A stretch of 64,000 nucleotides of DNA from Sporopachydermia quercuum (GCA_001599295.1 BCGN01000008.1:992001-1056000), one strand, 5' to 3'; positions 1-64,000 are shown, counted from the first letter of the stretch. The notes: generated by a model not told the origin, from the sequence alone. Numbers and translations: made by a program.

Positions 1-17
1 AAACCTAATTTCGTTTT

Positions 18-90
18 CTCATCGCTTCCTTCTTCCCCGCGNTCTCCCAATAAAAACTGCTCACTTACAACGAAAAAGAAGTCAAAAATT
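18..90. promoter_or_regulatory. PAC (CTCATCGC) plus RRPE-like element, possibly serving a divergent gene left of the window
   Basis: CTCATCGC at 18..25 and TCAAAAATT at about 82..90. Confidence 0.45.
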
Positions 91-177
91 CTAAGCTCTA
101 TAGTTCAAATCCATCGTCCTCTACTCAATATTATGATAGAGAAACTAGCGTTACGGTTTCGAAAAAGTTTCATGACA

Positions 178-1042
178 ATGATCGATTTAAAGAATAAGGT
201 TGTACTTGTAACTGGAGGTTCAAGAGGACTGGGAGCAGAGATAGCTAAACAATTTGCACTAGAAGGAAGTAAGATTGCAATAAATTATGCTAATTCTGAG
301 GTCAGAGCTAAGGAGACTGTAGAAGAACTGAAAAAGTTGCATCCTGATGTTGAGATTGAGTTGATTCAAGGAGATATGTTCCAACCTGAAACACCTGATA
401 ATATAATACAGTCAGTGGTAAGGAGGTTTGGTACCATCGATGTTGTGATCAGCAACCATGGTTGGACTAAGATGGTTACCCATACAGATTTAGATTCTGT
501 TAATGATGAGTTATGGGATGGAGTATTTGATATGAACGTGAAATCACATTTTAAACTCTTCCGCGCCGCCAGACCTTATTTTGAGAATTCACCTGAAGGT
601 GGCTCATTCATTGTATCAGCATCTGTGGCAGGAATTGCTCTGAGAGGAAGTAGTATTCCATATTGCGTATCAAAAGCAGGATTGATACATATGGTGAAGC
701 TGTTAGCTAAGAGTTTTGCTCCTAAGTGTCGTGTTCATGCTGTTTGCCCGGGCATTCTGCTGACAGAGGTAAGTTTGGGTTAATGTCAACCGCTCACGGT
801 TTCAAAACATTTTTTGATNTTTTTGCTGCAATCCCAAATTGCTATTTACATGTCTTTACTAATATAAAATTCAGTGGGGATTACAATTTCCGGAAGATAG
901 GTTAAGAGATATGACCCAGTCGTCACCAATGAAGACAGCGACTGATATCCCTGAGACTGCATTACAGTATATCACGTTAGCCAAGTGTTCAACTTCCACT
1001 GGCTCAATTGTCAGTATTGATGCAGGTTTGAGTTTAGTATAG
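178..1042 (+). CDS. Classical short-chain dehydrogenase/reductase (FabG-like), 2 exons (178..768, 875..1042; start may be ATG 133, 172 or 178)
   Basis: TGGSRGLG Rossmann motif and YCVSK catalytic motif. Intron 769..874 (GTAAGT...TACTAAT...CAG) joins in frame to WGLQFP...SIDAGLSLV*. Confidence 0.92.
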
Positions 1043-1819
1043 GTATGTGACAAGATACTACTATGAAAGTAAGAATTGTCACTTACAATTAACATCGAAT
1101 CAGCATTTGAATATGATTTGGTTTTCATAGAACCTCTTCCACATGTTGAGATGTTGAGGTGTGTACATTACATGTGTTGAGAATTAGACCATGCAAGAAT
1201 AATACGTCTTCATGCGAAACTGAAACTCTAATTACTAAACTACCTTCTAGTAGGAGAGAAATTGAATGCGCTATACCGTTGCCTAAACGAAGCAATTATG
1301 AGTACGTTTGATATATTCAAAATAAGAATCTATACAGTTACTATTTTATTTTTTGCAACTTTATGATTCTATGCGCTCTTCTTTATTTTACTTCATTATT
1401 CTTACTGTTACCTGTGAAGCGATTGCAAACGTTAGGCATGTGAGCTTTGCATATCCCTACAGCCAATTGTATGTAATAACCTTAAGTTTAATTATCACCC
1501 CGAAAGTGAAAAAATCCAGAAAATGGTTACTTTTCATTTACATCTTACATTGCTAGTTGATAGTGCAAAGTAATCAGTTTATCGTACATTTGTTGTTTGC
1601 TTCTCCACGAAAAATTAAGAGTTATGTATTTGGAAAATATACATTTTGAAAATTAAATTTTCTGTCTATTAACAAAAGTAGAATAGAGATTGTAATTAAG
1701 CATTGATTTCAGTCTCCTTCTTATTGGATTCTGTCAGATACGATATTCGGCAATACAAAATTACTAAAAACCTATACCGGTCACACTAGGAGTAGATCGT
1801 TGAAATAATAATAATTACA

Positions 1820-2761
1820 ATGGCGTCTATATCAGGACAATCATTCACTACGAAAAGCAGTTTTAGTACTGATTATGCCGATGGTAGTCATGTTGTGAAT
1901 GTTAAGTTAAGATTAAATCTCAATGAACGTGAGATGGAAATGATCAGACGAACATGGACTCAAATGCTTAATGACGACGATACAGTAGCTTCCAGTTCGC
2001 AAAATTCTTCATATTCAGCAACACCTACAACATCAGCACCTACATCAAAAGTTTTCACAACAGCAAACTCATTATTTGTTCGCCAATTCTATGCTAACTT
2101 GTTATCCATGGATCCTGAGTTGGAAATCATGTTCCCCAGTATAAAAAGACAGGCTACATCGTTTGCGGGTGTTATGAGTACAGTAGTTGCACATTTAAGT
2201 AATGTTCAAATATTAGATGATTTTTTTGTTTCATTAGCATTAAGGCATTCTAGAATTCTTGGTATCGAAGTTCCTCATTATGAACTGATGGGCAAAGCAT
2301 TAATGAAAACATTCAGCGATAGATTTCAGGATGATTTTACTATTGAACTGGAAGAAGCTTGGATTAAAACATACTCATATGTTGCAAATAAACTACTGAT
2401 TGAAGGTCAAGATCCTTATCTACCTACAGTTTTGAGTAGGCAAGGACAGACTAATGCTATGGCCTCTAATGTTGTCAGAAGGGTTGATTCACATGTATCT
2501 CAACATTCGCAAATGTCAAGAATTAGTAGTGATTCCTCATCTATGATGACTGGAAGTATAAATACTGCATTATCTACTACTAACTCAAATACTGCTAATA
2601 TGTTTGCCAAGAGAACTACTTCTATATCAGGTGTTGACTCGAAACTGGGAACCAAATCGCACAACGGTGATAAAAGAATGCTGAACAACATGCTAAAAAA
2701 GAGCAAGGTTTCAGTCACTCGAGGTAAGCAGAGAACTAAAGAGGAATGTATTATTATGTAA
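1820..2761 (+). CDS. Single-domain globin-like heme protein (YNL234W-like) with Ser/Thr-rich linker and C-terminal CaaX motif CIIM
   Basis: Globin helices are recognisable: IRRTW (A), QFYANLL (TyrB10), IMFP (PheCD1), RQATSF (GlnE7), LALRH (HisF8), HYELMGKAL (G), EEAWIKTY (H). No FAD/NAD reductase domain. Confidence 0.88.
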   Translation: MASISGQSFTTKSSFSTDYADGSHVVNVKLRLNLNEREMEMIRRTWTQMLNDDDTVASSSQNSSYSATPTTSAPTSKVFTTANSLFVRQFYANLLSMDPELEIMFPSIKRQATSFAGVMSTVVAHLSNVQILDDFFVSLALRHSRILGIEVPHYELMGKALMKTFSDRFQDDFTIELEEAWIKTYSYVANKLLIEGQDPYLPTVLSRQGQTNAMASNVVRRVDSHVSQHSQMSRISSDSSSMMTGSINTALSTTNSNTANMFAKRTTSISGVDSKLGTKSHNGDKRMLNNMLKKSKVSVTRGKQRTKEECIIM

Positions 2762-3511
2762 GATGATACAACATCCGGGAGTAATTCATAGACATTATGA
2801 CGACTCATGATTCGTCTATTCATGAAAGAAAAAGAGCAGATAGAAGCTTTCTAGGTATGGGCAGTACGCTGGAGGAATTGTTCGAACTTTTGATTGGTGC
2901 TAAATGGAATAGAATTCACATTGCAGGCAAATGTGTTTCAAAATATATTATGTCATCACCGAAGGAACGTTTTTATCCGTTCATAATAGTTTTATTGATC
3001 TATTTGGATCAGATCTCGTTTCGGCCAAATAAAAGGTTATGTAATAGAAAATCATATATCACGTGAACCTAATAAGATTATTGACTTTGAATCGACTCGA
3101 TGTACATTTAAAATACCCATTCTGTTGTTTGCCGTTATTTGGATGATGAAATATGAACTGATTATCAGAAAAAAGGGTTCCAGCTTTAGATCTTACACTT
3201 AAATATCTCTCCAATATTGTAAATAATCTAATTAATTTTGTGACCTGCAATACATCAAAGATTACCTCCGAATCCCAACGTANTAATACACAACACTCTT
3301 ATTTCTTTCTCGCTCTCATTCTTATCCAATCAAAATTTTTATACTCCCTATAGGTGTTTCAAACTACAATTCCTATTTCAATTTGAAATATGCACTCAGT
3401 CTTTTTCTTTCTGTTTTACAACCAACAGTGCAGCTCATCGATAATATAAATAAAACTTTTNCATTCTAAAAAATTAATTCTTTCTCCAGTCCACCTAATT
3501 CACGGTTTCTC

Positions 3512-3642
3512 ACGCGTTATGCTTCCTAATTATTCTCGCGTCCCCAAACAGCACCAAAAGCTTATCCTCACTTTCCCCTTTTCGGGTTTTCCTTGCTATC
3601 AACCAAATTTAACTTTTTCTACTTGCATCTCCACACGCGAAA
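3512..3642. promoter_or_regulatory. MCB/SCB-like cell-cycle element cluster upstream of BNI4
   Basis: ACGCGT at 3512, TCGCGT at 3536 and ACGCGAAA at 3635 in AT-rich intergenic DNA. Confidence 0.55.
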
Positions 3643-4108
3643 CCTTATTTATTTAAACAGAAACGGGGGTGCTTCTCGACACTTCTCGATACTTCTCTTT
3701 CCAACACCTGAGAACTACTGTCTAAAATAAACAAATACATTCTAAGAAAAGTAGGAATTGATAGTTGTGCATAATTGGTATGGGACTTAGAAGAATAATA
3801 ATGCTGGTAGGGTACAATTGTAGTGGTATTTGTAGCATCGGATTTGTTTAACTTAATTGGATATTTTCACGAAGTAGAGTAGCACTGAACTTCAGTAGAG
3901 AGGCAGACAGAGGTTATTGTTCTCTAATAATATCTAGACAAAGGTGGCTATTGCTGTGGTGTACTACACGATCAATCAATCAGACAGTAAATATTTAATC
4001 ACGAAGNTTTTGGTAAAGAAATTTTTTGGAGTTTTTGGATTATTTATTCATAGATTGATAGAGATACAGCATAATCGTATCAATAATAATATTGATACAA
4101 TCTAAACT

Positions 4109-6622
4109 ATGGAACAAGGTCATTCTGCTATTAGACAGAAGCCAAAGCCTGCTCCAATACACATTCCATCATTACCAGGAGTTACGTGCAAAGAACCACC
4201 AAATCTGAAACCTGGTACTCATAATCATTCACATACATTTTCAGCTCATTCAGTTTCTACTGTTGAATCAACTATCTCCTCAAATACAAGTCATCTGGAA
4301 GAAGTTGGCTCAGTGAACACATCGCCAGATCAATCAGTAGGCATCAACGAAGCTAGTGATTTTAATTTCAAATCAGCTACAGAATCTTTGACCACTGCAG
4401 CAACAAGTCTGAATTTAACCCTGAATCGTACTATTAAGACTGAAAACTACTGTGTTTATTATCAGAAAGCCGATCCTAAGAATAGCCACCAAATGTCATA
4501 TCCAAGTGGAGAGAGTACTAATGATAGTACAGTTAGTCGTATACTAAATGAAGAGGTTCCACTAACTCCAAGTACTGTTGAGGCAACCAATGATTTGATG
4601 CCGCATACTACTGGTTTTGATAAGGAAAAAAAGAATGAACAAGCAAATGAAAATGTGAAAGAGATTCTTAATGGCAGTAGTGGAAATGGCAACAATAATA
4701 ATGACANTGTCAGTGCTAACGGAAAAGAGCATAGTGCAGCTAATAAAGAAAATACTACTGCAGAGCCATCATCTCCCGGCAGTGCAATGTCTTATAACGT
4801 GATCTCTCAGTCATCTTCCTTCAATTCAATTCTTCCTTCTCCTAATGTAGAAGATATGATATCTGACAAAGCAAGTTTACTCAAACTTAGGGAGAGACCT
4901 GGTGCGCATTCTGTTAGTGGCATAGGAAATAACAGTACAACTAGCACTATTACAAATCGCACTATTGACACTACCACCAATAATAGCAGTAGTGCTGCTG
5001 CTTCTGCTTCTACTCCAAATGAATCTTCTTTCTCGTTCAGTCAGCATGGCACTGAGAATAAGCAAGACATCGAAGCGATTAGTGTTGTGTCTGCCTCTAC
5101 GTCATCTACCGGCTCCAGCAGTCAAAACTATAGAAGTATGCTTCCAGCTGCTCTCGATCGTAAAAGGAAACCTCCAGTATCATCAATTTCGGACTCCCCT
5201 GTGACAAGCTCTGCTGCAGCAAGTTATGCATCTCCTTCAAGTTCTTTTGCAGATCATTCAAGTACACCGACAACAGCTCCATCTGTTACCGGCTCTAAGC
5301 AAAAATCAAGTACCAAATCAAAGCTCTCAGGTGGGAGGCTGAAAAATATATTCAGGAAGAGACAGTCTTTTTCATCAGATTCGCTCCACACTGCATCAAC
5401 ACCTTCAATCCCTCATTCAATGAGCATTAATTCAATTTCTTCTTTCTATACAGCAGAGGAGATCAACGAGGCATTGACGCCAAATCTCGGTAAAGCAGAT
5501 CCAACCACGTTTTTCCAATCGCCTTTCTCCGATTCCTCTTCCATGGTGGATGCTTCAGTTCAACAATATAAATCAAATGCTGGGAGTGCTCATTCGCAAA
5601 CAGATAAGAGTGCAGTGACATCACCGAAACCAAAGACCTCAACTCCTAAAGAGAGAGCAAAATCCAAATTCAAGTTGCTTTCGAGAAAGTCACCTTCTTC
5701 ACTGTCAAGTGGTTCAATATCCATTTCTAGCCCTACGTTAATTTACCATCAACACTCAATACCGGTATCACCTACTAGGCCAGTTGGACCATCGTCAGTA
5801 ACCACCGGAGGATCTGAATCCTACCATGACGATAGTCACAGCCTGCATACTGTTAATAGTGCTGCCAGTGACACCAAATTTCCATCTTTTTTGAGGGAAG
5901 GCGGACCCTTGGATATCAACGCCATGAATACGATATTAGATAAGCCTAAATCACCTTTAATTCAAGCTAGNAGGCGTATGATTGGCTCAGACAATGATAA
6001 AATCGGATTCACTACAATTGCGAGTTCTATTCCAAGTACGCCTAAGTCGAATGGATCTCATAAATCCATTTTGAAGAATTCATATTACAGAAAGAATAGT
6101 CAAGATAGTGATGAGGATATTTCCGAATTTGCAGAATCGTTTATTTCCTTTGAAGATTCCAATCTTGATTTCTCGTTGGATCTGTCATTTGATTTGGATC
6201 TTGGTGATAGTGGTAATAAAACTAGTATGAATAGTGATACGAAGGACAGCTTTAGCGGCCAGAAAAAAGCTCCTGGTATTACATTTTTCTCTGATCCTAC
6301 TTCTGCTACTAATTTCAACACCAACAGCAACTCAACTGTTGGTAAGTCTATTGATGACAAAATACTGTCTCCTACGCTGATTGACCAAATACCGTTAAAC
6401 ATATCAAGTACATCATTATCTGCTCATGCTGGTGTTTCCTTTTCTTCCAAAGTGTTGCTATATGAGACATGGCCTACTGAGCTCTACGATAGAAAACCAG
6501 GACCTGCAACTTGTAATATGTTGACTCCAATGCTGGCCCAGGAAATCAAACATGAACTGAACATGCTTAAACTTGAAATGGCTGTCCACGAAGATTCTCG
6601 TGTATACACCCATTTCTTTTAA
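4109..6622 (+). CDS. BNI4: Bud-neck PP1(Glc7)-targeting protein Bni4-like
   Basis: Long Ser-rich disordered body. C-terminus GVSFSSKVLLYETW...YDRK...TCNMLTPMLAQEIKHELN..K.EMAVHEDSRVYTHFF has a VxF motif and a phactr-like tail. Confidence 0.8.
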   Translation: MEQGHSAIRQKPKPAPIHIPSLPGVTCKEPPNLKPGTHNHSHTFSAHSVSTVESTISSNTSHLEEVGSVNTSPDQSVGINEASDFNFKSATESLTTAATSLNLTLNRTIKTENYCVYYQKADPKNSHQMSYPSGESTNDSTVSRILNEEVPLTPSTVEATNDLMPHTTGFDKEKKNEQANENVKEILNGSSGNGNNNNDXVSANGKEHSAANKENTTAEPSSPGSAMSYNVISQSSSFNSILPSPNVEDMISDKASLLKLRERPGAHSVSGIGNNSTTSTITNRTIDTTTNNSSSAAASASTPNESSFSFSQHGTENKQDIEAISVVSASTSSTGSSSQNYRSMLPAALDRKRKPPVSSISDSPVTSSAAASYASPSSSFADHSSTPTTAPSVTGSKQKSSTKSKLSGGRLKNIFRKRQSFSSDSLHTASTPSIPHSMSINSISSFYTAEEINEALTPNLGKADPTTFFQSPFSDSSSMVDASVQQYKSNAGSAHSQTDKSAVTSPKPKTSTPKERAKSKFKLLSRKSPSSLSSGSISISSPTLIYHQHSIPVSPTRPVGPSSVTTGGSESYHDDSHSLHTVNSAASDTKFPSFLREGGPLDINAMNTILDKPKSPLIQAXRRMIGSDNDKIGFTTIASSIPSTPKSNGSHKSILKNSYYRKNSQDSDEDISEFAESFISFEDSNLDFSLDLSFDLDLGDSGNKTSMNSDTKDSFSGQKKAPGITFFSDPTSATNFNTNSNSTVGKSIDDKILSPTLIDQIPLNISSTSLSAHAGVSFSSKVLLYETWPTELYDRKPGPATCNMLTPMLAQEIKHELNMLKLEMAVHEDSRVYTHFF

Positions 6623-7576
6623 AGCAAATAAGATACGAGCAAGGGATTGCGTAAGAAATAACAGGAATGTCTGATAATTAAGAAAGAAACGGGTTTCTAT
6701 ATGACTGTGAATGATGTGGACCATAGGAAAGATGAGTCTCGAGGAGGCTGGGAATGAATGGTCATATTTAAGAGGGTAATTTTTGAATTAATTTATGTAA
6801 TTATAGTAATAAGAATCTATTTGATAACCTGCCGCTGAAGATGGAAACAGCATATACTAAGCTCCCGCTCAGTCCCGTCCCTTAAGAGAATCTAGCTCGT
6901 TCTTGATAGACCCTTTACATTGGAGTTGAGAATTCTCTGCATGAGCTTGCATTCACTAGTGAACTTTACTGCGAAAGGTCTAGGATACAATTTTGGTGCC
7001 TGAAGTTGCCCCTGTTTCAACTAATGCACCTATCTGAGCCTCAATAAGTGAAGCAAAAAATGTGAAAATTGGAAGCAGTGGGTTATTGTATAATGATGGT
7101 GTCATTGGTACGTGAATTCGTAGGGTACCAGAAATAGAAGTGTCATGTTATCGGAAACTAACTACCAACAGCCTAATGAGCAACGTGCGTACTATGTAGC
7201 TATTTCTCTTTTACCGTCATTGTGATTTCTACATTTCTACCTTCCAAAATCATTAGGCAGATGACAACCCAGTTGCATTGTATCTAATGACTCAAATTTC
7301 ACGGAACTTATCCTAGTCAGATAAGTCATCAGGTTAAATAACTAGTATCCACCAGACCCTTACAGTCAACATTGTTCACCATTGATGAATCCTTTATTGA
7401 ATTAAGAATTTCGTATGCCAAATGCCGAACTAAATCCATTTCACCCTCAATTGTACGAAATACAATTCAACCTTTCTAAATATATTATTTACCTCTTATA
7501 CCAAATTCTCTTCTTATTCCATTTTCTTCCTTAACTTCATGGAAAACTTCCATTTTCAATTTCATCTTAGCCCTCG

Positions 7577-7679
7577 ACGCGAAACTTACGCGTCCTTTCA
7601 TCTCGTATTACCATTTACGGTAATATCTCTTCCAACCTTAGAGGCAAGATATCCCTACAAACTTTTCAAATTACGCGAA
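7577..7679. promoter_or_regulatory. MCB/SCB-like elements upstream of BUD2
   Basis: ACGCGAAA at 7577, ACGCGT at 7588 and ACGCGAA at 7673. Confidence 0.5.
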
Positions 7680-8387
7680 TTATTGAATTAGTACTGAGAA
7701 AGGTAATAGTAGTCTTAGCCGAAAATTTAATACTTTTACTGATTTAAATGACAGGTTGGTCATAAAAAATCAATTTCTATTCTTATTTAGGTGGGTTCCC
7801 AGACCCTGTTTTCTTCTCTGTTTCCCTCTTTATAGTCAGTGTTGTTGAGGGTAGTGTATCAGATCAGGTTCTTAATATGCAGTAAGTAAATCTAAGTAGG
7901 TAGCATAATAAGTACGAGTTCCTTTATTACAATATAATTCATTATTTTTCTTTTATTATCATGGTTGATTCGAAGACTTAATTCTGATTCTAATTAATTT
8001 GTAAACATTCAGTAGTTAAAAGAGTCACATTAGTCACATTCTATAATGCAATATTATGCTGAGAGAAGGTCGTTCGTTTATTTATTCTGTTCGCATGATA
8101 CCTTCATACATTTTAAAGGCTCAGTCAACCATCTGAGAAATATTTGTCATTTGTCATTTGTCATTCGTTAATTGATATTCATTTTTCAAGGCCAAGATTG
8201 AAGAGAAAGTGAATTAATCGAAGGAAAGGGAACTAACTTGCTAACACCGGCGTGCTTCATACTAAGCATTGTAATTTCACCGAGAAAGAAGACATCGATT
8301 ACCGAAGACAAGAGAGGTTCAGAAACAGCTTATTTATTCTCATTACAATTATCGCTTAAATGCTCTTTTTCTTTCAACACAAGAATC

Positions 8388-11300
8388 ATGAACCCTTTTT
8401 CTAAAAGGATATTATCAGGGAAGAAATCCATTTCCTCCATATTTTCCAGCTCCAGTACCAAAAATAATGAACTGAATGATCTATTGCTAACCAAGACTCT
8501 CACTGATCATATCTCTGATTCTTCAAACATCTATTTGAAAGGAAATGTAGATTGGATGTATCCTGTATCAAAAGATGGAACAATATGGAATTCGAATACT
8601 CTGGAAATCACAAGAAATGGAGCCCTGATTGTCTCNAATGATGATTCCTCCTTATCATTGACCGTCACCAACATTAGTAGTAGCAATGAGTCAACTAGTT
8701 CAATCAACACGACATCTAGAAGTCAGAAAATTCACACTAATCCGAAAACAGTTATAGTCGATTATTTACAGTCGTCATTGATTTTCATTAAAACTAATAA
8801 TATGACCATTCACATTAGTCCTATTCGTGGTAAACCAGTTGTTCTGTCAATCAAATCAAAGGAGAGTTTTGCTACATGGTGTTATGGGCTGATTGCTTGG
8901 TCGAGGTTGAGATCAGGTGGATTATCTTCCAAATTCTATTTAAGAGCTCCAAAGAGGACAGATGATAAAGGAACACTTCTAGTATGTCATTTAAAGGCTT
9001 TAACAGTGTCTGCCTCAACTCACTCAACGGAGTCTTCTTCATGGTTCTCCTGTTTAGCAGTTTTGCTGAAAAACGGTACTATTCAATTGCTACAAGAATC
9101 TTCCGGCAACATATTATACGAAATTCATACAACTTCATTGCTACGGCAAGAGATTTTTTCCTTGGGTAAAAATAACATTTTATACCTTGGAATTAACCCT
9201 GATCTGAGACAATCTTTCCCGGGGTTGATTATACCTACTGCTCCACAGGAAGTATTTGTACCCAGAGGAAAAACGTCCAGTACAAGCAATGGCTCATCAC
9301 TATCGACACTAACATCTTCACCTTCGTCGTCTCACTTAGGCTCATCCTCACATTCCTCGTCTTCACAGCCTCAAACTGTGAAACTACTCTTCTCGCTACC
9401 GATTGACCTTGAAGATTGGCTGCTCTCTTTACATAGTTTTGCCCTGGCTGTAAGCACAGGACCATCCTATCAACAGCCAGAATCTTCTTTATCACCAGTG
9501 TCAAATCTAGAGCTCGACATCATAAACTTCGAACTAGAACAAGACTTTCTTACCGATAGCCCAGACCTGCATTATTATTACCTTGAGTTAGTATCAGGCA
9601 TACTACTTCTGGGCCGTACGGGTGTCGTAGCAACAGAACAGCAAGTTAAAGTAAATTCTGTGTTTTATAAAGAAGAATTCATATATGAGGCATTACCTTC
9701 GGCAAAAGGCTTAGCAATAAGAGTCAAGAAGGCTTTTGGCCCTCGTTATAGTGTTGATGATTCTGTTATAGGTGAACTACTATTAGACTTATCTCAGCTT
9801 CAATCATCAAATGCTTTAGAGGAATGGTACCCAGTGAAAGCTATTAATCCTGTAAATGGTNTAATTGGCCATCTATTACTGCGAGGAGATTTATTCACCA
9901 TCAACGTTTTAGCACCAGCTCACTATTCTTACCTGCAAGGACTACTAAGCAAACAAATTCCTTTCAGTTTCATCAGCCGTCTATCGCAATCAGAGAACCT
10001 TCAGTCAACTAGTAAAATCCTCCTGGAAATATTCATTTCCCTGAACAATCAACAGCAATGGATTTCCAGACTTATGGACTATGAATTAAAAGACGTCTTG
10101 AACTACGTAAACACGCTATCCCCCAGCAAGAAGAAAAACCTGAATAACGGCTCCAGCAGCTTGTTACCTGACATATCTGTATACAATACTGCCTTCAGAG
10201 GAAACTCACTGTTCTCCAAAACAGTTGAGCTCTATTGCTTCAAAATTGGTAAAGATTATCTAGACAAAGTCATTGGCAAGTCTATTAGGAAAATCGTCCG
10301 AGAGAATATCGATTGTGAAATTGATCCTTCAAGAACTGATGAAGCATTATTGAAGGAAAATCAGATAAGACTGAAGAATTATATGGAGCGGCTATGGAAA
10401 AACATTCGTGACACAACGAATGAGCTCCCTACAGAGCTTAGGATTCTTTTCTCCGAATTTCGGATCAAAATTGCTCGAATAGTCGATCCTGATTACCCAG
10501 AAAACGCTAGACTGAAAGTTATATACAATGCTATCACGGGGTTCTTATTTCTACGGTATTTCTGTCCTGCGATACTGAATCCCAAGTTGTTTGAACTATT
10601 AGAAATTCATCCAAACTTGAGAGTAAAACGAACGTTGACACTGTTAGCAAAGATACTTCAAACGTTCGCTAATCGTACGCTGTTTGCTAGGAAAGAAGCG
10701 TATATGTTACCTTTTAATGAGTTATTACAGGAGAAATCGTCAGAAATGATCGACTATTTAGATCAAATTACTTGTATTGAGAGAAATGGTGACAAGAATG
10801 TTGAAATGAATGAGACTAGTGATTTGGATCTGGATATGGGTTTATTTTCAATGAAGTATGATAATCGGGAACAGGATAAAGGAAATAGTAGAACTACCAC
10901 TGCAAACACCTCGACTGCTGACGATACAGCGATGACATCTAGTGATAAGGTACCGAGACCCAAGTTGCATATACCAAACGAGTTGCTCAAAGAATTACCA
11001 ACGATTCCTTATTTCATTGACAGAAATCTTCGTTATGCTCTATTAGTTAAAAATTTCACGCCAGCACAACTTGTAAGCGATGGTTCTAACGTTAGTATTA
11101 CCAATATTAACTCTAATACAGATAAGAGTACTACCGACACCACTAGCAATAAAACCAACACCAGTACTACAATTAATGCTAATAATAAGGAGAATAAGGA
11201 TAATAGCAAAGATATTAACAATGATAAGGGCACCACTGCTCTTATCAAGTCTAAAGGTAATGCTTCCCTCGCTATAGCAAACTCAACTTCAGATATTCGC

Positions 11301-11744
11301 ATAGGAGCTCTCGAATTCGAACACGATGATGGCACAACTCTGGACCTATTCCCAAAACCTGACTTCTCATTAAGCAGAAGTTCTAGCCAAGAAAAAGATA
11401 GTAATGAATTCTGTGAAATTGACTATGAACTACTGAGACTTTATGACATTGAAAATACATTATTAAAAGCTTCGGAAGCATGGGAAACCCCTGATAGTAT
11501 AGGAGTCATTCAATGGAAGCGGTTTGTTAACATAATAGCAAACGAGCTGAAGATATCAGAAACTGGAATGGTCCAGTTTGAAGAATCAATTGCAACGTTG
11601 AGACAAAGTATTGGAGACTATAAACCTGTTAGATCAAGACATTCAATAATTGCTTCTCACAGTATGACAGATCTGAAGAGGTTTAATAGGAGAAGTATAT
11701 CATTATCGACGTCTTTCTCCAAAGGGTTGAAACTATCAAAGTAA
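8388..11744 (+). CDS. BUD2: Ras-family GTPase-activating protein with PH-like/C2-like N-terminal region (Bud2-like)
   Basis: Arginine finger FRGNS, CEIDPSR, FLFLRYFCPAILNPKLF and RTLTLLAKILQ motifs. First ATG is at 8388; the track's 8238 start is TTG. Confidence 0.82.
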   Translation: MNPFSKRILSGKKSISSIFSSSSTKNNELNDLLLTKTLTDHISDSSNIYLKGNVDWMYPVSKDGTIWNSNTLEITRNGALIVXNDDSSLSLTVTNISSSNESTSSINTTSRSQKIHTNPKTVIVDYLQSSLIFIKTNNMTIHISPIRGKPVVLSIKSKESFATWCYGLIAWSRLRSGGLSSKFYLRAPKRTDDKGTLLVCHLKALTVSASTHSTESSSWFSCLAVLLKNGTIQLLQESSGNILYEIHTTSLLRQEIFSLGKNNILYLGINPDLRQSFPGLIIPTAPQEVFVPRGKTSSTSNGSSLSTLTSSPSSSHLGSSSHSSSSQPQTVKLLFSLPIDLEDWLLSLHSFALAVSTGPSYQQPESSLSPVSNLELDIINFELEQDFLTDSPDLHYYYLELVSGILLLGRTGVVATEQQVKVNSVFYKEEFIYEALPSAKGLAIRVKKAFGPRYSVDDSVIGELLLDLSQLQSSNALEEWYPVKAINPVNGXIGHLLLRGDLFTINVLAPAHYSYLQGLLSKQIPFSFISRLSQSENLQSTSKILLEIFISLNNQQQWISRLMDYELKDVLNYVNTLSPSKKKNLNNGSSSLLPDISVYNTAFRGNSLFSKTVELYCFKIGKDYLDKVIGKSIRKIVRENIDCEIDPSRTDEALLKENQIRLKNYMERLWKNIRDTTNELPTELRILFSEFRIKIARIVDPDYPENARLKVIYNAITGFLFLRYFCPAILNPKLFELLEIHPNLRVKRTLTLLAKILQTFANRTLFARKEAYMLPFNELLQEKSSEMIDYLDQITCIERNGDKNVEMNETSDLDLDMGLFSMKYDNREQDKGNSRTTTANTSTADDTAMTSSDKVPRPKLHIPNELLKELPTIPYFIDRNLRYALLVKNFTPAQLVSDGSNVSITNINSNTDKSTTDTTSNKTNTSTTINANNKENKDNSKDINNDKGTTALIKSKGNASLAIANSTSDIRIGALEFEHDDGTTLDLFPKPDFSLSRSSSQEKDSNEFCEIDYELLRLYDIENTLLKASEAWETPDSIGVIQWKRFVNIIANELKISETGMVQFEESIATLRQSIGDYKPVRSRHSIIASHSMTDLKRFNRRSISLSTSFSKGLKLSK

Positions 11745-12345
11745 ATAACAGCGGCATTTGGTAAAGGCTACTTCTAGAAATCATGTTTTGTTAGTTACGT
11801 GATACCTATATATGGTTATGGAAGATTTTATTACCGATGATATGAAATGAGATGATCTACTCAGCTGGTTTTATCTGCTAAGTGAGCGTTGAGCTATGGG
11901 AGTGGCAGATAAGTGGCAATTCTACTACTGTGTATTATTACTGTTGATAGTTGATACTTTATTGCTGTGCTTACTACTATTAACTACTTTCGCTGTTACA
12001 TCAATATACAATATCAAGAGATAATTTTATTAGCCATTTAGAAAGAACATTAATAGTTAATCAAATAAATGGTTCTCAGTTCATAGGAACAAGACATTCC
12101 TTTAATACATTATGGAATAATAAATAGTAGTGGTAATAATATAATATAATATAGTAGTAATCAAAAAGAAACAGAAGATATGAGGGGCTCAGCATATAAA
12201 AGCAAGTACAGCAGAGCAGAGCAATTAGACAACAAAGGTATGTGTTCATAAAATGATGATAACGACAAATGACAATTCAACAAGAACATGACACTTAACA
12301 GCATCGAGTTCCAATTCTCACAATCTCCTTATTCAAAATTCTTTT

Positions 12346-15300
12346 TTATCCTTCAAATCCATCAACACGGAAAGTCCATTGGGAATTCTCAGCATTGAAA
12401 TCAATAAACTTAACTCCTTCAACTGTCTTTAATTTATCAATGAACTTCTTCATCCTAGGATGTGAAGCATCCTTGATGGGTTTCAGAGTTCCAACAGAAA
12501 CTGGATAAACATTTTCTAGGGTGATTTTGGCTGGAACATTTAATCCTTGTCCTTTAGGTGGTCTCATAGTATCATCTTTATAAATACAACATGATCGGTT
12601 TCTGAATACAACCACGTTATTACAAATGTCGTACAATGATTCGAGTGAAGTGAGATCAACAGGATTAAGAAATTCCACATATCCGAATCCTTTTCTCCCA
12701 ACTTTGAGGTTAAAAACGGCTTGTAATTGGTTAGTAGGGAGTTTTCGTAGTTTCGATAGCTTAGGAGATGTCCAATAGCCCAAATCATCAATGGACTCAT
12801 CATCGGGAATAGCATCTTCAGGATCCACAATTTTCTCGACAGGTTTCGTTGATTGTTGGGTATTTACAGTTTCAGCTTGAGACTCTGTTCTTGTTTCCGC
12901 TGAGTGTATGGGTTTTGAAAGGAAAGGATCTGATGCACCATTAGCTTTAGCATTGCTGTTATTGGCCTTAATGTTACCGTTGGTGAGATTGTTGATAGAA
13001 TTACCATTACTAGCTGTACCATTAATACTCAAGGTATTGTTCGATCGTCTTTCACTCATTTCTGGTTTACTGTTATCGTTATTAATGTTATTATAACCAC
13101 TGGTTGTTCTTTTGCTTGGCGAAATTGATTCAAGCTTCTTTTCAACATTCAACGGCATGCTAGTATTTGGTAGTGGTTGAGGCTCTAAACCAGAAGAGGT
13201 AGTACCATCAGTAGTGATGACAGCTTTCCTTTGACCAGGATTTTCAACACACTTCAGTATGTCTGTAAGGAAGAAATCCTTCTTGCCGTTATTCTGGATC
13301 ATCAAGTTCTTAATATTAGAATTAGATTTAGTGAAAATGCTCTTTGAATTGTTTCCATTCACCGGTCCGTTATCCACTCCCATACTACGTAATCGTGAAT
13401 ATTTCATAGACGATGAAAACAACATATTTAATTTGGATTCATGACTAGTGGTTGCACCGGCTTTCTTAACTTTTCCTGAGCTATCGAATAGTTTAGCAAT
13501 AGGTACGGTTTTCTTTCCTTGACCATAGCGAGGAGTCTTAATAATACTAGAAAGCAATGGGGTTTCGTAAGGGTTGGAATTCAGGTTGTAGTTATTGTTC
13601 CTGTTAAGGATTGAGCTTGACATTGAGGTGATACCGTTAAGACCCGTTTGAGTTCCATTAGGTTGAGTATTAGAGAAGGCTTGTTGCGCAGAAGTATTGA
13701 AAAGAGAGCCTGTTGGTTGGTTAGTCGTCAATGTTGATCCAAAGGTATTGTTCGGTGCCTGAGCAGCTTGCCCAATAGTGTTACTGGTCCCAAAACCTGA
13801 ATTGTTGTTATTAACACCTCCTCCAAAGCCTGTGTTGATACCTTGAGTTTTATTGCCGAACAATCCTCCACTGGTGCCTGCTCCAAGAACCGAATTATTG
13901 GTGATATTGTTATTATTGTTACCAAAAAGTCCCCCAGAACCAAAACCAGTGTTAGTCGTAGTAGTGTTATTAGTAGTATTGTTATTATTACCAAAGCCAA
14001 AACCCGTACCAGTAGTTGCTGGTTTGTTACCGAAAAGACCACCGGAGGCAGTATTAGCAGCTCCAAATCCTGTGCCAGTGGTGTTGTTGCTTGCAGCACC
14101 AGCATTGTTATTAGCACCAAAGCCACCGAACAAGTTTGGCTTGGCAGCACCAGTGTTATTATTGGCATTGCCAAACAGTCCACCGGTGGTAGAAGTAGTA
14201 CCAGTGTTATTACCACCAAATAATCCACCACCAGAGCCAAACCCTGTGGTGCCAGTACTGGTAGCGTTGTTATTGCTGCCAAATAACCCTCCTGCTGTAG
14301 TAGTTGGGGGATTATTGTTACTACCAAAAAGCCCACCACTGGGAGTAGCGTTGGTATTACTAGTAGTGCCTGCTCCAAATCCAAACGCTGGTTTGGCTGC
14401 ATTGTTATTAGCAGCTCCAAAGCCAAACCCAGTGCTGGTAGTGCTAGTGTTATTGTTGGTAGTATTACTGCCAAAAAGACCACCACCCGTGGTAGTATTG
14501 TTATTGCTACCAAATANTCCTCCACCAGAGGCACTAGTAGTAGTGCTACCGGTGCCAAAAAGTCCGCCTGGTTTGGCTCCAAAGGCAGAAGTGGTTTGAT
14601 TATTGTTATTTGTATTACCAAATCCAAAGCCGGTGGAAGTATTGCTATTGGCACCAAATCCACCAGTTGTTGAATTGCTACCAAAAAGTCCCCCGCTAGT
14701 AGTGTTAGATGTACTTCCGAACAATCCACCCGGTTTATTAGCAGTGCTACCAAATAAACCACCGGTGGTATTGGCAGCATTGTTATTATTGCTGTTGTTC
14801 ATGCCAAATAATCCACCTGAAGTATTATTGCTATTATTGGTACTACCAAAGAGCCCACCAGAAGTTGTACTGTTAGAGCCAAATGGAGAACTACTAGTAT
14901 TACCAAACTGCGATTGAGTATTCGATCCAAATCCAGTAGAACCAAAAGCTGAAGAACCAAATCCAGTGGATGTTGTATTGGTGTTTTGGCCAAATGGTGA
15001 TGTTGTGTTGTTATTACTGCCAAAGCCTGTTGCTGTTTGACCAAATGGAGAACTGCTGGTAGCTGCTGTGGAACCAAAAGTTTTGGCCCCACTGAATCCA
15101 AATGGTGAGTTACTTGTAGCTGTGGTACTTCCAAATCCAGTAGATGTTTGACCAAAAGGAGCGTTGGTGTTGGTGGTGTTGTTGTTTGCAGCTCCAAATG
15201 GAGAACTATTGTTACTATTCATATTTCCATCACTGAAAATTCTATTGTGACCGTAATCTTGGAATCGCAATTCTTCAAAGGAAAAATCCTTATACTCTGG

Positions 15301-15843
15301 CATGAATCCAATGCTTTGGTAACAATTCATAACACCTGCTACGTTATCTTTTTCGTTGAATGGTTTGAAAGGAACTGATCCTGTGCCATTGGTTTGGGTT
15401 CCGCTGACGGATTGGCCAAACACGGAAGCGGTATTAGTACTACCAAACGCTCCCCCGCTGGTGCTCCCAAAGCCACCAAATCCACTAGAAGGTTTTGACC
15501 CAAAGAATCCTCCCGTTGAGTTTGATGATGGTGTAGTAGGTTGCCCGAATGGACCCGATGCATTAGTATTGGTGGTACCAAAGGGAGCACTGTTAGTATT
15601 ACTGCCAAAGGGTGATGTGCTGGTGTTAGAGGACCCAAACAAACCTCCTCCGGTGTTGGCATTGGTAGAACCAAAAGGAGCACTTGTCGTGGTGGTATTG
15701 TTATTATTAGAATTAGAGAACAATGAGTTACCAAATGACATTGATCCAGTGTTATTATTGGTACTGGCTCCACCAAAAGGTGTATTGCTACTGTTGCTAG
15801 TAGTATTACTAGCTCCAAAGGAAAAGCTGGGTTTGCTGAACAT
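12346..15843 (-). CDS. NUP116: GLFG nucleoporin, Nup116/Nup100 type
   Basis: Many FG/GLFG repeats. GLEBS motif YQSIGFMPEYKDFSFEELRFQDY. C-terminal Nup98-type domain (YWTSP...VGRKGFGYVEF..PVDL...GQGLNVPAKITLEN...WTFRV). First ATG at 15843. Confidence 0.85.
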   Translation of the reverse strand: MFSKPSFSFGASNTTSNSSNTPFGGASTNNNTGSMSFGNSLFSNSNNNNTTTTSAPFGSTNANTGGGLFGSSNTSTSPFGSNTNSAPFGTTNTNASGPFGQPTTPSSNSTGGFFGSKPSSGFGGFGSTSGGAFGSTNTASVFGQSVSGTQTNGTGSVPFKPFNEKDNVAGVMNCYQSIGFMPEYKDFSFEELRFQDYGHNRIFSDGNMNSNNSSPFGAANNNTTNTNAPFGQTSTGFGSTTATSNSPFGFSGAKTFGSTAATSSSPFGQTATGFGSNNNTTSPFGQNTNTTSTGFGSSAFGSTGFGSNTQSQFGNTSSSPFGSNSTTSGGLFGSTNNSNNTSGGLFGMNNSNNNNAANTTGGLFGSTANKPGGLFGSTSNTTSGGLFGSNSTTGGFGANSNTSTGFGFGNTNNNNQTTSAFGAKPGGLFGTGSTTTSASGGGXFGSNNNTTTGGGLFGSNTTNNNTSTTSTGFGFGAANNNAAKPAFGFGAGTTSNTNATPSGGLFGSNNNPPTTTAGGLFGSNNNATSTGTTGFGSGGGLFGGNNTGTTSTTGGLFGNANNNTGAAKPNLFGGFGANNNAGAASNNTTGTGFGAANTASGGLFGNKPATTGTGFGFGNNNNTTNNTTTTNTGFGSGGLFGNNNNNITNNSVLGAGTSGGLFGNKTQGINTGFGGGVNNNNSGFGTSNTIGQAAQAPNNTFGSTLTTNQPTGSLFNTSAQQAFSNTQPNGTQTGLNGITSMSSSILNRNNNYNLNSNPYETPLLSSIIKTPRYGQGKKTVPIAKLFDSSGKVKKAGATTSHESKLNMLFSSSMKYSRLRSMGVDNGPVNGNNSKSIFTKSNSNIKNLMIQNNGKKDFFLTDILKCVENPGQRKAVITTDGTTSSGLEPQPLPNTSMPLNVEKKLESISPSKRTTSGYNNINNDNSKPEMSERRSNNTLSINGTASNGNSINNLTNGNIKANNSNAKANGASDPFLSKPIHSAETRTESQAETVNTQQSTKPVEKIVDPEDAIPDDESIDDLGYWTSPKLSKLRKLPTNQLQAVFNLKVGRKGFGYVEFLNPVDLTSLESLYDICNNVVVFRNRSCCIYKDDTMRPPKGQGLNVPAKITLENVYPVSVGTLKPIKDASHPRMKKFIDKLKTVEGVKFIDFNAENSQWTFRVDGFEG

Positions 15844-16845
15844 GTTTGGATGAATTACGGAAGCCAAGAGTTCAAACGTTCAAAGGTTCAAATAGTTGTT
15901 ACTGTCGCTGTAATCACTTCGATTGTACTATCAAATACTAATACTTGCCTTAGTTACGATTATTTCAATAAAATAACGCTATTAATGCTGCTTATATTAT
16001 GCTGTTATTTTATCCTCACTTTTGCAGAGTATATGATCAAATTAACACCAGAACGATATCGATCGCAAAACTTCGTTTAAGGTAAATCACAAAATATATA
16101 GAGATTCTTGTCTCTATTCCTGATAAACTACTGCTTTGTTTGATATTCAACTGTTTCTTCACACTGTAATTCAATGTATGTACTGATCAGTCAAACAATT
16201 AAAGTAATAACAGCAATGATACCATTCGGATCAACACAACAAACGTTTACACCAATTTCAATCAATGACAATCTATAGAACCAACCATTTAGATATGTTG
16301 ATTTTATCAATAACGTGTTTAATGCTGTTCGATTTGAGTGATAATTAATATATCTAATTGATATAACTAGCGTTTGATCTGGTTGTAAGAAGAAGAGTGT
16401 CATTGTTATGTCTTTTTGTTTGCCCTTTTCTTGTGTGGTAATAAAGTGTGGATTTTGTCCTACTATGAAATTGTGACATATCCAAAGTTTTGATTCCCTA
16501 AAAAAGCAATAGGGTATCACGTGATACAATGGTTTTGGAATTCGGAAATAATATGTTCTTACCCTGAGAATCGGAAATAATAAGAATAAAAATTGGCAGT
16601 ATCTCCAGGACAAAATGTTCGGACAATTTCTAACTCATTCATCTCATCTCTGTCCGGGAAGACGCGTTAAAAACGCCCCGGACGGGCACCTTCTGTTGAA
16701 CCTTTATGAAAAATAAATTCTCCGTTTCCATCAAATCATCATAAACTAATTAGAATGTTGATCTACAAGCTCTCATGTCTATTTTTGAGTAGTAAATATG
16801 ATTTTCTGATAAATTCAACATTCCTAGCTCATATTGTATTAGCTT

Positions 16846-19800
16846 ATGACTTCTGAGAAACGAAATATCCCAAAATCCACGTCCCTTCCTAAGAGTCATA
16901 ATATTGATACCTCCCCTATAGAGACATCAAGAGGATCGCCAGTTTATAGGCAACATAGCAATCAGACCTCAGTTGTTGCTGTCCCTTCGTCATCGTCACC
17001 AGTGAAGGAACTTGATTTATTAACCTCCTCGCCTGTGCAGATCAACAGATCGTACCACCAAAATTAAACAAAATGGCCGAGAATGGCAAATCGAGCAAAG
17101 TTGAGTACTCTCATGCATTATTATTCAAGTCAGTTAAACCTCGAGTGATTCCTTCGCCAGCTTCAGAACCTGGAAAGGATTCTAAAGAACTTTTTGCAAA
17201 TACATCTTCAAATGACTCTGCTGAATTCTCACAGTTTGCCTCTTCCTTGAGAGAGAAGTTTTCTTTCAAGCCTCGATCACCGTCACTCACACCTGGTCAG
17301 GAATCCAATGATGAGAGGGCACCAGTCAAAAATAATGAAGAGTCATTTGAGCTGAATCTTGCCAGATTAAAGAAGAGATTCCCTCATGTTAACGCTGCAG
17401 TTGTGTCATCAACACTAAGAATAACCAATAACTATGAAACAGCTTTCAGAAAGCTTGATGATGTGTACATTGCTAGAAAGCCAACAAATATCAAGACTGA
17501 GCCTGTAAAAGAGCTTCCGTCTTTAAAGCAGAATATGTCGCCAAAGAACAAAAGATCTTTAGCTGAAAAGTATGGATCAAGCAGTGCGAATGCCAAAGAA
17601 GAAATCAAACCAAAGAGAAGATTAGTCAAAGGCTCTGAACGTAATAGAGAAAGCTCGGTATCCAGCTCCAGTCATTCTACTCCTAATCCTCATATTTGTA
17701 TGCCTACCATTAGTAACTCCAGTAATACTGATATATCGAATACTAGGAAAGCTATTGATATAAACTCTGATTTAGAAGATGACGATTTACTTGAGTTGGA
17801 TCGCGAGATAATCGATTCTGACTCGGACTCTGATGCATCTGTTGAAGATAATGACAGTGCTCATGATTTCGATAAGAAGCTGATAAATTTTCTAAATACG
17901 GCTTCAGAAAACGATATAGCTAGTGTTGCTAATACTTCTGTTGAGACTGCCGATCTCATTATTTCAAAACGACCGTTTAACTCGATTGACGATGTTCTAG
18001 CTGTTGATAATAGCACCAATAAAAGAAGAGGTAGAACTTTAGGTACAAGGATTATTGAAGAATGTCATGATACTCTGAAAGGATATGAAGCTGTAGATAC
18101 CTTGATTAAAAAGTGTGCGGATTACGGAAACCAAATTTCCAAGGAAATGACCAAATGGGGCATAAACGTTGATGGTTCTAAAGGTGAGCTTGAAATAACG
18201 GAGCTTGATGGTATGGACGAAGATGTTAGTACTACCAGTATTAAGAACAAACCATCCTTAATTACTGAAAAGCCAAATATAATGGCCAAGAATTTCGATT
18301 TGAAAACGTATCAACTAATTGGTATAAGTTGGTTGTTTTTGTTATATCGCAAAGGTCTTTCGTGCATTCTTGCTGATGAAATGGGACTAGGCAAAACTTT
18401 ACAGGTTATTGCATTTCTTGCTCATTTGAAAGAATCTGGTTATCAAGGACCTCATTTAATTGTGGTTCCTGCCTCAACACTAGAAAACTGGTTACGTGAG
18501 TTTCAGAAATTTTGTCCTAATACATTATCCATTGAGCCTTATTATGGATCACAGAAAGAAAGAATTGATTTGAGGTATCGTCTGATGAATACCAAGTTTG
18601 ATATTATGGTGACTACCTATAATCTTGCTACGGGTGGCAAAAATGATGTTGGTTTCCTCAAGTCTTTTCAGTTCAACTGTTGTGTCTACGACGAAGGTCA
18701 TATGCTCAAGAATAGTGATAGTGAGAGATACAACAAGCTTATGAAATTGAGAGCGAAGTTCCGGCTGTTATTAACCGGTACTCCTTTGCAAAATAACTTA
18801 AGAGAATTGGTCTCGTTATTAGCCTTTATATTACCTAAGCTTTTCCAGGACAATCGGGATACGTTAAAGACGATTTTCAAAGCCAAATTGAAAACCACGG
18901 ATCAACAAAGTGGCTCAATTGTAAATGCTGCTTTTTTGTCGCAGGAGAGAATCACCAGGGCAAAGAGAATGATGACACCATTTGTTTTAAGAAGAAAGAA
19001 AGATCAAGTGTTGAAACATTTACCAGAGAAAACTCATAAAGTTATTTACTGCGAAATGGGCGAACAACAAAGAGCTATTTATAACGAACAGATAGCTACT
19101 GCGAAGAAAAATATCCAAGATAAAAAAGAAGGTATTGCCAATAATGGGTCATCCTCAAATGTTATGATGAGTTTAAGAAAAGCAGCAATTCATCAGCTGC
19201 TATTTAGAAACTTGTATAATGAAAGAATTTTGAGGAAAATGTCCAGACAGATTATGTATGAAGATTGCTATCAAGATGCAAATATGCAGTTTATATTTGA
19301 AGATATGGAAGTAATGAGTGATTACGAATTGCATTTGTTGTCCTGCAAATTCAAATCTATTTCAAAATTCAGACTGGTCAAAGATGAGTGGATGGATTCC
19401 GGTAAAGTGCAGAAGTTGAAGGAAATATTACAAGAAAGACTTGGTAATGGTGATCGTGTGTTGATATTCTCTCAATTCACCTTGGTACTAGATATATTAG
19501 AATCAGTATTAAGTACATTGGAGTATAAGTTTTTAAGATTAGATGGGTCAACTCCAGTTGATCAAAGGCAAGATTTGATAGATAAGTACTATGAAGATAA
19601 TACAATACCTGTTTTCCTGTTATCAACAAAAGCAGGAGGATTTGGAATTAATTTAGCATGTGCCAATGTTGTTGTTATCTTTGATTTGAGTTTCAATCCT
19701 CATGATGATAAACAAGCTGAAGATAGAGCTCATAGAGTAGGACAACAGAGAGAAGTTGAAGTTATAAGACTTGTGTGTAAGGATAGTATTGAGGAGAATA

Positions 19801-19916
19801 TTTTGGCGCTGGCCAATAATAAAATAGCTCTTGATCACCATGTATCTGGAGAAGAGGATCCTGAAGCTGAAACACAGAACATGTCATTAGTCAAGGAAAT
19901 GTTGTTTGGTAAGTGA
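16846..19916 (+). CDS. FUN30: SNF2-family chromatin remodeller Fun30/SMARCAD1 (main ORF 17073..19916; 16846..17067 is a probable N-terminus offset by one base)
   Basis: ILADEMGLGKT, DEGH, LLTGTPLQNNL, FLLSTKAGGFGINL, FNPHDDKQAEDRAHRVGQ motifs, plus a CUE-like segment (LKKRFPHV). Confidence 0.92.
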
Positions 19917-21622
19917 GATAATGCTTAGGGGTTTCATAAGAATGATAGATTCATTGATGAAACGGCTTTAGATGTAGTGATATAGATAGACTTTTTTATG
20001 GCATGTCTTTATACTGTTTTAAAAGTTAGTTATTGTGGTGGTAGAGGTATGACATTGGATATGTATAGAGAATGAATGATAAAGTATAACTCCTAGCACT
20101 GAAAGCAGCATAGAGAAGTTGATAATGTGGTAAGTGATTGGGAGATTGTAAAAGCTATTGGAGATTTAAGTTGCCATGCTAAAGCCTAGGAAATGAAAAC
20201 ACATAAAGGAGATCATCAAGAAGGAACTTCATATGTTCACTTTTTCAATCAAAATTGTTTCTTGTTCAGCTAATACTCCTATTCATTTCACCAGTTGCAA
20301 ACCTCTGAAAGAAGATATAACCCAGCTTTCTATGTTCTCTGTTGGATTATTGCTTTTATAAGAAACAACTGATGTTTCACCAGTGCTTTCAATTCTCCAT
20401 ATAAGGCACTATCGTCACGTGTGTCCGGGAAGACTGTTAGACAATTAAAGTTTTGTAGCTTGCATGCATTATTCATGCTGGAATGAAGCTTGTTTCAGAA
20501 CTGTATAATCGATCGAAACACAGTTGTCAGAGACAATATTACTGAAAATACACGAAGCAGAAAACATCATTTCACTTATCTATCGAACAATCATGATAAT
20601 CAACAAGTTTAAATTATCTTTTTCAGTAAGCTATGTCATCAATCAGCTCGTATATTCTTTCTTCTTACCATTATCCATAAGTCTGTCGAATCGCCCCCAT
20701 TATACCCCGCCTTCAATTTCATACTTCTAAGCTGGAAATCCTCAGCTTGACGCAGTAATTATGCATTATTTATGCAAAATTTCACTCCTTACTAACTATT
20801 AGTACATTTCCCTCATTCTTTCAACTAATCAGCAACCTACAAANATTTTACGCTCTGCGACAACTCAACAATATCCCACTTAAACCTGCGACAAATAACG
20901 CCAGCTTTGCTCCTTGAATACGTTACAGCTATTGCCTTTAGTTCCCATTAGTACTNATATCCTGGAAACAAACTCCGAACTACTTCCCCTGTCTGAAATC
21001 TTTCTTCGAACTTAATCCCTTTTNGTCTAAGACAATAAACTTTTTTCAAACCCTATTTTATCACTCACCGGATCATCTCAGAAAATTTATTTGAGAATAT
21101 CAGATAGGATGAATCATTTTTTCATTTTGGTACTATTTCTTTTTCTGTTCTGACGAAGGTATTATATCTAGTGATCTGTCTGATTGATGCTTGAACACTA
21201 AAGTACAATATTACAATATTCTGTCAGTCTTAACTCATTGTTTGTTCTCTATTAGATTGCAATAAACAGAAACAGTAGTAGAAAGTGGCAAGTTGATAGC
21301 AGCTGTGAAATTGGATGGAGTTAGGATAACGACATAATAGTTGGCTTGTCAAGCAAACTCCACATTATTTTTGCTAATAGGTTGTAAAATTGAAAGCTCT
21401 TACATACATCTTAGACGATCACACCTCAAGCTTTACCCTTAGATGCAAAGGTCTGGTGATAAATGCAAACCTATAGGATTTGTTCTTTCTGTGATGCCTC
21501 ATCCATCACTCAATTGAATTCGATAAAGAAAACACCCAAACTGTTCGATTAAGTACTATTATTGTTATTATTATTGTTGTTGTTATTATCGTTATAATTG
21601 TAATTATATCAGAACATTAACA

Positions 21623-23080
21623 ATGAGTCATATAAACAACTCAGATCCTCATATTCATGATCCGGATCCGTTAGATGATCCTACAGAGGTACCTCTTGAA
21701 AGCCTAACACATTCAGGTAGTGAATACACTGAAACCAACGACACCGTACCTGAGAGCACATCGCAAGATGCTGTCAGTGATGCAAGTGACAGCGATGATG
21801 ATTCAGACTTGATAATACATTCAGATCCTGAAACTGAACACTTTTTACCGCATGGCGTTAATGGTAGCTCTGATTCATTATCTAGCCTTATCAACAATAC
21901 TATCCCTATTAGGAATACTACTAGTTCTTCATTCATNACAAGATGGAAAGAGAAGTTTTTTGCATCGAAAGCCCAATTCTATGATCCAAATGTTGGTGTA
22001 TTATTGATGTTATTATCACAGTTTTTCAACTCGATTATGATTGTCACTTGCAAGTTGCTGGAAGATGACCCTTCCTCAACAGAGTCAATTCACCCTCTAC
22101 AAATCCTATTTGTTAGAATGATCATCACATATACTTTTTGCTTCTTATACATGAAAGCTACAAAAGTTCCTGATTGCGTTTTGGGTCCTAAAGGTATTCG
22201 TTGGTTACTAATGATAAGAGGCACTACTGGATTCTTTGGAGTCTTTGGTTTATATTATTCTCTACAATATTTGTCTGTTCCCGATGCAACAGTAATTACA
22301 TTCTTAGTACCTACGATGGCAGCCTTATTAGCATGGATTGTACTCAGAGAACGGTTCACATTGNTTGAGGCAGCTGGAGGATTGGTATCTTTACTGGGAG
22401 TTGTTATTATTGCTCGTCCTACTTTTATTTTCCATAACCGTTCTAATGAAGCAGAAGAAAGTGGGACCATTGATGATAGAGAAAAAGCAACAGCAGTAGC
22501 ATTGTTAGGAGTTCTTGGTGCATCGTCTGCTATGGTTTCTATTAGAAGCATAGGTAAAAGGGCTCATCCGTTGATCTCTGTGTCGTACTTTTCTGCTTGG
22601 TGCTGCCTAGTTTCTTTCTTCTCCTTGCTTTTCATTCCAGGGCTCAGTTTCAAGCTTCCCACCTCAATGAATCAATGGCTGTTGTTTGGATTACTTGGTT
22701 TTGCTGGGTTTTTCATGCAGTTTTGCTTAACTGCTGGTCTGCAAAGAGAGCGTGCAGGAAGAGCTGCTGCTGTTCTATACTGCCAGATGATATTTGCTTT
22801 GTTCTGGGAAGGCCTCATCTGGAACAAGTTCCCAGGGTTCTGGTCATGTGTTGGAGCTTTCATTATCATTGGCTCAGCTCTGACAGTCACATACTTCAAG
22901 CCAGTTATAGATCAGACAGGTAGACCTGTTCCTAACAGGAACAACCAAGCCGGTATTTTAGCGGTTGACGATGATGATAGAAATAGAAGTAATTCACTGA
23001 TTATCGAATTGGGATTACCGGTGAGTGTTGAAATGGAGACAATTGAAGAGAATGACAGGAAAGGGAAAGAAATTGTTTGA
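21623..23080 (+). CDS. EamA/DMT-superfamily membrane transporter (YMR253C/YPL264C-like)
   Basis: About 10 hydrophobic helices in two EamA repeats. HPLQILFVRM, RGTTGFFGVFGLYYSLQYL, GVVIIARPTFIF and TAGLQRERAGR motifs; acidic N-terminal tail. Confidence 0.88.
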   Translation: MSHINNSDPHIHDPDPLDDPTEVPLESLTHSGSEYTETNDTVPESTSQDAVSDASDSDDDSDLIIHSDPETEHFLPHGVNGSSDSLSSLINNTIPIRNTTSSSFXTRWKEKFFASKAQFYDPNVGVLLMLLSQFFNSIMIVTCKLLEDDPSSTESIHPLQILFVRMIITYTFCFLYMKATKVPDCVLGPKGIRWLLMIRGTTGFFGVFGLYYSLQYLSVPDATVITFLVPTMAALLAWIVLRERFTLXEAAGGLVSLLGVVIIARPTFIFHNRSNEAEESGTIDDREKATAVALLGVLGASSAMVSIRSIGKRAHPLISVSYFSAWCCLVSFFSLLFIPGLSFKLPTSMNQWLLFGLLGFAGFFMQFCLTAGLQRERAGRAAAVLYCQMIFALFWEGLIWNKFPGFWSCVGAFIIIGSALTVTYFKPVIDQTGRPVPNRNNQAGILAVDDDDRNRSNSLIIELGLPVSVEMETIEENDRKGKEIV

Positions 23081-23447
23081 AAGGTAGTTAGTAATGGCCC
23101 TTTTGTTAGTTAGAAGTTGATATGATAACTTTTTTTTATTGGTTCTTGGTAGACTCTGGTTTATAGGTGTTTAAGGTATTTTCAATAAATTGTAGCATTA
23201 TATGAATGAGTAGGAATATAATAGTAGTTGATTCAAATAACTAGCAACATACAACTGAAATAACATGTTTCTGTTTGAATGTAATTGGTGAATGGGTATC
23301 GATGTGAATACAGGTCTGACAATTATATTGTTTATATGTATATATTATAGAACAATCAAACATCTATAAACGCAATTGGATATCACATTTAACTTCAGCT
23401 TCTAATTAAATTAATTATTAAGGCGTAATCTAACTCTACGCTCCAGT

Positions 23448-24413
23448 CTAAATCAAAAGACCAATAGCCAAAGCAACAATACCGGACATCAAACCGGTAG
23501 ATATGCTGTTTTGTTGGCCAGCACCCGTCGATTCGGTTTCCTCCGATTCAGATGATGCAGATGCCGAGGAAGATGAGGATGAAGATAAAGCTACAGTTGA
23601 GCTCCATGAGGAAGATGACGATGTAGTTGACCTTGAACTAGTAGAACTGGAGGTGGTGACTAATGATGTTGTGTTGCTGGATGTACTGCTGGAGACAATA
23701 GATGTACTAGANCTACTGATAGAAGTTACTGTGGGAACGGTTGAATTAGTTGTAGGAATCACAATTGAGCTTGACTCTTCCGTAGTCGTTGATTCAGATT
23801 CAGTGGAAGTTGTATCTTCTTCTGAGGTAGTGGAAGTGCTAGATTCCTGAAAAGTAGTGATAGTACTTGATTCTTCAGAGGTAGCTTCTTCACTGGTAGT
23901 CTCTTCACTGGTGGTGGCTTCAGTGGTGGTTTCTTCTTCAGAAGTAGTTTCTTCACTGGTAGTCTCTTCACTGGTGGTTTCTTCTTCAGAGCTTGTAGAT
24001 TCAGTAGAAGACGTGCTGCTGGTACTGCTGGTACTGCTGGTACTGCTGGTACTGCTGATACTGCTGGTACTGCTGATACTGCTGGTACTGCTGATACTGC
24101 TACTGCTACTACTACTGCTACTACTACTACCACCAGCAACAGAGAAACCTGCATTAGAACAAGATGATTCAAAATTGTCTTTAGCTTCATCCGCATTGCC
24201 ATTTGGACATCTAGCGTCAAGACATTTTTCAATATCACCGCCATAAGATTCGCATAAACAGCTGAAATCGTTCAAGCCAGAACAATCACTTCCTTTACTT
24301 ACTTCTGCTACACATGCTAATACACATGCTGGTGGTGTAGCGGTAACTAATGATGCAAAATGTAATAAACCAATTGCTGTTGCAGCAATAGTTAATCTAG
24401 TTCCACAGCGCAT
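23448..24413 (-). CDS. CCW14: CFEM-domain GPI cell-wall protein (Ccw14/Ssr1-like), copy 1
   Basis: Signal peptide, TPPACVLACV 8-Cys CFEM domain, Ser/Thr/Glu-rich stalk and hydrophobic GPI signal. Confidence 0.85.
   Translation of the reverse strand: MRCGTRLTIAATAIGLLHFASLVTATPPACVLACVAEVSKGSDCSGLNDFSCLCESYGGDIEKCLDARCPNGNADEAKDNFESSCSNAGFSVAGGSSSSSSSSSSSISSTSSISSTSSISSTSSTSSTSSTSSTSSTESTSSEEETTSEETTSEETTSEEETTTEATTSEETTSEEATSEESSTITTFQESSTSTTSEEDTTSTESESTTTEESSSIVIPTTNSTVPTVTSISXSSTSIVSSSTSSNTTSLVTTSSSTSSRSTTSSSSSWSSTVALSSSSSSSASASSESEETESTGAGQQNSISTGLMSGIVALAIGLLI
23880..24130. repeat. Intragenic tandem repeats in CFEM gene 1 (ETTSE units; 9-nt TSS/ISS units; poly-Ser)
   Basis: (CTGCTGGTA/CTGCTGATA)n and TCTTCACTGGT repeats are directly visible. 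Confidence 0.85.
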
Positions 24414-25401
24414 TTTTCAGTGATGATAAATAAAACTAAGCGAATGAAAGCAAGAAACCGCCGTTTTCGTACCTAACAGAGAATTACTACGCTTCTATGT
24501 TATGATACAATGTTTAGATATAGTACAGTAGCCAAAGAGTGTAGATCAGAACAGACAACAGTTGCTGATATATTAGGCTGATTCTCGAAAAAAGATAGCT
24601 CGNTTTTAGGGCGTATTTTTACTGAGATTTAACTGTGACAAACGAGAGTAAATGAGCTGGATTTATTATTGTTTTTTTGTATTCAAGAAAAAATCAAAAC
24701 AATCCTGTTTCAGGGAACTAGACACAACTTTTATGGAAGAAGCAATGGATTCCTTGAGACGCAAACAGACACAACAAAAACAAACAAACGTCGAATAAAT
24801 TTTCGTGAAAATAAAGTTTGAGTTCGGGCTAAATGATTAGCGTTTCGTGCTAGTTAAATGAGAGAACAGTTTGTTGTTTTTGAGCTTAATTGGAGTTGAC
24901 TACTTTGAGATACCGGAAAAGATAGTGAGTACATAAGATATTCAGAGTAAAAGAGAACTGTAGGTCGAGGAAAGAAAGTAAATCCGGAGGAAAATAGAGA
25001 AAGTGAAGTATATTGTAGATGCTTCAGTATTTAAGTGGAAGTATTTAAGTGAAAGTTTTTTGGGGTGGTTTGATCGACAAGGTGAAAGCATAGTGTTCTC
25101 ACATTCTTTTGGAATTCTTCGAACCAAACTTTGGAGTAATAAACGTTTTATATAATCACGTGACTTGGTAAAAGATGTTTCATCTTTGGATCATGTGATC
25201 TGGAACAGAGCTTGAATCAAACCCCCAACCAGTATTTCCCAGGCAAATATTATATCCATACTATTTCCAACACTTAACACTCCAAATCAATGCTCATCAT
25301 GTCTACTTTAGCTATCTTCTACAACTTTTCAAATATCAATCTAAGTATTTACACTTCTATCTGCGGTGCACTTCCTATTTTCCTCAAACATCTCTTTTGA
25401 T

Positions 25402-26547
25402 TCAATCTTCATCTTCATCCTTTTGCTGTTGGGCTAAGTAGGCAGCGAATTTACCTGCCTTTATCTTCTGGAAAGCTTTCTGTTCTTTCTCAACAACATT
25501 TACAAACTTCTCCTTGTCACCAGCAAAACTTTTAACATAATCTACTTCAAGTTCATGCACATCACTACCAATAATGATTAAAGAATGTAAAGGTTCTCCT
25601 GACTCATAGTTTGTCATATCCTCTAAGGTGCCAGCGAAAAATTTTTGCTTCGGTGATCCCAATCTTGAAACTGCAATACATGGTGTATCCTTAGTATAGG
25701 CTATAAGCAAATGTTAATAAATTATCCAATTAAATATCAGTGTTTTCTATAATCACTACTTCAAAACACTGTTTTCCAACAATCTTCTTTACATACCTTC
25801 ACCTTGTCTTATATCTTCAATTTCTAACATTTGAGAGGCAGCCGTTTCAATATTCATATATCTTGGTGGTTCGTAGATCAATCTTCCTCTTGCCATATTT
25901 TCAAAGCTTTGCTCTTTAACCTTAATATCCAGCAAAACCAATGTGTGTAATCCAAGCTTCCTGTTTTCTGCTACTTTATCATAGAAACTATCAGGTTTCC
26001 AATTATCAGTGAAAAATACCAATGAAACAGTTTGGCCGAAGTTATACAACTGGAGACCACAAGCTCCAACTGCATTCATCACTGATGCATTATGAACTGC
26101 TTCCACTCTAATATTGAGCTCTCGAGCTCTGAGGATAAGATCTGTATGAGTTGTAGCTCTGTAAAGAAGGTTGTTAGTAACAACTCAATTATAATGTAAA
26201 AATGACACTACCACTGGGAGATGAATATATCCAGAAAAAAATCCCATCTTGACATAGAATCACAATAATAATAAAATAGCTTACCCAAATGGATCACCGA
26301 CAACTAGGAAAGCAATATCGTCTTCCTGAGCACCCGCTAATATCTCGTCACTGCCGGTTTCTACAAGTTCTCTATCAGCCAAGACCACTTCTCTGCCATA
26401 GAACTTCTCAAGTGATCCTTTGTCAGCTGCCATCAATATACTTGTGTAAGCTTCAAGATAAACCCTTTTACACCTTTTGACAATTTCAAGTCCTCGCACT
26501 GTAATATCTGACTCATAGGACAGCCCTAATCCTATTAGATAAAGCAT
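25402..26547 (-). CDS. DPH5: Diphthine methyl ester synthase, 3 exons (26547..26285, 26158..25797, 25700..25402)
   Basis: [38 protein letters not shown] and PLHSLII motifs. Introns GTAAGC..TACTAAC..CAG and GTATGT..TATTAAC..TAG keep the frame. Confidence 0.95.
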
Positions 26548-27907
26548 CGTAGATGGGTAGCATACAGTTATAGTAGTAAAATTGAGCCGCAGTAGGAGAA
26601 CAAGACTACGTAACGCTGTTGATTGAAACTTGGGTAGGACAATCCTTGATGACGTATTCAATATCAAATAATGGATGTTGTATATAATTGAAGAGTAATC
26701 TGCTCAATGATTGCTCATTTCTTGTTGCTGTTTAAACAATTAGGCAGGTGTATCAACTGTTCATTATGTGAAATTTACTCATTAAAAGAAATTTTGCTGT
26801 GAAGCGAAAATTTAATTTTTGTTAGAGTTTAAGAAGATTTAGAGTTTTGCATTGATGCGGAGGTATGCAGTATCTATTGTAAATATTTAGAGTTTCTCGT
26901 ATATGGAATTCTTGCAGAAAATAATGTATTCCCATGCAGAGAAATGAAATGTTTTGATGGAAGTAAATTTCGATTCAGGGGGTTTCTAAACATATATTTC
27001 TAGCTTAACTTTCTTTTCATTATTCTCTGAGTCATAATATTTTTCTTTAATTCCTTTCTTTCAGTACTTCTAAATATTGAATTTTTAATAGAGGTTAAGT
27101 GTGATTGTCACAATTCCTGAATAATTCAAAATTCCACCTGGAGAAGAATATGGGGATATTCTCGTGTTCAATTAGAGTTCAAAAAGCAACTCTATAATGC
27201 CTTAAATGGAACCTTAATTTGTTTTAGTTTCTCGATAAACTTTCATGGAAGCTATTGTGAAGGTATGAAAGAAAAAAAATATATTATTATTTATAGATAA
27301 TAAACAAGCAGAATTTATATAATTCTAAATATTTGCTTAATTAAGTCCTCCAGTATTGAATTGTTCGAGTGTATTATAATACAATATAAGGTATTCAGAT
27401 TAAATGTACCTGCATCACTCGTGAAAAGTCAACATTCTAAGTTCCAACCTTATTGATAGAGTCAAGTATTCTCTATAATTCTTTGTCTTGATTGACATTC
27501 TCCCTGTATTTTTGGTAAATTATGGATATCTTATTATTGGCTTTAAGAAATTTTGTAGCACTTTCATATCATACAGTTTTCTAATTTTTTTTTTGAATTC
27601 CTTTTTTTATTGTTTCCTACCTATCCACAGAAAACAATAATTAAAAATACGTTCCCATTATATAATTAAAGTTCAAACGTAATAATCATATTCAGTCAAA
27701 ATCTAACCTTATTCTTTTATGACCCATAATTTCCGCTTCTGAGATTCTCTCTTGTTCATAATTTCCGCTTTTTTATCCTCTTCTTGCTTTGTTTATCAGC
27801 ACTTCGGCTTCATGATAAAATAATAATGTTCTCCATCAGGTTCAGTCTATAGTTCATACCATTATCATCATAAACAACCTAAATCTTTGTAATCCCCAGT
27901 CTTAACG

Positions 27908-30900
27908 ATGTCTTCCTCTTCAACCCTAAAAAGAAGATTATCCTCCACAGATTTCAACCATGTAAGTGCCTATTGATTTGTTCCTTAATCAGGAAAACAT
28001 TCCTCGCGTCTCAAACACGTTTTCTTTCATTCCTATTTCGCTAACATATCTTGTTCCCAAACTATTCAGAGTACTTTTTACCAGCAAGATTTTTGGAGCC
28101 AAAGCTTTGAAAACTCACAATTAGCTAACGGTAACGGAAACGGAAACGGAAACGGAAACGGCGTTGTAAATGGTCATCGAAATAGATCACCACCCGTCCC
28201 TGTGACGCACAGCACATCTATCACTTCTTCAGCTTCTGCTTCATCAAACGAACTTGTAAGAACAGAGATGACAGCAGGATCTATTGAGAAAGTGCAGTTA
28301 ATCAATTTTATGTGTCATGAAAACTTCAGTCTGAATTTCAAACCAAGAATCAATTTTGTTATAGGTAGAAATGGTTCCGGTAAGTCAGCTATTCTAACAG
28401 CAATAACCATCTGTTTGGGTCAAAAGGCCTCGGAAACAAATAGAGGTTCTTCCTTGAAAGCCTTAATTCGTGAAGGATCAANCCAAGCAAAAATCACCTT
28501 AACTCTTGCAAATGGCCCTGGTGGCTATATGAGAAATGTTTATGGTGATAAGATCGTCATTGAAAGAGTGATTAGAAGAGATGCTCCAAGCAGTTATGCT
28601 CTAAAGAAAGCTAACGGTGAGAACGTTTCAACTAAACGCGAAGAGTTGTATAACCTACTAGAATATTTTGCTGTTAAAATTGATAATCCTTTAGCATTTT
28701 TAACTCAGGACACCGCTAGATCTTTCCTCAATTCTTCTTCTGATAAAGATAAATATGAGCATTTCATGAATGGTATTCATCTGACAGAAATGATGAATAA
28801 CTTACAAACCACTGATATGAGCTTAGTCAATATCCGTCAACTGAATAAAGCAAATGAACGAAAAGTTGAAATATTACGTCAAGATATGCAGGAAAAGAAA
28901 GAATTCGTGGAAAGAAGTAGAAGAGGTGCTACTATTAGAGAGAAACTATTGAATACTATCAAGAAGCAATATTGGTGTCAAGTACGTGATTTGGAACTCA
29001 ATATTGCCAAGATCGATGCTTCTATTTCAACTCTGAACAACTCCATTATCAAACTGCAAACTGCAAATAGAGAAAATGAACAGCATGTGATTGGTCTGAA
29101 GGAAGAAATTGATCTGAAACAGTCAGAATTAGTCGAATTGACTCAAGAAGTGGAGAAATTTAGATTGAATAATTTGGTTTCTGCTTCTGAACAGTTGAAA
29201 AATAAAATCAATCAACGGGAAGAATTACGGCAAGAGATCTCTTTACTNATGAAGGAAATAAGCAAAGAGCAAAAGATCGTTAAGCAAAGAGCGAGTGAAC
29301 TAAGTGCCCTTGAAAAGAAAAGAGATGCTATCAACGGTGGTTCTTTAGTGGAATTAGAAAATCGTTTGAATGAATTAAGGATCGAATTATCAGAATATGA
29401 AAAAGAAGCTGAAATTAAAGAAAAGGTATATCAAGATCAATACATTGAGGCTGGAACAAGTGATGATCCTTTAATTATCAAATCGGATAAGATCCGATCC
29501 TCTTGCAATGCAATTGAAAGGGAAATAAATCATCTTCGAGACGAAATCAATAAAGTGAATGAAAGTTCAACCAACTTTGCTAAAATATTCGCTCGCAATA
29601 TGCCTGCTTTACTTTCGGCTATTGACCAGCATAAAGGATTTCACTCTAAACCAATTGGACCTATTGGTTTAAATGTTACACTGAAAACTGAATTTAAACA
29701 ATGGAGCCACATTTTTGATACTCTCTATGGTAAAATTCTCAGCAGCTTTGTTGTTGTTGATTCTCATGATAGAAACGTGTTACATCAATTGCTCCAGAAG
29801 TATAAGATTTATCCTAGAAATATCATAATCCATAGTTGCCAGATTTTTAATTATCAATTGGGTTTACCTGATAAATCTTTCACAACAGTTTTGGATGCTT
29901 TGACCTTTGATTCGGAAGTAATCAAATGTATTTTAATCGATGTCAGTGGCATCGAATCGACATTGTTGGAAGAGAATAGAAGCAAAGCTGATACGATAAT
30001 GTACAACCAGCCAAGAAATGCAAAGATCTGTTTATCTATTGATTCTAAAAACAACCAAAATGGTTTCTCTATTGGTGGTAAAACTTCAGGCTCCTCAAGT
30101 ACTACTCCAATTTATGGTACTGCGGGGGTACCCAAACTGAAAACTGAATCTTTGAACAATGATGAATTAATAGATAAACTACAAGAGAACATTAAAATAG
30201 AAGTCCAGAATCTAAAAGCATCTCAGGAAGATTTGTATCATATCAAAGAGAAAATAAACCAAAAAATTGAGAAGAAAAGGAAACTCCAAACAGAAGTAAC
30301 GAAACTGAAAGTAAAGATTCAAAAGACGCGGAAGGAGATTAATAAACTGAATGATCAACTGTCAATGCAAATCGATGACGGTGAGATTCTCTCAGCTTCT
30401 GATGCTTTAAGAGAGTCCAAAGAAAACCTGCANTCTTATTTGAATCAGAAGAAAGAAGTAGAAGAGAAAATCTTACAAGCAGAAGAGAAAGTTAAAGAAG
30501 TTGAAGCAAATAAACGGCAAATTCTTCAGGAGCTGAATAAATATGAAGAGAAGAAATCAAAGAAATCAGATGAATTAGTCAACTTGGAAATGGAAAGACA
30601 GCAAAAGGAAGACGCCATTATCAAATACAATAATGCTATTAATCAGAGGGAGTTGAAATTAGTTGAAATTGAGAAAGAGAAATACGAAATCAACGATGAT
30701 NTATCAGCAGCTGTGGAATCTGCAAATGAAAAATGCAATAGAAGTGAGGTTCAACTAGCTGATGATGATTCATTAGAAGCACTGATAGAAGTCCGTAATG
30801 ATCTCACGAGGCAAATGCAAATATTTGAAGAGAATCTAGGGTTATCATCAGAGAGAATCAGTGAACAGTTTGAAAAAAGTACTATCAATTATGAAATTGC

Positions 30901-31429
30901 TCAGGAGAAGCTCGATGATAGTAAAAGACTTGAAAATGAATTACAACGCAGTTTGCAAGCAAGATTGGAATTCCTGTCAGAGACAAGAAATCATGCTTGT
31001 ATGAATGCTCATTTGAGGTTTTCTGAAGCCTTGAAAATTAGAGGATTTGAAGGTAAGCTGTTGTTTGACCATAAGAAGAGAGAATTGTCACTGGTTGTTA
31101 AAACCAAAAATGACAATAAGCCAAGATCAGTTAATTCATTATCAGGAGGAGAGAAAACAATTACTCAGATTTGTTTATTGTTAGCAATTTGGGGTCATAT
31201 GAAGTCAAGGATTCTTGCTTTAGACGAGTTTGACGTTTTCCTTGATGGTGTTAATAGAGAAGTTGGTATGAGACTGATAATTGATTCTTTGCTACAGCAA
31301 GTGAGGACTCAAGCTATTTTCATTACTCCACAGGATATGGCAAATGTTGGTGATTTATTAGCGTCTGGTAATGTTTATATCAATAGAATGGCCGATCCAA
31401 GACGATTGAATAACTCTTCTAATCATTAG
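27908..31429 (+). CDS. SMC6: Structural maintenance of chromosomes protein 6, 2 exons (27908..27961, 28070..31429)
   Basis: NFMCH, Walker A GRNGSGKS, long coiled coils with hinge, LSGGEK and LDEFDVFLD. Intron 27962..28069 (GTAAGT..GCTAAC..CAG) supplies the missing ATG in frame. Confidence 0.92.
28130..28161 (+). repeat. (GGAAAC)n microsatellite encoding a Gly-Asn repeat in the SMC6 N-terminus
   Basis: GGTAAC followed by GGAAAC x4, in frame with SMC6 exon 2. Confidence 0.8.
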
Positions 31430-32183
31430 GACATGAGGGAAGATAATGTGTGTACGATAATAAGTCTATGAATGGAACTTCTGCTCGGTCTGGATTGTAT
31501 GAGCTTTTCGGAAGATCCTGCTGTGTATTCTATGTTTTTCTTGATTTTTTTTTTAACAAGGATATAAGCAATGTAAATTTATTAAGAGATAGAGAATACT
31601 CGTTGTAAAGTAACGTAAACTTGAAGGAAAGATAATAGTGGTGAGAAGGCTGTGGAGTTTCATATTACAGTATCCCTACAACCAACATATGTCTATCTGT
31701 TGAAACATCCTTAAAACCGCGTAATATAATAAAGCAACTTGATATTTGTAATGACATGATTATAACATTTGTTATATTCAAAGTGATTTCTGATGTAGAA
31801 TTTGTACATTTCTACCTAAGTATTCTAAATGGTCATATGGATATCCTGTTTCATGTCAGGTAGAGTTGTTTTGCGTTATACGTCATGTGATCTCAAACAA
31901 AACTGCTTATCCTCGCACATTCGAATAGAATGAAGTCATAGGGAAATCTTGTCATTTCTTGTTATAGACCACGTGATCTGATACGGGCGTAAAAGTTGAC
32001 TCAACCACATCATAAATCTACTTCTCTTTTCTGGTAATAAATTATTACCATTAGTATGTTATTAAAGCTATTTGTAGGATACGTTACACTCCAGTACGTG
32101 AATGATAAANTCCTAATGTGTAAAATGTTTTATAGAATATTTTATATACATGTCTGGAGAAATGAAGAGTAGCAATCTCCTAT

Positions 32184-35100
32184 CTAATCTTCTTCTTCAT
32201 CATCATCATCGTCATCATCATCGTCATCATCATCGTCATCATCATCGTCATCGTCACTCTTCTCTTCTTTCTCCTTCTCCTTCAACTGCTTAACAGTTTC
32301 TCTTAATTTCTCCATTAATTTAGCTACTAAATTCTCAGCATGTTCAAGCTTACTCTTAAGCTCTTCATTCTCCTTCCCCGTTTGTTCTAACTCAACTTCT
32401 TTAGCTTGCACTAAATCATCAGTTTTCGCTATCTCTTGTTCTTGAGCCTTTAGTAAGTTTTCCTTCTGTTTTTCTAGCTGGTTGTTCTTCTCTATCTCAC
32501 TATTCAACCTATCATCATACTCTTTCTTCATTTTCTTCTCCAGTTCTTTATACTTCTTATTGCTTTCTTCTCCTAAATCTTTTATCTTCTTCTTATATTC
32601 ACCATCAATACAACTTAATTGCTTTCTCACTGCTTCGTTTTCTTCTTTTAATCCCTTGGAGTCTATACTAAGCTTATTGAATAATTCCTTGGTATCGGCT
32701 AATTCTTTGCCTATTTTCTCATTCATTTGTCTACCTGTTTCAATCTTCTTCGTATAGCTCAAACTCTCCTTTTCAGCCTTCTTTAATTGTTCGACAGTCT
32801 CATCTTTCTCTTTGCTTAAATCCATCAATGCTCTATTCATTTTATTGATTCCTTCTTCAGCTTTCTGTTTCTGTTTCCGCAATGTTTCAATCTGCTCTGT
32901 CAACTGTCTAATGTTCTTCTCATTGCCTTCTTGTTGCGCATACAATCGTTCATTGTCTTCCGATAGCTTATCAGCAGTTGATTCCAGTACTTCTTTAGCT
33001 TTACGTAATGTCTCAAGCTCTCTTTTCTGGGCATTGAATTTGGCTTGTAACGAACTCAGCTGGTATGTAGTGTTAATCAATTGTTCTTTGGTTGTAGATA
33101 ACTCGCTTTCCACTGCATCATATTTCATTTGAAGAGCATCTATATCAGCTTTTGATTTCCCTTCAAAAGATTTAACAAACGATTCGTATTCTACTAGTTT
33201 CGTTGATACTTCAGTGTATTTACCTGCTAGATCATCATACATTTCACTGGTCACCTTAGCATAAGTTTCTACCGTTGGTTCTTTATCCAATGTACGCTGA
33301 ATTCGCTTCATGTTGTCTTTGATAAGAGCAATAAACAAAGGGTCGAAGAAGACTTGGGGTAATCCTGTTTCATCCTTTTCAGCTGTGAAAATTTGGTTCT
33401 CGTCGTAGTTCTTGAAACCCTGCCAATTACGGAACTGCTGTAACTTGAGAACATATTGTTCTTTACCTAACGTTCCCAGTAATAGTTTGTATAGGTCGCT
33501 ACGAGTATAAGGTGAGTTCCCACTACTGAATTCATAGCATACACCTAGTAGAATGCATACCAGGCCTTCCACCATGATGTTCTGATCGAAGCCTTGAGAT
33601 AGGTACGTTACCAATGAACGTATGGATGAGCTATCGCCTAGAAAATCATTAGTTGCTTCAAAGTCTTCGAATATCCAATAGATGATGGTCATCAAATAAG
33701 CAATAGGGATTCTTGGATCGGTATTATTAAGAGATGTTGTTAACAATTCACCCATTGATCGAATAGCAGTGGACACATCTTCTCCTAGTTGTTCATTTCC
33801 TACTTTGAGCTCTCTTGCTTTGTCTCTGGACGGTTTGGAGTCTTGGAATAAATGAATAAATATCACNGAGGAGAACCAAGCACGATACGGGTTCAGTTTC
33901 AAGTCCGGGTCATAGTTCACTATTGAAGAAAATAAATTTGCTGACATTGGCCTTAAAGGAATTGGTGATGTAACGCGAGGAGAAGTCGGGTAAGATGCTA
34001 ATGGTGATATAGATGTGGAGTTACCCTTGTGAGCCCCAGGAGCAGCGGAATGCAAATTGGACGTTGCTGTCTCATCATCTAATGGCTCAGAGGGTAAAAC
34101 ACTATCTATTTCAGCACTTGGTACTTGTAAGTTGTTAGATGTACTACTGGGAATGGCCTGTCCATTGGTGGATGAACCGGAACTAATTCGTGTAACTTTA
34201 TTTCCACCATTATCTATTATTTCCTCTTTTTCATTCAAGACAATTTCGCCAATTCTTGCAGCTCCTGTTCCTGGTTCGTTATTTTCTCCGTTTTCGGAGC
34301 CAGTATTCGTGGTTTCTCCTTTCACCGGATTATTTACTCCGTTTTCCTTTGCATCCACCTCTCTATCGTCTCCGGCATGGATGATCTCACCATATTCATG
34401 TTGTTCATAAAACAGATGAATCTGGTTTTCTAAAAAGGATAATTTCAATTCATCGTTCTGGTAGAAATATGCCTGTAAGCAGATAGAAGCACCAGCACGC
34501 AAGTCAAACACGTGAACTGAATTTGAAACTAAACACCAATTCAACAAAACATTGATAACAGGTAAAACAGGAGGACGACCTATTGGTTGAATAGGCAATG
34601 ATAAATCCACGTAAGGAACATCGATATCAGAAAACTGTTCTTGGAGATCTTTGTTGCCTCTGATCAAATCAGCAATAACTAATAAACCAGAGGATCTTAT
34701 GGGTATTGATGCAAGAGGGCCAAAGACTAATTTCAATGTGTTAATTAATACTCCTGATTGAGCTAGCACGTCTTGGTTATATCTACTACTTTCATTACCT
34801 TCGTTACCCTCAATAACAAATTGTCGGCATATATTCAGTAATAATGACAAATTTTCCTCTGTTTGAGTTTTCCATACAATTCCAGGATCAATTATCAGTA
34901 ATTTGCTTAACTGGTTTCCACCTTTTGTTTCTAAGAACATCTTTTGGTTAACTGCATTATATCTAGTTAATACTGATATTAAGGATAAGCAATCGTGAGC
35001 AACTAAGCCACCTTCAAGGTTTCCTTCATCCTCAAGAATGACAAATAGCTTATCAACGATATTTTCAAATGCTACCAGTTTCTGAATACTGTAATTATCA

Positions 35101-35759
35101 TCGCATACACTAATCATAAGTAGAATTGATTCATTTCTGATGGCTTCACGAGGATCATCCAACACTCCGACAAGTAGAGATAAACCTAATGGTAAAGCGA
35201 GAATGCATTCTTTACATCTAACAGGTCTCGTTGATACAATTGCTCCTAACAATTGCAAAGTGTAAAGCCTTATATAGAATTCCTTTTCCTCTAACAGTTT
35301 GAACAATATCTCAATGTTCTCTTCCTTTTGGGTGAACTCATCAGCTAGCCATAGTGAAATATGATCAATAGGGGTACCATTCATAAGCAATGGTGAGGGA
35401 TATTTCCCATTTTGTGTTCTCTGAGCATCCTGTGACGATGCAATTGATGATGAAAGTCCAATAGGATTATTTCCGCTGTCTTCATTCTTCAGGAAGAGAA
35501 TCAGTAGAGTCTCGAGAGTTGCTCTTACAGTTTCCAAGTCCAAAACGTCACGTTTTAGGCACATGACCAAACCTCTAAAGCCATTTGCGACAACTGTTTC
35601 ACGGTAGTCTCTGGAGAAGCCCTTTAAACCAAACACAGCGGCACGGCGATCTTCTAGTAAATTTGAATGCATTAACCGATCGCATAACGTTGATATTATC
35701 TCATAAGCTGATTGCGGTTTCGTTTGATTTGATTGTAGGAATCCTGATAGCGCTTCCAT
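32184..35759 (-). CDS. USO1: ER-Golgi vesicle tether Uso1/p115
   Basis: LCDRL..S.LLEDRRAAV.GLKGFSR, REAIRNE, IQKLVAFEN head-domain motifs; coiled-coil tail; poly-Asp acidic C-terminus. First ATG at 35759. Confidence 0.92.
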   Translation of the reverse strand: MEALSGFLQSNQTKPQSAYEIISTLCDRLMHSNLLEDRRAAVFGLKGFSRDYRETVVANGFRGLVMCLKRDVLDLETVRATLETLLILFLKNEDSGNNPIGLSSSIASSQDAQRTQNGKYPSPLLMNGTPIDHISLWLADEFTQKEENIEILFKLLEEKEFYIRLYTLQLLGAIVSTRPVRCKECILALPLGLSLLVGVLDDPREAIRNESILLMISVCDDNYSIQKLVAFENIVDKLFVILEDEGNLEGGLVAHDCLSLISVLTRYNAVNQKMFLETKGGNQLSKLLIIDPGIVWKTQTEENLSLLLNICRQFVIEGNEGNESSRYNQDVLAQSGVLINTLKLVFGPLASIPIRSSGLLVIADLIRGNKDLQEQFSDIDVPYVDLSLPIQPIGRPPVLPVINVLLNWCLVSNSVHVFDLRAGASICLQAYFYQNDELKLSFLENQIHLFYEQHEYGEIIHAGDDREVDAKENGVNNPVKGETTNTGSENGENNEPGTGAARIGEIVLNEKEEIIDNGGNKVTRISSGSSTNGQAIPSSTSNNLQVPSAEIDSVLPSEPLDDETATSNLHSAAPGAHKGNSTSISPLASYPTSPRVTSPIPLRPMSANLFSSIVNYDPDLKLNPYRAWFSXVIFIHLFQDSKPSRDKARELKVGNEQLGEDVSTAIRSMGELLTTSLNNTDPRIPIAYLMTIIYWIFEDFEATNDFLGDSSSIRSLVTYLSQGFDQNIMVEGLVCILLGVCYEFSSGNSPYTRSDLYKLLLGTLGKEQYVLKLQQFRNWQGFKNYDENQIFTAEKDETGLPQVFFDPLFIALIKDNMKRIQRTLDKEPTVETYAKVTSEMYDDLAGKYTEVSTKLVEYESFVKSFEGKSKADIDALQMKYDAVESELSTTKEQLINTTYQLSSLQAKFNAQKRELETLRKAKEVLESTADKLSEDNERLYAQQEGNEKNIRQLTEQIETLRKQKQKAEEGINKMNRALMDLSKEKDETVEQLKKAEKESLSYTKKIETGRQMNEKIGKELADTKELFNKLSIDSKGLKEENEAVRKQLSCIDGEYKKKIKDLGEESNKKYKELEKKMKKEYDDRLNSEIEKNNQLEKQKENLLKAQEQEIAKTDDLVQAKEVELEQTGKENEELKSKLEHAENLVAKLMEKLRETVKQLKEKEKEEKSDDDDDDDDDDDDDDDDDDDEEED

Positions 35760-37185
35760 CTTCAGAGGGGGTAGGTATGTGTGTGATATGGATACAGGTG
35801 GTTCAAGGTATGATATTAATGATGATACGATACCAATCAAGATAGGATCAATGCGGATAGAAATTCCAGTTAGATGCAGTGGAATAAGGTAAATGAATGT
35901 AATTATTAGTTCTCAAAAAGACTGTATATTTCTGAAGAATGCTATGAACAATCACAATCTGTTAGTTGAGTGATCAACTGTTAAATATGATTTGTGTTGT
36001 TGAGTTTTGTGGGTATGATAGTTTTAGGTATATTGTGGGGTATTGTGAAGATCTAAAAGGGGGTACATGAGAGATGGGTAGATAAGCTTCCACGTAGATT
36101 GGAGGAGTGGAAGAATAAATGGGATATTAGGACCAGAAAGCATTTATAAGACTTACAGTTGGGAATTTGGAGCTTCATGCTTGAGTTAAAACAGTTTTAG
36201 TATTTTGCTGATAGTTCAGCTTTTCCTGGTCGAAAATTGGAGCATGCAGTATAATGCTAAAGTAGGAAATGATGGATTTGAGTATCCTGTATTGTTTCCG
36301 AAATTGCTATTTGATACTAGTCACATGACTGTAGAAATAAGCATTTACCAAGAGCATTTTAATATGAAAACGGGAAATTGTTTGTTTTATCTAGCTTTTC
36401 TATAAAATTAATGTATAGGAGTTTAATATTTTTTTACAAATGATTATAAAAGGTTTTTAAGTTACATTGTATTCTAAGCTATAGTATAGCTCCTATATAG
36501 TACTGATCAAAAACATATCGGAAATAATATTGCACAGCTTTTACTATCTTTGCCGCTCTTTATCTCTGGTCAAATGAACAGAAGAAAACAAATCAATCCG
36601 CCTATCAGTGAATCAACTAATCAGCAAATGAAAAGCAATAAAAATTTGATAAATCAAGCATCTTTAAAGCTACTAAACTCGGCTACTATTTGATTCCCGT
36701 TATCTTGAAGGTCGATATTGCAGATGCCGTGCTTGCTGTCAGGGAACATAACTACATTTGTTTTTAATCCACCAAGTTCAAGGGAATGAGTGATGGTACT
36801 GTAGCAGTCTCCTGTGGTTATATGTAATTCTACATTTCTAATTCAACTGTCAAATGATCAAAAGTAGTTTCATCTAAAATAAATAGAACAAGCAAACTGT
36901 TGATACTGTTTTTTAGTAACTGAGTAAGCAGCCTCAGCACTCTCAACTGTTGTTTCTCTTGGCTTATTCTGGTTTCTCGCCTCTGTTTAGGTCTGATCCA
37001 GTCAATACAATGGACAGAATCAACGACCAACGCAGTTTCCATAAAGTAATATTTCCAATTGTTCAATAGCACGCATGATGCAGCAAATGAAGACAACCAC
37101 TATTTACAGTTCAATTGAAATAGCAACTCATCACAAATAAGACCTTAACTGTCCGAGTAGCACATCACCAACTGCCATAGAAAAC

Positions 37186-38361
37186 ATGAACTATTCGGTC
37201 AACGACTTTGTAAACTATTCACAGCCACTTTCTCTATGGAGTAGCAAAACAATTGCCACTTTGCAAGCTAGAATTCAGAAACGATCTGCCATTCAATCGT
37301 CCCGTTCCTCATCCTATTCTAATCCTCATTCCTATTCATACTCGTCCTCTATTGAAGGCTTTCGCATAATAAATCTTGCTAATGAAGTATTTGGATTTCA
37401 CGGCTGGCGATCATCAATTCAAAGCATCGAAACTATTTATTTGAACGAATCTAGTGGGAAATTCAGTGTTAAAATGTCTGCTGTCGTTAGAGTTACCTTG
37501 AAAGATGGTACATTCTATGAGGACTATGGATACGGAGAAATGAGAAACTGTAGCGAAAAAGCAATTGCTTTTGAGAAAAGTAAGAAGGAAGCTTGTACGG
37601 ATGGATTGAAACGAGCATTAAGAAACTTTGGTGGAGAACTAGATGAAAGGAGAGAGAATAATGGTACTTTAGTAGGATTCAATGGGTTATTTGAAAATGA
37701 GAACAATGCCAATAATGGCGATGGTAATTGTGTGAATTATATTAATAGTTTAGATAATGCAGGTGAAATCAACAGGTTTGATACTAGTTTCAATACTGGC
37801 TTTAAGGGTGTTAATTACAAATTTGAATCTATCAATATTGATAATAAAGGCGATAGAAAGCGAGGGAATTTTGGTGANTATGGTAACTATAGTTCCTATA
37901 ATGAGGTTACATCAAAGAGACATAATAAGGGCAATAATGAAGACTTGGATAAAAGGAAAAGAAGAGGAAAAGGAAAAGGAAAAGAAAGTGTAAACAATGA
38001 TAAAAGTAATAACAATAAAGATAATAATAATGTATCAGCAAATGGTTCAAGTGGTAAAAGAACTATCAATAATAAACGAATTAAATCAGCAGGTAACATC
38101 GTAACCCGTGNTGCTNTCATTAACACTACTACTAGTCCACCTATTATATCAACTAATAACATCACCATTTATGGCAATAAAAATGAGAGTAATAACTACA
38201 ACAATAATCAGAACAATTGTCAAATAAATGAACGAATAATGAAAGCTGCACCAACAGAATCAAATCTGCTTAATAGCAAGGAACCCAACAATAACTATAA
38301 TGAGAATTCATCTAATGAGAATGGATTTAGTGATGATTATGACGATGAGTTTATATTTTGA
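37186..38361 (+). CDS. RAD59: Rad52-family single-strand annealing protein, Rad59-like, with Asn-rich C-terminal extension
   Basis: IINLANEVFGFHGW, VRVTLKDGTFYEDYGYG and KKEACTDGLKRAL motifs. N-terminal WS..IATLQARI is Rad59-like. Confidence 0.7.
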   Translation: MNYSVNDFVNYSQPLSLWSSKTIATLQARIQKRSAIQSSRSSSYSNPHSYSYSSSIEGFRIINLANEVFGFHGWRSSIQSIETIYLNESSGKFSVKMSAVVRVTLKDGTFYEDYGYGEMRNCSEKAIAFEKSKKEACTDGLKRALRNFGGELDERRENNGTLVGFNGLFENENNANNGDGNCVNYINSLDNAGEINRFDTSFNTGFKGVNYKFESINIDNKGDRKRGNFGXYGNYSSYNEVTSKRHNKGNNEDLDKRKRRGKGKGKESVNNDKSNNNKDNNNVSANGSSGKRTINNKRIKSAGNIVTRXAXINTTTSPPIISTNNITIYGNKNESNNYNNNQNNCQINERIMKAAPTESNLLNSKEPNNNYNENSSNENGFSDDYDDEFIF

Positions 38362-39129
38362 CGATTAGAACGAGTATTTGGTAATAGCGTTTAAATGTTG
38401 GTAATAATAATACTCATGCTAATTAATAAAGCATATAGTATTTACTATTGCTTCTANTAGAGTAATCATACCCTATGCTAGATATTGTTGATATTCGTTG
38501 CTCACAAATATAGGAATAATAAACTGTTTATGATAAATGTTAACTAATTCGCATCTAATCAATGTCATTCGTTGAACTAATTTTAATATTCTATTTTTAC
38601 AGCAAAGATGGATTAAGTAGAGATTCTGCTTGATATGAATCCTGGTAGTAATAATTTATAACATACTGTAACGAAAATATACATCTGTCCGAAAAACCCA
38701 ACGGAAAGAAGTCNTTACTTTATGAATTAAGCTATAAAATCAAATCAATTGTTTCTCATAATGGTGAATAGTCCTTACTCGCATTTCTTATATCTATATA
38801 TACTAAAAGCAGCAAATAATATACTGATAAAATTTTTATATTTTCTCTCTATGGAAAGCCAATTGAACATCTCCTTGGCCGTACCATAATTAGCATACAT
38901 ATATAATACCAATTGCTGTTACGAAAAGAGTAAACACAACATAACATAATGAAGTACTTGTAATTATACTATTATTTATCTTTGATTCCAATCATGTTAA
39001 TAATTCCTCCTATTGGCAACTAATAACTCATTACTCATCTCTTTACCACTCAACTAGGCATAAAGCCATACAGCATTTGAGATATCACCTTCTCCTTCTA
39101 CCTATCCTCATCCAGAAATACTTCTAAAA

Positions 39130-42100
39130 TCAAAATTGTAGAAAGCTTTTAACCGGAAACTCATTCACCACGGGCACTTTGATCTCTGGTATATAATAAA
39201 TCAGTCCGTTCTCATCAAACCGTTCACGATCTTTCTCTGTCATGTGGAAAACTTCTTGAACGCATCCTTCGAGTATCTCCATCAGATCCTTATATTTACC
39301 TTGGATATCATACGCCTTTAACAATTGGTTCTTCCTTATTAATCCTTCAATTAAATTCACTGCATCATTCATAGTATCGTGCAATCTATCAATCATTCTA
39401 CCGATTGAATTGATAAGATACTCTTCCTCATAAATCGTACCTTTTTTACCTCTTGCTCTTTTCCTTTCTTCCCTTCTTTTATTTTTAGCTGTTCTACGTG
39501 ATGCTCCTGTTTTAGCGGTTGTGCCTGTTTTACCAGTATACCTAGTCATGAATGAAGCAGCTGTTGATGCTTCTGATCCTGCAACTGATACGTTATCCCC
39601 GACATCATTACCATCAGCATCTTCACCCCCGAAGAATCCCGTTGGATCTTCAATTTTCTTATTTCTTAATTCCCTCAATCTACGCAATTGGGAATCTATC
39701 TGACCTTTACAATCAGCTAACAACTCAGCCACTGAAGCAAATCCATCGTTCAGACCCGTGTCAATGATCACCTCTAGATCACGTGATCTAAAAATGTCGC
39801 CTTGGTCAGGTTCTTGTTCTAGATCACGTGAGCTGGCTATACGAATAGCCTCAGAGTAATTAAACCCTTTACAATGCAACCGAACTGCTTCTTTCAAATC
39901 ATTTAAATATTCCTTATGAATTATTGCTGCTTCAAGATATCTTCTGTTTTCATCTAACCCTTCTGCAAGCCTGGTTGCTGTGTCTTTCACTTTTACATTG
40001 TTTGCTACAGTACTATCATTAATTCTACCTTCAAGACTGCTAGCAACAGCTAATGCTTCTTTCCAATGTAAGCCAAATTCGTAACATGTCAAAGCTTCTG
40101 CTGATTTATGGATCATTTCATATATTAAACCAGCTTCATGATAATTCTTTTGCCCTTGCAAATAATCAGCATATAAATCACAGATTTCCCTGCGTCTTTC
40201 TTCATTATGCGATCGATGATAGATTCCCAAAGCTTCCTTATATAAAGCATGCTTTATCACGTAATCATCAAACTCACTGTAGGCCTCAGTTCCAAGGTCA
40301 AATAAATGATGTAATGCTCTGCTGTATTTACGTAAATAATCGTCAATACTAAACTTCCTTCTTGTTTCTGGCTGGTCAACCAGATCTTGCAGGAATGGTA
40401 GATATTCCTTAGGATCCTTTTGAGATTGTTGAGCAATAAGCAAGGCTAATGGAATAGTGTACAACCCTAAAGCAATGTTATACAGTTTATTCACGTCATG
40501 CAGGAAACAGAGATGCTGTACAGCTTTTTCTGCTTCATCTGGTGAGGTTAATTGAAGCTCGTTGACTAGTTCTAAAGCTGGTTCAAGTGCTGGTGGTGAT
40601 TGGCAAGCGTAAGCGGTGAGAATTGATTGTAGATATATTTTGTTATACTTTGGCGTGGTTANATGAGATAATATTGCGGAGCATATTCGGTTGATTTTGC
40701 TAGTACGATTATTTGGAGGACCAGCAACTGCATTAGCATTAGCATTATTATTAGCATTAGCATTACTATCAATACTTAAATCTGCCATTCCCTGAATATA
40801 ACTCTCCATAGAAGCTTCTCTTTCAATGTCACCAAGGGTATCCTTATACTTAGTAGTAGTAACATCTTCCTCATGTAAACATGATAAGAATAAATCCAAA
40901 TACTCAATGGAACCCAATTGATCAATGAATCTATCAATGTCTTCATAAAACAGCTCAGGTTTAAAATCATGCAGTAAATCCAAATCAACTCTATGAACTC
41001 TGCAGTCCGCAAACGCCAAATCGTATCTTCTATTCTCAATGGCTTTTCTGACTCTTGAAAGAACCAGAATACGGGGAAAGATGGTCTCCAAGTTTCCTCT
41101 TGGTGCTTGTAGAACAACAGCAGCCTTAGACGGTATAACAGAGATAAGAATGGATCCACGTTCAATACTACGTACTCTCTCGTCCATAGAGGCATTATTA
41201 TTATCATTATTACCAATATTAGCTCCTGCTCCTGTTGTGCCTGAAGCAACGATCTCGCTCTGCTGAATAACACTGGGAACAATTAAATCCTCAACCGATG
41301 GCACCAGATGAACAAATTTCAGCATATGCTGAGCAGTAGTTAACAACAAGTGTGATTCTGTTACTTGGAAACTCGTGACAGCTGATGTCAGTTGCCGCTC
41401 GTTGGCAAAGAGTTTCCCTGATGGTGTAAGACCAAATACTATTAGCGTTCCATCAACAATTACTAGTTCAATGTTACTGCATAATCGTGGAAACCCTGCA
41501 ACGGGAATTATTGATTGCTCTCCTTGCAAATCGAAGGTGTAAATGTCTCCTGTTGTAGTTTGATACACAGCTTGCAAATAGCTAGCTGATGATTTCAGCA
41601 GGGTAGTTATAGCTGGTTCTATGATGGCATTTATTTCCAGAGTGTTGACGTTGATGACATGAATAACTGATGATGAGCTTGCCTCCATAGCCAAAGAAGC
41701 TGATGGATCGTCCATTAGAAATGCTATATCGTCTTCACCAAGGAAACAAATTTGTTGTGGCTGGGCTTCTGATGATTCTGTTAGACTGCAAATAAGTACT
41801 TCATTAATATACTCTGGAGCTTTGATATCTCGTATATAACCTTCATCAGAGTTCCAATTGGCGAAAATGACCTTCGTTTTAGTCAAAACGGCGATTCTGG
41901 TGTTACTGCTATTGATGGCAGCATGGAGAATGTTCTCACTTGCTTTGAAGGTTCTGAAAGCCATTGGAGGCGGAGTGTTTGCTAGTTTCAATGGAGTGAT
42001 CAACAAATCTTGGCCATCAATAACCAGTGTTGTTCCCAAATCGATAGGTGCAACGGTTGGACCTGTGGTTACTTGCCATGCTAAATTAATCAGTTGAACT

Positions 42101-43302
42101 GAATCTCTCAATTGAACCAATAACGAGAGTGGGTTCTCTGGATGCCATAAAACACTCAGTAACTCATTATCTTCAAACTGGAACTCCTGTTTTAAATACC
42201 AGTAATAATTCTTAGTGGTCCATAATTGAATACAATTGGTTAGAACCACTGTGAGAATATCTGATTGGCAGTTCCATGCTAAATCTACCACTTTTACTGA
42301 AGGAGGAATTCTCAATGAAAACTGGCCTCTACGTAGCCCATTGCGTTCGAAGAAAATAAGATCAACCAAACCATCAGACTCTTCGTCAATATCATTTTTC
42401 CTTCTAACGGATGCAATAAGATTCCCTGAAGGTCTGTAAGCCAATTGACCTTCCATACCGTCAGTTGGTTCTGATGCACTATCTAAGATACCATCACGGT
42501 TGAATACTCTGATTACTCTTCTACTAACACCAGCGGCTTCATCTATTTGAGAAACAGCAATAAACTCACCATCGCCACGCCATGATAATCTTGCCAGGCC
42601 ATCATCGAGTTCTCCTAAAGCTCCTGTGTGAACAAAATCAGGTAATGTTGGATCTACCATAATAGTCTCCCCAGCCATTGCCATTGCTTTTAATGCTGAC
42701 ATCCCACTGGCTTTGGCTCCTTTACCTCTAAATTGGGTTTCCTTTTTACCCCAACCAACGGAAACATGCTGTGATAATTCTAAATCCTTTGCTGATAGTT
42801 CAGTATCACGTATNAGCTCAAAGTACCTTGATAGCAATACTAAATTACCACTGAATGTAAGTAAAGCTAAGATCTCTTCATCCGGTGACCAAGCAGCGTC
42901 CTGGATTCCTGCTTCAATCGAACCAGCAATTTGAATAATTGGCTCGGATTCTTCATATTCCGGTGACTCTTCTTGGGAAATCAATGAAAGCTGAATAATA
43001 TCTCCTCCTTTCATTATTATAAATAATGCTTCCAAGTCTGGTAGGTACTTTACGTCAATGATCTCATCTTGGGACAGGTTTGGTTGAATTGGTGGGTTGA
43101 TTGGAAAAGACGCCACCACTTTTCTGTTTCCCAAATGTGAAATACGTTGAATTTCAAGACTATGAAAGTCTTCTGAAGGTCCATAGACAGCAATCATGCT
43201 GTTGCTTGACGTATCAAATTCCGCATTAGCGAATGGCAGTGATGGAACATCATTTGATTCAACTGGGAATATTTCCCGTTGTTGCGTTATCAAATTCCTC
43301 AT
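39130..43302 (-). CDS. IKI3: Elongator complex subunit Elp1
   Basis: Starts MRNL. VSVGWGKKETQFRGKG, SWRGDGEF, LQAPRGNLETIFPR, QQSQKDPKEYLPFL and RRTAKNKRREERKRARGKKGTIYEEEY motifs. Confidence 0.95.
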   Translation of the reverse strand: MRNLITQQREIFPVESNDVPSLPFANAEFDTSSNSMIAVYGPSEDFHSLEIQRISHLGNRKVVASFPINPPIQPNLSQDEIIDVKYLPDLEALFIIMKGGDIIQLSLISQEESPEYEESEPIIQIAGSIEAGIQDAAWSPDEEILALLTFSGNLVLLSRYFEXIRDTELSAKDLELSQHVSVGWGKKETQFRGKGAKASGMSALKAMAMAGETIMVDPTLPDFVHTGALGELDDGLARLSWRGDGEFIAVSQIDEAAGVSRRVIRVFNRDGILDSASEPTDGMEGQLAYRPSGNLIASVRRKNDIDEESDGLVDLIFFERNGLRRGQFSLRIPPSVKVVDLAWNCQSDILTVVLTNCIQLWTTKNYYWYLKQEFQFEDNELLSVLWHPENPLSLLVQLRDSVQLINLAWQVTTGPTVAPIDLGTTLVIDGQDLLITPLKLANTPPPMAFRTFKASENILHAAINSSNTRIAVLTKTKVIFANWNSDEGYIRDIKAPEYINEVLICSLTESSEAQPQQICFLGEDDIAFLMDDPSASLAMEASSSSVIHVINVNTLEINAIIEPAITTLLKSSASYLQAVYQTTTGDIYTFDLQGEQSIIPVAGFPRLCSNIELVIVDGTLIVFGLTPSGKLFANERQLTSAVTSFQVTESHLLLTTAQHMLKFVHLVPSVEDLIVPSVIQQSEIVASGTTGAGANIGNNDNNNASMDERVRSIERGSILISVIPSKAAVVLQAPRGNLETIFPRILVLSRVRKAIENRRYDLAFADCRVHRVDLDLLHDFKPELFYEDIDRFIDQLGSIEYLDLFLSCLHEEDVTTTKYKDTLGDIEREASMESYIQGMADLSIDSNANANNNANANAVAGPPNNRTSKINRICSAILSHXTTPKYNKIYLQSILTAYACQSPPALEPALELVNELQLTSPDEAEKAVQHLCFLHDVNKLYNIALGLYTIPLALLIAQQSQKDPKEYLPFLQDLVDQPETRRKFSIDDYLRKYSRALHHLFDLGTEAYSEFDDYVIKHALYKEALGIYHRSHNEERRREICDLYADYLQGQKNYHEAGLIYEMIHKSAEALTCYEFGLHWKEALAVASSLEGRINDSTVANNVKVKDTATRLAEGLDENRRYLEAAIIHKEYLNDLKEAVRLHCKGFNYSEAIRIASSRDLEQEPDQGDIFRSRDLEVIIDTGLNDGFASVAELLADCKGQIDSQLRRLRELRNKKIEDPTGFFGGEDADGNDVGDNVSVAGSEASTAASFMTRYTGKTGTTAKTGASRRTAKNKRREERKRARGKKGTIYEEEYLINSIGRMIDRLHDTMNDAVNLIEGLIRKNQLLKAYDIQGKYKDLMEILEGCVQEVFHMTEKDRERFDENGLIYYIPEIKVPVVNEFPVKSFLQF

Positions 43303-43465
43303 TCTGACCTCCAATTATGTACAAAATACTATTCTGAGCTGGGATTTGTTCATAATATTTGTCTATACGACAATTATTCATATAGAAAGGAACAAGTCAA
43401 TCAGAATTTATTGTATAGATAAAAGGGAATTGATGATAGGAAGAGCACTGTTTTCTGGTAACACA

Positions 43466-43614
43466 AAAAAAATTTTGATATGTATGTACCCCTGAGAGGA
43501 GACGTGAAGTAAGGGTAAGAATAATATTTCGGAGATGATAGGAAATGAAAAGCAAGAAAGGCGGAAACTATGTTATAAACTGAATGTATGAAGAAGAAGA
43601 TTGAGCGATAAGCT
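43466..43614. promoter_or_regulatory. RRPE-like and PAC-like elements upstream of ELP1
   Basis: AAAAATTTTGA near 43468 and GCGATAAGCT at 43605 (one mismatch to PAC GCGATGAG). Confidence 0.4.
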
Positions 43615-43943
43615 AAAAAAAGTATTCAGGTACGGAAGATACAGATAGTGTATGTGTTTATGCTTATAGATGGTAGACNGTTATAACGGAAGTTATGTTA
43701 TTCGGTTGCGAGAAAGGTAGCTGTTTGAAAGTAAGGGAGCTGCTGTGATAATAATAGTTGAGCGAACACTTCCTGAAAAAGACTGATTCAGTTCCTTTGC
43801 TCTCCAGAAAGATAATAGTATTAAGGTTTCAGCTACAATGCTAACATGAACAGATCCCATGCTCTCCCATTTCATACTCTATTCACATACACATACATAT
43901 TCATTTTCATAGTCATAGTCATAGTCATATTCACATTCTTCCA

Positions 43944-46229
43944 TTATACAACAGCAGACTTGATGATCTCCGAGCCATTGATCATTCCTGTCGTAACTAT
44001 CAAAAACCTCCTTTTCTCCAGAACAGTTTTCTGTAACCTTTCAGCATAAAATCTAATTGCCGCTACTTCGGCATACGTGATTCCGCCTAAAAAGAACAAC
44101 ACACTTAAAGAGGTTGTCTGTAATGAATTATTTCCTATAGCATTCGCAGAAGTACTAAGCCCACTGTCGTTAGTTCCGGTATTTCCTGAAGTACTGGATT
44201 TCTTGACCTGTGTTACTTTGATATCATCAACCTGGTCACCATTAATACATTTAGTAACAGCGTCTAATCCTTTCAAACCAACAGCTGAGGTTTTCACAAC
44301 ACTAGAGCCNATTCCGCCTCCATTCACTGAGGATTTGTCGTATATTGCTTGTATTAATCTCACAGATAAAGGAGAATAGCCAGAATAAACATATGCCATG
44401 TCATCAGATGAGTTTCCATCCTCTTCTGGTTCACCTTCAGATAGCAATGACAGCCTTAATATAAGAGTTTGCCAATCGCGTATATGAATAGTTGGTGGTG
44501 GTGACGCTTTCGAATAAACAAGGCCTAAGTCAAACAAATTCCTAAGCGTTTGAACGTGCTGATAGCCATAAGTTTGAATGATTTCTTTCTTAATTGCTAG
44601 ATAGTCCTTTGGCTTAATGCCATTATGGGTCAAAGACTCTAAGCAAAAAAGCCTTAGTATTTGATTGANGGGAGCTTTCCTGTAAATCAGCTCAAACAAC
44701 ATTTCATGTTGTTTGGATAATTCGATTGTATCCGCAAGCATGTTTTGCTGTATTTCTAAGCTTGTATTGAAAATATGAGACTCAATAGTCACATTGCCGT
44801 TAGCAGGTTGCAAGTTTTTCATCAGTTCTTCTGTAATGTTTGTGTGGATTCGAAGGTTGTTTTGGGCTTCTTGAAGTGTTGGTAATTTGCCTACAAAGTT
44901 GCGTATCTCTGAAACTGTTTTAGCTGCATGACGTTCATCGAATTGGCTTTGTAGTTTCCGAGCTTCCTTATTAAGATATGTTCCAACAGAAGAAAAGTTC
45001 AGGTCTCGGATTGACCGAAATAAAGAGTCATCCGAGGTTAGAGAAAACTTCCGGGTTCTCCTATGAGGATCAGATGCTGTCCTTTGAGAGGCCTCAAGAG
45101 CGGATGACGACAACCCGGTAGCAGTCGGTTTTGCGGCATCACTATCAGTTCCAGTTCTAGTTACGTTATTGCTTCCAGAATTGTCGCCCTCGGTAAGTAT
45201 ATGTATTGGTAGGTCAACCTGTCCCGCGTTTATGCTGAATACCTCATCGATTAGTCCTTCATATGTCAATTGGGACAGCATGGGTGATATAAAATCAACA
45301 GCTCTTTCGAAAACAATCAGTTCACAGCTTCTTTTTATATGAGGACTTGGACTCTTTAAGGTGCCGTATACACCAACGTCAATGTCTTCACGAAGCATTC
45401 TTTCTTTTGGTGATAAGCTTGCTAGATGTTCTGAGCGTATTCTTTCATATACTTGAATCATTTGCTTAGAAAGCTTACCTTTACCTATTATTTGAGTGAA
45501 ACGTAGCAAAGAGGGATATTGTTCTTGTAAATAATGTAATGCCCGTGCTGAATGATATATAGGTGTGATTATTTCTTCTAAATATAGTTCACGTATACAT
45601 TCCTTATTACCATACTCCATAGATATAAGATCAGGATCTAGATCTAAGAGGTACATTCCCCAATGATATACTTGAACATTTCCTAGAATATTTCTATCTT
45701 CTAGGGCTTGTGTGAAAGCTTTGGTTTTCTCTGGAACGCATACAATACTGATATCAACATCTGACAATACTCTGTTGTCAATGAACTGTTGAATATGATG
45801 AGAGATGATGTATGCATCTTTAACTCTTCCTCTTATCATGAACACGATATTTCTTACACCATTAACAATTTTCACACTAGAACCTTGAGTTTCTTGTAAA
45901 GACGCGTTATTGACAAAAGCTGTGCTAGTTGGCTCATCAAGCCAAAAGACTTTGTCAATTCCATGCTGGCGCAGCAAGGAGAATGGGGTAAGGTTGTTTA
46001 TAACTTTGGATAAAGAGTTGTCTAAAAACAAGTGCTTTTTTGTTCCAACCTTAAAAATTAATCTTGTTAGTTTGAAAATTATAAGATTTAAATATCAGTT
46101 GAATCATAACCATCTCAATCAACAAAGTAGCAGGCATACTTTATCTAATACATCAATTAAGGAGTTTACGCTTTTCTTTCTAAGTAGAGAAGTGTCTGGC
46201 ACTCGACCAGTAGGTTGTTTCACTGTCAT
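43944..46229 (-). CDS. VPS33: Sec1/Munc18 protein Vps33, 2 exons (46229..46140, 46049..43944)
   Basis: SQLTYEGLIDE, IRDLNFSSVG, YVYSGYSPLSVRL, FFLGGITYAEVAAIR and IVTTGMING motifs. Intron 46139..46050 (GTATGC..ACTAAC..AAG) adds MTVKQ...LIDVLDK in frame. Confidence 0.92.
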
Positions 46230-46966
46230 TATGAGCCAAAGAAACCAATATGTGTAGAAACTGAAATACTCAGTTCTAATTGAATAGTTTACCCTAGATA
46301 GAATATCCTTGAAAAAAATATCAATGTATCAATTGATCGATCAATGGGTTGAACAGTGAATGAAGCTCTACAAAAAGAACGCATTAGAAATGTCACTACC
46401 ACAATTCAGATCGGAGAAGATCGTTTAATGATTATGTAAACATCACAGATTTATATATATCATGTGTATTGAAACTTCAAATTAATACAAACCAAAGACT
46501 CTTCTGCAGACTCTTGTAAAAGAGTCTCGAAAGAGTGACTCCAATTAACACCTTCACATCAATAATTATCTCCCATCCCTTTCATTAATTTTACAGTGAT
46601 ACCTGAAGCTCGATCTCAATCCTTATTGGTTAAGATTAAAGTTAATGCTTCCATGTGTAATTCATGCGAGCAAAAAGCATATTGAATCTTAACCTTAAAG
46701 CTCGAACCATAGAATCTCATGATATTACACATACAAAACAATACACCAAATGGAGATTGGCTAACACCCCGTCGGGCAGAAATCTTCTTTGTCCTTGTAA
46801 AAATTGTTAAGTTGGCCTCTAATGAGTGAGAAGTAAGAAAAGAACACAGAAGATTAATTCACGATTGAAAAGACATATTGGCATTAAAACTGAAAAATAA
46901 ACCACAGCAATTTTTAATAATTGGCGTTTGAAAGATTTCATAAGTTTTTAATACAATAGAATCGAA

Positions 46967-47510
46967 ATGTTTGCTGCTAGACGACAAATTTCTTCCTTGG
47001 TCACCAAGAGGGGATTCTCATCTTCTGCTTTGAGAGCTGGCCACTACCCTGAAGGACCTTACACCAATCTTCCTTTCAAGGTCCACAACAGAAAGTTCAT
47101 TCCTTACTGGGTTCTTCATTTCAGTTTCTTTGGTAAGTGATACGTCTGTGAAGTGGGTGCCGAACTGGGTGTATATGTTGACATTGGAAGGTGCATACAT
47201 ATCATTGAGGAATAGAGCATTCTTCGTCTTTTACAATCAAGATCTCAATTCCCATAGAGAAATATAATGTATTTGGCTTGGCTTGAATTAGAAAATAGAG
47301 GAGATAATGGGTTTAATTGTTGGGTGTGGGTCGTGAGAAAGAGGACATGACAGGTTGATAAAGTAATGTCATTTATCTACACTGCACAGTTCTAGTGGTA
47401 CCGGAGAGAACACTGTGTAAAACACATTTACTAACATGAGTTTAGCTGCTGGTTTCGGAATTCCATTTTTCGCTTGCTGGTTCCAACTTAAGAAGTCTGG
47501 TAACATCTAA
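46967..47510 (+). CDS. COX8: Cytochrome c oxidase subunit VIIc (yeast Cox8), 76 aa, 2 exons (46967..47132, 47446..47510)
   Basis: Manual translation: MFAARRQISSLVTKRGFSSSALRAGHYPEGPYTNLPFKVHNRKFIPYWVLHFSFF|AAGFGIPFFACWFQLKKSGNI*. Intron GTAAGT..TACTAAC..TAG. Confidence 0.95.
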
Positions 47511-48816
47511 GCCAACTATCAAAGTATTGTAATCAATAACATCGTTCGATGGAAAGCATTAAAAGTCATAATCAACTGTTAATCAGGCATGCAATGTTGT
47601 TTCAATCCAAATGAATGGTAGAAGAAACAAAGTTGAACAGTTGTTTTCTGGCTTAGAACACTATTTTGTTTTGGTTTAATCGTTTTTGTTATGCGCAGTT
47701 TTACTATTTGCACCAATATATATTCAATTTATCATATTTCACCGCTATGGAGATGTCGTCTCCCAGAAGAAATTGGTATTGCATATGTTGATATACCAAG
47801 GCTCCTATTTGGTACAAATGATCTCTCAATTGTCGCCGTATGCGATGCCATCGCTGTAACTAACTGAACTCGTAAAGCATAATAGTTGATGGGACTACTA
47901 CTACTACAACTTGTCATGACAGTCTTGAACAGTTCCCATCGAAGAGAACCGTAATATTTGTTTCTTTCGCTATGAGGTCCTATCAATGTGCCTTACTCCG
48001 ACCCCATGATCTGCATCAATCTTACATTCAATTGCCGTTGACCAGAATGTCTTGCGGTTATGTTTACAACTTCGCAAAAGTTCCTGCCACTTATTGAAGT
48101 ATATTATTGAAATTAACCCGGTTCCAATATTGTCGTTACTGTGAGGATGACAATTCATTTCTCCTTCTCCCAATCTTTATTCTCGTCCGCTCCCACGATT
48201 GTATAGACTGCAAAAGACCTATATTTCCCAATTATCTCCTGCACATCCCATCTCATCTCAAGCCACTAATATTTTCTGATTATATAATCATTAAAAAGTA
48301 TCATCAATTATCAATTTCCTGTTTCAACCTGTTTCCAATATACTTTAACCACATTGAAACGAGAACAATAACATCGGTTATAACTCAATCGGCCAGAGTT
48401 TCAAATCAAATCAACAACTTATTTTTCTTACCTTCCAGTGTTGTTTATTTAAACCCATCTTCCTTCTTTCTCATCCTTTGACTCTGTATCTGTTCCGTTG
48501 TCGGAGCCGGATTTCCCAAAATAGACTAAATAGGAGGCTACTCAAACCTTAACTATTGAGGGGGAACACTCTGCATGAACTGAATTTTCACTTGTCTGGA
48601 AGTATAAATGAAAAAAAAAATGAAAACGATGATCGACAAAAAGTAATGACTAAATGATACAAACTTGACATTATACATATTGGTACCGAATGTATTAGAT
48701 TTATTTTATCAGGAAGTTCTTGTCTTAATTGCTGTTACCGGAAATATAAATTTTGCCTATAAGTTTGAAGATTCATTAGTTTGTTGAATCAACGGGTGGA
48801 TAATACAGTAAGAAAA

Positions 48817-50273
48817 ATGGTCTTATTAAATATTGCTAAGACCAGGGGCTCAATGGCTCCATTAATTGCGAAGAGTGGTTTGAGATGTAAGTGTTCGTTA
48901 TATGGGGTGTTTTTGGTGATTAATTGATGATACTTAGTTGGTCTTTATTTGATACTTGTTTGTTTTGCTTTATTTTAATAGATGAGATGTCTGAATCCGA
49001 TGAAGTAATGATGCTAACATGAATTATAGACTCATCCACCGCATCAGGCAAAATTCAAGTCAAGAACCCAATTGTTGAGCTTGATGGTGATGAAATGACT
49101 CGTATAATTTGGCAAGTTATCAAGGATAAGTTGGTTAATCCTTATCTTGATGTTGATCTGAAGTACTATGATTTAGGTATCCAATCAAGAGATGCTTCTG
49201 ATGATAAAATCACTATCGATGCTGCTGAAGCTATTAAGAAGTATGGTGTTGGTGTTAAGTGTGCAACTATTACTCCTGATGAAGCCAGAGTTAAAGAGTT
49301 TGGTCTTAAGAAGATGTGGTTATCACCTAATGGTACCATCAGAAATATCCTTGGCGGTACTGTTTTCAGAGAACCTATTGTCATCCCCAGAATTCCTAGA
49401 ATTATCCCTGGTTGGGAAAAGCCAATCATTATTGGTAGGCACGCCCATGGTGATCAGTACAAGGCTACCGATTTAGTTATTGATGGACCTGGTAAACTCG
49501 AATTGGTTTATACTCCAGCTGATGGATCCCAACCTCTTACCAGAACTGTATACGACTACAAAGGTGCTGGTGTTGGTTTAGCTATGTACAATACAGATGA
49601 ATCAATTGAAGGATTTGCACATGCTTCTTTCAAATTAGCTCTTTCTAGAGAATTGAACTTATACCTGTCAACTAAAAACACCATTCTTAAGAAGTACGAT
49701 GGTAGATTCAAGGATATTTTCCAAAAGTTATATGATGAAGTTTATAAGCCTGAATTCGAAAAGAAGGGTATCTGGTATGAACATCGTCTGATTGATGATA
49801 TGGTTGCTCAAATGATTAAGTCAAAGGGTGGGTTCATTATGGCTTTGAAGAACTATGATGGTGATGTGCAATCTGACATTGTTGCCCAAGGTTTCGGCTC
49901 CCTAGGTTTAATGACATCTGTTTTGATGACTCCTGACGGAAAGGCTTTCGAATCTGAAGCTGCTCATGGCACTGTTACCAGACATTATCGTCAATATCAA
50001 CAAGGAAAGGAAACTTCTACCAACTCAATTGCTTCTATCTTTGCTTGGTCCAGAGGCATTGCTCAAAGAGGAAAATTAGATGATACTCCTGATGTTGTCA
50101 AATTTGCTGAAAATTTAGAAAAGGCTACTATTGACACTGTTCAAGTTGATGGTCTTATGACAAAGGATTTGGCCCTTGCTTCTGGTAAGACTGAAAGATC
50201 AAGTTATGTATTGACGAATGAATTTTTGGATGCTGTTGCTGATAGACTCAAGAATCAAGTTAAGTCAGTTTAA
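48817..50273 (+). CDS. IDP1: NADP-dependent isocitrate dehydrogenase, mitochondrial precursor, 2 exons (48817..48886, 49030..50273)
   Basis: [29 protein letters not shown] and [11 protein letters not shown] motifs. Exon 1 encodes a basic presequence. Intron GTAAGT..GCTAAC..TAG. Confidence 0.93.
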
Positions 50274-50448
50274 GAATGATAATCAAGATGAGAAATAGAA
50301 CGCATTTATATAATTTATTTGCTTTTGGTATCACATTCTTGAAATAGATGTATAGGTATAAATAGTTTTAACTAGTATCTTTGGTAGATGAATTACCGAG
50401 GTGCATAATGCAATGAATATATTTGATGTATTTAATGGATTAAATGAA

Positions 50449-50901
50449 TTATGTAGTTGGCTCTGTATTCGTTGATTCCGTCTTAGAAGTTTTTTCTTCT
50501 ATAATTGTGTCTGCTTCTAAATATTCCCATAGGAACTGAAGACCATAGTATGTTCCGAAGGTGACAGCCACCATTTTCAAATAAGCAACAGAGTATAACC
50601 TATAGAACGAAGACTAGTGATAAAGAATAAAAGTAATAACTGTTAATATGCAATTATAGCGACATATAAGAATTTTGCTTGAGTGATGTGTCTTGAACAA
50701 TATGTGGTATGTGATACTTACATGAGGAGAAATAGGTTTCTCCAGAGGAGGGGCAGCTTGGGGTGAATATGGTGTTGCATTACTGGCAGGCCCCTCAGTA
50801 GAATTAGGACTAGCTGCTTTATAGCTTGTGTTCCTGCTACTCATAAAAAGTCTACGACTAGAAACATACGTTCTTGCCATGCTTCTTGAATTCCGTACCA
50901 T
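50449..50901 (-). CDS. Small mitochondrial single-TM protein, Ina17-like, 2 exons (50901..50722, 50613..50449)
   Basis: Arg/Ser-rich presequence-like start. Intron GTAAGT..TATTAAC..TAG joins to SSFYRLYSVAYLKMVAVTFGTYYGLQFLWEYLE...EPTT*. The TM segment resembles fungal Ina17 (recalled pattern, not searched). Confidence 0.65.
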
Positions 50902-51544
50902 CTCCCATTAACGACTTTCTTGTATCTAATAAGTTTAGTTCCAATGACTAGTAAGTAGTCTGCTGGAGAGTTGCATCAATACAACTAGCTGTTCATTTAA
51001 GTCGAATTACAGCGCCGAGCTTCATGAACCTAATAAGCAGTCTATCAAATGGCTTCTAGAAATGAATATTGTAAAAAACTATACTTCAATTTCTTCGAAC
51101 TTAACCTTTCAGTCGTATAATGCTAGAAGTTGTAATTCCTGTCTGTTATGTACTACCTGCTTAGTAAACATACACTCTCGAAAATANTTAATTCCTAAGT
51201 GGATTATCGAATTTATGAGGNAAGTTGCAAGCACATGCAATGTTATGCACAGACATGCAAGTTTCACAATAACTAACATGAAGTCTCATTTCAAGATGTA
51301 GTACTGATCACAACATTGAACTGGCGATTGATTTCTTTTGAACAAAGTAATACACTTACCTGGAGCAATTTCAATATTGAATATTTAGATCTAGCTAATG
51401 GGTTTACGTTTAAAACCATCTGTTTCAATGTTTTTGATTAGTTATTACTGGTACCTACGTATTATTATCACTAGGGAGGAGATAAAAAACTAATAAAAGT
51501 AGCATAGTTCTTTGTGGACCATTGAACGATCACCATCTTACACA

Positions 51545-52444
51545 ATGTTTACCAGGGTATTTAGAACAAGTGCTATTCGTACGTTCTCGACATCGCGATT
51601 TTTGAGAGGGTTGGTGTCAGCTGCTGAAAAGGCTCAAAATGCAAAGAACTTTAAAGTTGAGCCTCTATCAAGGCCCATTGGCATGGATACTAAACCAGAC
51701 TCCAAAGAGGATTATGGAATATCTGCTAACAGAAATCGAACATTGAAACAGAAGAAAGATGATATACTGAGCATTGAGAAAAACAAGGAAAGACAGGAAA
51801 GATTAGAAGAAGAATTTGCTACATCAGGATTACATGATGTTTATACTTTCAGACATACCGAGGGTAAATTATTTCTATCCCCATCTGCTTACTTTCGAGC
51901 TGACAAGGCTAAGTACTTTCCTAACTTCATTGGTAAGCTATTGAATAACGAAAGTGGTAGTAGTGCTGAAATTCTTGATGAAAAAATCAGTTTAGTAAGA
52001 GTGTACACCAGTGCAGTTGGTCAACAACAAGCTGACCAGTTTTTTGACAAGACTGAAGATCAATTGGAAGATAAATATCACAATACAACAAAAAATTGGC
52101 TCAAGGGTAATGATTTAGTGGATAAATTTGGTGATAATGTTCAAATTATTGACATTAATATTGAAGAGAATTTCGTGAAGGGTTTGTTTGTTTCTTTATT
52201 TAAGAGTAGAATTAGAAAGCTAATACCTGAGTGGAGACATAACAAGTACTTGTTCGTGAGAAGCAAAGATATAGCTTCGCCAGTGAAGAAAGCTATCAAG
52301 CTAGATAATCTTTATACAGGATATATCTATGTCGTTGATAAAAGCATGAAGATAAGATGGGCAGCTTGTGGTGAAACAAGTGAAGAAGAACGTAAAATGA
52401 TATGGAAAGTGGTCAAAGGAGTTCTCAAGGAGTCCAGTAAATAA
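51545..52444 (+). CDS. ATP10: Mitochondrial ATP synthase assembly factor Atp10
   Basis: Presequence, PLSRPIGM, GKLFLSPSAYFRADKAKYFPNFIG and TGYIYVVD..KIRWAACG motifs. First ATG at 51545. Confidence 0.93.
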   Translation: MFTRVFRTSAIRTFSTSRFLRGLVSAAEKAQNAKNFKVEPLSRPIGMDTKPDSKEDYGISANRNRTLKQKKDDILSIEKNKERQERLEEEFATSGLHDVYTFRHTEGKLFLSPSAYFRADKAKYFPNFIGKLLNNESGSSAEILDEKISLVRVYTSAVGQQQADQFFDKTEDQLEDKYHNTTKNWLKGNDLVDKFGDNVQIIDINIEENFVKGLFVSLFKSRIRKLIPEWRHNKYLFVRSKDIASPVKKAIKLDNLYTGYIYVVDKSMKIRWAACGETSEEERKMIWKVVKGVLKESSK

Positions 52445-52659
52445 AANTAATTGAGTAAATAGTTACTGTACATAAAACAATAGACATGTCAATGCTACAT
52501 GAGAGAAGAATGATTTATAAGAGAAATTTGAATTTAAATTAATTTCTTTTTTGTTCCATTACAAAATATATTCAATTTTGTATCATGAACCCATACACAC
52601 CAATATACCAATCCCTGGAATACCCAAAACCATGAAAACCGGTTCGACTTGCACCTATT

Positions 52660-53397
52660 TTAGAAGGCAAGACCAACGACAAAAACAACAAAAGCAGCAA
52701 ATGCGCTGGCACCAACTTGAACACCCATATTAGTAGATGCAGGAATAGTAATAGAAGGTTGAGCTTCAGATGTAGTACTAGTGGGAGCAGGTTCGGAAGA
52801 AGTGGGGGTAACAGAAGGAGCTTCTGATTCGGAGGAAGTGACAGGTACGGTTGCTTCAGAAGAAGACTCTTCAACAGAACTTGTAGCAGTTGCAGACTCA
52901 GACTCAGATTCAACGGTGGATGTGGCACTGGCAGTAGCAGATGAGCTGGCAGAGCTAACAGAAGTGATAACAGAAGAACTAGCAGAGCTAACAGAAGTGC
53001 TAACAGAAGAGCTAGCAGAGCTAACAGAAGTGCTAACAGAAGAGCTAGCAGAGCTAACAGAAGTGCTAACAGAAGCAGAACTACTTTCTGAAGAAGTAAC
53101 AGCAATACTGGATGAACCACCATTGATGTCTGCATCGAAACTTGAACAAGTTGACTCTAAAGCACTAATAGCTTCATCAGTGACACCGTCGGGGCAAATG
53201 TTTTTCAAACAAGAAACCAAAGCATCACCATCATTGGAGCATAAACATGGAATATCATTCATAGAGTTGCATTGGGATGATTCTCTGGTAACCTCATTGA
53301 CGCATGCTAATAAACAAGCAGGAGGTGTAGCAACAACAACTTGTGACAACAATGCAATTGTTGAAACTCCTAAGGTATAAACGACAGATGAACGCAT
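52660..53397 (-). CDS. CCW14: CFEM-domain GPI cell-wall protein (Ccw14/Ssr1-like), copy 2
   Basis: Signal peptide, TPPACLLACV 8-Cys CFEM domain, Ser-rich stalk and GPI signal. Confidence 0.85.
   Translation of the reverse strand: MRSSVVYTLGVSTIALLSQVVVATPPACLLACVNEVTRESSQCNSMNDIPCLCSNDGDALVSCLKNICPDGVTDEAISALESTCSSFDADINGGSSSIAVTSSESSSASVSTSVSSASSSVSTSVSSASSSVSTSVSSASSSVITSVSSASSSATASATSTVESESESATATSSVEESSSEATVPVTSSESEAPSVTPTSSEPAPTSTTSEAQPSITIPASTNMGVQVGASAFAAFVVFVVGLAF
52949..53076. repeat. 33-bp minisatellite (about 3.8 copies) encoding SSSVSTSVSSA
   Basis: AGCAGAGCTAACAGAAGTGCTAACAGAAGAGCT tandem units. Confidence 0.9.
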
Positions 53398-54818
53398 TTT
53401 GAGTATTTAAAGGATAATCAATATCGAAAACGTAAAAAGTGGTAGCGAATGTGTATGTCGTACTGAATCGATATATCTAGTTTCAAACAGACAATTTTTT
53501 ATAACCAAAGACTTTTTAGCAACTGGTATCGTGAACGAAGGATGTAGTTCGAGAATTGATGTAACCAGGAGAAGTGCATCAGCAAACAAAAGAATCGAAA
53601 CGAAGAATACTATGTTGATGAGAAACGGAAATAGTTCGAAAGAAAGTAGAGTAGTGCATTAGAGATGAGTTTGTCAGGGTTTGTTTATTGTGGATGATAT
53701 GACAATGATTATGTCATAATCTAAAAATAACTAAAGATTTTTCTTAAAGTGAGGGTGTTTGTACTGATAAATGCATGATACGCTTATACGACTTAGGTGA
53801 CACCAAATGTGAATTCATTTTACTTTTGTCAGAAATAACTTCCAAAGCATTAGCTTTTAAAGTGGAGAACTATATTCCTGCTTTCAAGAAACTGTAGAGT
53901 TATTTTCTTACAGGATATTCCTTGTGTCTTCTTGAATCAACATCATTATGAACTTTGGAATGTCAAAAAGTTTTCGATGTTGTGTCCGAAGTATATGCCA
54001 TGCCAACCTGACTTAAATGAAACTCGTACCTCATCAGGGACACTAACTGATGGCTGACATGCCTTGTATGAAAGTAACAAACTATTAAATGCCATTGCTT
54101 GTTTCATAATTTATAAAGAGTATCAATACCCTACTCATTATTTTCATTATTCTGCTCTCTTCACTAGTTTTTCACAATACAAACCGCACTCTGCTTGCCA
54201 AAGAACGCTGCTTTTTTTCTATCTCAGGCAACATTCATGCTACCTCAACTTNAAAGTTTCAAAAATTTGATTCGAACTTAAATGGAACTCAGAGCATCTA
54301 GATCAAAGACTTTACTGATTACCTAATACTATAATCACTATTTTATTTTATGGTGGCTCAGTGGCTGAATTCTTGATTAGGAAATTGCTTTGCCAGGCAC
54401 ATTACACCATCAAGCGGCAAAATATTCCACCCAAATAGGATTCTTGAAGTACAGGATCAGTGAAGATATAAAATATAAAGTTTGACTGTGGATAGGAATC
54501 CTGCCATATGAACTGTCCATTTCACCACCTTCTTCGGTATTTTATTATTTCAATAATGTTCACATAGACATTGCTGCATTTCATACTCAGACATATATAA
54601 CTTACAAGGTATTCTATGGAAGTCACATTGTTTTGTAGAGTTGGCTATTATAGTGTAATGCACAAATAGGATATTCCGTGGTACAAAGGCAAGTCACGAT
54701 TGTTGATTGTTACTTACGTGGTAGTGATCTATCTCATTTACTATTGTTCCCAATTCTTTTTTTATATTATTTTTTTCACCAGTCCTGATTTCCATGAATG
54801 ACATAACTCTCAGGATTT

Positions 54819-57800
54819 ATGTTTTTCAGATCAGCACTAAGAGCAGGAACGAAAGCTATCTTGTCTCAAGTTTCAATCATTTCCTCAATCCGTTTATATC
54901 ATCCAACGATATCAACCCTGTCTCAACTTAATCCTTCATTCCCAATGAGTATTATTCCTCGTTCTACTGAGCCATTCACATTGGTAACGAACAGTGAAAG
55001 ACCTCAGTTCACCCGTCCCGATACCGATGACAGAGAGTATAGAGTGATTATCCTTGCGAATGGATTGGAAGCTGTTTTGATCCATGACGCTAAAGCTGAT
55101 AAGGCATCTGCCGCTCTAAGTGTCAATGTTGGATCATTTGCTGATAAAGATTATTTACCAGGTTTAGCACATTTTTGTGAGCATTTACTTTTCATGGGAA
55201 CTGAAAAATTCCCCAGTGAAAATGAATACTCTGAGTATCTTGCTGCTCATTCAGGTCACTCAAATGCTTATACAGCATCACAAGAAACCAATTACTTCTT
55301 TGAAGTAGGAAAAGACCATTTTGAAGGAGCTCTCGATAGATTTGCTCAATTTTTTATAAATCCTTTATTCAGCGCTGATTGTAAAGATAGGGAGATCAAA
55401 GCCGTTGATTCTGAAAATAAGAAGAACTTACAAAGTGATACATGGAGATTACATCAATTAGATAAAGCTACAGCCAATCCTGATCATCCATATTCAGGCT
55501 TCAGTACCGGTAATCTTGAAACGCTACGAGATGAGCCTGTTGAAAAAGGAATCGATGTACGTGAAGTATTGTTGAAATATTATTACTCTCATTACTCTGC
55601 AAACCTAATGAAGCTGGTAATGCTGGGAAAGGAGGACTTAGATACTTTACAGTCGTGGGCCATAGATTACTTCAGTCCTATCAAGAATTCCAATTTATCA
55701 CCACCAAAATACGATACTCCAGTTTTTACTGAAAAGGAACTTGTGAAGTTTGTCAAAGCAAAACCAGTGATGGATAGCCGAAGTTTAGATATCACATTCT
55801 TGGTTCCTGATAATTCAAAGTATTGGGACGTTAAACCAGGATCATACTATTCTCATTTGTTAGGTCATGAAGGTGTTGGATCTTTATTATATTACTTGAA
55901 AGAACTGGGTTATGCTGAATCATTAAGCTCAGGTGGATATAACATTTCCACTGGAAATGACTTTTTCTCAATAAGCATCGGTTTAACAGAAGAAGGTTTG
56001 AAGCATTATAAAGATATTGTTGTTATCGTTTTCCAATATATTGCTATGTTGAAAAAGACTCCTGCTCAGAGTTATGTCTATGAAGAACTACAGAAAACCT
56101 CTCTAATGGACTTCAAATTTCAACAGAAGACAAGTGCCAGCAAAACTTCCAACCGTTTATCTTCTTTATTAAATAGCAAAGATCAGTCTTTTCCCAGAGA
56201 CTTTCTGTTATCTCCTGGCTTATTCCGTAATTTCAACCCAGAAGTTATCGACGAGTATGGTCGGCATTTGAGGACTGATAACTTTAGAGTGACTTTGGTC
56301 GCCCAATCATTAGGGAACCTTACTGAAACTGAAAAATGGTACGGAGTGAACTATTCTATTGAAGACATAGATAAAGAATGGCTTGCAAAAATCCAATCTG
56401 CAGAACCAAACCCCAATCTTCATTTACCTATCCCAAATGAGTTTATTCCTACTGATTTCTCTGTAGCAGAAAAGAATCCTGATGTAGTTCCAGCTACGGA
56501 ACCAAGATTAATAAAATCATTAGGTAAATTAAAAGTATGGTATAAAGCTGATGATGTTTTCTTTGTACCAAAAGGAAATGTTTTTATTCATTTAAGAACA
56601 CCTAATGTGAATACAACACCAACTGTTTCTTGTATTGCTAGTTTGTTCACTGATTTGATTGACGATTCACTAAATGATATCGCTTATAATGCTGAAATTG
56701 CCGGATTAAACTACTCTTTCTATTTGGTGAAAGACGGGCTCGAGATTTCACTTTCTGGATATAATGATAAGCTTTTAAAGCTTCTCAATGTGATTTTAGA
56801 ACGCATAAAGGCATTTTCTCCTGATAAAAAGCGATTTGACATTTTGAAAGATCGTCTTGAACGCTCTTATAAGAATTTCGGGTACTCTGTCCCCTATAAT
56901 CAAGTTGGCCATTATACCCTTTATTTACTCAATGAACGAACGTGGACAGTTGAAGAAAAGCTGAGTGCTTTGAAGTCGTTGACATTTGATATGTTCCAGA
57001 GATATATCCCTGTACTATTAGAAGAGTTTGATGTTGAAATGCTTGCACATGGAAATTTCGCAAAAGAGGATGCCTTAAAAATTGGTGACTTAGTTATGGA
57101 AACTTTGAACCCTATAATTAATGCTTTCGACACAAGTACTGGAAATGTACCTTCCAGATCTTATGTTTTAAAGCCTGGCGGTAAATATCGTTATGATGCT
57201 CCTTTGGCTGATAAGGATAACAAGAACTCATGTATTGAATACTTCGTCCAAGTTGGACCTGTAACCGACGACAGATTACGAGCTCTACTTGACCTATTGG
57301 TTCAAATCGGCCATGAACCCGCTTTTAACAAACTAAGAACAAAGGAACAACTAGGATATGTAGTATTCAGTGGCACCAGATCCACTCGGACTACTATTGG
57401 TTACCGAGTTTTGATTCAAAGTGAACGACCTACATCCTATTTGGAACATAGAATTGACTCGTTCCTGAACACTTTGAAAACCATTCTTGTCAATTTGACC
57501 GCTAAAGAGTTTAATGATCACCTCGAAGCTTTAAAGCACAAGAAATTGGAAAAGAAGAAAAATTTGAAGGAAGAATCAACTAGATACTGGGGACATATTA
57601 GATCTGGTTATTACAACTTTCTGCAACATGAGATTGATGTTAAGTTTTTAGATACCTTAACAAAGAAGGATGTGATAAACTTTTTTAATCAATATATTGA
57701 TCATAACAATGGCCTACAAACACGCTTGATTGTTAATTTGAACAGCCAGGTTGAGTACAAGCCTTCGAAATCCAAGACAATCAAATCAATACTATCAAAC

Positions 57801-58157
57801 TATTTGATAGAGAAAGATGTTACATTTTCATCCTCTGATTTAGATGCTTCAGTTGACTCTTTAGGTGTTGATACCCTAGATTTCAAGGATGACAATGACT
57901 TGAATCAACATGTAATAACTAACCTTTTGAAGGATATTGAATTGAAGATTGAAGAATTGGTAGGTAAAGATAGAATTGATCGTAAAGGGTTCAATGAATA
58001 CTTCGTTGAACATTTATTCAACGAAATACCGGAGGCTTATCCTGGAGGAGCATTAATCACTGATGTAACACAGTTTAGAAATAGTTTGGCATTAAGTGAG
58101 GCCCCAAATCCTGTAGTTGATTTATCAACGTTCGTGGACAATGATGCTAAGTTATAA
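54819..58157 (+). CDS. STE23: Insulysin-family M16A metalloprotease Ste23/IDE
   Basis: GLAHFCEHLLFMGT (HxxEH), REIKAVDSE and LRTKEQLGYVV motifs. N-terminal presequence-like region and C-terminal AKL. Confidence 0.93.
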   Translation: MFFRSALRAGTKAILSQVSIISSIRLYHPTISTLSQLNPSFPMSIIPRSTEPFTLVTNSERPQFTRPDTDDREYRVIILANGLEAVLIHDAKADKASAALSVNVGSFADKDYLPGLAHFCEHLLFMGTEKFPSENEYSEYLAAHSGHSNAYTASQETNYFFEVGKDHFEGALDRFAQFFINPLFSADCKDREIKAVDSENKKNLQSDTWRLHQLDKATANPDHPYSGFSTGNLETLRDEPVEKGIDVREVLLKYYYSHYSANLMKLVMLGKEDLDTLQSWAIDYFSPIKNSNLSPPKYDTPVFTEKELVKFVKAKPVMDSRSLDITFLVPDNSKYWDVKPGSYYSHLLGHEGVGSLLYYLKELGYAESLSSGGYNISTGNDFFSISIGLTEEGLKHYKDIVVIVFQYIAMLKKTPAQSYVYEELQKTSLMDFKFQQKTSASKTSNRLSSLLNSKDQSFPRDFLLSPGLFRNFNPEVIDEYGRHLRTDNFRVTLVAQSLGNLTETEKWYGVNYSIEDIDKEWLAKIQSAEPNPNLHLPIPNEFIPTDFSVAEKNPDVVPATEPRLIKSLGKLKVWYKADDVFFVPKGNVFIHLRTPNVNTTPTVSCIASLFTDLIDDSLNDIAYNAEIAGLNYSFYLVKDGLEISLSGYNDKLLKLLNVILERIKAFSPDKKRFDILKDRLERSYKNFGYSVPYNQVGHYTLYLLNERTWTVEEKLSALKSLTFDMFQRYIPVLLEEFDVEMLAHGNFAKEDALKIGDLVMETLNPIINAFDTSTGNVPSRSYVLKPGGKYRYDAPLADKDNKNSCIEYFVQVGPVTDDRLRALLDLLVQIGHEPAFNKLRTKEQLGYVVFSGTRSTRTTIGYRVLIQSERPTSYLEHRIDSFLNTLKTILVNLTAKEFNDHLEALKHKKLEKKKNLKEESTRYWGHIRSGYYNFLQHEIDVKFLDTLTKKDVINFFNQYIDHNNGLQTRLIVNLNSQVEYKPSKSKTIKSILSNYLIEKDVTFSSSDLDASVDSLGVDTLDFKDDNDLNQHVITNLLKDIELKIEELVGKDRIDRKGFNEYFVEHLFNEIPEAYPGGALITDVTQFRNSLALSEAPNPVVDLSTFVDNDAKL

Positions 58158-58568
58158 TCTGACCTTATAGTTTAATAGATAATAAATGAGAATTGATAAG
58201 GGTTTCTACCAGTAAGAATAGATGTCGTACAGAGTGACGAATGTCCATGGGTTTATACTTTGTTGTCTAACCTGTTCTCAAACACAAGAGATTAATGATA
58301 TCTACCTACAAAATGGGAAGAATGATTTTCTGTAACTTTCATTTCATTAGTTTTGAAATATTAACGGAAGCAAAAAGAAACATTAAGCACTAAATTTCTT
58401 AATTCATAAGATAGTAAAAGTCTGCGCGATAACTAATCATTTTAACCTAAATTTTTGATTTATCTGCAAGCTGAGTTTTAGAAGTCCAAAGCAAATCAAC
58501 CAACAATCAAATAATCTTTTCATCTTTTTTTTTTTTTGGTTCACTTTAGTTCATTTTTTCTTGACAAC

Positions 58569-60829
58569 TTAGTATAAGTTGCCCACATTAGAAACATCAT
58601 TATGATAATTGTCTCCACAAATAGGATAATATGGGGTAGGATTTTTCATTGGCATTTGTTTCATATCTTTGGGTAAATAACTATATCCGAAGTATGGATT
58701 GACACCATACTCGATATAAGGAATTGGAGGGAATGCAGGTGGAACATAATAAGGTGGAAATGAAAAAGTTCCTTCCTTTTGAGGCATTCCATATATATCT
58801 CTTTGAGCATCAGCAAACTCATGATACATTTGCTCATGAGGAGCTGAAAAGGTCATATTACTGTTTTTGGTACCATTTGTTTCACCTTTCGACACTACTG
58901 AATTTGGAGAATAATATGTTGTAGGTGCTGTTCTTGTTCCGGTGTGAGCTGATGGTGACGAAGGGGCAGATCCTTTGAGGTGAACAGTGGAAGAAAAAGA
59001 TTTACTGCTTTCTCTACTTTCTGGAACACTGTGGTCTTCAGAAACTACAGGAGGGGCCCTTTGGAAACTATTTGAGTTGGGAGATGGTGAAACAGGTGGT
59101 GAAGACTGACTATGTGTTTCAGTACCCCACATTGTCGGTCCGAAGGTGTTATCTCCAGGTGGAACATAAAAAGGTTGGTAAACCAATGGCATTCTGTTTC
59201 CTTGATTCATCATCATATGTTGTTCATGATTTGGATACTAGATATTCGTTAGAGAGAATGAAACACAAATATATAGGCGCAATGAGCACATAAGGAAGAT
59301 AATGGTTTTCTTACCATAAAAGGAGCCATTTGGGGTGAATGATAATCCATGAACGGAACCATATAAGAGGTTGGAGCATTACTTCGGAAAGACTTTCTCT
59401 TCTGAACGCTTTTCTTGTTGGCAGTTTTATCTCCTATGGATGCCGAGCCATTATGCCTTCTGATCGGTGGAGGGGCCAAAGCCAACCTTTGAGAGTTGGA
59501 TTCCTTTTGAAACGGCTCAGTTTTGCTGTGAAAGGTAGTTGGGTAAAGTTCTCTGTACTGGACGTGCATCGTTTTAGATAAGAATATGGAGTGATTTTCT
59601 TGTTCAACAGCAGCAGCAGCAGCCTTTTCAGATTTGAACTTAATGAAAGCAAATACTGAGCTTTTTCTTTCCAGATCTGACTGTCTTTTGATCAAGTTAA
59701 TCTCTTCAATTGGTCCATGACGTCCAAACCTTTCTCTCAACATTGTTTCTGTTACTGCAAAACTCAATTGTCCAACAAATATGGAATGTGTATCAACAGA
59801 AGGACCTTGAGATTCATGAGAGACTGAATCTAAGTTCTGTGCCCATTCAACATATAAATCCTTGTTGATTCTCAAATTCTAGAGCATAAGTTAGTGACTT
59901 ATCAAGCGACAGATTTCACTAAGAATACATACAGCATAAGCTCTAATGGCGTCGTCACGATAAGCAAACTTGACAAACCAGCCACAAGAGAATTTTCCTT
60001 GAAGAGCTGATGGCGTGATTTGTTCACACTCTCCAAAAACTTCAACTAAGCTTTGTAAACCCTACAGCATGTAAGTTAGTATACCGCCCATGAATTAATG
60101 ACTCTCAGCTCATTATCCTACTTACCGTCTTATCAAGTTGTATTTGTTTGACAGATTCTAAATAAAGAGTACGATTTACTCTGGCAGGTTCAACACGAAT
60201 CTGCCTTCCATCTAAAATAGTATGCTGCGCTTCTTCTAAAGCCAGTTTAGCTTCTGAATCGGATGTGTACTGCACGAATGCATAAGGTCGATTCGCAACA
60301 TCACGAAGTACTTTGACTACAGCAGGTTCTCCCCATTTTTTGAAATGGGTAGTCACAGAATGAACTAGATGATCATCTGATTTGATAGCAGATAAACTAA
60401 ATACAAAGGTTAGCTTGAGAAAGGAAGCTTGTTGCAACATTCCATTTGATTGTTAACATACCTTGCAACAAAGACGCAGGAGGATGGCCTTCCACGGAAT
60501 GTGGAATCAGAAGACCCTTCAATAGGAGGGATTGCTTTGGAAACCAAGTTAGGAGCACTATTAGACTGTGACTCTAATCTAGGGGCTGAACTAAGGTTGT
60601 CATTAGAGATGCCTGAATATATTCTTGGCATATCTTCGCCAGCTTCACTAGAGAAGTCACCTACATCTGAGTCACTTGGCGCTTCATCAGAGGAGATTTC
60701 CAAAGTCTGTAAATCCTTATAGTTATCTAAACCATTGGATCCAAAAGACTTTTGCTTAAGTTCTTGTTCATTTTCCAAGTTCAAGGCGTCAAGTTCATTG
60801 TCGTCTAATTCTGAGTATTTGAAATCCAT
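58569..60829 (-). CDS. RIM4: Meiotic RRM RNA-binding protein Rim4-like, 5 exons (60829..60462, 60396..60126, 60061..59933, 59878..59315, 59237..58569), about 666 aa
   Basis: RGRPSSCVFVA|SL, VKVLRD.ANRPYAFVQY, WFVKFAYRDDAIRAYA|NL and SIFVGQL motifs (three RRMs), with a low-complexity C-terminus. All four GT..CTAAC..TAG introns keep the frame. Confidence 0.88.
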
Positions 60830-60885
60830 CTTGAAAGCGTTACCAGGTAGTGTTGAGCAACGTGAAAGTTATTAGTATTTCCACC

Positions 60886-60895
60886 TTAGCGGCTA
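60886..60895 (-). promoter_or_regulatory. URS1-like (Ume6) site, proximal to RIM4
   Basis: TTAGCGGCTA, i.e. TAGCCGCTAA on the minus strand, 57 bp upstream of the ATG. Confidence 0.5.
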
Positions 60896-61258
60896 TTCCC
60901 AAATTTGTCTTGATATATAATAAGTTCTGAATACCAATACACCAAGAGGAGAAATGTTATTAGGCAAGGCACTTTTGAGTATGTTTTGCTTGTAGCGTTC
61001 TTATTTTCATGAATATGAGTAAAAAGCTGTATCATAGAAAGTTTACTTCAAAGATTGATATGGAATGAGTTGCACCTTTTTCCTTAATTTCAACTGCAGT
61101 GTCTTATTGATCTGAGTATATTGATAAGGCAGGGATTAGCTTAATTCTTCTAATAGACAGTTTATTCAGCATTGACAAGGCAAGAGCAGTGGGTTAGTTG
61201 CACCAAAGAAGAGTGTGTAGTTGATTTAACAAATGATTAATAATCATAGACGATAAAC

Positions 61259-61347
61259 AAAAAAAGAAAGAAAGAAGAAAAGAAAGAAGAAAAGAAAGAA
61301 TAAAAGCAAAAAGAAAGAAGAAAAGAAAAGAAAAAGGAAGGAAGAAG
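61259..61347 (+). repeat. Polypurine (A/G) low-complexity tract upstream of RIM4
   Basis: About 89 bp of AAAGAAAGAAG-like repeats with only two pyrimidines. Confidence 0.85.
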
Positions 61348-61541
61348 TAAAAGTGGGAGAAGAGGAGTAGCAGCAAATAAAGATAAACAAAACAAATGTT
61401 TTACACAGATATCAGATACGAAAGTACAAACACCAAACTGGTTATAGTTTTGCAGCTATCACTCATATTGTAGTACAAATCAATGCAAACATCTCATAGC
61501 ATTAAACGCTGAGTATTGAAATCTCGTTTCTGACATTTTGC

Positions 61542-61550
61542 TAGCCGCCG
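61542..61550 (+). promoter_or_regulatory. URS1 (Ume6) site, distal, upstream of RIM4
   Basis: Exact TAGCCGCCG core. Confidence 0.65.
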
Positions 61551-64000
61551 TTAAATTCAGAAGAAGTCAATGATGAACATATGTACGTAGAGTTTGGAGA
61601 TAACTGTCTTAAAAACCTTGGTTGAACTAGAATCATATAGAAGGATATAGAAGGAAGAAAGTGATATAATACGAGAAATGCAAGAACGTGAAAGAAGAAG
61701 TGACGACGAAACTAGTCAGTATTGATTCAGGTGAAATGATGTGCATCCAGTAGGTAAGTGAGCTGGTAAAAAGATAATGCACAATGTATGGAAATGGGCG
61801 TTTAGCCGAAAGATAGATTTATAGTAACAACCAGCAGATGTGATAGAATGTATAAAATACTTTAACTGAACCCAAATAATTTTAGCTATATAGATGTCTT
61901 ATAAACATTTAACCTATCCCCGGAGTATCAGATATATGAGATATTCATTGGTTGAGATGACGAATTGATACTCATTGAGGTTCCTCAAAAACCAAAGCGA
62001 AACATATAGTATTAGAGACTGAAGATCAGGTTTCATTTTGGGTTGAAATGAGATACGTTGTGTAAAACCTCATCTAAAAACTGATCCTGTGAACAGCATT
62101 GCAAACTTTTGTTGATTTTTTGATGCCATGGACTCTTCAGATTGTTTAAAACTTAAACTTTGCGGTACCAACTGAACTGATTGGGTTTATTCAGAATTGG
62201 TTGACATTATTTTGTCAACAACGTTAATTAGTTATTATTATACGAAAATATCCAGAAATTTGGGGATAAATCTAAGTATTGAGGCAGTCAAGAACTACAA
62301 ATAATAGTTCATTGATTTCAATTTACGAAACGCTAGTTACTTTTCTACTAGTAGACGGACAAGAGAAACTTGCTTGTATCCCTGGAAATTATACCGATCG
62401 TATAAGTTGTCTAATGGATTTTATCTTTAGTTTTTTCAATTGATTTATAATTATATATATACTTCGATTGTCAAATTTATGCTTCCTAGATATAGTAAGT
62501 AATGAACTTGAAAGATAAGGTTCAGAGTTGTTTGAATGATAAATTCAATTAGTTTCCACTTCTAACCGCCGTAAAATTATGAAGATGTCTGAAAATAGCT
62601 AAAAATAAATATTTTCTGCTCTAATTAAATGGGCACTTAGAAAAACGAAGACCTTACACACATACCGTATAAAAACAGTTTCATATAAAAGACTATGGAA
62701 CTTATTATAACTAAATATCAAAAGTCTTAGTTGTTATTATACTTTTAATTTTAAACTATTGCTGACTCTCTTCTCCGGCAATTGATCTTTGGTTTCGGCA
62801 ATGAAATAGAGTTTATCTTTGTGAAATTTAGAATAATCTTTCATACATCTACCCCAGGTTTGGTTTACTAATTGAATTCTTCTTTCGACAGAACTTTAAG
62901 TTAGTTTTTTCCTGGTCATGTGATGAATGTGATTGATCTTGTGACAAGAAAGAAAAAATGAAAAGATGTAAGACCACACAATCTATCACCATCCTCTAAT
63001 CATTCGTATCACCGTAAACGAATAAAATTTCAAAAATTATTTTAGACAAAACATGCATATTCGATTGGGGAACTTTTAAATCAACCTTGATGGAATAATT
63101 GACTAATGTTTTCTTGGTTTTAATGAAGAGCGCAAATTATCACTACCAATGAGATTTCGAACCAACATTTACTAACTACTATACATTGGTCTAACTTCTG
63201 AAGAGGGGATATCTATTTTGTGCTAAATTTTTTCCGTTCCACTAGGCAGCTGAAAGTTTTCAACAATATTATTATACTTTACTTTGGGTCTATCTTACTG
63301 AACTAAAATGACTTTTAAGTAGCTAATGACATCACCGATCAGGGCTAATGTTTTAATCTGATTTAATAGGACGAATAATTGAAAGACCTATCCAACGTTT
63401 CATATATAAATGAGTCATGATGAACGGAAGAAAGTGGTAAACATGTTGGCTATAAATGAAACTACCAACAAAAGTTACATCCTCATTGCTGAAGACAATG
63501 AACAATCCATAGATTAGAATATTGATAAGGCTCTGCGAAAACGTAATGAACTGCTTACAGAACGTAATACACATTTCATTCGCAGTGAAATCATACATGT
63601 CCCTAAATCTCGATGATGATAATCAAATATATATAGAAGAATAGCAACAAAGTAGGCACTAGTTAGCACATTCTGTATCTCGGATTCGATCAAGAACATT
63701 ATTGATGGATCACTTCAGTCTTTAATCTTTTTTCTTTTATACCAATTTCTTTTATTTTCCCGTCCTCTAGATTTACAATATTTAATTCTTTCTTCCTTTT
63801 TTTTTTTTTTTTTTTACATAATACCATCCTTAACTACTTTGTTTTCCTTCTTGCACACTCTTCTTTACCATTATTGTTTATCAATCATTCTCAGTATTCG
63901 GTCGTTTTCTATACAATTAAGATTCAGTAAGCCTTCGGAACTTAACTANCTTAACTTTGCTTTCTCACCTACGCGAAATGGTCAATGAACCATTATGTTT

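What the first reader, a model, noticed from the sequence alone, without database searches (positions are those of the whole stretch)
1820..2761. Stand-alone yeast globin ending in a polybasic stretch plus CaaX box: candidate prenylated membrane globin
Seen: a globin domain with TyrB10/GlnE7/HisF8, no reductase domain, a ~110-aa Ser/Thr-rich linker, and the ending ...MLKKSKVSVTRGKQRTKEECIIM*. Established: CaaX with X=Met is a farnesyltransferase substrate, and basic residues plus prenyl target proteins to the plasma membrane, as in Ras. The TyrB10/GlnE7 pocket is typical of flavohemoglobin-like globins. Inference: a membrane-tethered O2/NO sensor or scavenger needing a separate reductase; I know of no functional description of this in yeasts.
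Basis: partly seen in the sequence, partly recalled or inferred. Interest (0 to 1): 0.8.

Follow-up and report, generated by a model that had tools for sequence, protein, structure and literature searches.

The report
Lipid-anchored globin of budding yeasts
This gene belongs to a known but unexplained family of yeast haemoglobin-like proteins (YNL234W in baker's yeast) whose members keep a lipid-attachment signal at the tail end, so they probably sit on cell membranes and not loose in the cytoplasm as now annotated.

Summary
Observation confirmed. 1820-2761(+) encodes a 313-aa stand-alone 3/3 globin (TyrB10/GlnE7/HisF8), a disordered Ser/Thr linker, a basic patch and CIIM-stop. It belongs to the YNL234W family ('central-domain FHbs', labelled 'incomplete FHb' in 2012). 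New here: 114 of 147 homologues, from Lipomyces-group yeasts to Saccharomyces, end in a canonical CaaX behind a basic patch, while the linker diverges. None of 109 scanned has a reductase domain. In published untagged-proteome fractionation, native S. cerevisiae Ynl234w, annotated 'cytosol', has a cytosolic pool of 0 in 6 replicates. The family lacks the proximal His-Glu-Tyr network of NO-dioxygenase globins (PheG5 134 of 147, GluH23 0 of 147), which favours an O2/redox sensor over an NO scavenger; this protein itself has TyrG5. Prenylation and chemistry are inferred, not measured. My searches found no prenylated globin in print. The scan had not noted this elsewhere. New variant of a known kind; testable at once in baker's yeast.

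The parts
1820..2761 (+). Single-exon ORF, 313 aa (P0001): YNL234W-family stand-alone globin with C-terminal CaaX
   Evidence: 49% identity over 116 aa to S. arboricola YNL234W
1820..1900 (+). Short, poorly conserved N-terminal extension (residues 1-27); no Gly2, shorter than in most homologues
   Evidence: pLDDT below 50 over most of residues 1-18
1901..1981 (+). Conserved pre-A segment and globin helix A (residues 28-54), with Trp46 (137 of 147 homologues)
1982..2050 (+). Ser/Thr-rich insertion between helices A and B (residues 55-77), variable in length and sequence across the family
2051..2407 (+). Globin helices B-H (residues 78-196): TyrB10 = Tyr91 (2090-2092), PheCD1 = Phe105, GlnE7 = Gln111 (2150-2152), PheE11 = Phe115, HisF8 = His143 (2246-2248), G5 = Tyr154 (Phe in 134 of 147 homologues)
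   Evidence: helix-position labels follow the Vitreoscilla Hb numbering (G5 = Tyr95 and H12 = Tyr126; B10, CD1 and E11 labels recalled)
2405..2416 (+). Family motif G-x-D-P capping helix H; the Gly sits in the column of GluH23 of FHb-type globins
   Evidence: Gly 135, Asp 139, Pro 133 of 147; Glu in that column 0 of 147; column placed by ungapped extension from H12
2423..2686 (+). Disordered Ser/Thr-rich linker (residues 202-289); no FAD- or NAD-binding domain
   Evidence: 31% Ser+Thr over residues 201-289; commonest-residue frequency 0.16 against 0.64 in the core; no secondary structure
2687..2746 (+). Basic patch (residues 290-309; 7 K/R, net +5), no second cysteine
   Evidence: net +4 or more in 76 of 114 CaaX homologues here, against 21 and 5 of 114 in the two preceding 20-aa windows
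2747..2761 (+). CaaX box Cys310-Ile-Ile-Met and stop codon
   Evidence: CIIM is scored prenylated by 3 of 4 and cleaved by 2 of 2 predictors in the table of PMC9231725; Cys at -4 in 114 of 147 homologues

Best explanation
The gene encodes a YNL234W-family globin that is prenylated at Cys310 (farnesyl most likely, geranylgeranyl possible), trimmed and methylated, and held by the lipid and the basic patch on the cytosolic face of an anionic membrane (late Golgi, endosome or secretory vesicles in S. cerevisiae; possibly the plasma membrane in species with a more basic tail). The heme domain hangs on a flexible tether of about 110 aa. It has no reductase of its own and lacks the proximal network of NO-dioxygenase globins, so it most likely works as a local O2/redox-reactive module: it binds O2 at the TyrB10/GlnE7 pocket, cycles between ferrous and ferric states with electrons from a separate membrane reductase such as the cytochrome b5 system, and passes an oxygen or redox signal to nearby membrane proteins, as the N-acylated animal globins are thought to do. 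Shown here: fold, family, motif conservation, absence of reductase. Shown for the orthologue by others' data: not cytosolic. Inferred: prenylation (about 0.9), membrane tethering through it (about 0.8), sensor or redox signalling as the role (about 0.5).
For: CaaX in 114 of 147 homologues, all with Ile, Val or Leu at a2 and 88 with X=Met, spread over the whole tree including the deepest branches; 13 of 14 further proteins fetched from the Saccharomyces-centred search, the exception being truncated. Linker conservation 0.16, core 0.64, CaaX columns 0.60. Basic charge peaks right before the motif; 19 of the 33 homologues without CaaX still end in a tail of net +4 or more, against 7 and 4 of 33 in earlier windows and 3 of 22 window ORFs. 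The genome has three full-length prenyltransferase matches (PF00432, not assigned individually) and 16 cytochrome b5-domain matches. Native Ynl234w: cytosolic pool 0, SD 0, 6 replicates, no signal peptide or transmembrane segment (PMC12672650 supplement 11); profile r = 0.99 to Kex2 and 0.96 to Pep12. Vitreoscilla Hb TyrG5-to-Phe nearly abolishes NO dioxygenase activity and the stable oxy form (PMC3962134 passage); the family has PheG5 in 134 of 147 and no GluH23. A complete flavohemoglobin elsewhere in this genome can cover NO detoxification.
Against: No direct measurement of prenylation, heme binding, ligand affinity or localisation of this protein. 33 of 147 homologues lack the CaaX (some truncated, several whole clades; at least 16 changes on the tree), and only 7 of 14 Lipomyces-group proteins have it. 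The fractionation signal is weak (0-6 spectra per fraction, missing values), was compared with 11 hand-picked markers only, and also correlates with the mostly non-membrane chaperone Ydj1 (r 0.82); large complexes pellet in the same fractions. This protein itself keeps TyrG5 and has a Glu one position before the H23 column (shared with P0104 and P0114), so it may be closer to an FHb-type site than its family. The case for 'sensor' rests on one mutant of a distant bacterial globin and on analogy. The S. cerevisiae sequence was not returned by any tool; its CSIM end is inferred from five other Saccharomyces species and the equal length of 426 aa.
Confidence: 0.5

Rival explanations
1. Membrane-tethered NO dioxygenase or NO scavenger: the TyrB10/GlnE7 globin converts NO to nitrate where NO concentrates in the bilayer, with electrons from a separate reductase, backing up the soluble flavohemoglobin.
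For: TyrB10, GlnE7 and HisF8 together in 136 of 147 homologues; closest solved sequences are bacterial single-domain FHb-like globins; this protein keeps TyrG5.
Against: PheG5 in 134 of 147 and no GluH23; the TyrG5-to-Phe change nearly removes this activity in Vitreoscilla Hb; bulky PheE11 in 101 of 147; the genome has a complete FHb; Ynl234w is scarce, 815 molecules per cell against 31,688 for Yhb1 (PMC13722074 table).
Confidence: 0.2
2. Membrane-side oxygen or heme handler: it delivers O2 or heme to membrane oxygenases under low oxygen, or protects membrane lipids from oxidation, without signalling.
For: Lipid protection is one role proposed for globin X (abstract of PMC3176823); Vitreoscilla Hb binds lipids and passes O2 to oxidases; expression falls to 0.35 in hap1 deletion. 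Induction by low oxygen is recalled from Sartori 1999, not seen.
Against: Very low abundance for a bulk carrier; the profile does not match the ER markers Sec61 or Doa10 (r -0.16 and 0.02), and the ER holds the sterol and sphingolipid oxygenases (table); a five-member clade has lost both TyrB10 and GlnE7 yet keeps HisF8 and the CaaX.
Confidence: 0.15
3. The prenyl group serves a protein contact, as in Ydj1-type chaperones, and the protein pellets as part of a large complex and not on a membrane.
For: Profile correlates with Ydj1 (r 0.82); no palmitoylation cysteine in any of 114 CaaX homologues; Saccharomyces tails are only moderately basic (net +2 to +6).
Against: Ydj1 keeps a clear cytosolic pool and Ynl234w shows none; fully canonical, cleavable CaaX motifs with a basic patch; homologues that lost the CaaX tend to keep basic and aromatic tails.
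Confidence: 0.1
4. The CaaX is incidental or unused and the protein is a cytosolic globin, as annotated.
For: 'Cytosol' annotation in PMC13722074 and in the reference database of PMC12672650; a frameshift allele that replaces the last 16 residues segregates in S. cerevisiae (PMC4494051 Table 1).
Against: 114 of 147 conservation against a divergent linker; measured cytosolic pool of 0; the reference database draws on the GFP fusion collection, whose C-terminal tags (recalled) would mask a CaaX.
Confidence: 0.05

Closest known systems
S. cerevisiae Ynl234w and the Saccharomycotina 'central-domain FHbs' (Vinogradov 2006, PMC1457004) = 'group 1, unknown N-terminal + incomplete FHb' (Hoogewijs 2012, PMC3287990)
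   Same: Central F-family globin between unrelated extensions; 49% identity over 116 aa to S. arboricola YNL234W against 23% over 81 aa to the genome's own FHb; same CaaX-type ending.
   Different: The papers do not mention a CaaX (none in the main text of PMC3287990; PMC1457004 passages). The 2012 picture of a retained FAD domain is not borne out (0 of 109). This member has a short N-terminus, Tyr for Phe at G5, Arg for His at E6 and Val for Cys at residue 87.
Flavohemoglobins (Yhb1, Hmp) and single-domain bacterial F globins (Vitreoscilla Hb, Hell's Gate globin I)
   Same: 3/3 fold, TyrB10/GlnE7/HisF8; best sequence hits among solved structures.
   Different: No FAD or NAD domain; no GluH23; PheE11; long A-B insertion; C-terminal tether with lipid signal.
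N-acylated membrane globins of animals: globin X (PMC3176823), C. elegans GLB-12 (PMC4686822) and the N-myristoylated globin of PMC3520999
   Same: Reductase-free globin fixed to a membrane by a lipid; proposed or shown redox-sensing or superoxide-signalling roles (abstracts; listing).
   Different: Anchor is N-terminal myristate plus palmitate there, C-terminal prenyl plus basic patch here (Gly2 in 4 of 147); those are hexacoordinate globins, this has GlnE7/TyrB10; separate lineage, so convergence.
Polybasic-plus-CaaX proteins (K-Ras4B type, yeast Rho GTPases, Chs4)
   Same: Folded domain, variable linker, basic patch, CaaX; CIIM is a native yeast Rho ending; Chs4 has the same basic-cluster-plus-CAAX layout.
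   Different: Cargo is a heme domain; basic residues are dispersed; the S. cerevisiae orthologue does not fractionate with Ras2 or Rho3.

Membership tests
YNL234W-type central-domain globins of Saccharomycotina | F-family globin domain flanked by extensions unrelated to other proteins | tested here: met
   definition in PMC1457004 passage
YNL234W-type central-domain globins of Saccharomycotina | Globin core closer to YNL234W orthologues than to flavohemoglobins | tested here: met
   49% (E 3e-39) against 23% (E 2e-05); inside a 130-row clade (SH-aLRT 97) with named members such as S. arboricola YNL234W and Clavispora CLUG_00928; quick tree, 121 columns
YNL234W-type central-domain globins of Saccharomycotina | Retains the FAD-binding part of the reductase (the 'incomplete FHb' of PMC3287990) | tested here: not met
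   0 of 109 homologues and not P0001 match an FAD or NAD family; the genome's true FHb does; tail unstructured. This questions the 2012 description, not membership: PMC1457004 also found no reductase similarity
YNL234W-type central-domain globins of Saccharomycotina | Binds heme b | not testable with these tools
   HisF8 in 147 of 147; Ynl234w listed as a heme b protein
Flavohemoglobin (Yhb1/Hmp) | C-terminal FAD- and NAD(P)H-binding reductase domains | tested here: not met
   positive control
Flavohemoglobin (Yhb1/Hmp) | TyrB10 / GlnE7 / HisF8 pocket | tested here: met
Flavohemoglobin (Yhb1/Hmp) | Proximal HisF8-GluH23-TyrG5 network | tested here: inconclusive
   Family: not met (PheG5 134 of 147, GluH23 0 of 147).
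CaaX-prenylated proteins | Cys at -4, aliphatic a1/a2, permissive X, directly before the stop | tested here: met
CaaX-prenylated proteins | Motif conserved across orthologues | tested here: met
   114 of 147; 13 of 14; 7 of 14 in the Lipomyces group
CaaX-prenylated proteins | Covalent prenyl on the cysteine in vivo | not testable with these tools
   needs mass spectrometry or labelling
Plasma-membrane polybasic CaaX proteins (Ras type) | Plasma membrane localisation | tested here: inconclusive
   No data for this protein; the S. cerevisiae orthologue's profile is unlike Pma1, Ras2 and Rho3 (r -0.17, -0.47, -0.04) and like Kex2 and Pep12, on low counts
N-acylated membrane globins (globin X, GLB-12) | Gly2 myristoylation with a nearby palmitoylated Cys | tested here: not met
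   P0001 starts Met-Ala; Gly2 in 4 of 147
N-acylated membrane globins (globin X, GLB-12) | Distal His at E7 for hexacoordination | tested here: not met
   GlnE7 in 139 of 147, His in none of the exceptions; a His at E6 is conserved in 132 of 147 but is Arg here

The most novel reading that the evidence does not exclude
Budding yeasts have carried, since near their origin, a C-terminally prenylated globin, a way of anchoring a globin that I could not find described in any organism. It sits on late-Golgi/endosomal or plasma membranes and acts as a local oxygen or redox signalling enzyme, evolved independently of the myristoylated membrane globins of animals. The baker's yeast member has been filed as cytosolic and as a broken flavohemoglobin because C-terminal tags mask its anchor.
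Probability: 0.4. Interest if true: 0.8.

Novelty: new variant of a known kind. Interest (0 to 1): 0.68.

Why it matters
It gives an uncharacterised heme protein of the best-studied eukaryote a place in the cell and a one-residue test (Cys to Ser), and explains why tag-based surveys may have misplaced it. It replaces the 'incomplete flavohemoglobin' label for a family found in most budding yeasts with a different architecture: globin, flexible tether, prenyl anchor. If confirmed it would be the first prenylated globin and the first lipid-anchored fungal globin that I could find, a second independent route to membrane globins beside N-acylation in animals, and a candidate for oxygen or redox sensing at yeast membranes apart from Hap1 and sterol sensing.

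Tried and rejected
RNA evidence for the 3' end: no RNA holder was listed, so no reads were laid; this says nothing either way. Homodimer of residues 25-205 with heme: no verdict, score 0.00, alignment not used; no evidence for or against. Sartori et al. 1999 and the N-terminal tag library paper of Weill et al. 2018 are not held. A classifier call for Ynl234w in PMC12672650: no row in supplement 15 by name or accession; supplements 13 and 14 were not searched and four files were too large. YNL234W in prenylation papers: no mention in the main text or 8 of 9 supplements of PMC9231725, the supplement of PMC10320760, the main text of PMC11304957 or PMC1847700. Alternative splicing of the tail: no donor-like site between 1469 and 2724 to pair with the branch-like match near 2578, and no branch match after the donor-like site at 2724 up to 3300; rejected as unlikely. 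The idea that S. cerevisiae gained its tail de novo: rejected; PMC4494051 gives 426 aa as the ancestral allele and the longer form as a polymorphic frameshift. A suspected frameshift in the upstream SDR gene: my misreading; exon 2 is open. Relatives outside budding yeasts: the search from the Limtongia protein returned only 14 Lipomyces-group proteins; only the best 150 of 2614 profile hits were listed, so the range is not settled. Atlas look-up of the downstream ORF did not complete. Earlier scan notes: none by sequence or place; two unrelated by words.

Full report
The observation. The stretch 1820-2761 on the + strand is one open frame of 313 codons ending KQRTKEECIIM and a stop. Pfam finds one family, Globin PF00042, at residues 90-191. 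An AlphaFold2 model built on 141 family sequences is confident from about residue 30 to 200 except for residues 55-77, a Ser/Thr insertion between helices A and B. After residue 196 it has no secondary structure. The model aligns with neuroglobin and Hell's Gate globin I at Z 18-20 and rmsd 1.5-1.9 A. Sequence alignment to solved globins places Tyr91 at B10, Gln111 at E7, His143 at F8 and Tyr154 at G5 (B10, CD1 and E11 labels recalled).

What it is. The host is a eukaryote with a 16.4-Mb genome in 15 contigs and two globin matches: this gene and a complete 409-aa flavohemoglobin on another contig. A profile search returned 2614 proteins, of which the best 150 were listed. With the first search I held 158 proteins. 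Ten were multi-globin proteins with weak core scores (61 bits or less, against 82 or more for the rest) and were dropped; one of the ten had Cys at -4. That left 147 homologues. Named members include S. arboricola YNL234W, Clavispora CLUG_00928, C. glabrata CAGL0J07502g and globins of Lachancea, Ascoidea, Nadsonia, Limtongia and Lipomyces. The protein is 49% identical over 116 residues to S. arboricola YNL234W and 23% over 81 residues to its own genome's FHb. This is the family that Vinogradov 2006 called central-domain FHbs (PMC1457004, passages) and Hoogewijs 2012 called 'unknown N-terminal + incomplete FHb' (PMC3287990; first seventh of the main text, passages and Table S1 read). The second label implies a retained FAD domain. 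I scanned 109 of the stored family proteins against Pfam: all match Globin and none an FAD or NAD family, while the true FHb does. The family is reductase-free.

The tail. Of the 147 homologues 114 have Cys four residues from the end; all 114 have Ile, Val or Leu at a2, and 88 end in Met. None has a second Cys in the eight residues before it, and only 4 of 147 have Gly2. The commonest residue fills 0.64 of a column in the core, 0.16 in the linker and 0.60 in the CaaX columns. Net charge of +4 or more is found just before the motif in 76 of 114, against 21 and 5 of 114 in the two earlier 20-residue windows. On a quick tree of the cores (149 rows, 121 columns, many forks open) CaaX ends occur in the deepest branches and throughout; at least 16 changes are needed, and the CaaX-less rows form several small clades besides some truncated models. 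Nineteen of these 33 still end in a strongly basic tail, often with aromatic residues, which suggests another way to hold a membrane (inference). In the Lipomyces group 7 of 14 have the CaaX, 5 stop just after helix H and 2 end otherwise; I could not check whether these are annotation errors. All five full-length Saccharomyces proteins fetched, and that of S. arboricola, end in CSIM. The S. cerevisiae sequence was not returned; its ending is inferred from these and from its equal length. CIIM is called prenylated by 3 of 4 predictors and cleaved by 2 of 2 in the table of PMC9231725, where CSIM is also shown to work on a-factor (passages and supplements). PMC11304957 lists CIIM as a native yeast Rho ending and shows that GGTase-I accepts X=Met (passages), so the lipid could be either kind. 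The genome has three full-length prenyltransferase matches.

Independent evidence on location. PMC13722074 lists Ynl234w as a cytosolic heme b protein of 815 molecules per cell (table passage). PMC12672650 fractionated untagged yeast. Its reference database says 'cytosol' and draws on the GFP fusion collection, whose tags are C-terminal (recalled) and would mask a CaaX. Its own measurement gives Ynl234w a cytosolic pool of 0 (SD 0, 6 replicates), with no signal peptide, transmembrane segment or transit peptide (supplement 11). In the three control maps it has no signal in the cytosol and peaks at 12,000-24,000 g. I compared this profile with 11 proteins that I chose: r = 0.99 for Kex2, 0.96 for Pep12, 0.86 for Mnn9, 0.82 for Ydj1, 0.11 for Vph1, 0.02 for Doa10, -0.04 for Rho3, -0.16 for Sec61, -0.17 for Pma1, -0.47 for Ras2 and -0.68 for Yhb1. 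The native orthologue is therefore particulate and looks like late Golgi or endosome, not plasma membrane. Limits: 0-6 spectra per fraction, missing values, unweighted intensities, no classifier call found, four supplements unreadable and two not searched; large complexes could pellet alike. The window's protein has net +5 before the CaaX, against +2 to +6 in Saccharomyces, so its compartment is open.

How it probably works. TyrB10, GlnE7 and HisF8 occur together in 136 of 147, so the pocket is kept for a gas ligand. The proximal side differs from FHb-type globins. Vitreoscilla Hb has a HisF8-GluH23-TyrG5 network, and TyrG5-to-Phe nearly removes NO dioxygenase activity and the stable oxy form (PMC3962134, passages). 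The family has Phe at G5 in 134 of 147, Gly in the H23 column in 135 and Glu in none. With no reductase, low abundance and a separate full FHb in the genome, bulk NO removal is the weaker reading. I favour a prenyl-anchored heme module that reacts with O2, is re-reduced by a separate membrane reductase (16 cytochrome b5-domain matches in the genome; no partner shown) and signals locally, as GLB-12 does through superoxide and as proposed for globin X (abstracts). This last step is analogy, and one fact cuts against it for this very protein: it has TyrG5, with a Glu one residue before the H23 column, as do two near relatives. From memory of Sartori 1999 (not held): recombinant Ynl234w binds heme mainly in a low-spin form, is induced by low oxygen and stress, and its deletion had no phenotype.

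Novelty. The family is known; membrane globins anchored by N-terminal acylation are known in animals. A search for six phrasings of 'prenylated globin' found 0 papers; 'globin, prenylat, yeast, CaaX' found 6 whose listings are unrelated; 'YNL234W' found 7, of which I read passages in 4, none on a lipid anchor; four prenylation papers did not name the gene where I looked. The library lacks most subscription papers, and prediction databases may list the motif without comment. I rate it a new variant of a known kind. PMC4494051 reports an S. cerevisiae frameshift allele with 86 new residues and 70 added to the 426-aa protein (Results part 1); by subtraction it replaces the last 16 residues and so removes the CaaX, a natural test allele (inference).

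Verdict. Real, conserved, and backed by outside data for membrane association of the model-organism orthologue. Prenylation is very likely, the plasma-membrane and NO-scavenger details are doubtful, and the chemistry is untested. Interest 0.68.

Noticed in passing
window 4109-6622 (+): 837-aa low-complexity ORF right after the globin; no Pfam match. Its last 65 or so residues resemble the C-terminus of Bni4 (recalled, not tested). BNI4 is YNL233W (PMC2139831 passage), the neighbour of YNL234W, so the gene pair may be a very old synteny.
   Followed up: partly
stored proteins P0069, P0087, P0098, P0115, P0122: A well-supported clade of the family (SH-aLRT 99) has lost both TyrB10 (Leu) and GlnE7 (Val, Ile or Ala) but keeps HisF8 and the CaaX: a hydrophobic-pocket version with probably different ligand chemistry.
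   Followed up: partly
stored proteins such as P0142, P0145, P0151, P0153, P0136, P0129, P0116, P0146, P0058: CaaX-less family members, several in their own clades, end in basic and aromatic tails (19 of 33 with net +4 or more), possibly membrane-binding without a lipid.
   Followed up: partly
window 133-768 and 875-1042 (+): Short-chain dehydrogenase gene (PF00106) with one GT-AG intron at 769-874; the second exon is open in frame. It shows this organism's splice signals.
   Followed up: yes
L001 766-1995 (-), G000 contig C7: Complete flavohemoglobin (globin, FAD and NAD domains) with a basic, hydroxyl-rich N-terminal extension that looks like a mitochondrial presequence (by eye).
   Followed up: partly
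window 23448-24413 (-) and 52660-53397 (-): Two CFEM-domain proteins with Ser/Thr-rich stalks and hydrophobic ends (PF05730); CFEM proteins include fungal heme-uptake proteins (recalled).
   Followed up: partly
window 8388-11744 (+): RasGAP-domain protein of 1118 aa (PF00616), Bud2-like by recall, two genes from the globin; no link shown.
   Followed up: no
stored protein P0018 and P0205 (Lachancea fermentati): Two paralogues in one species share a nearly identical pre-terminal sequence, one ending in a CaaX and the other not: a recent loss after duplication.
   Followed up: no
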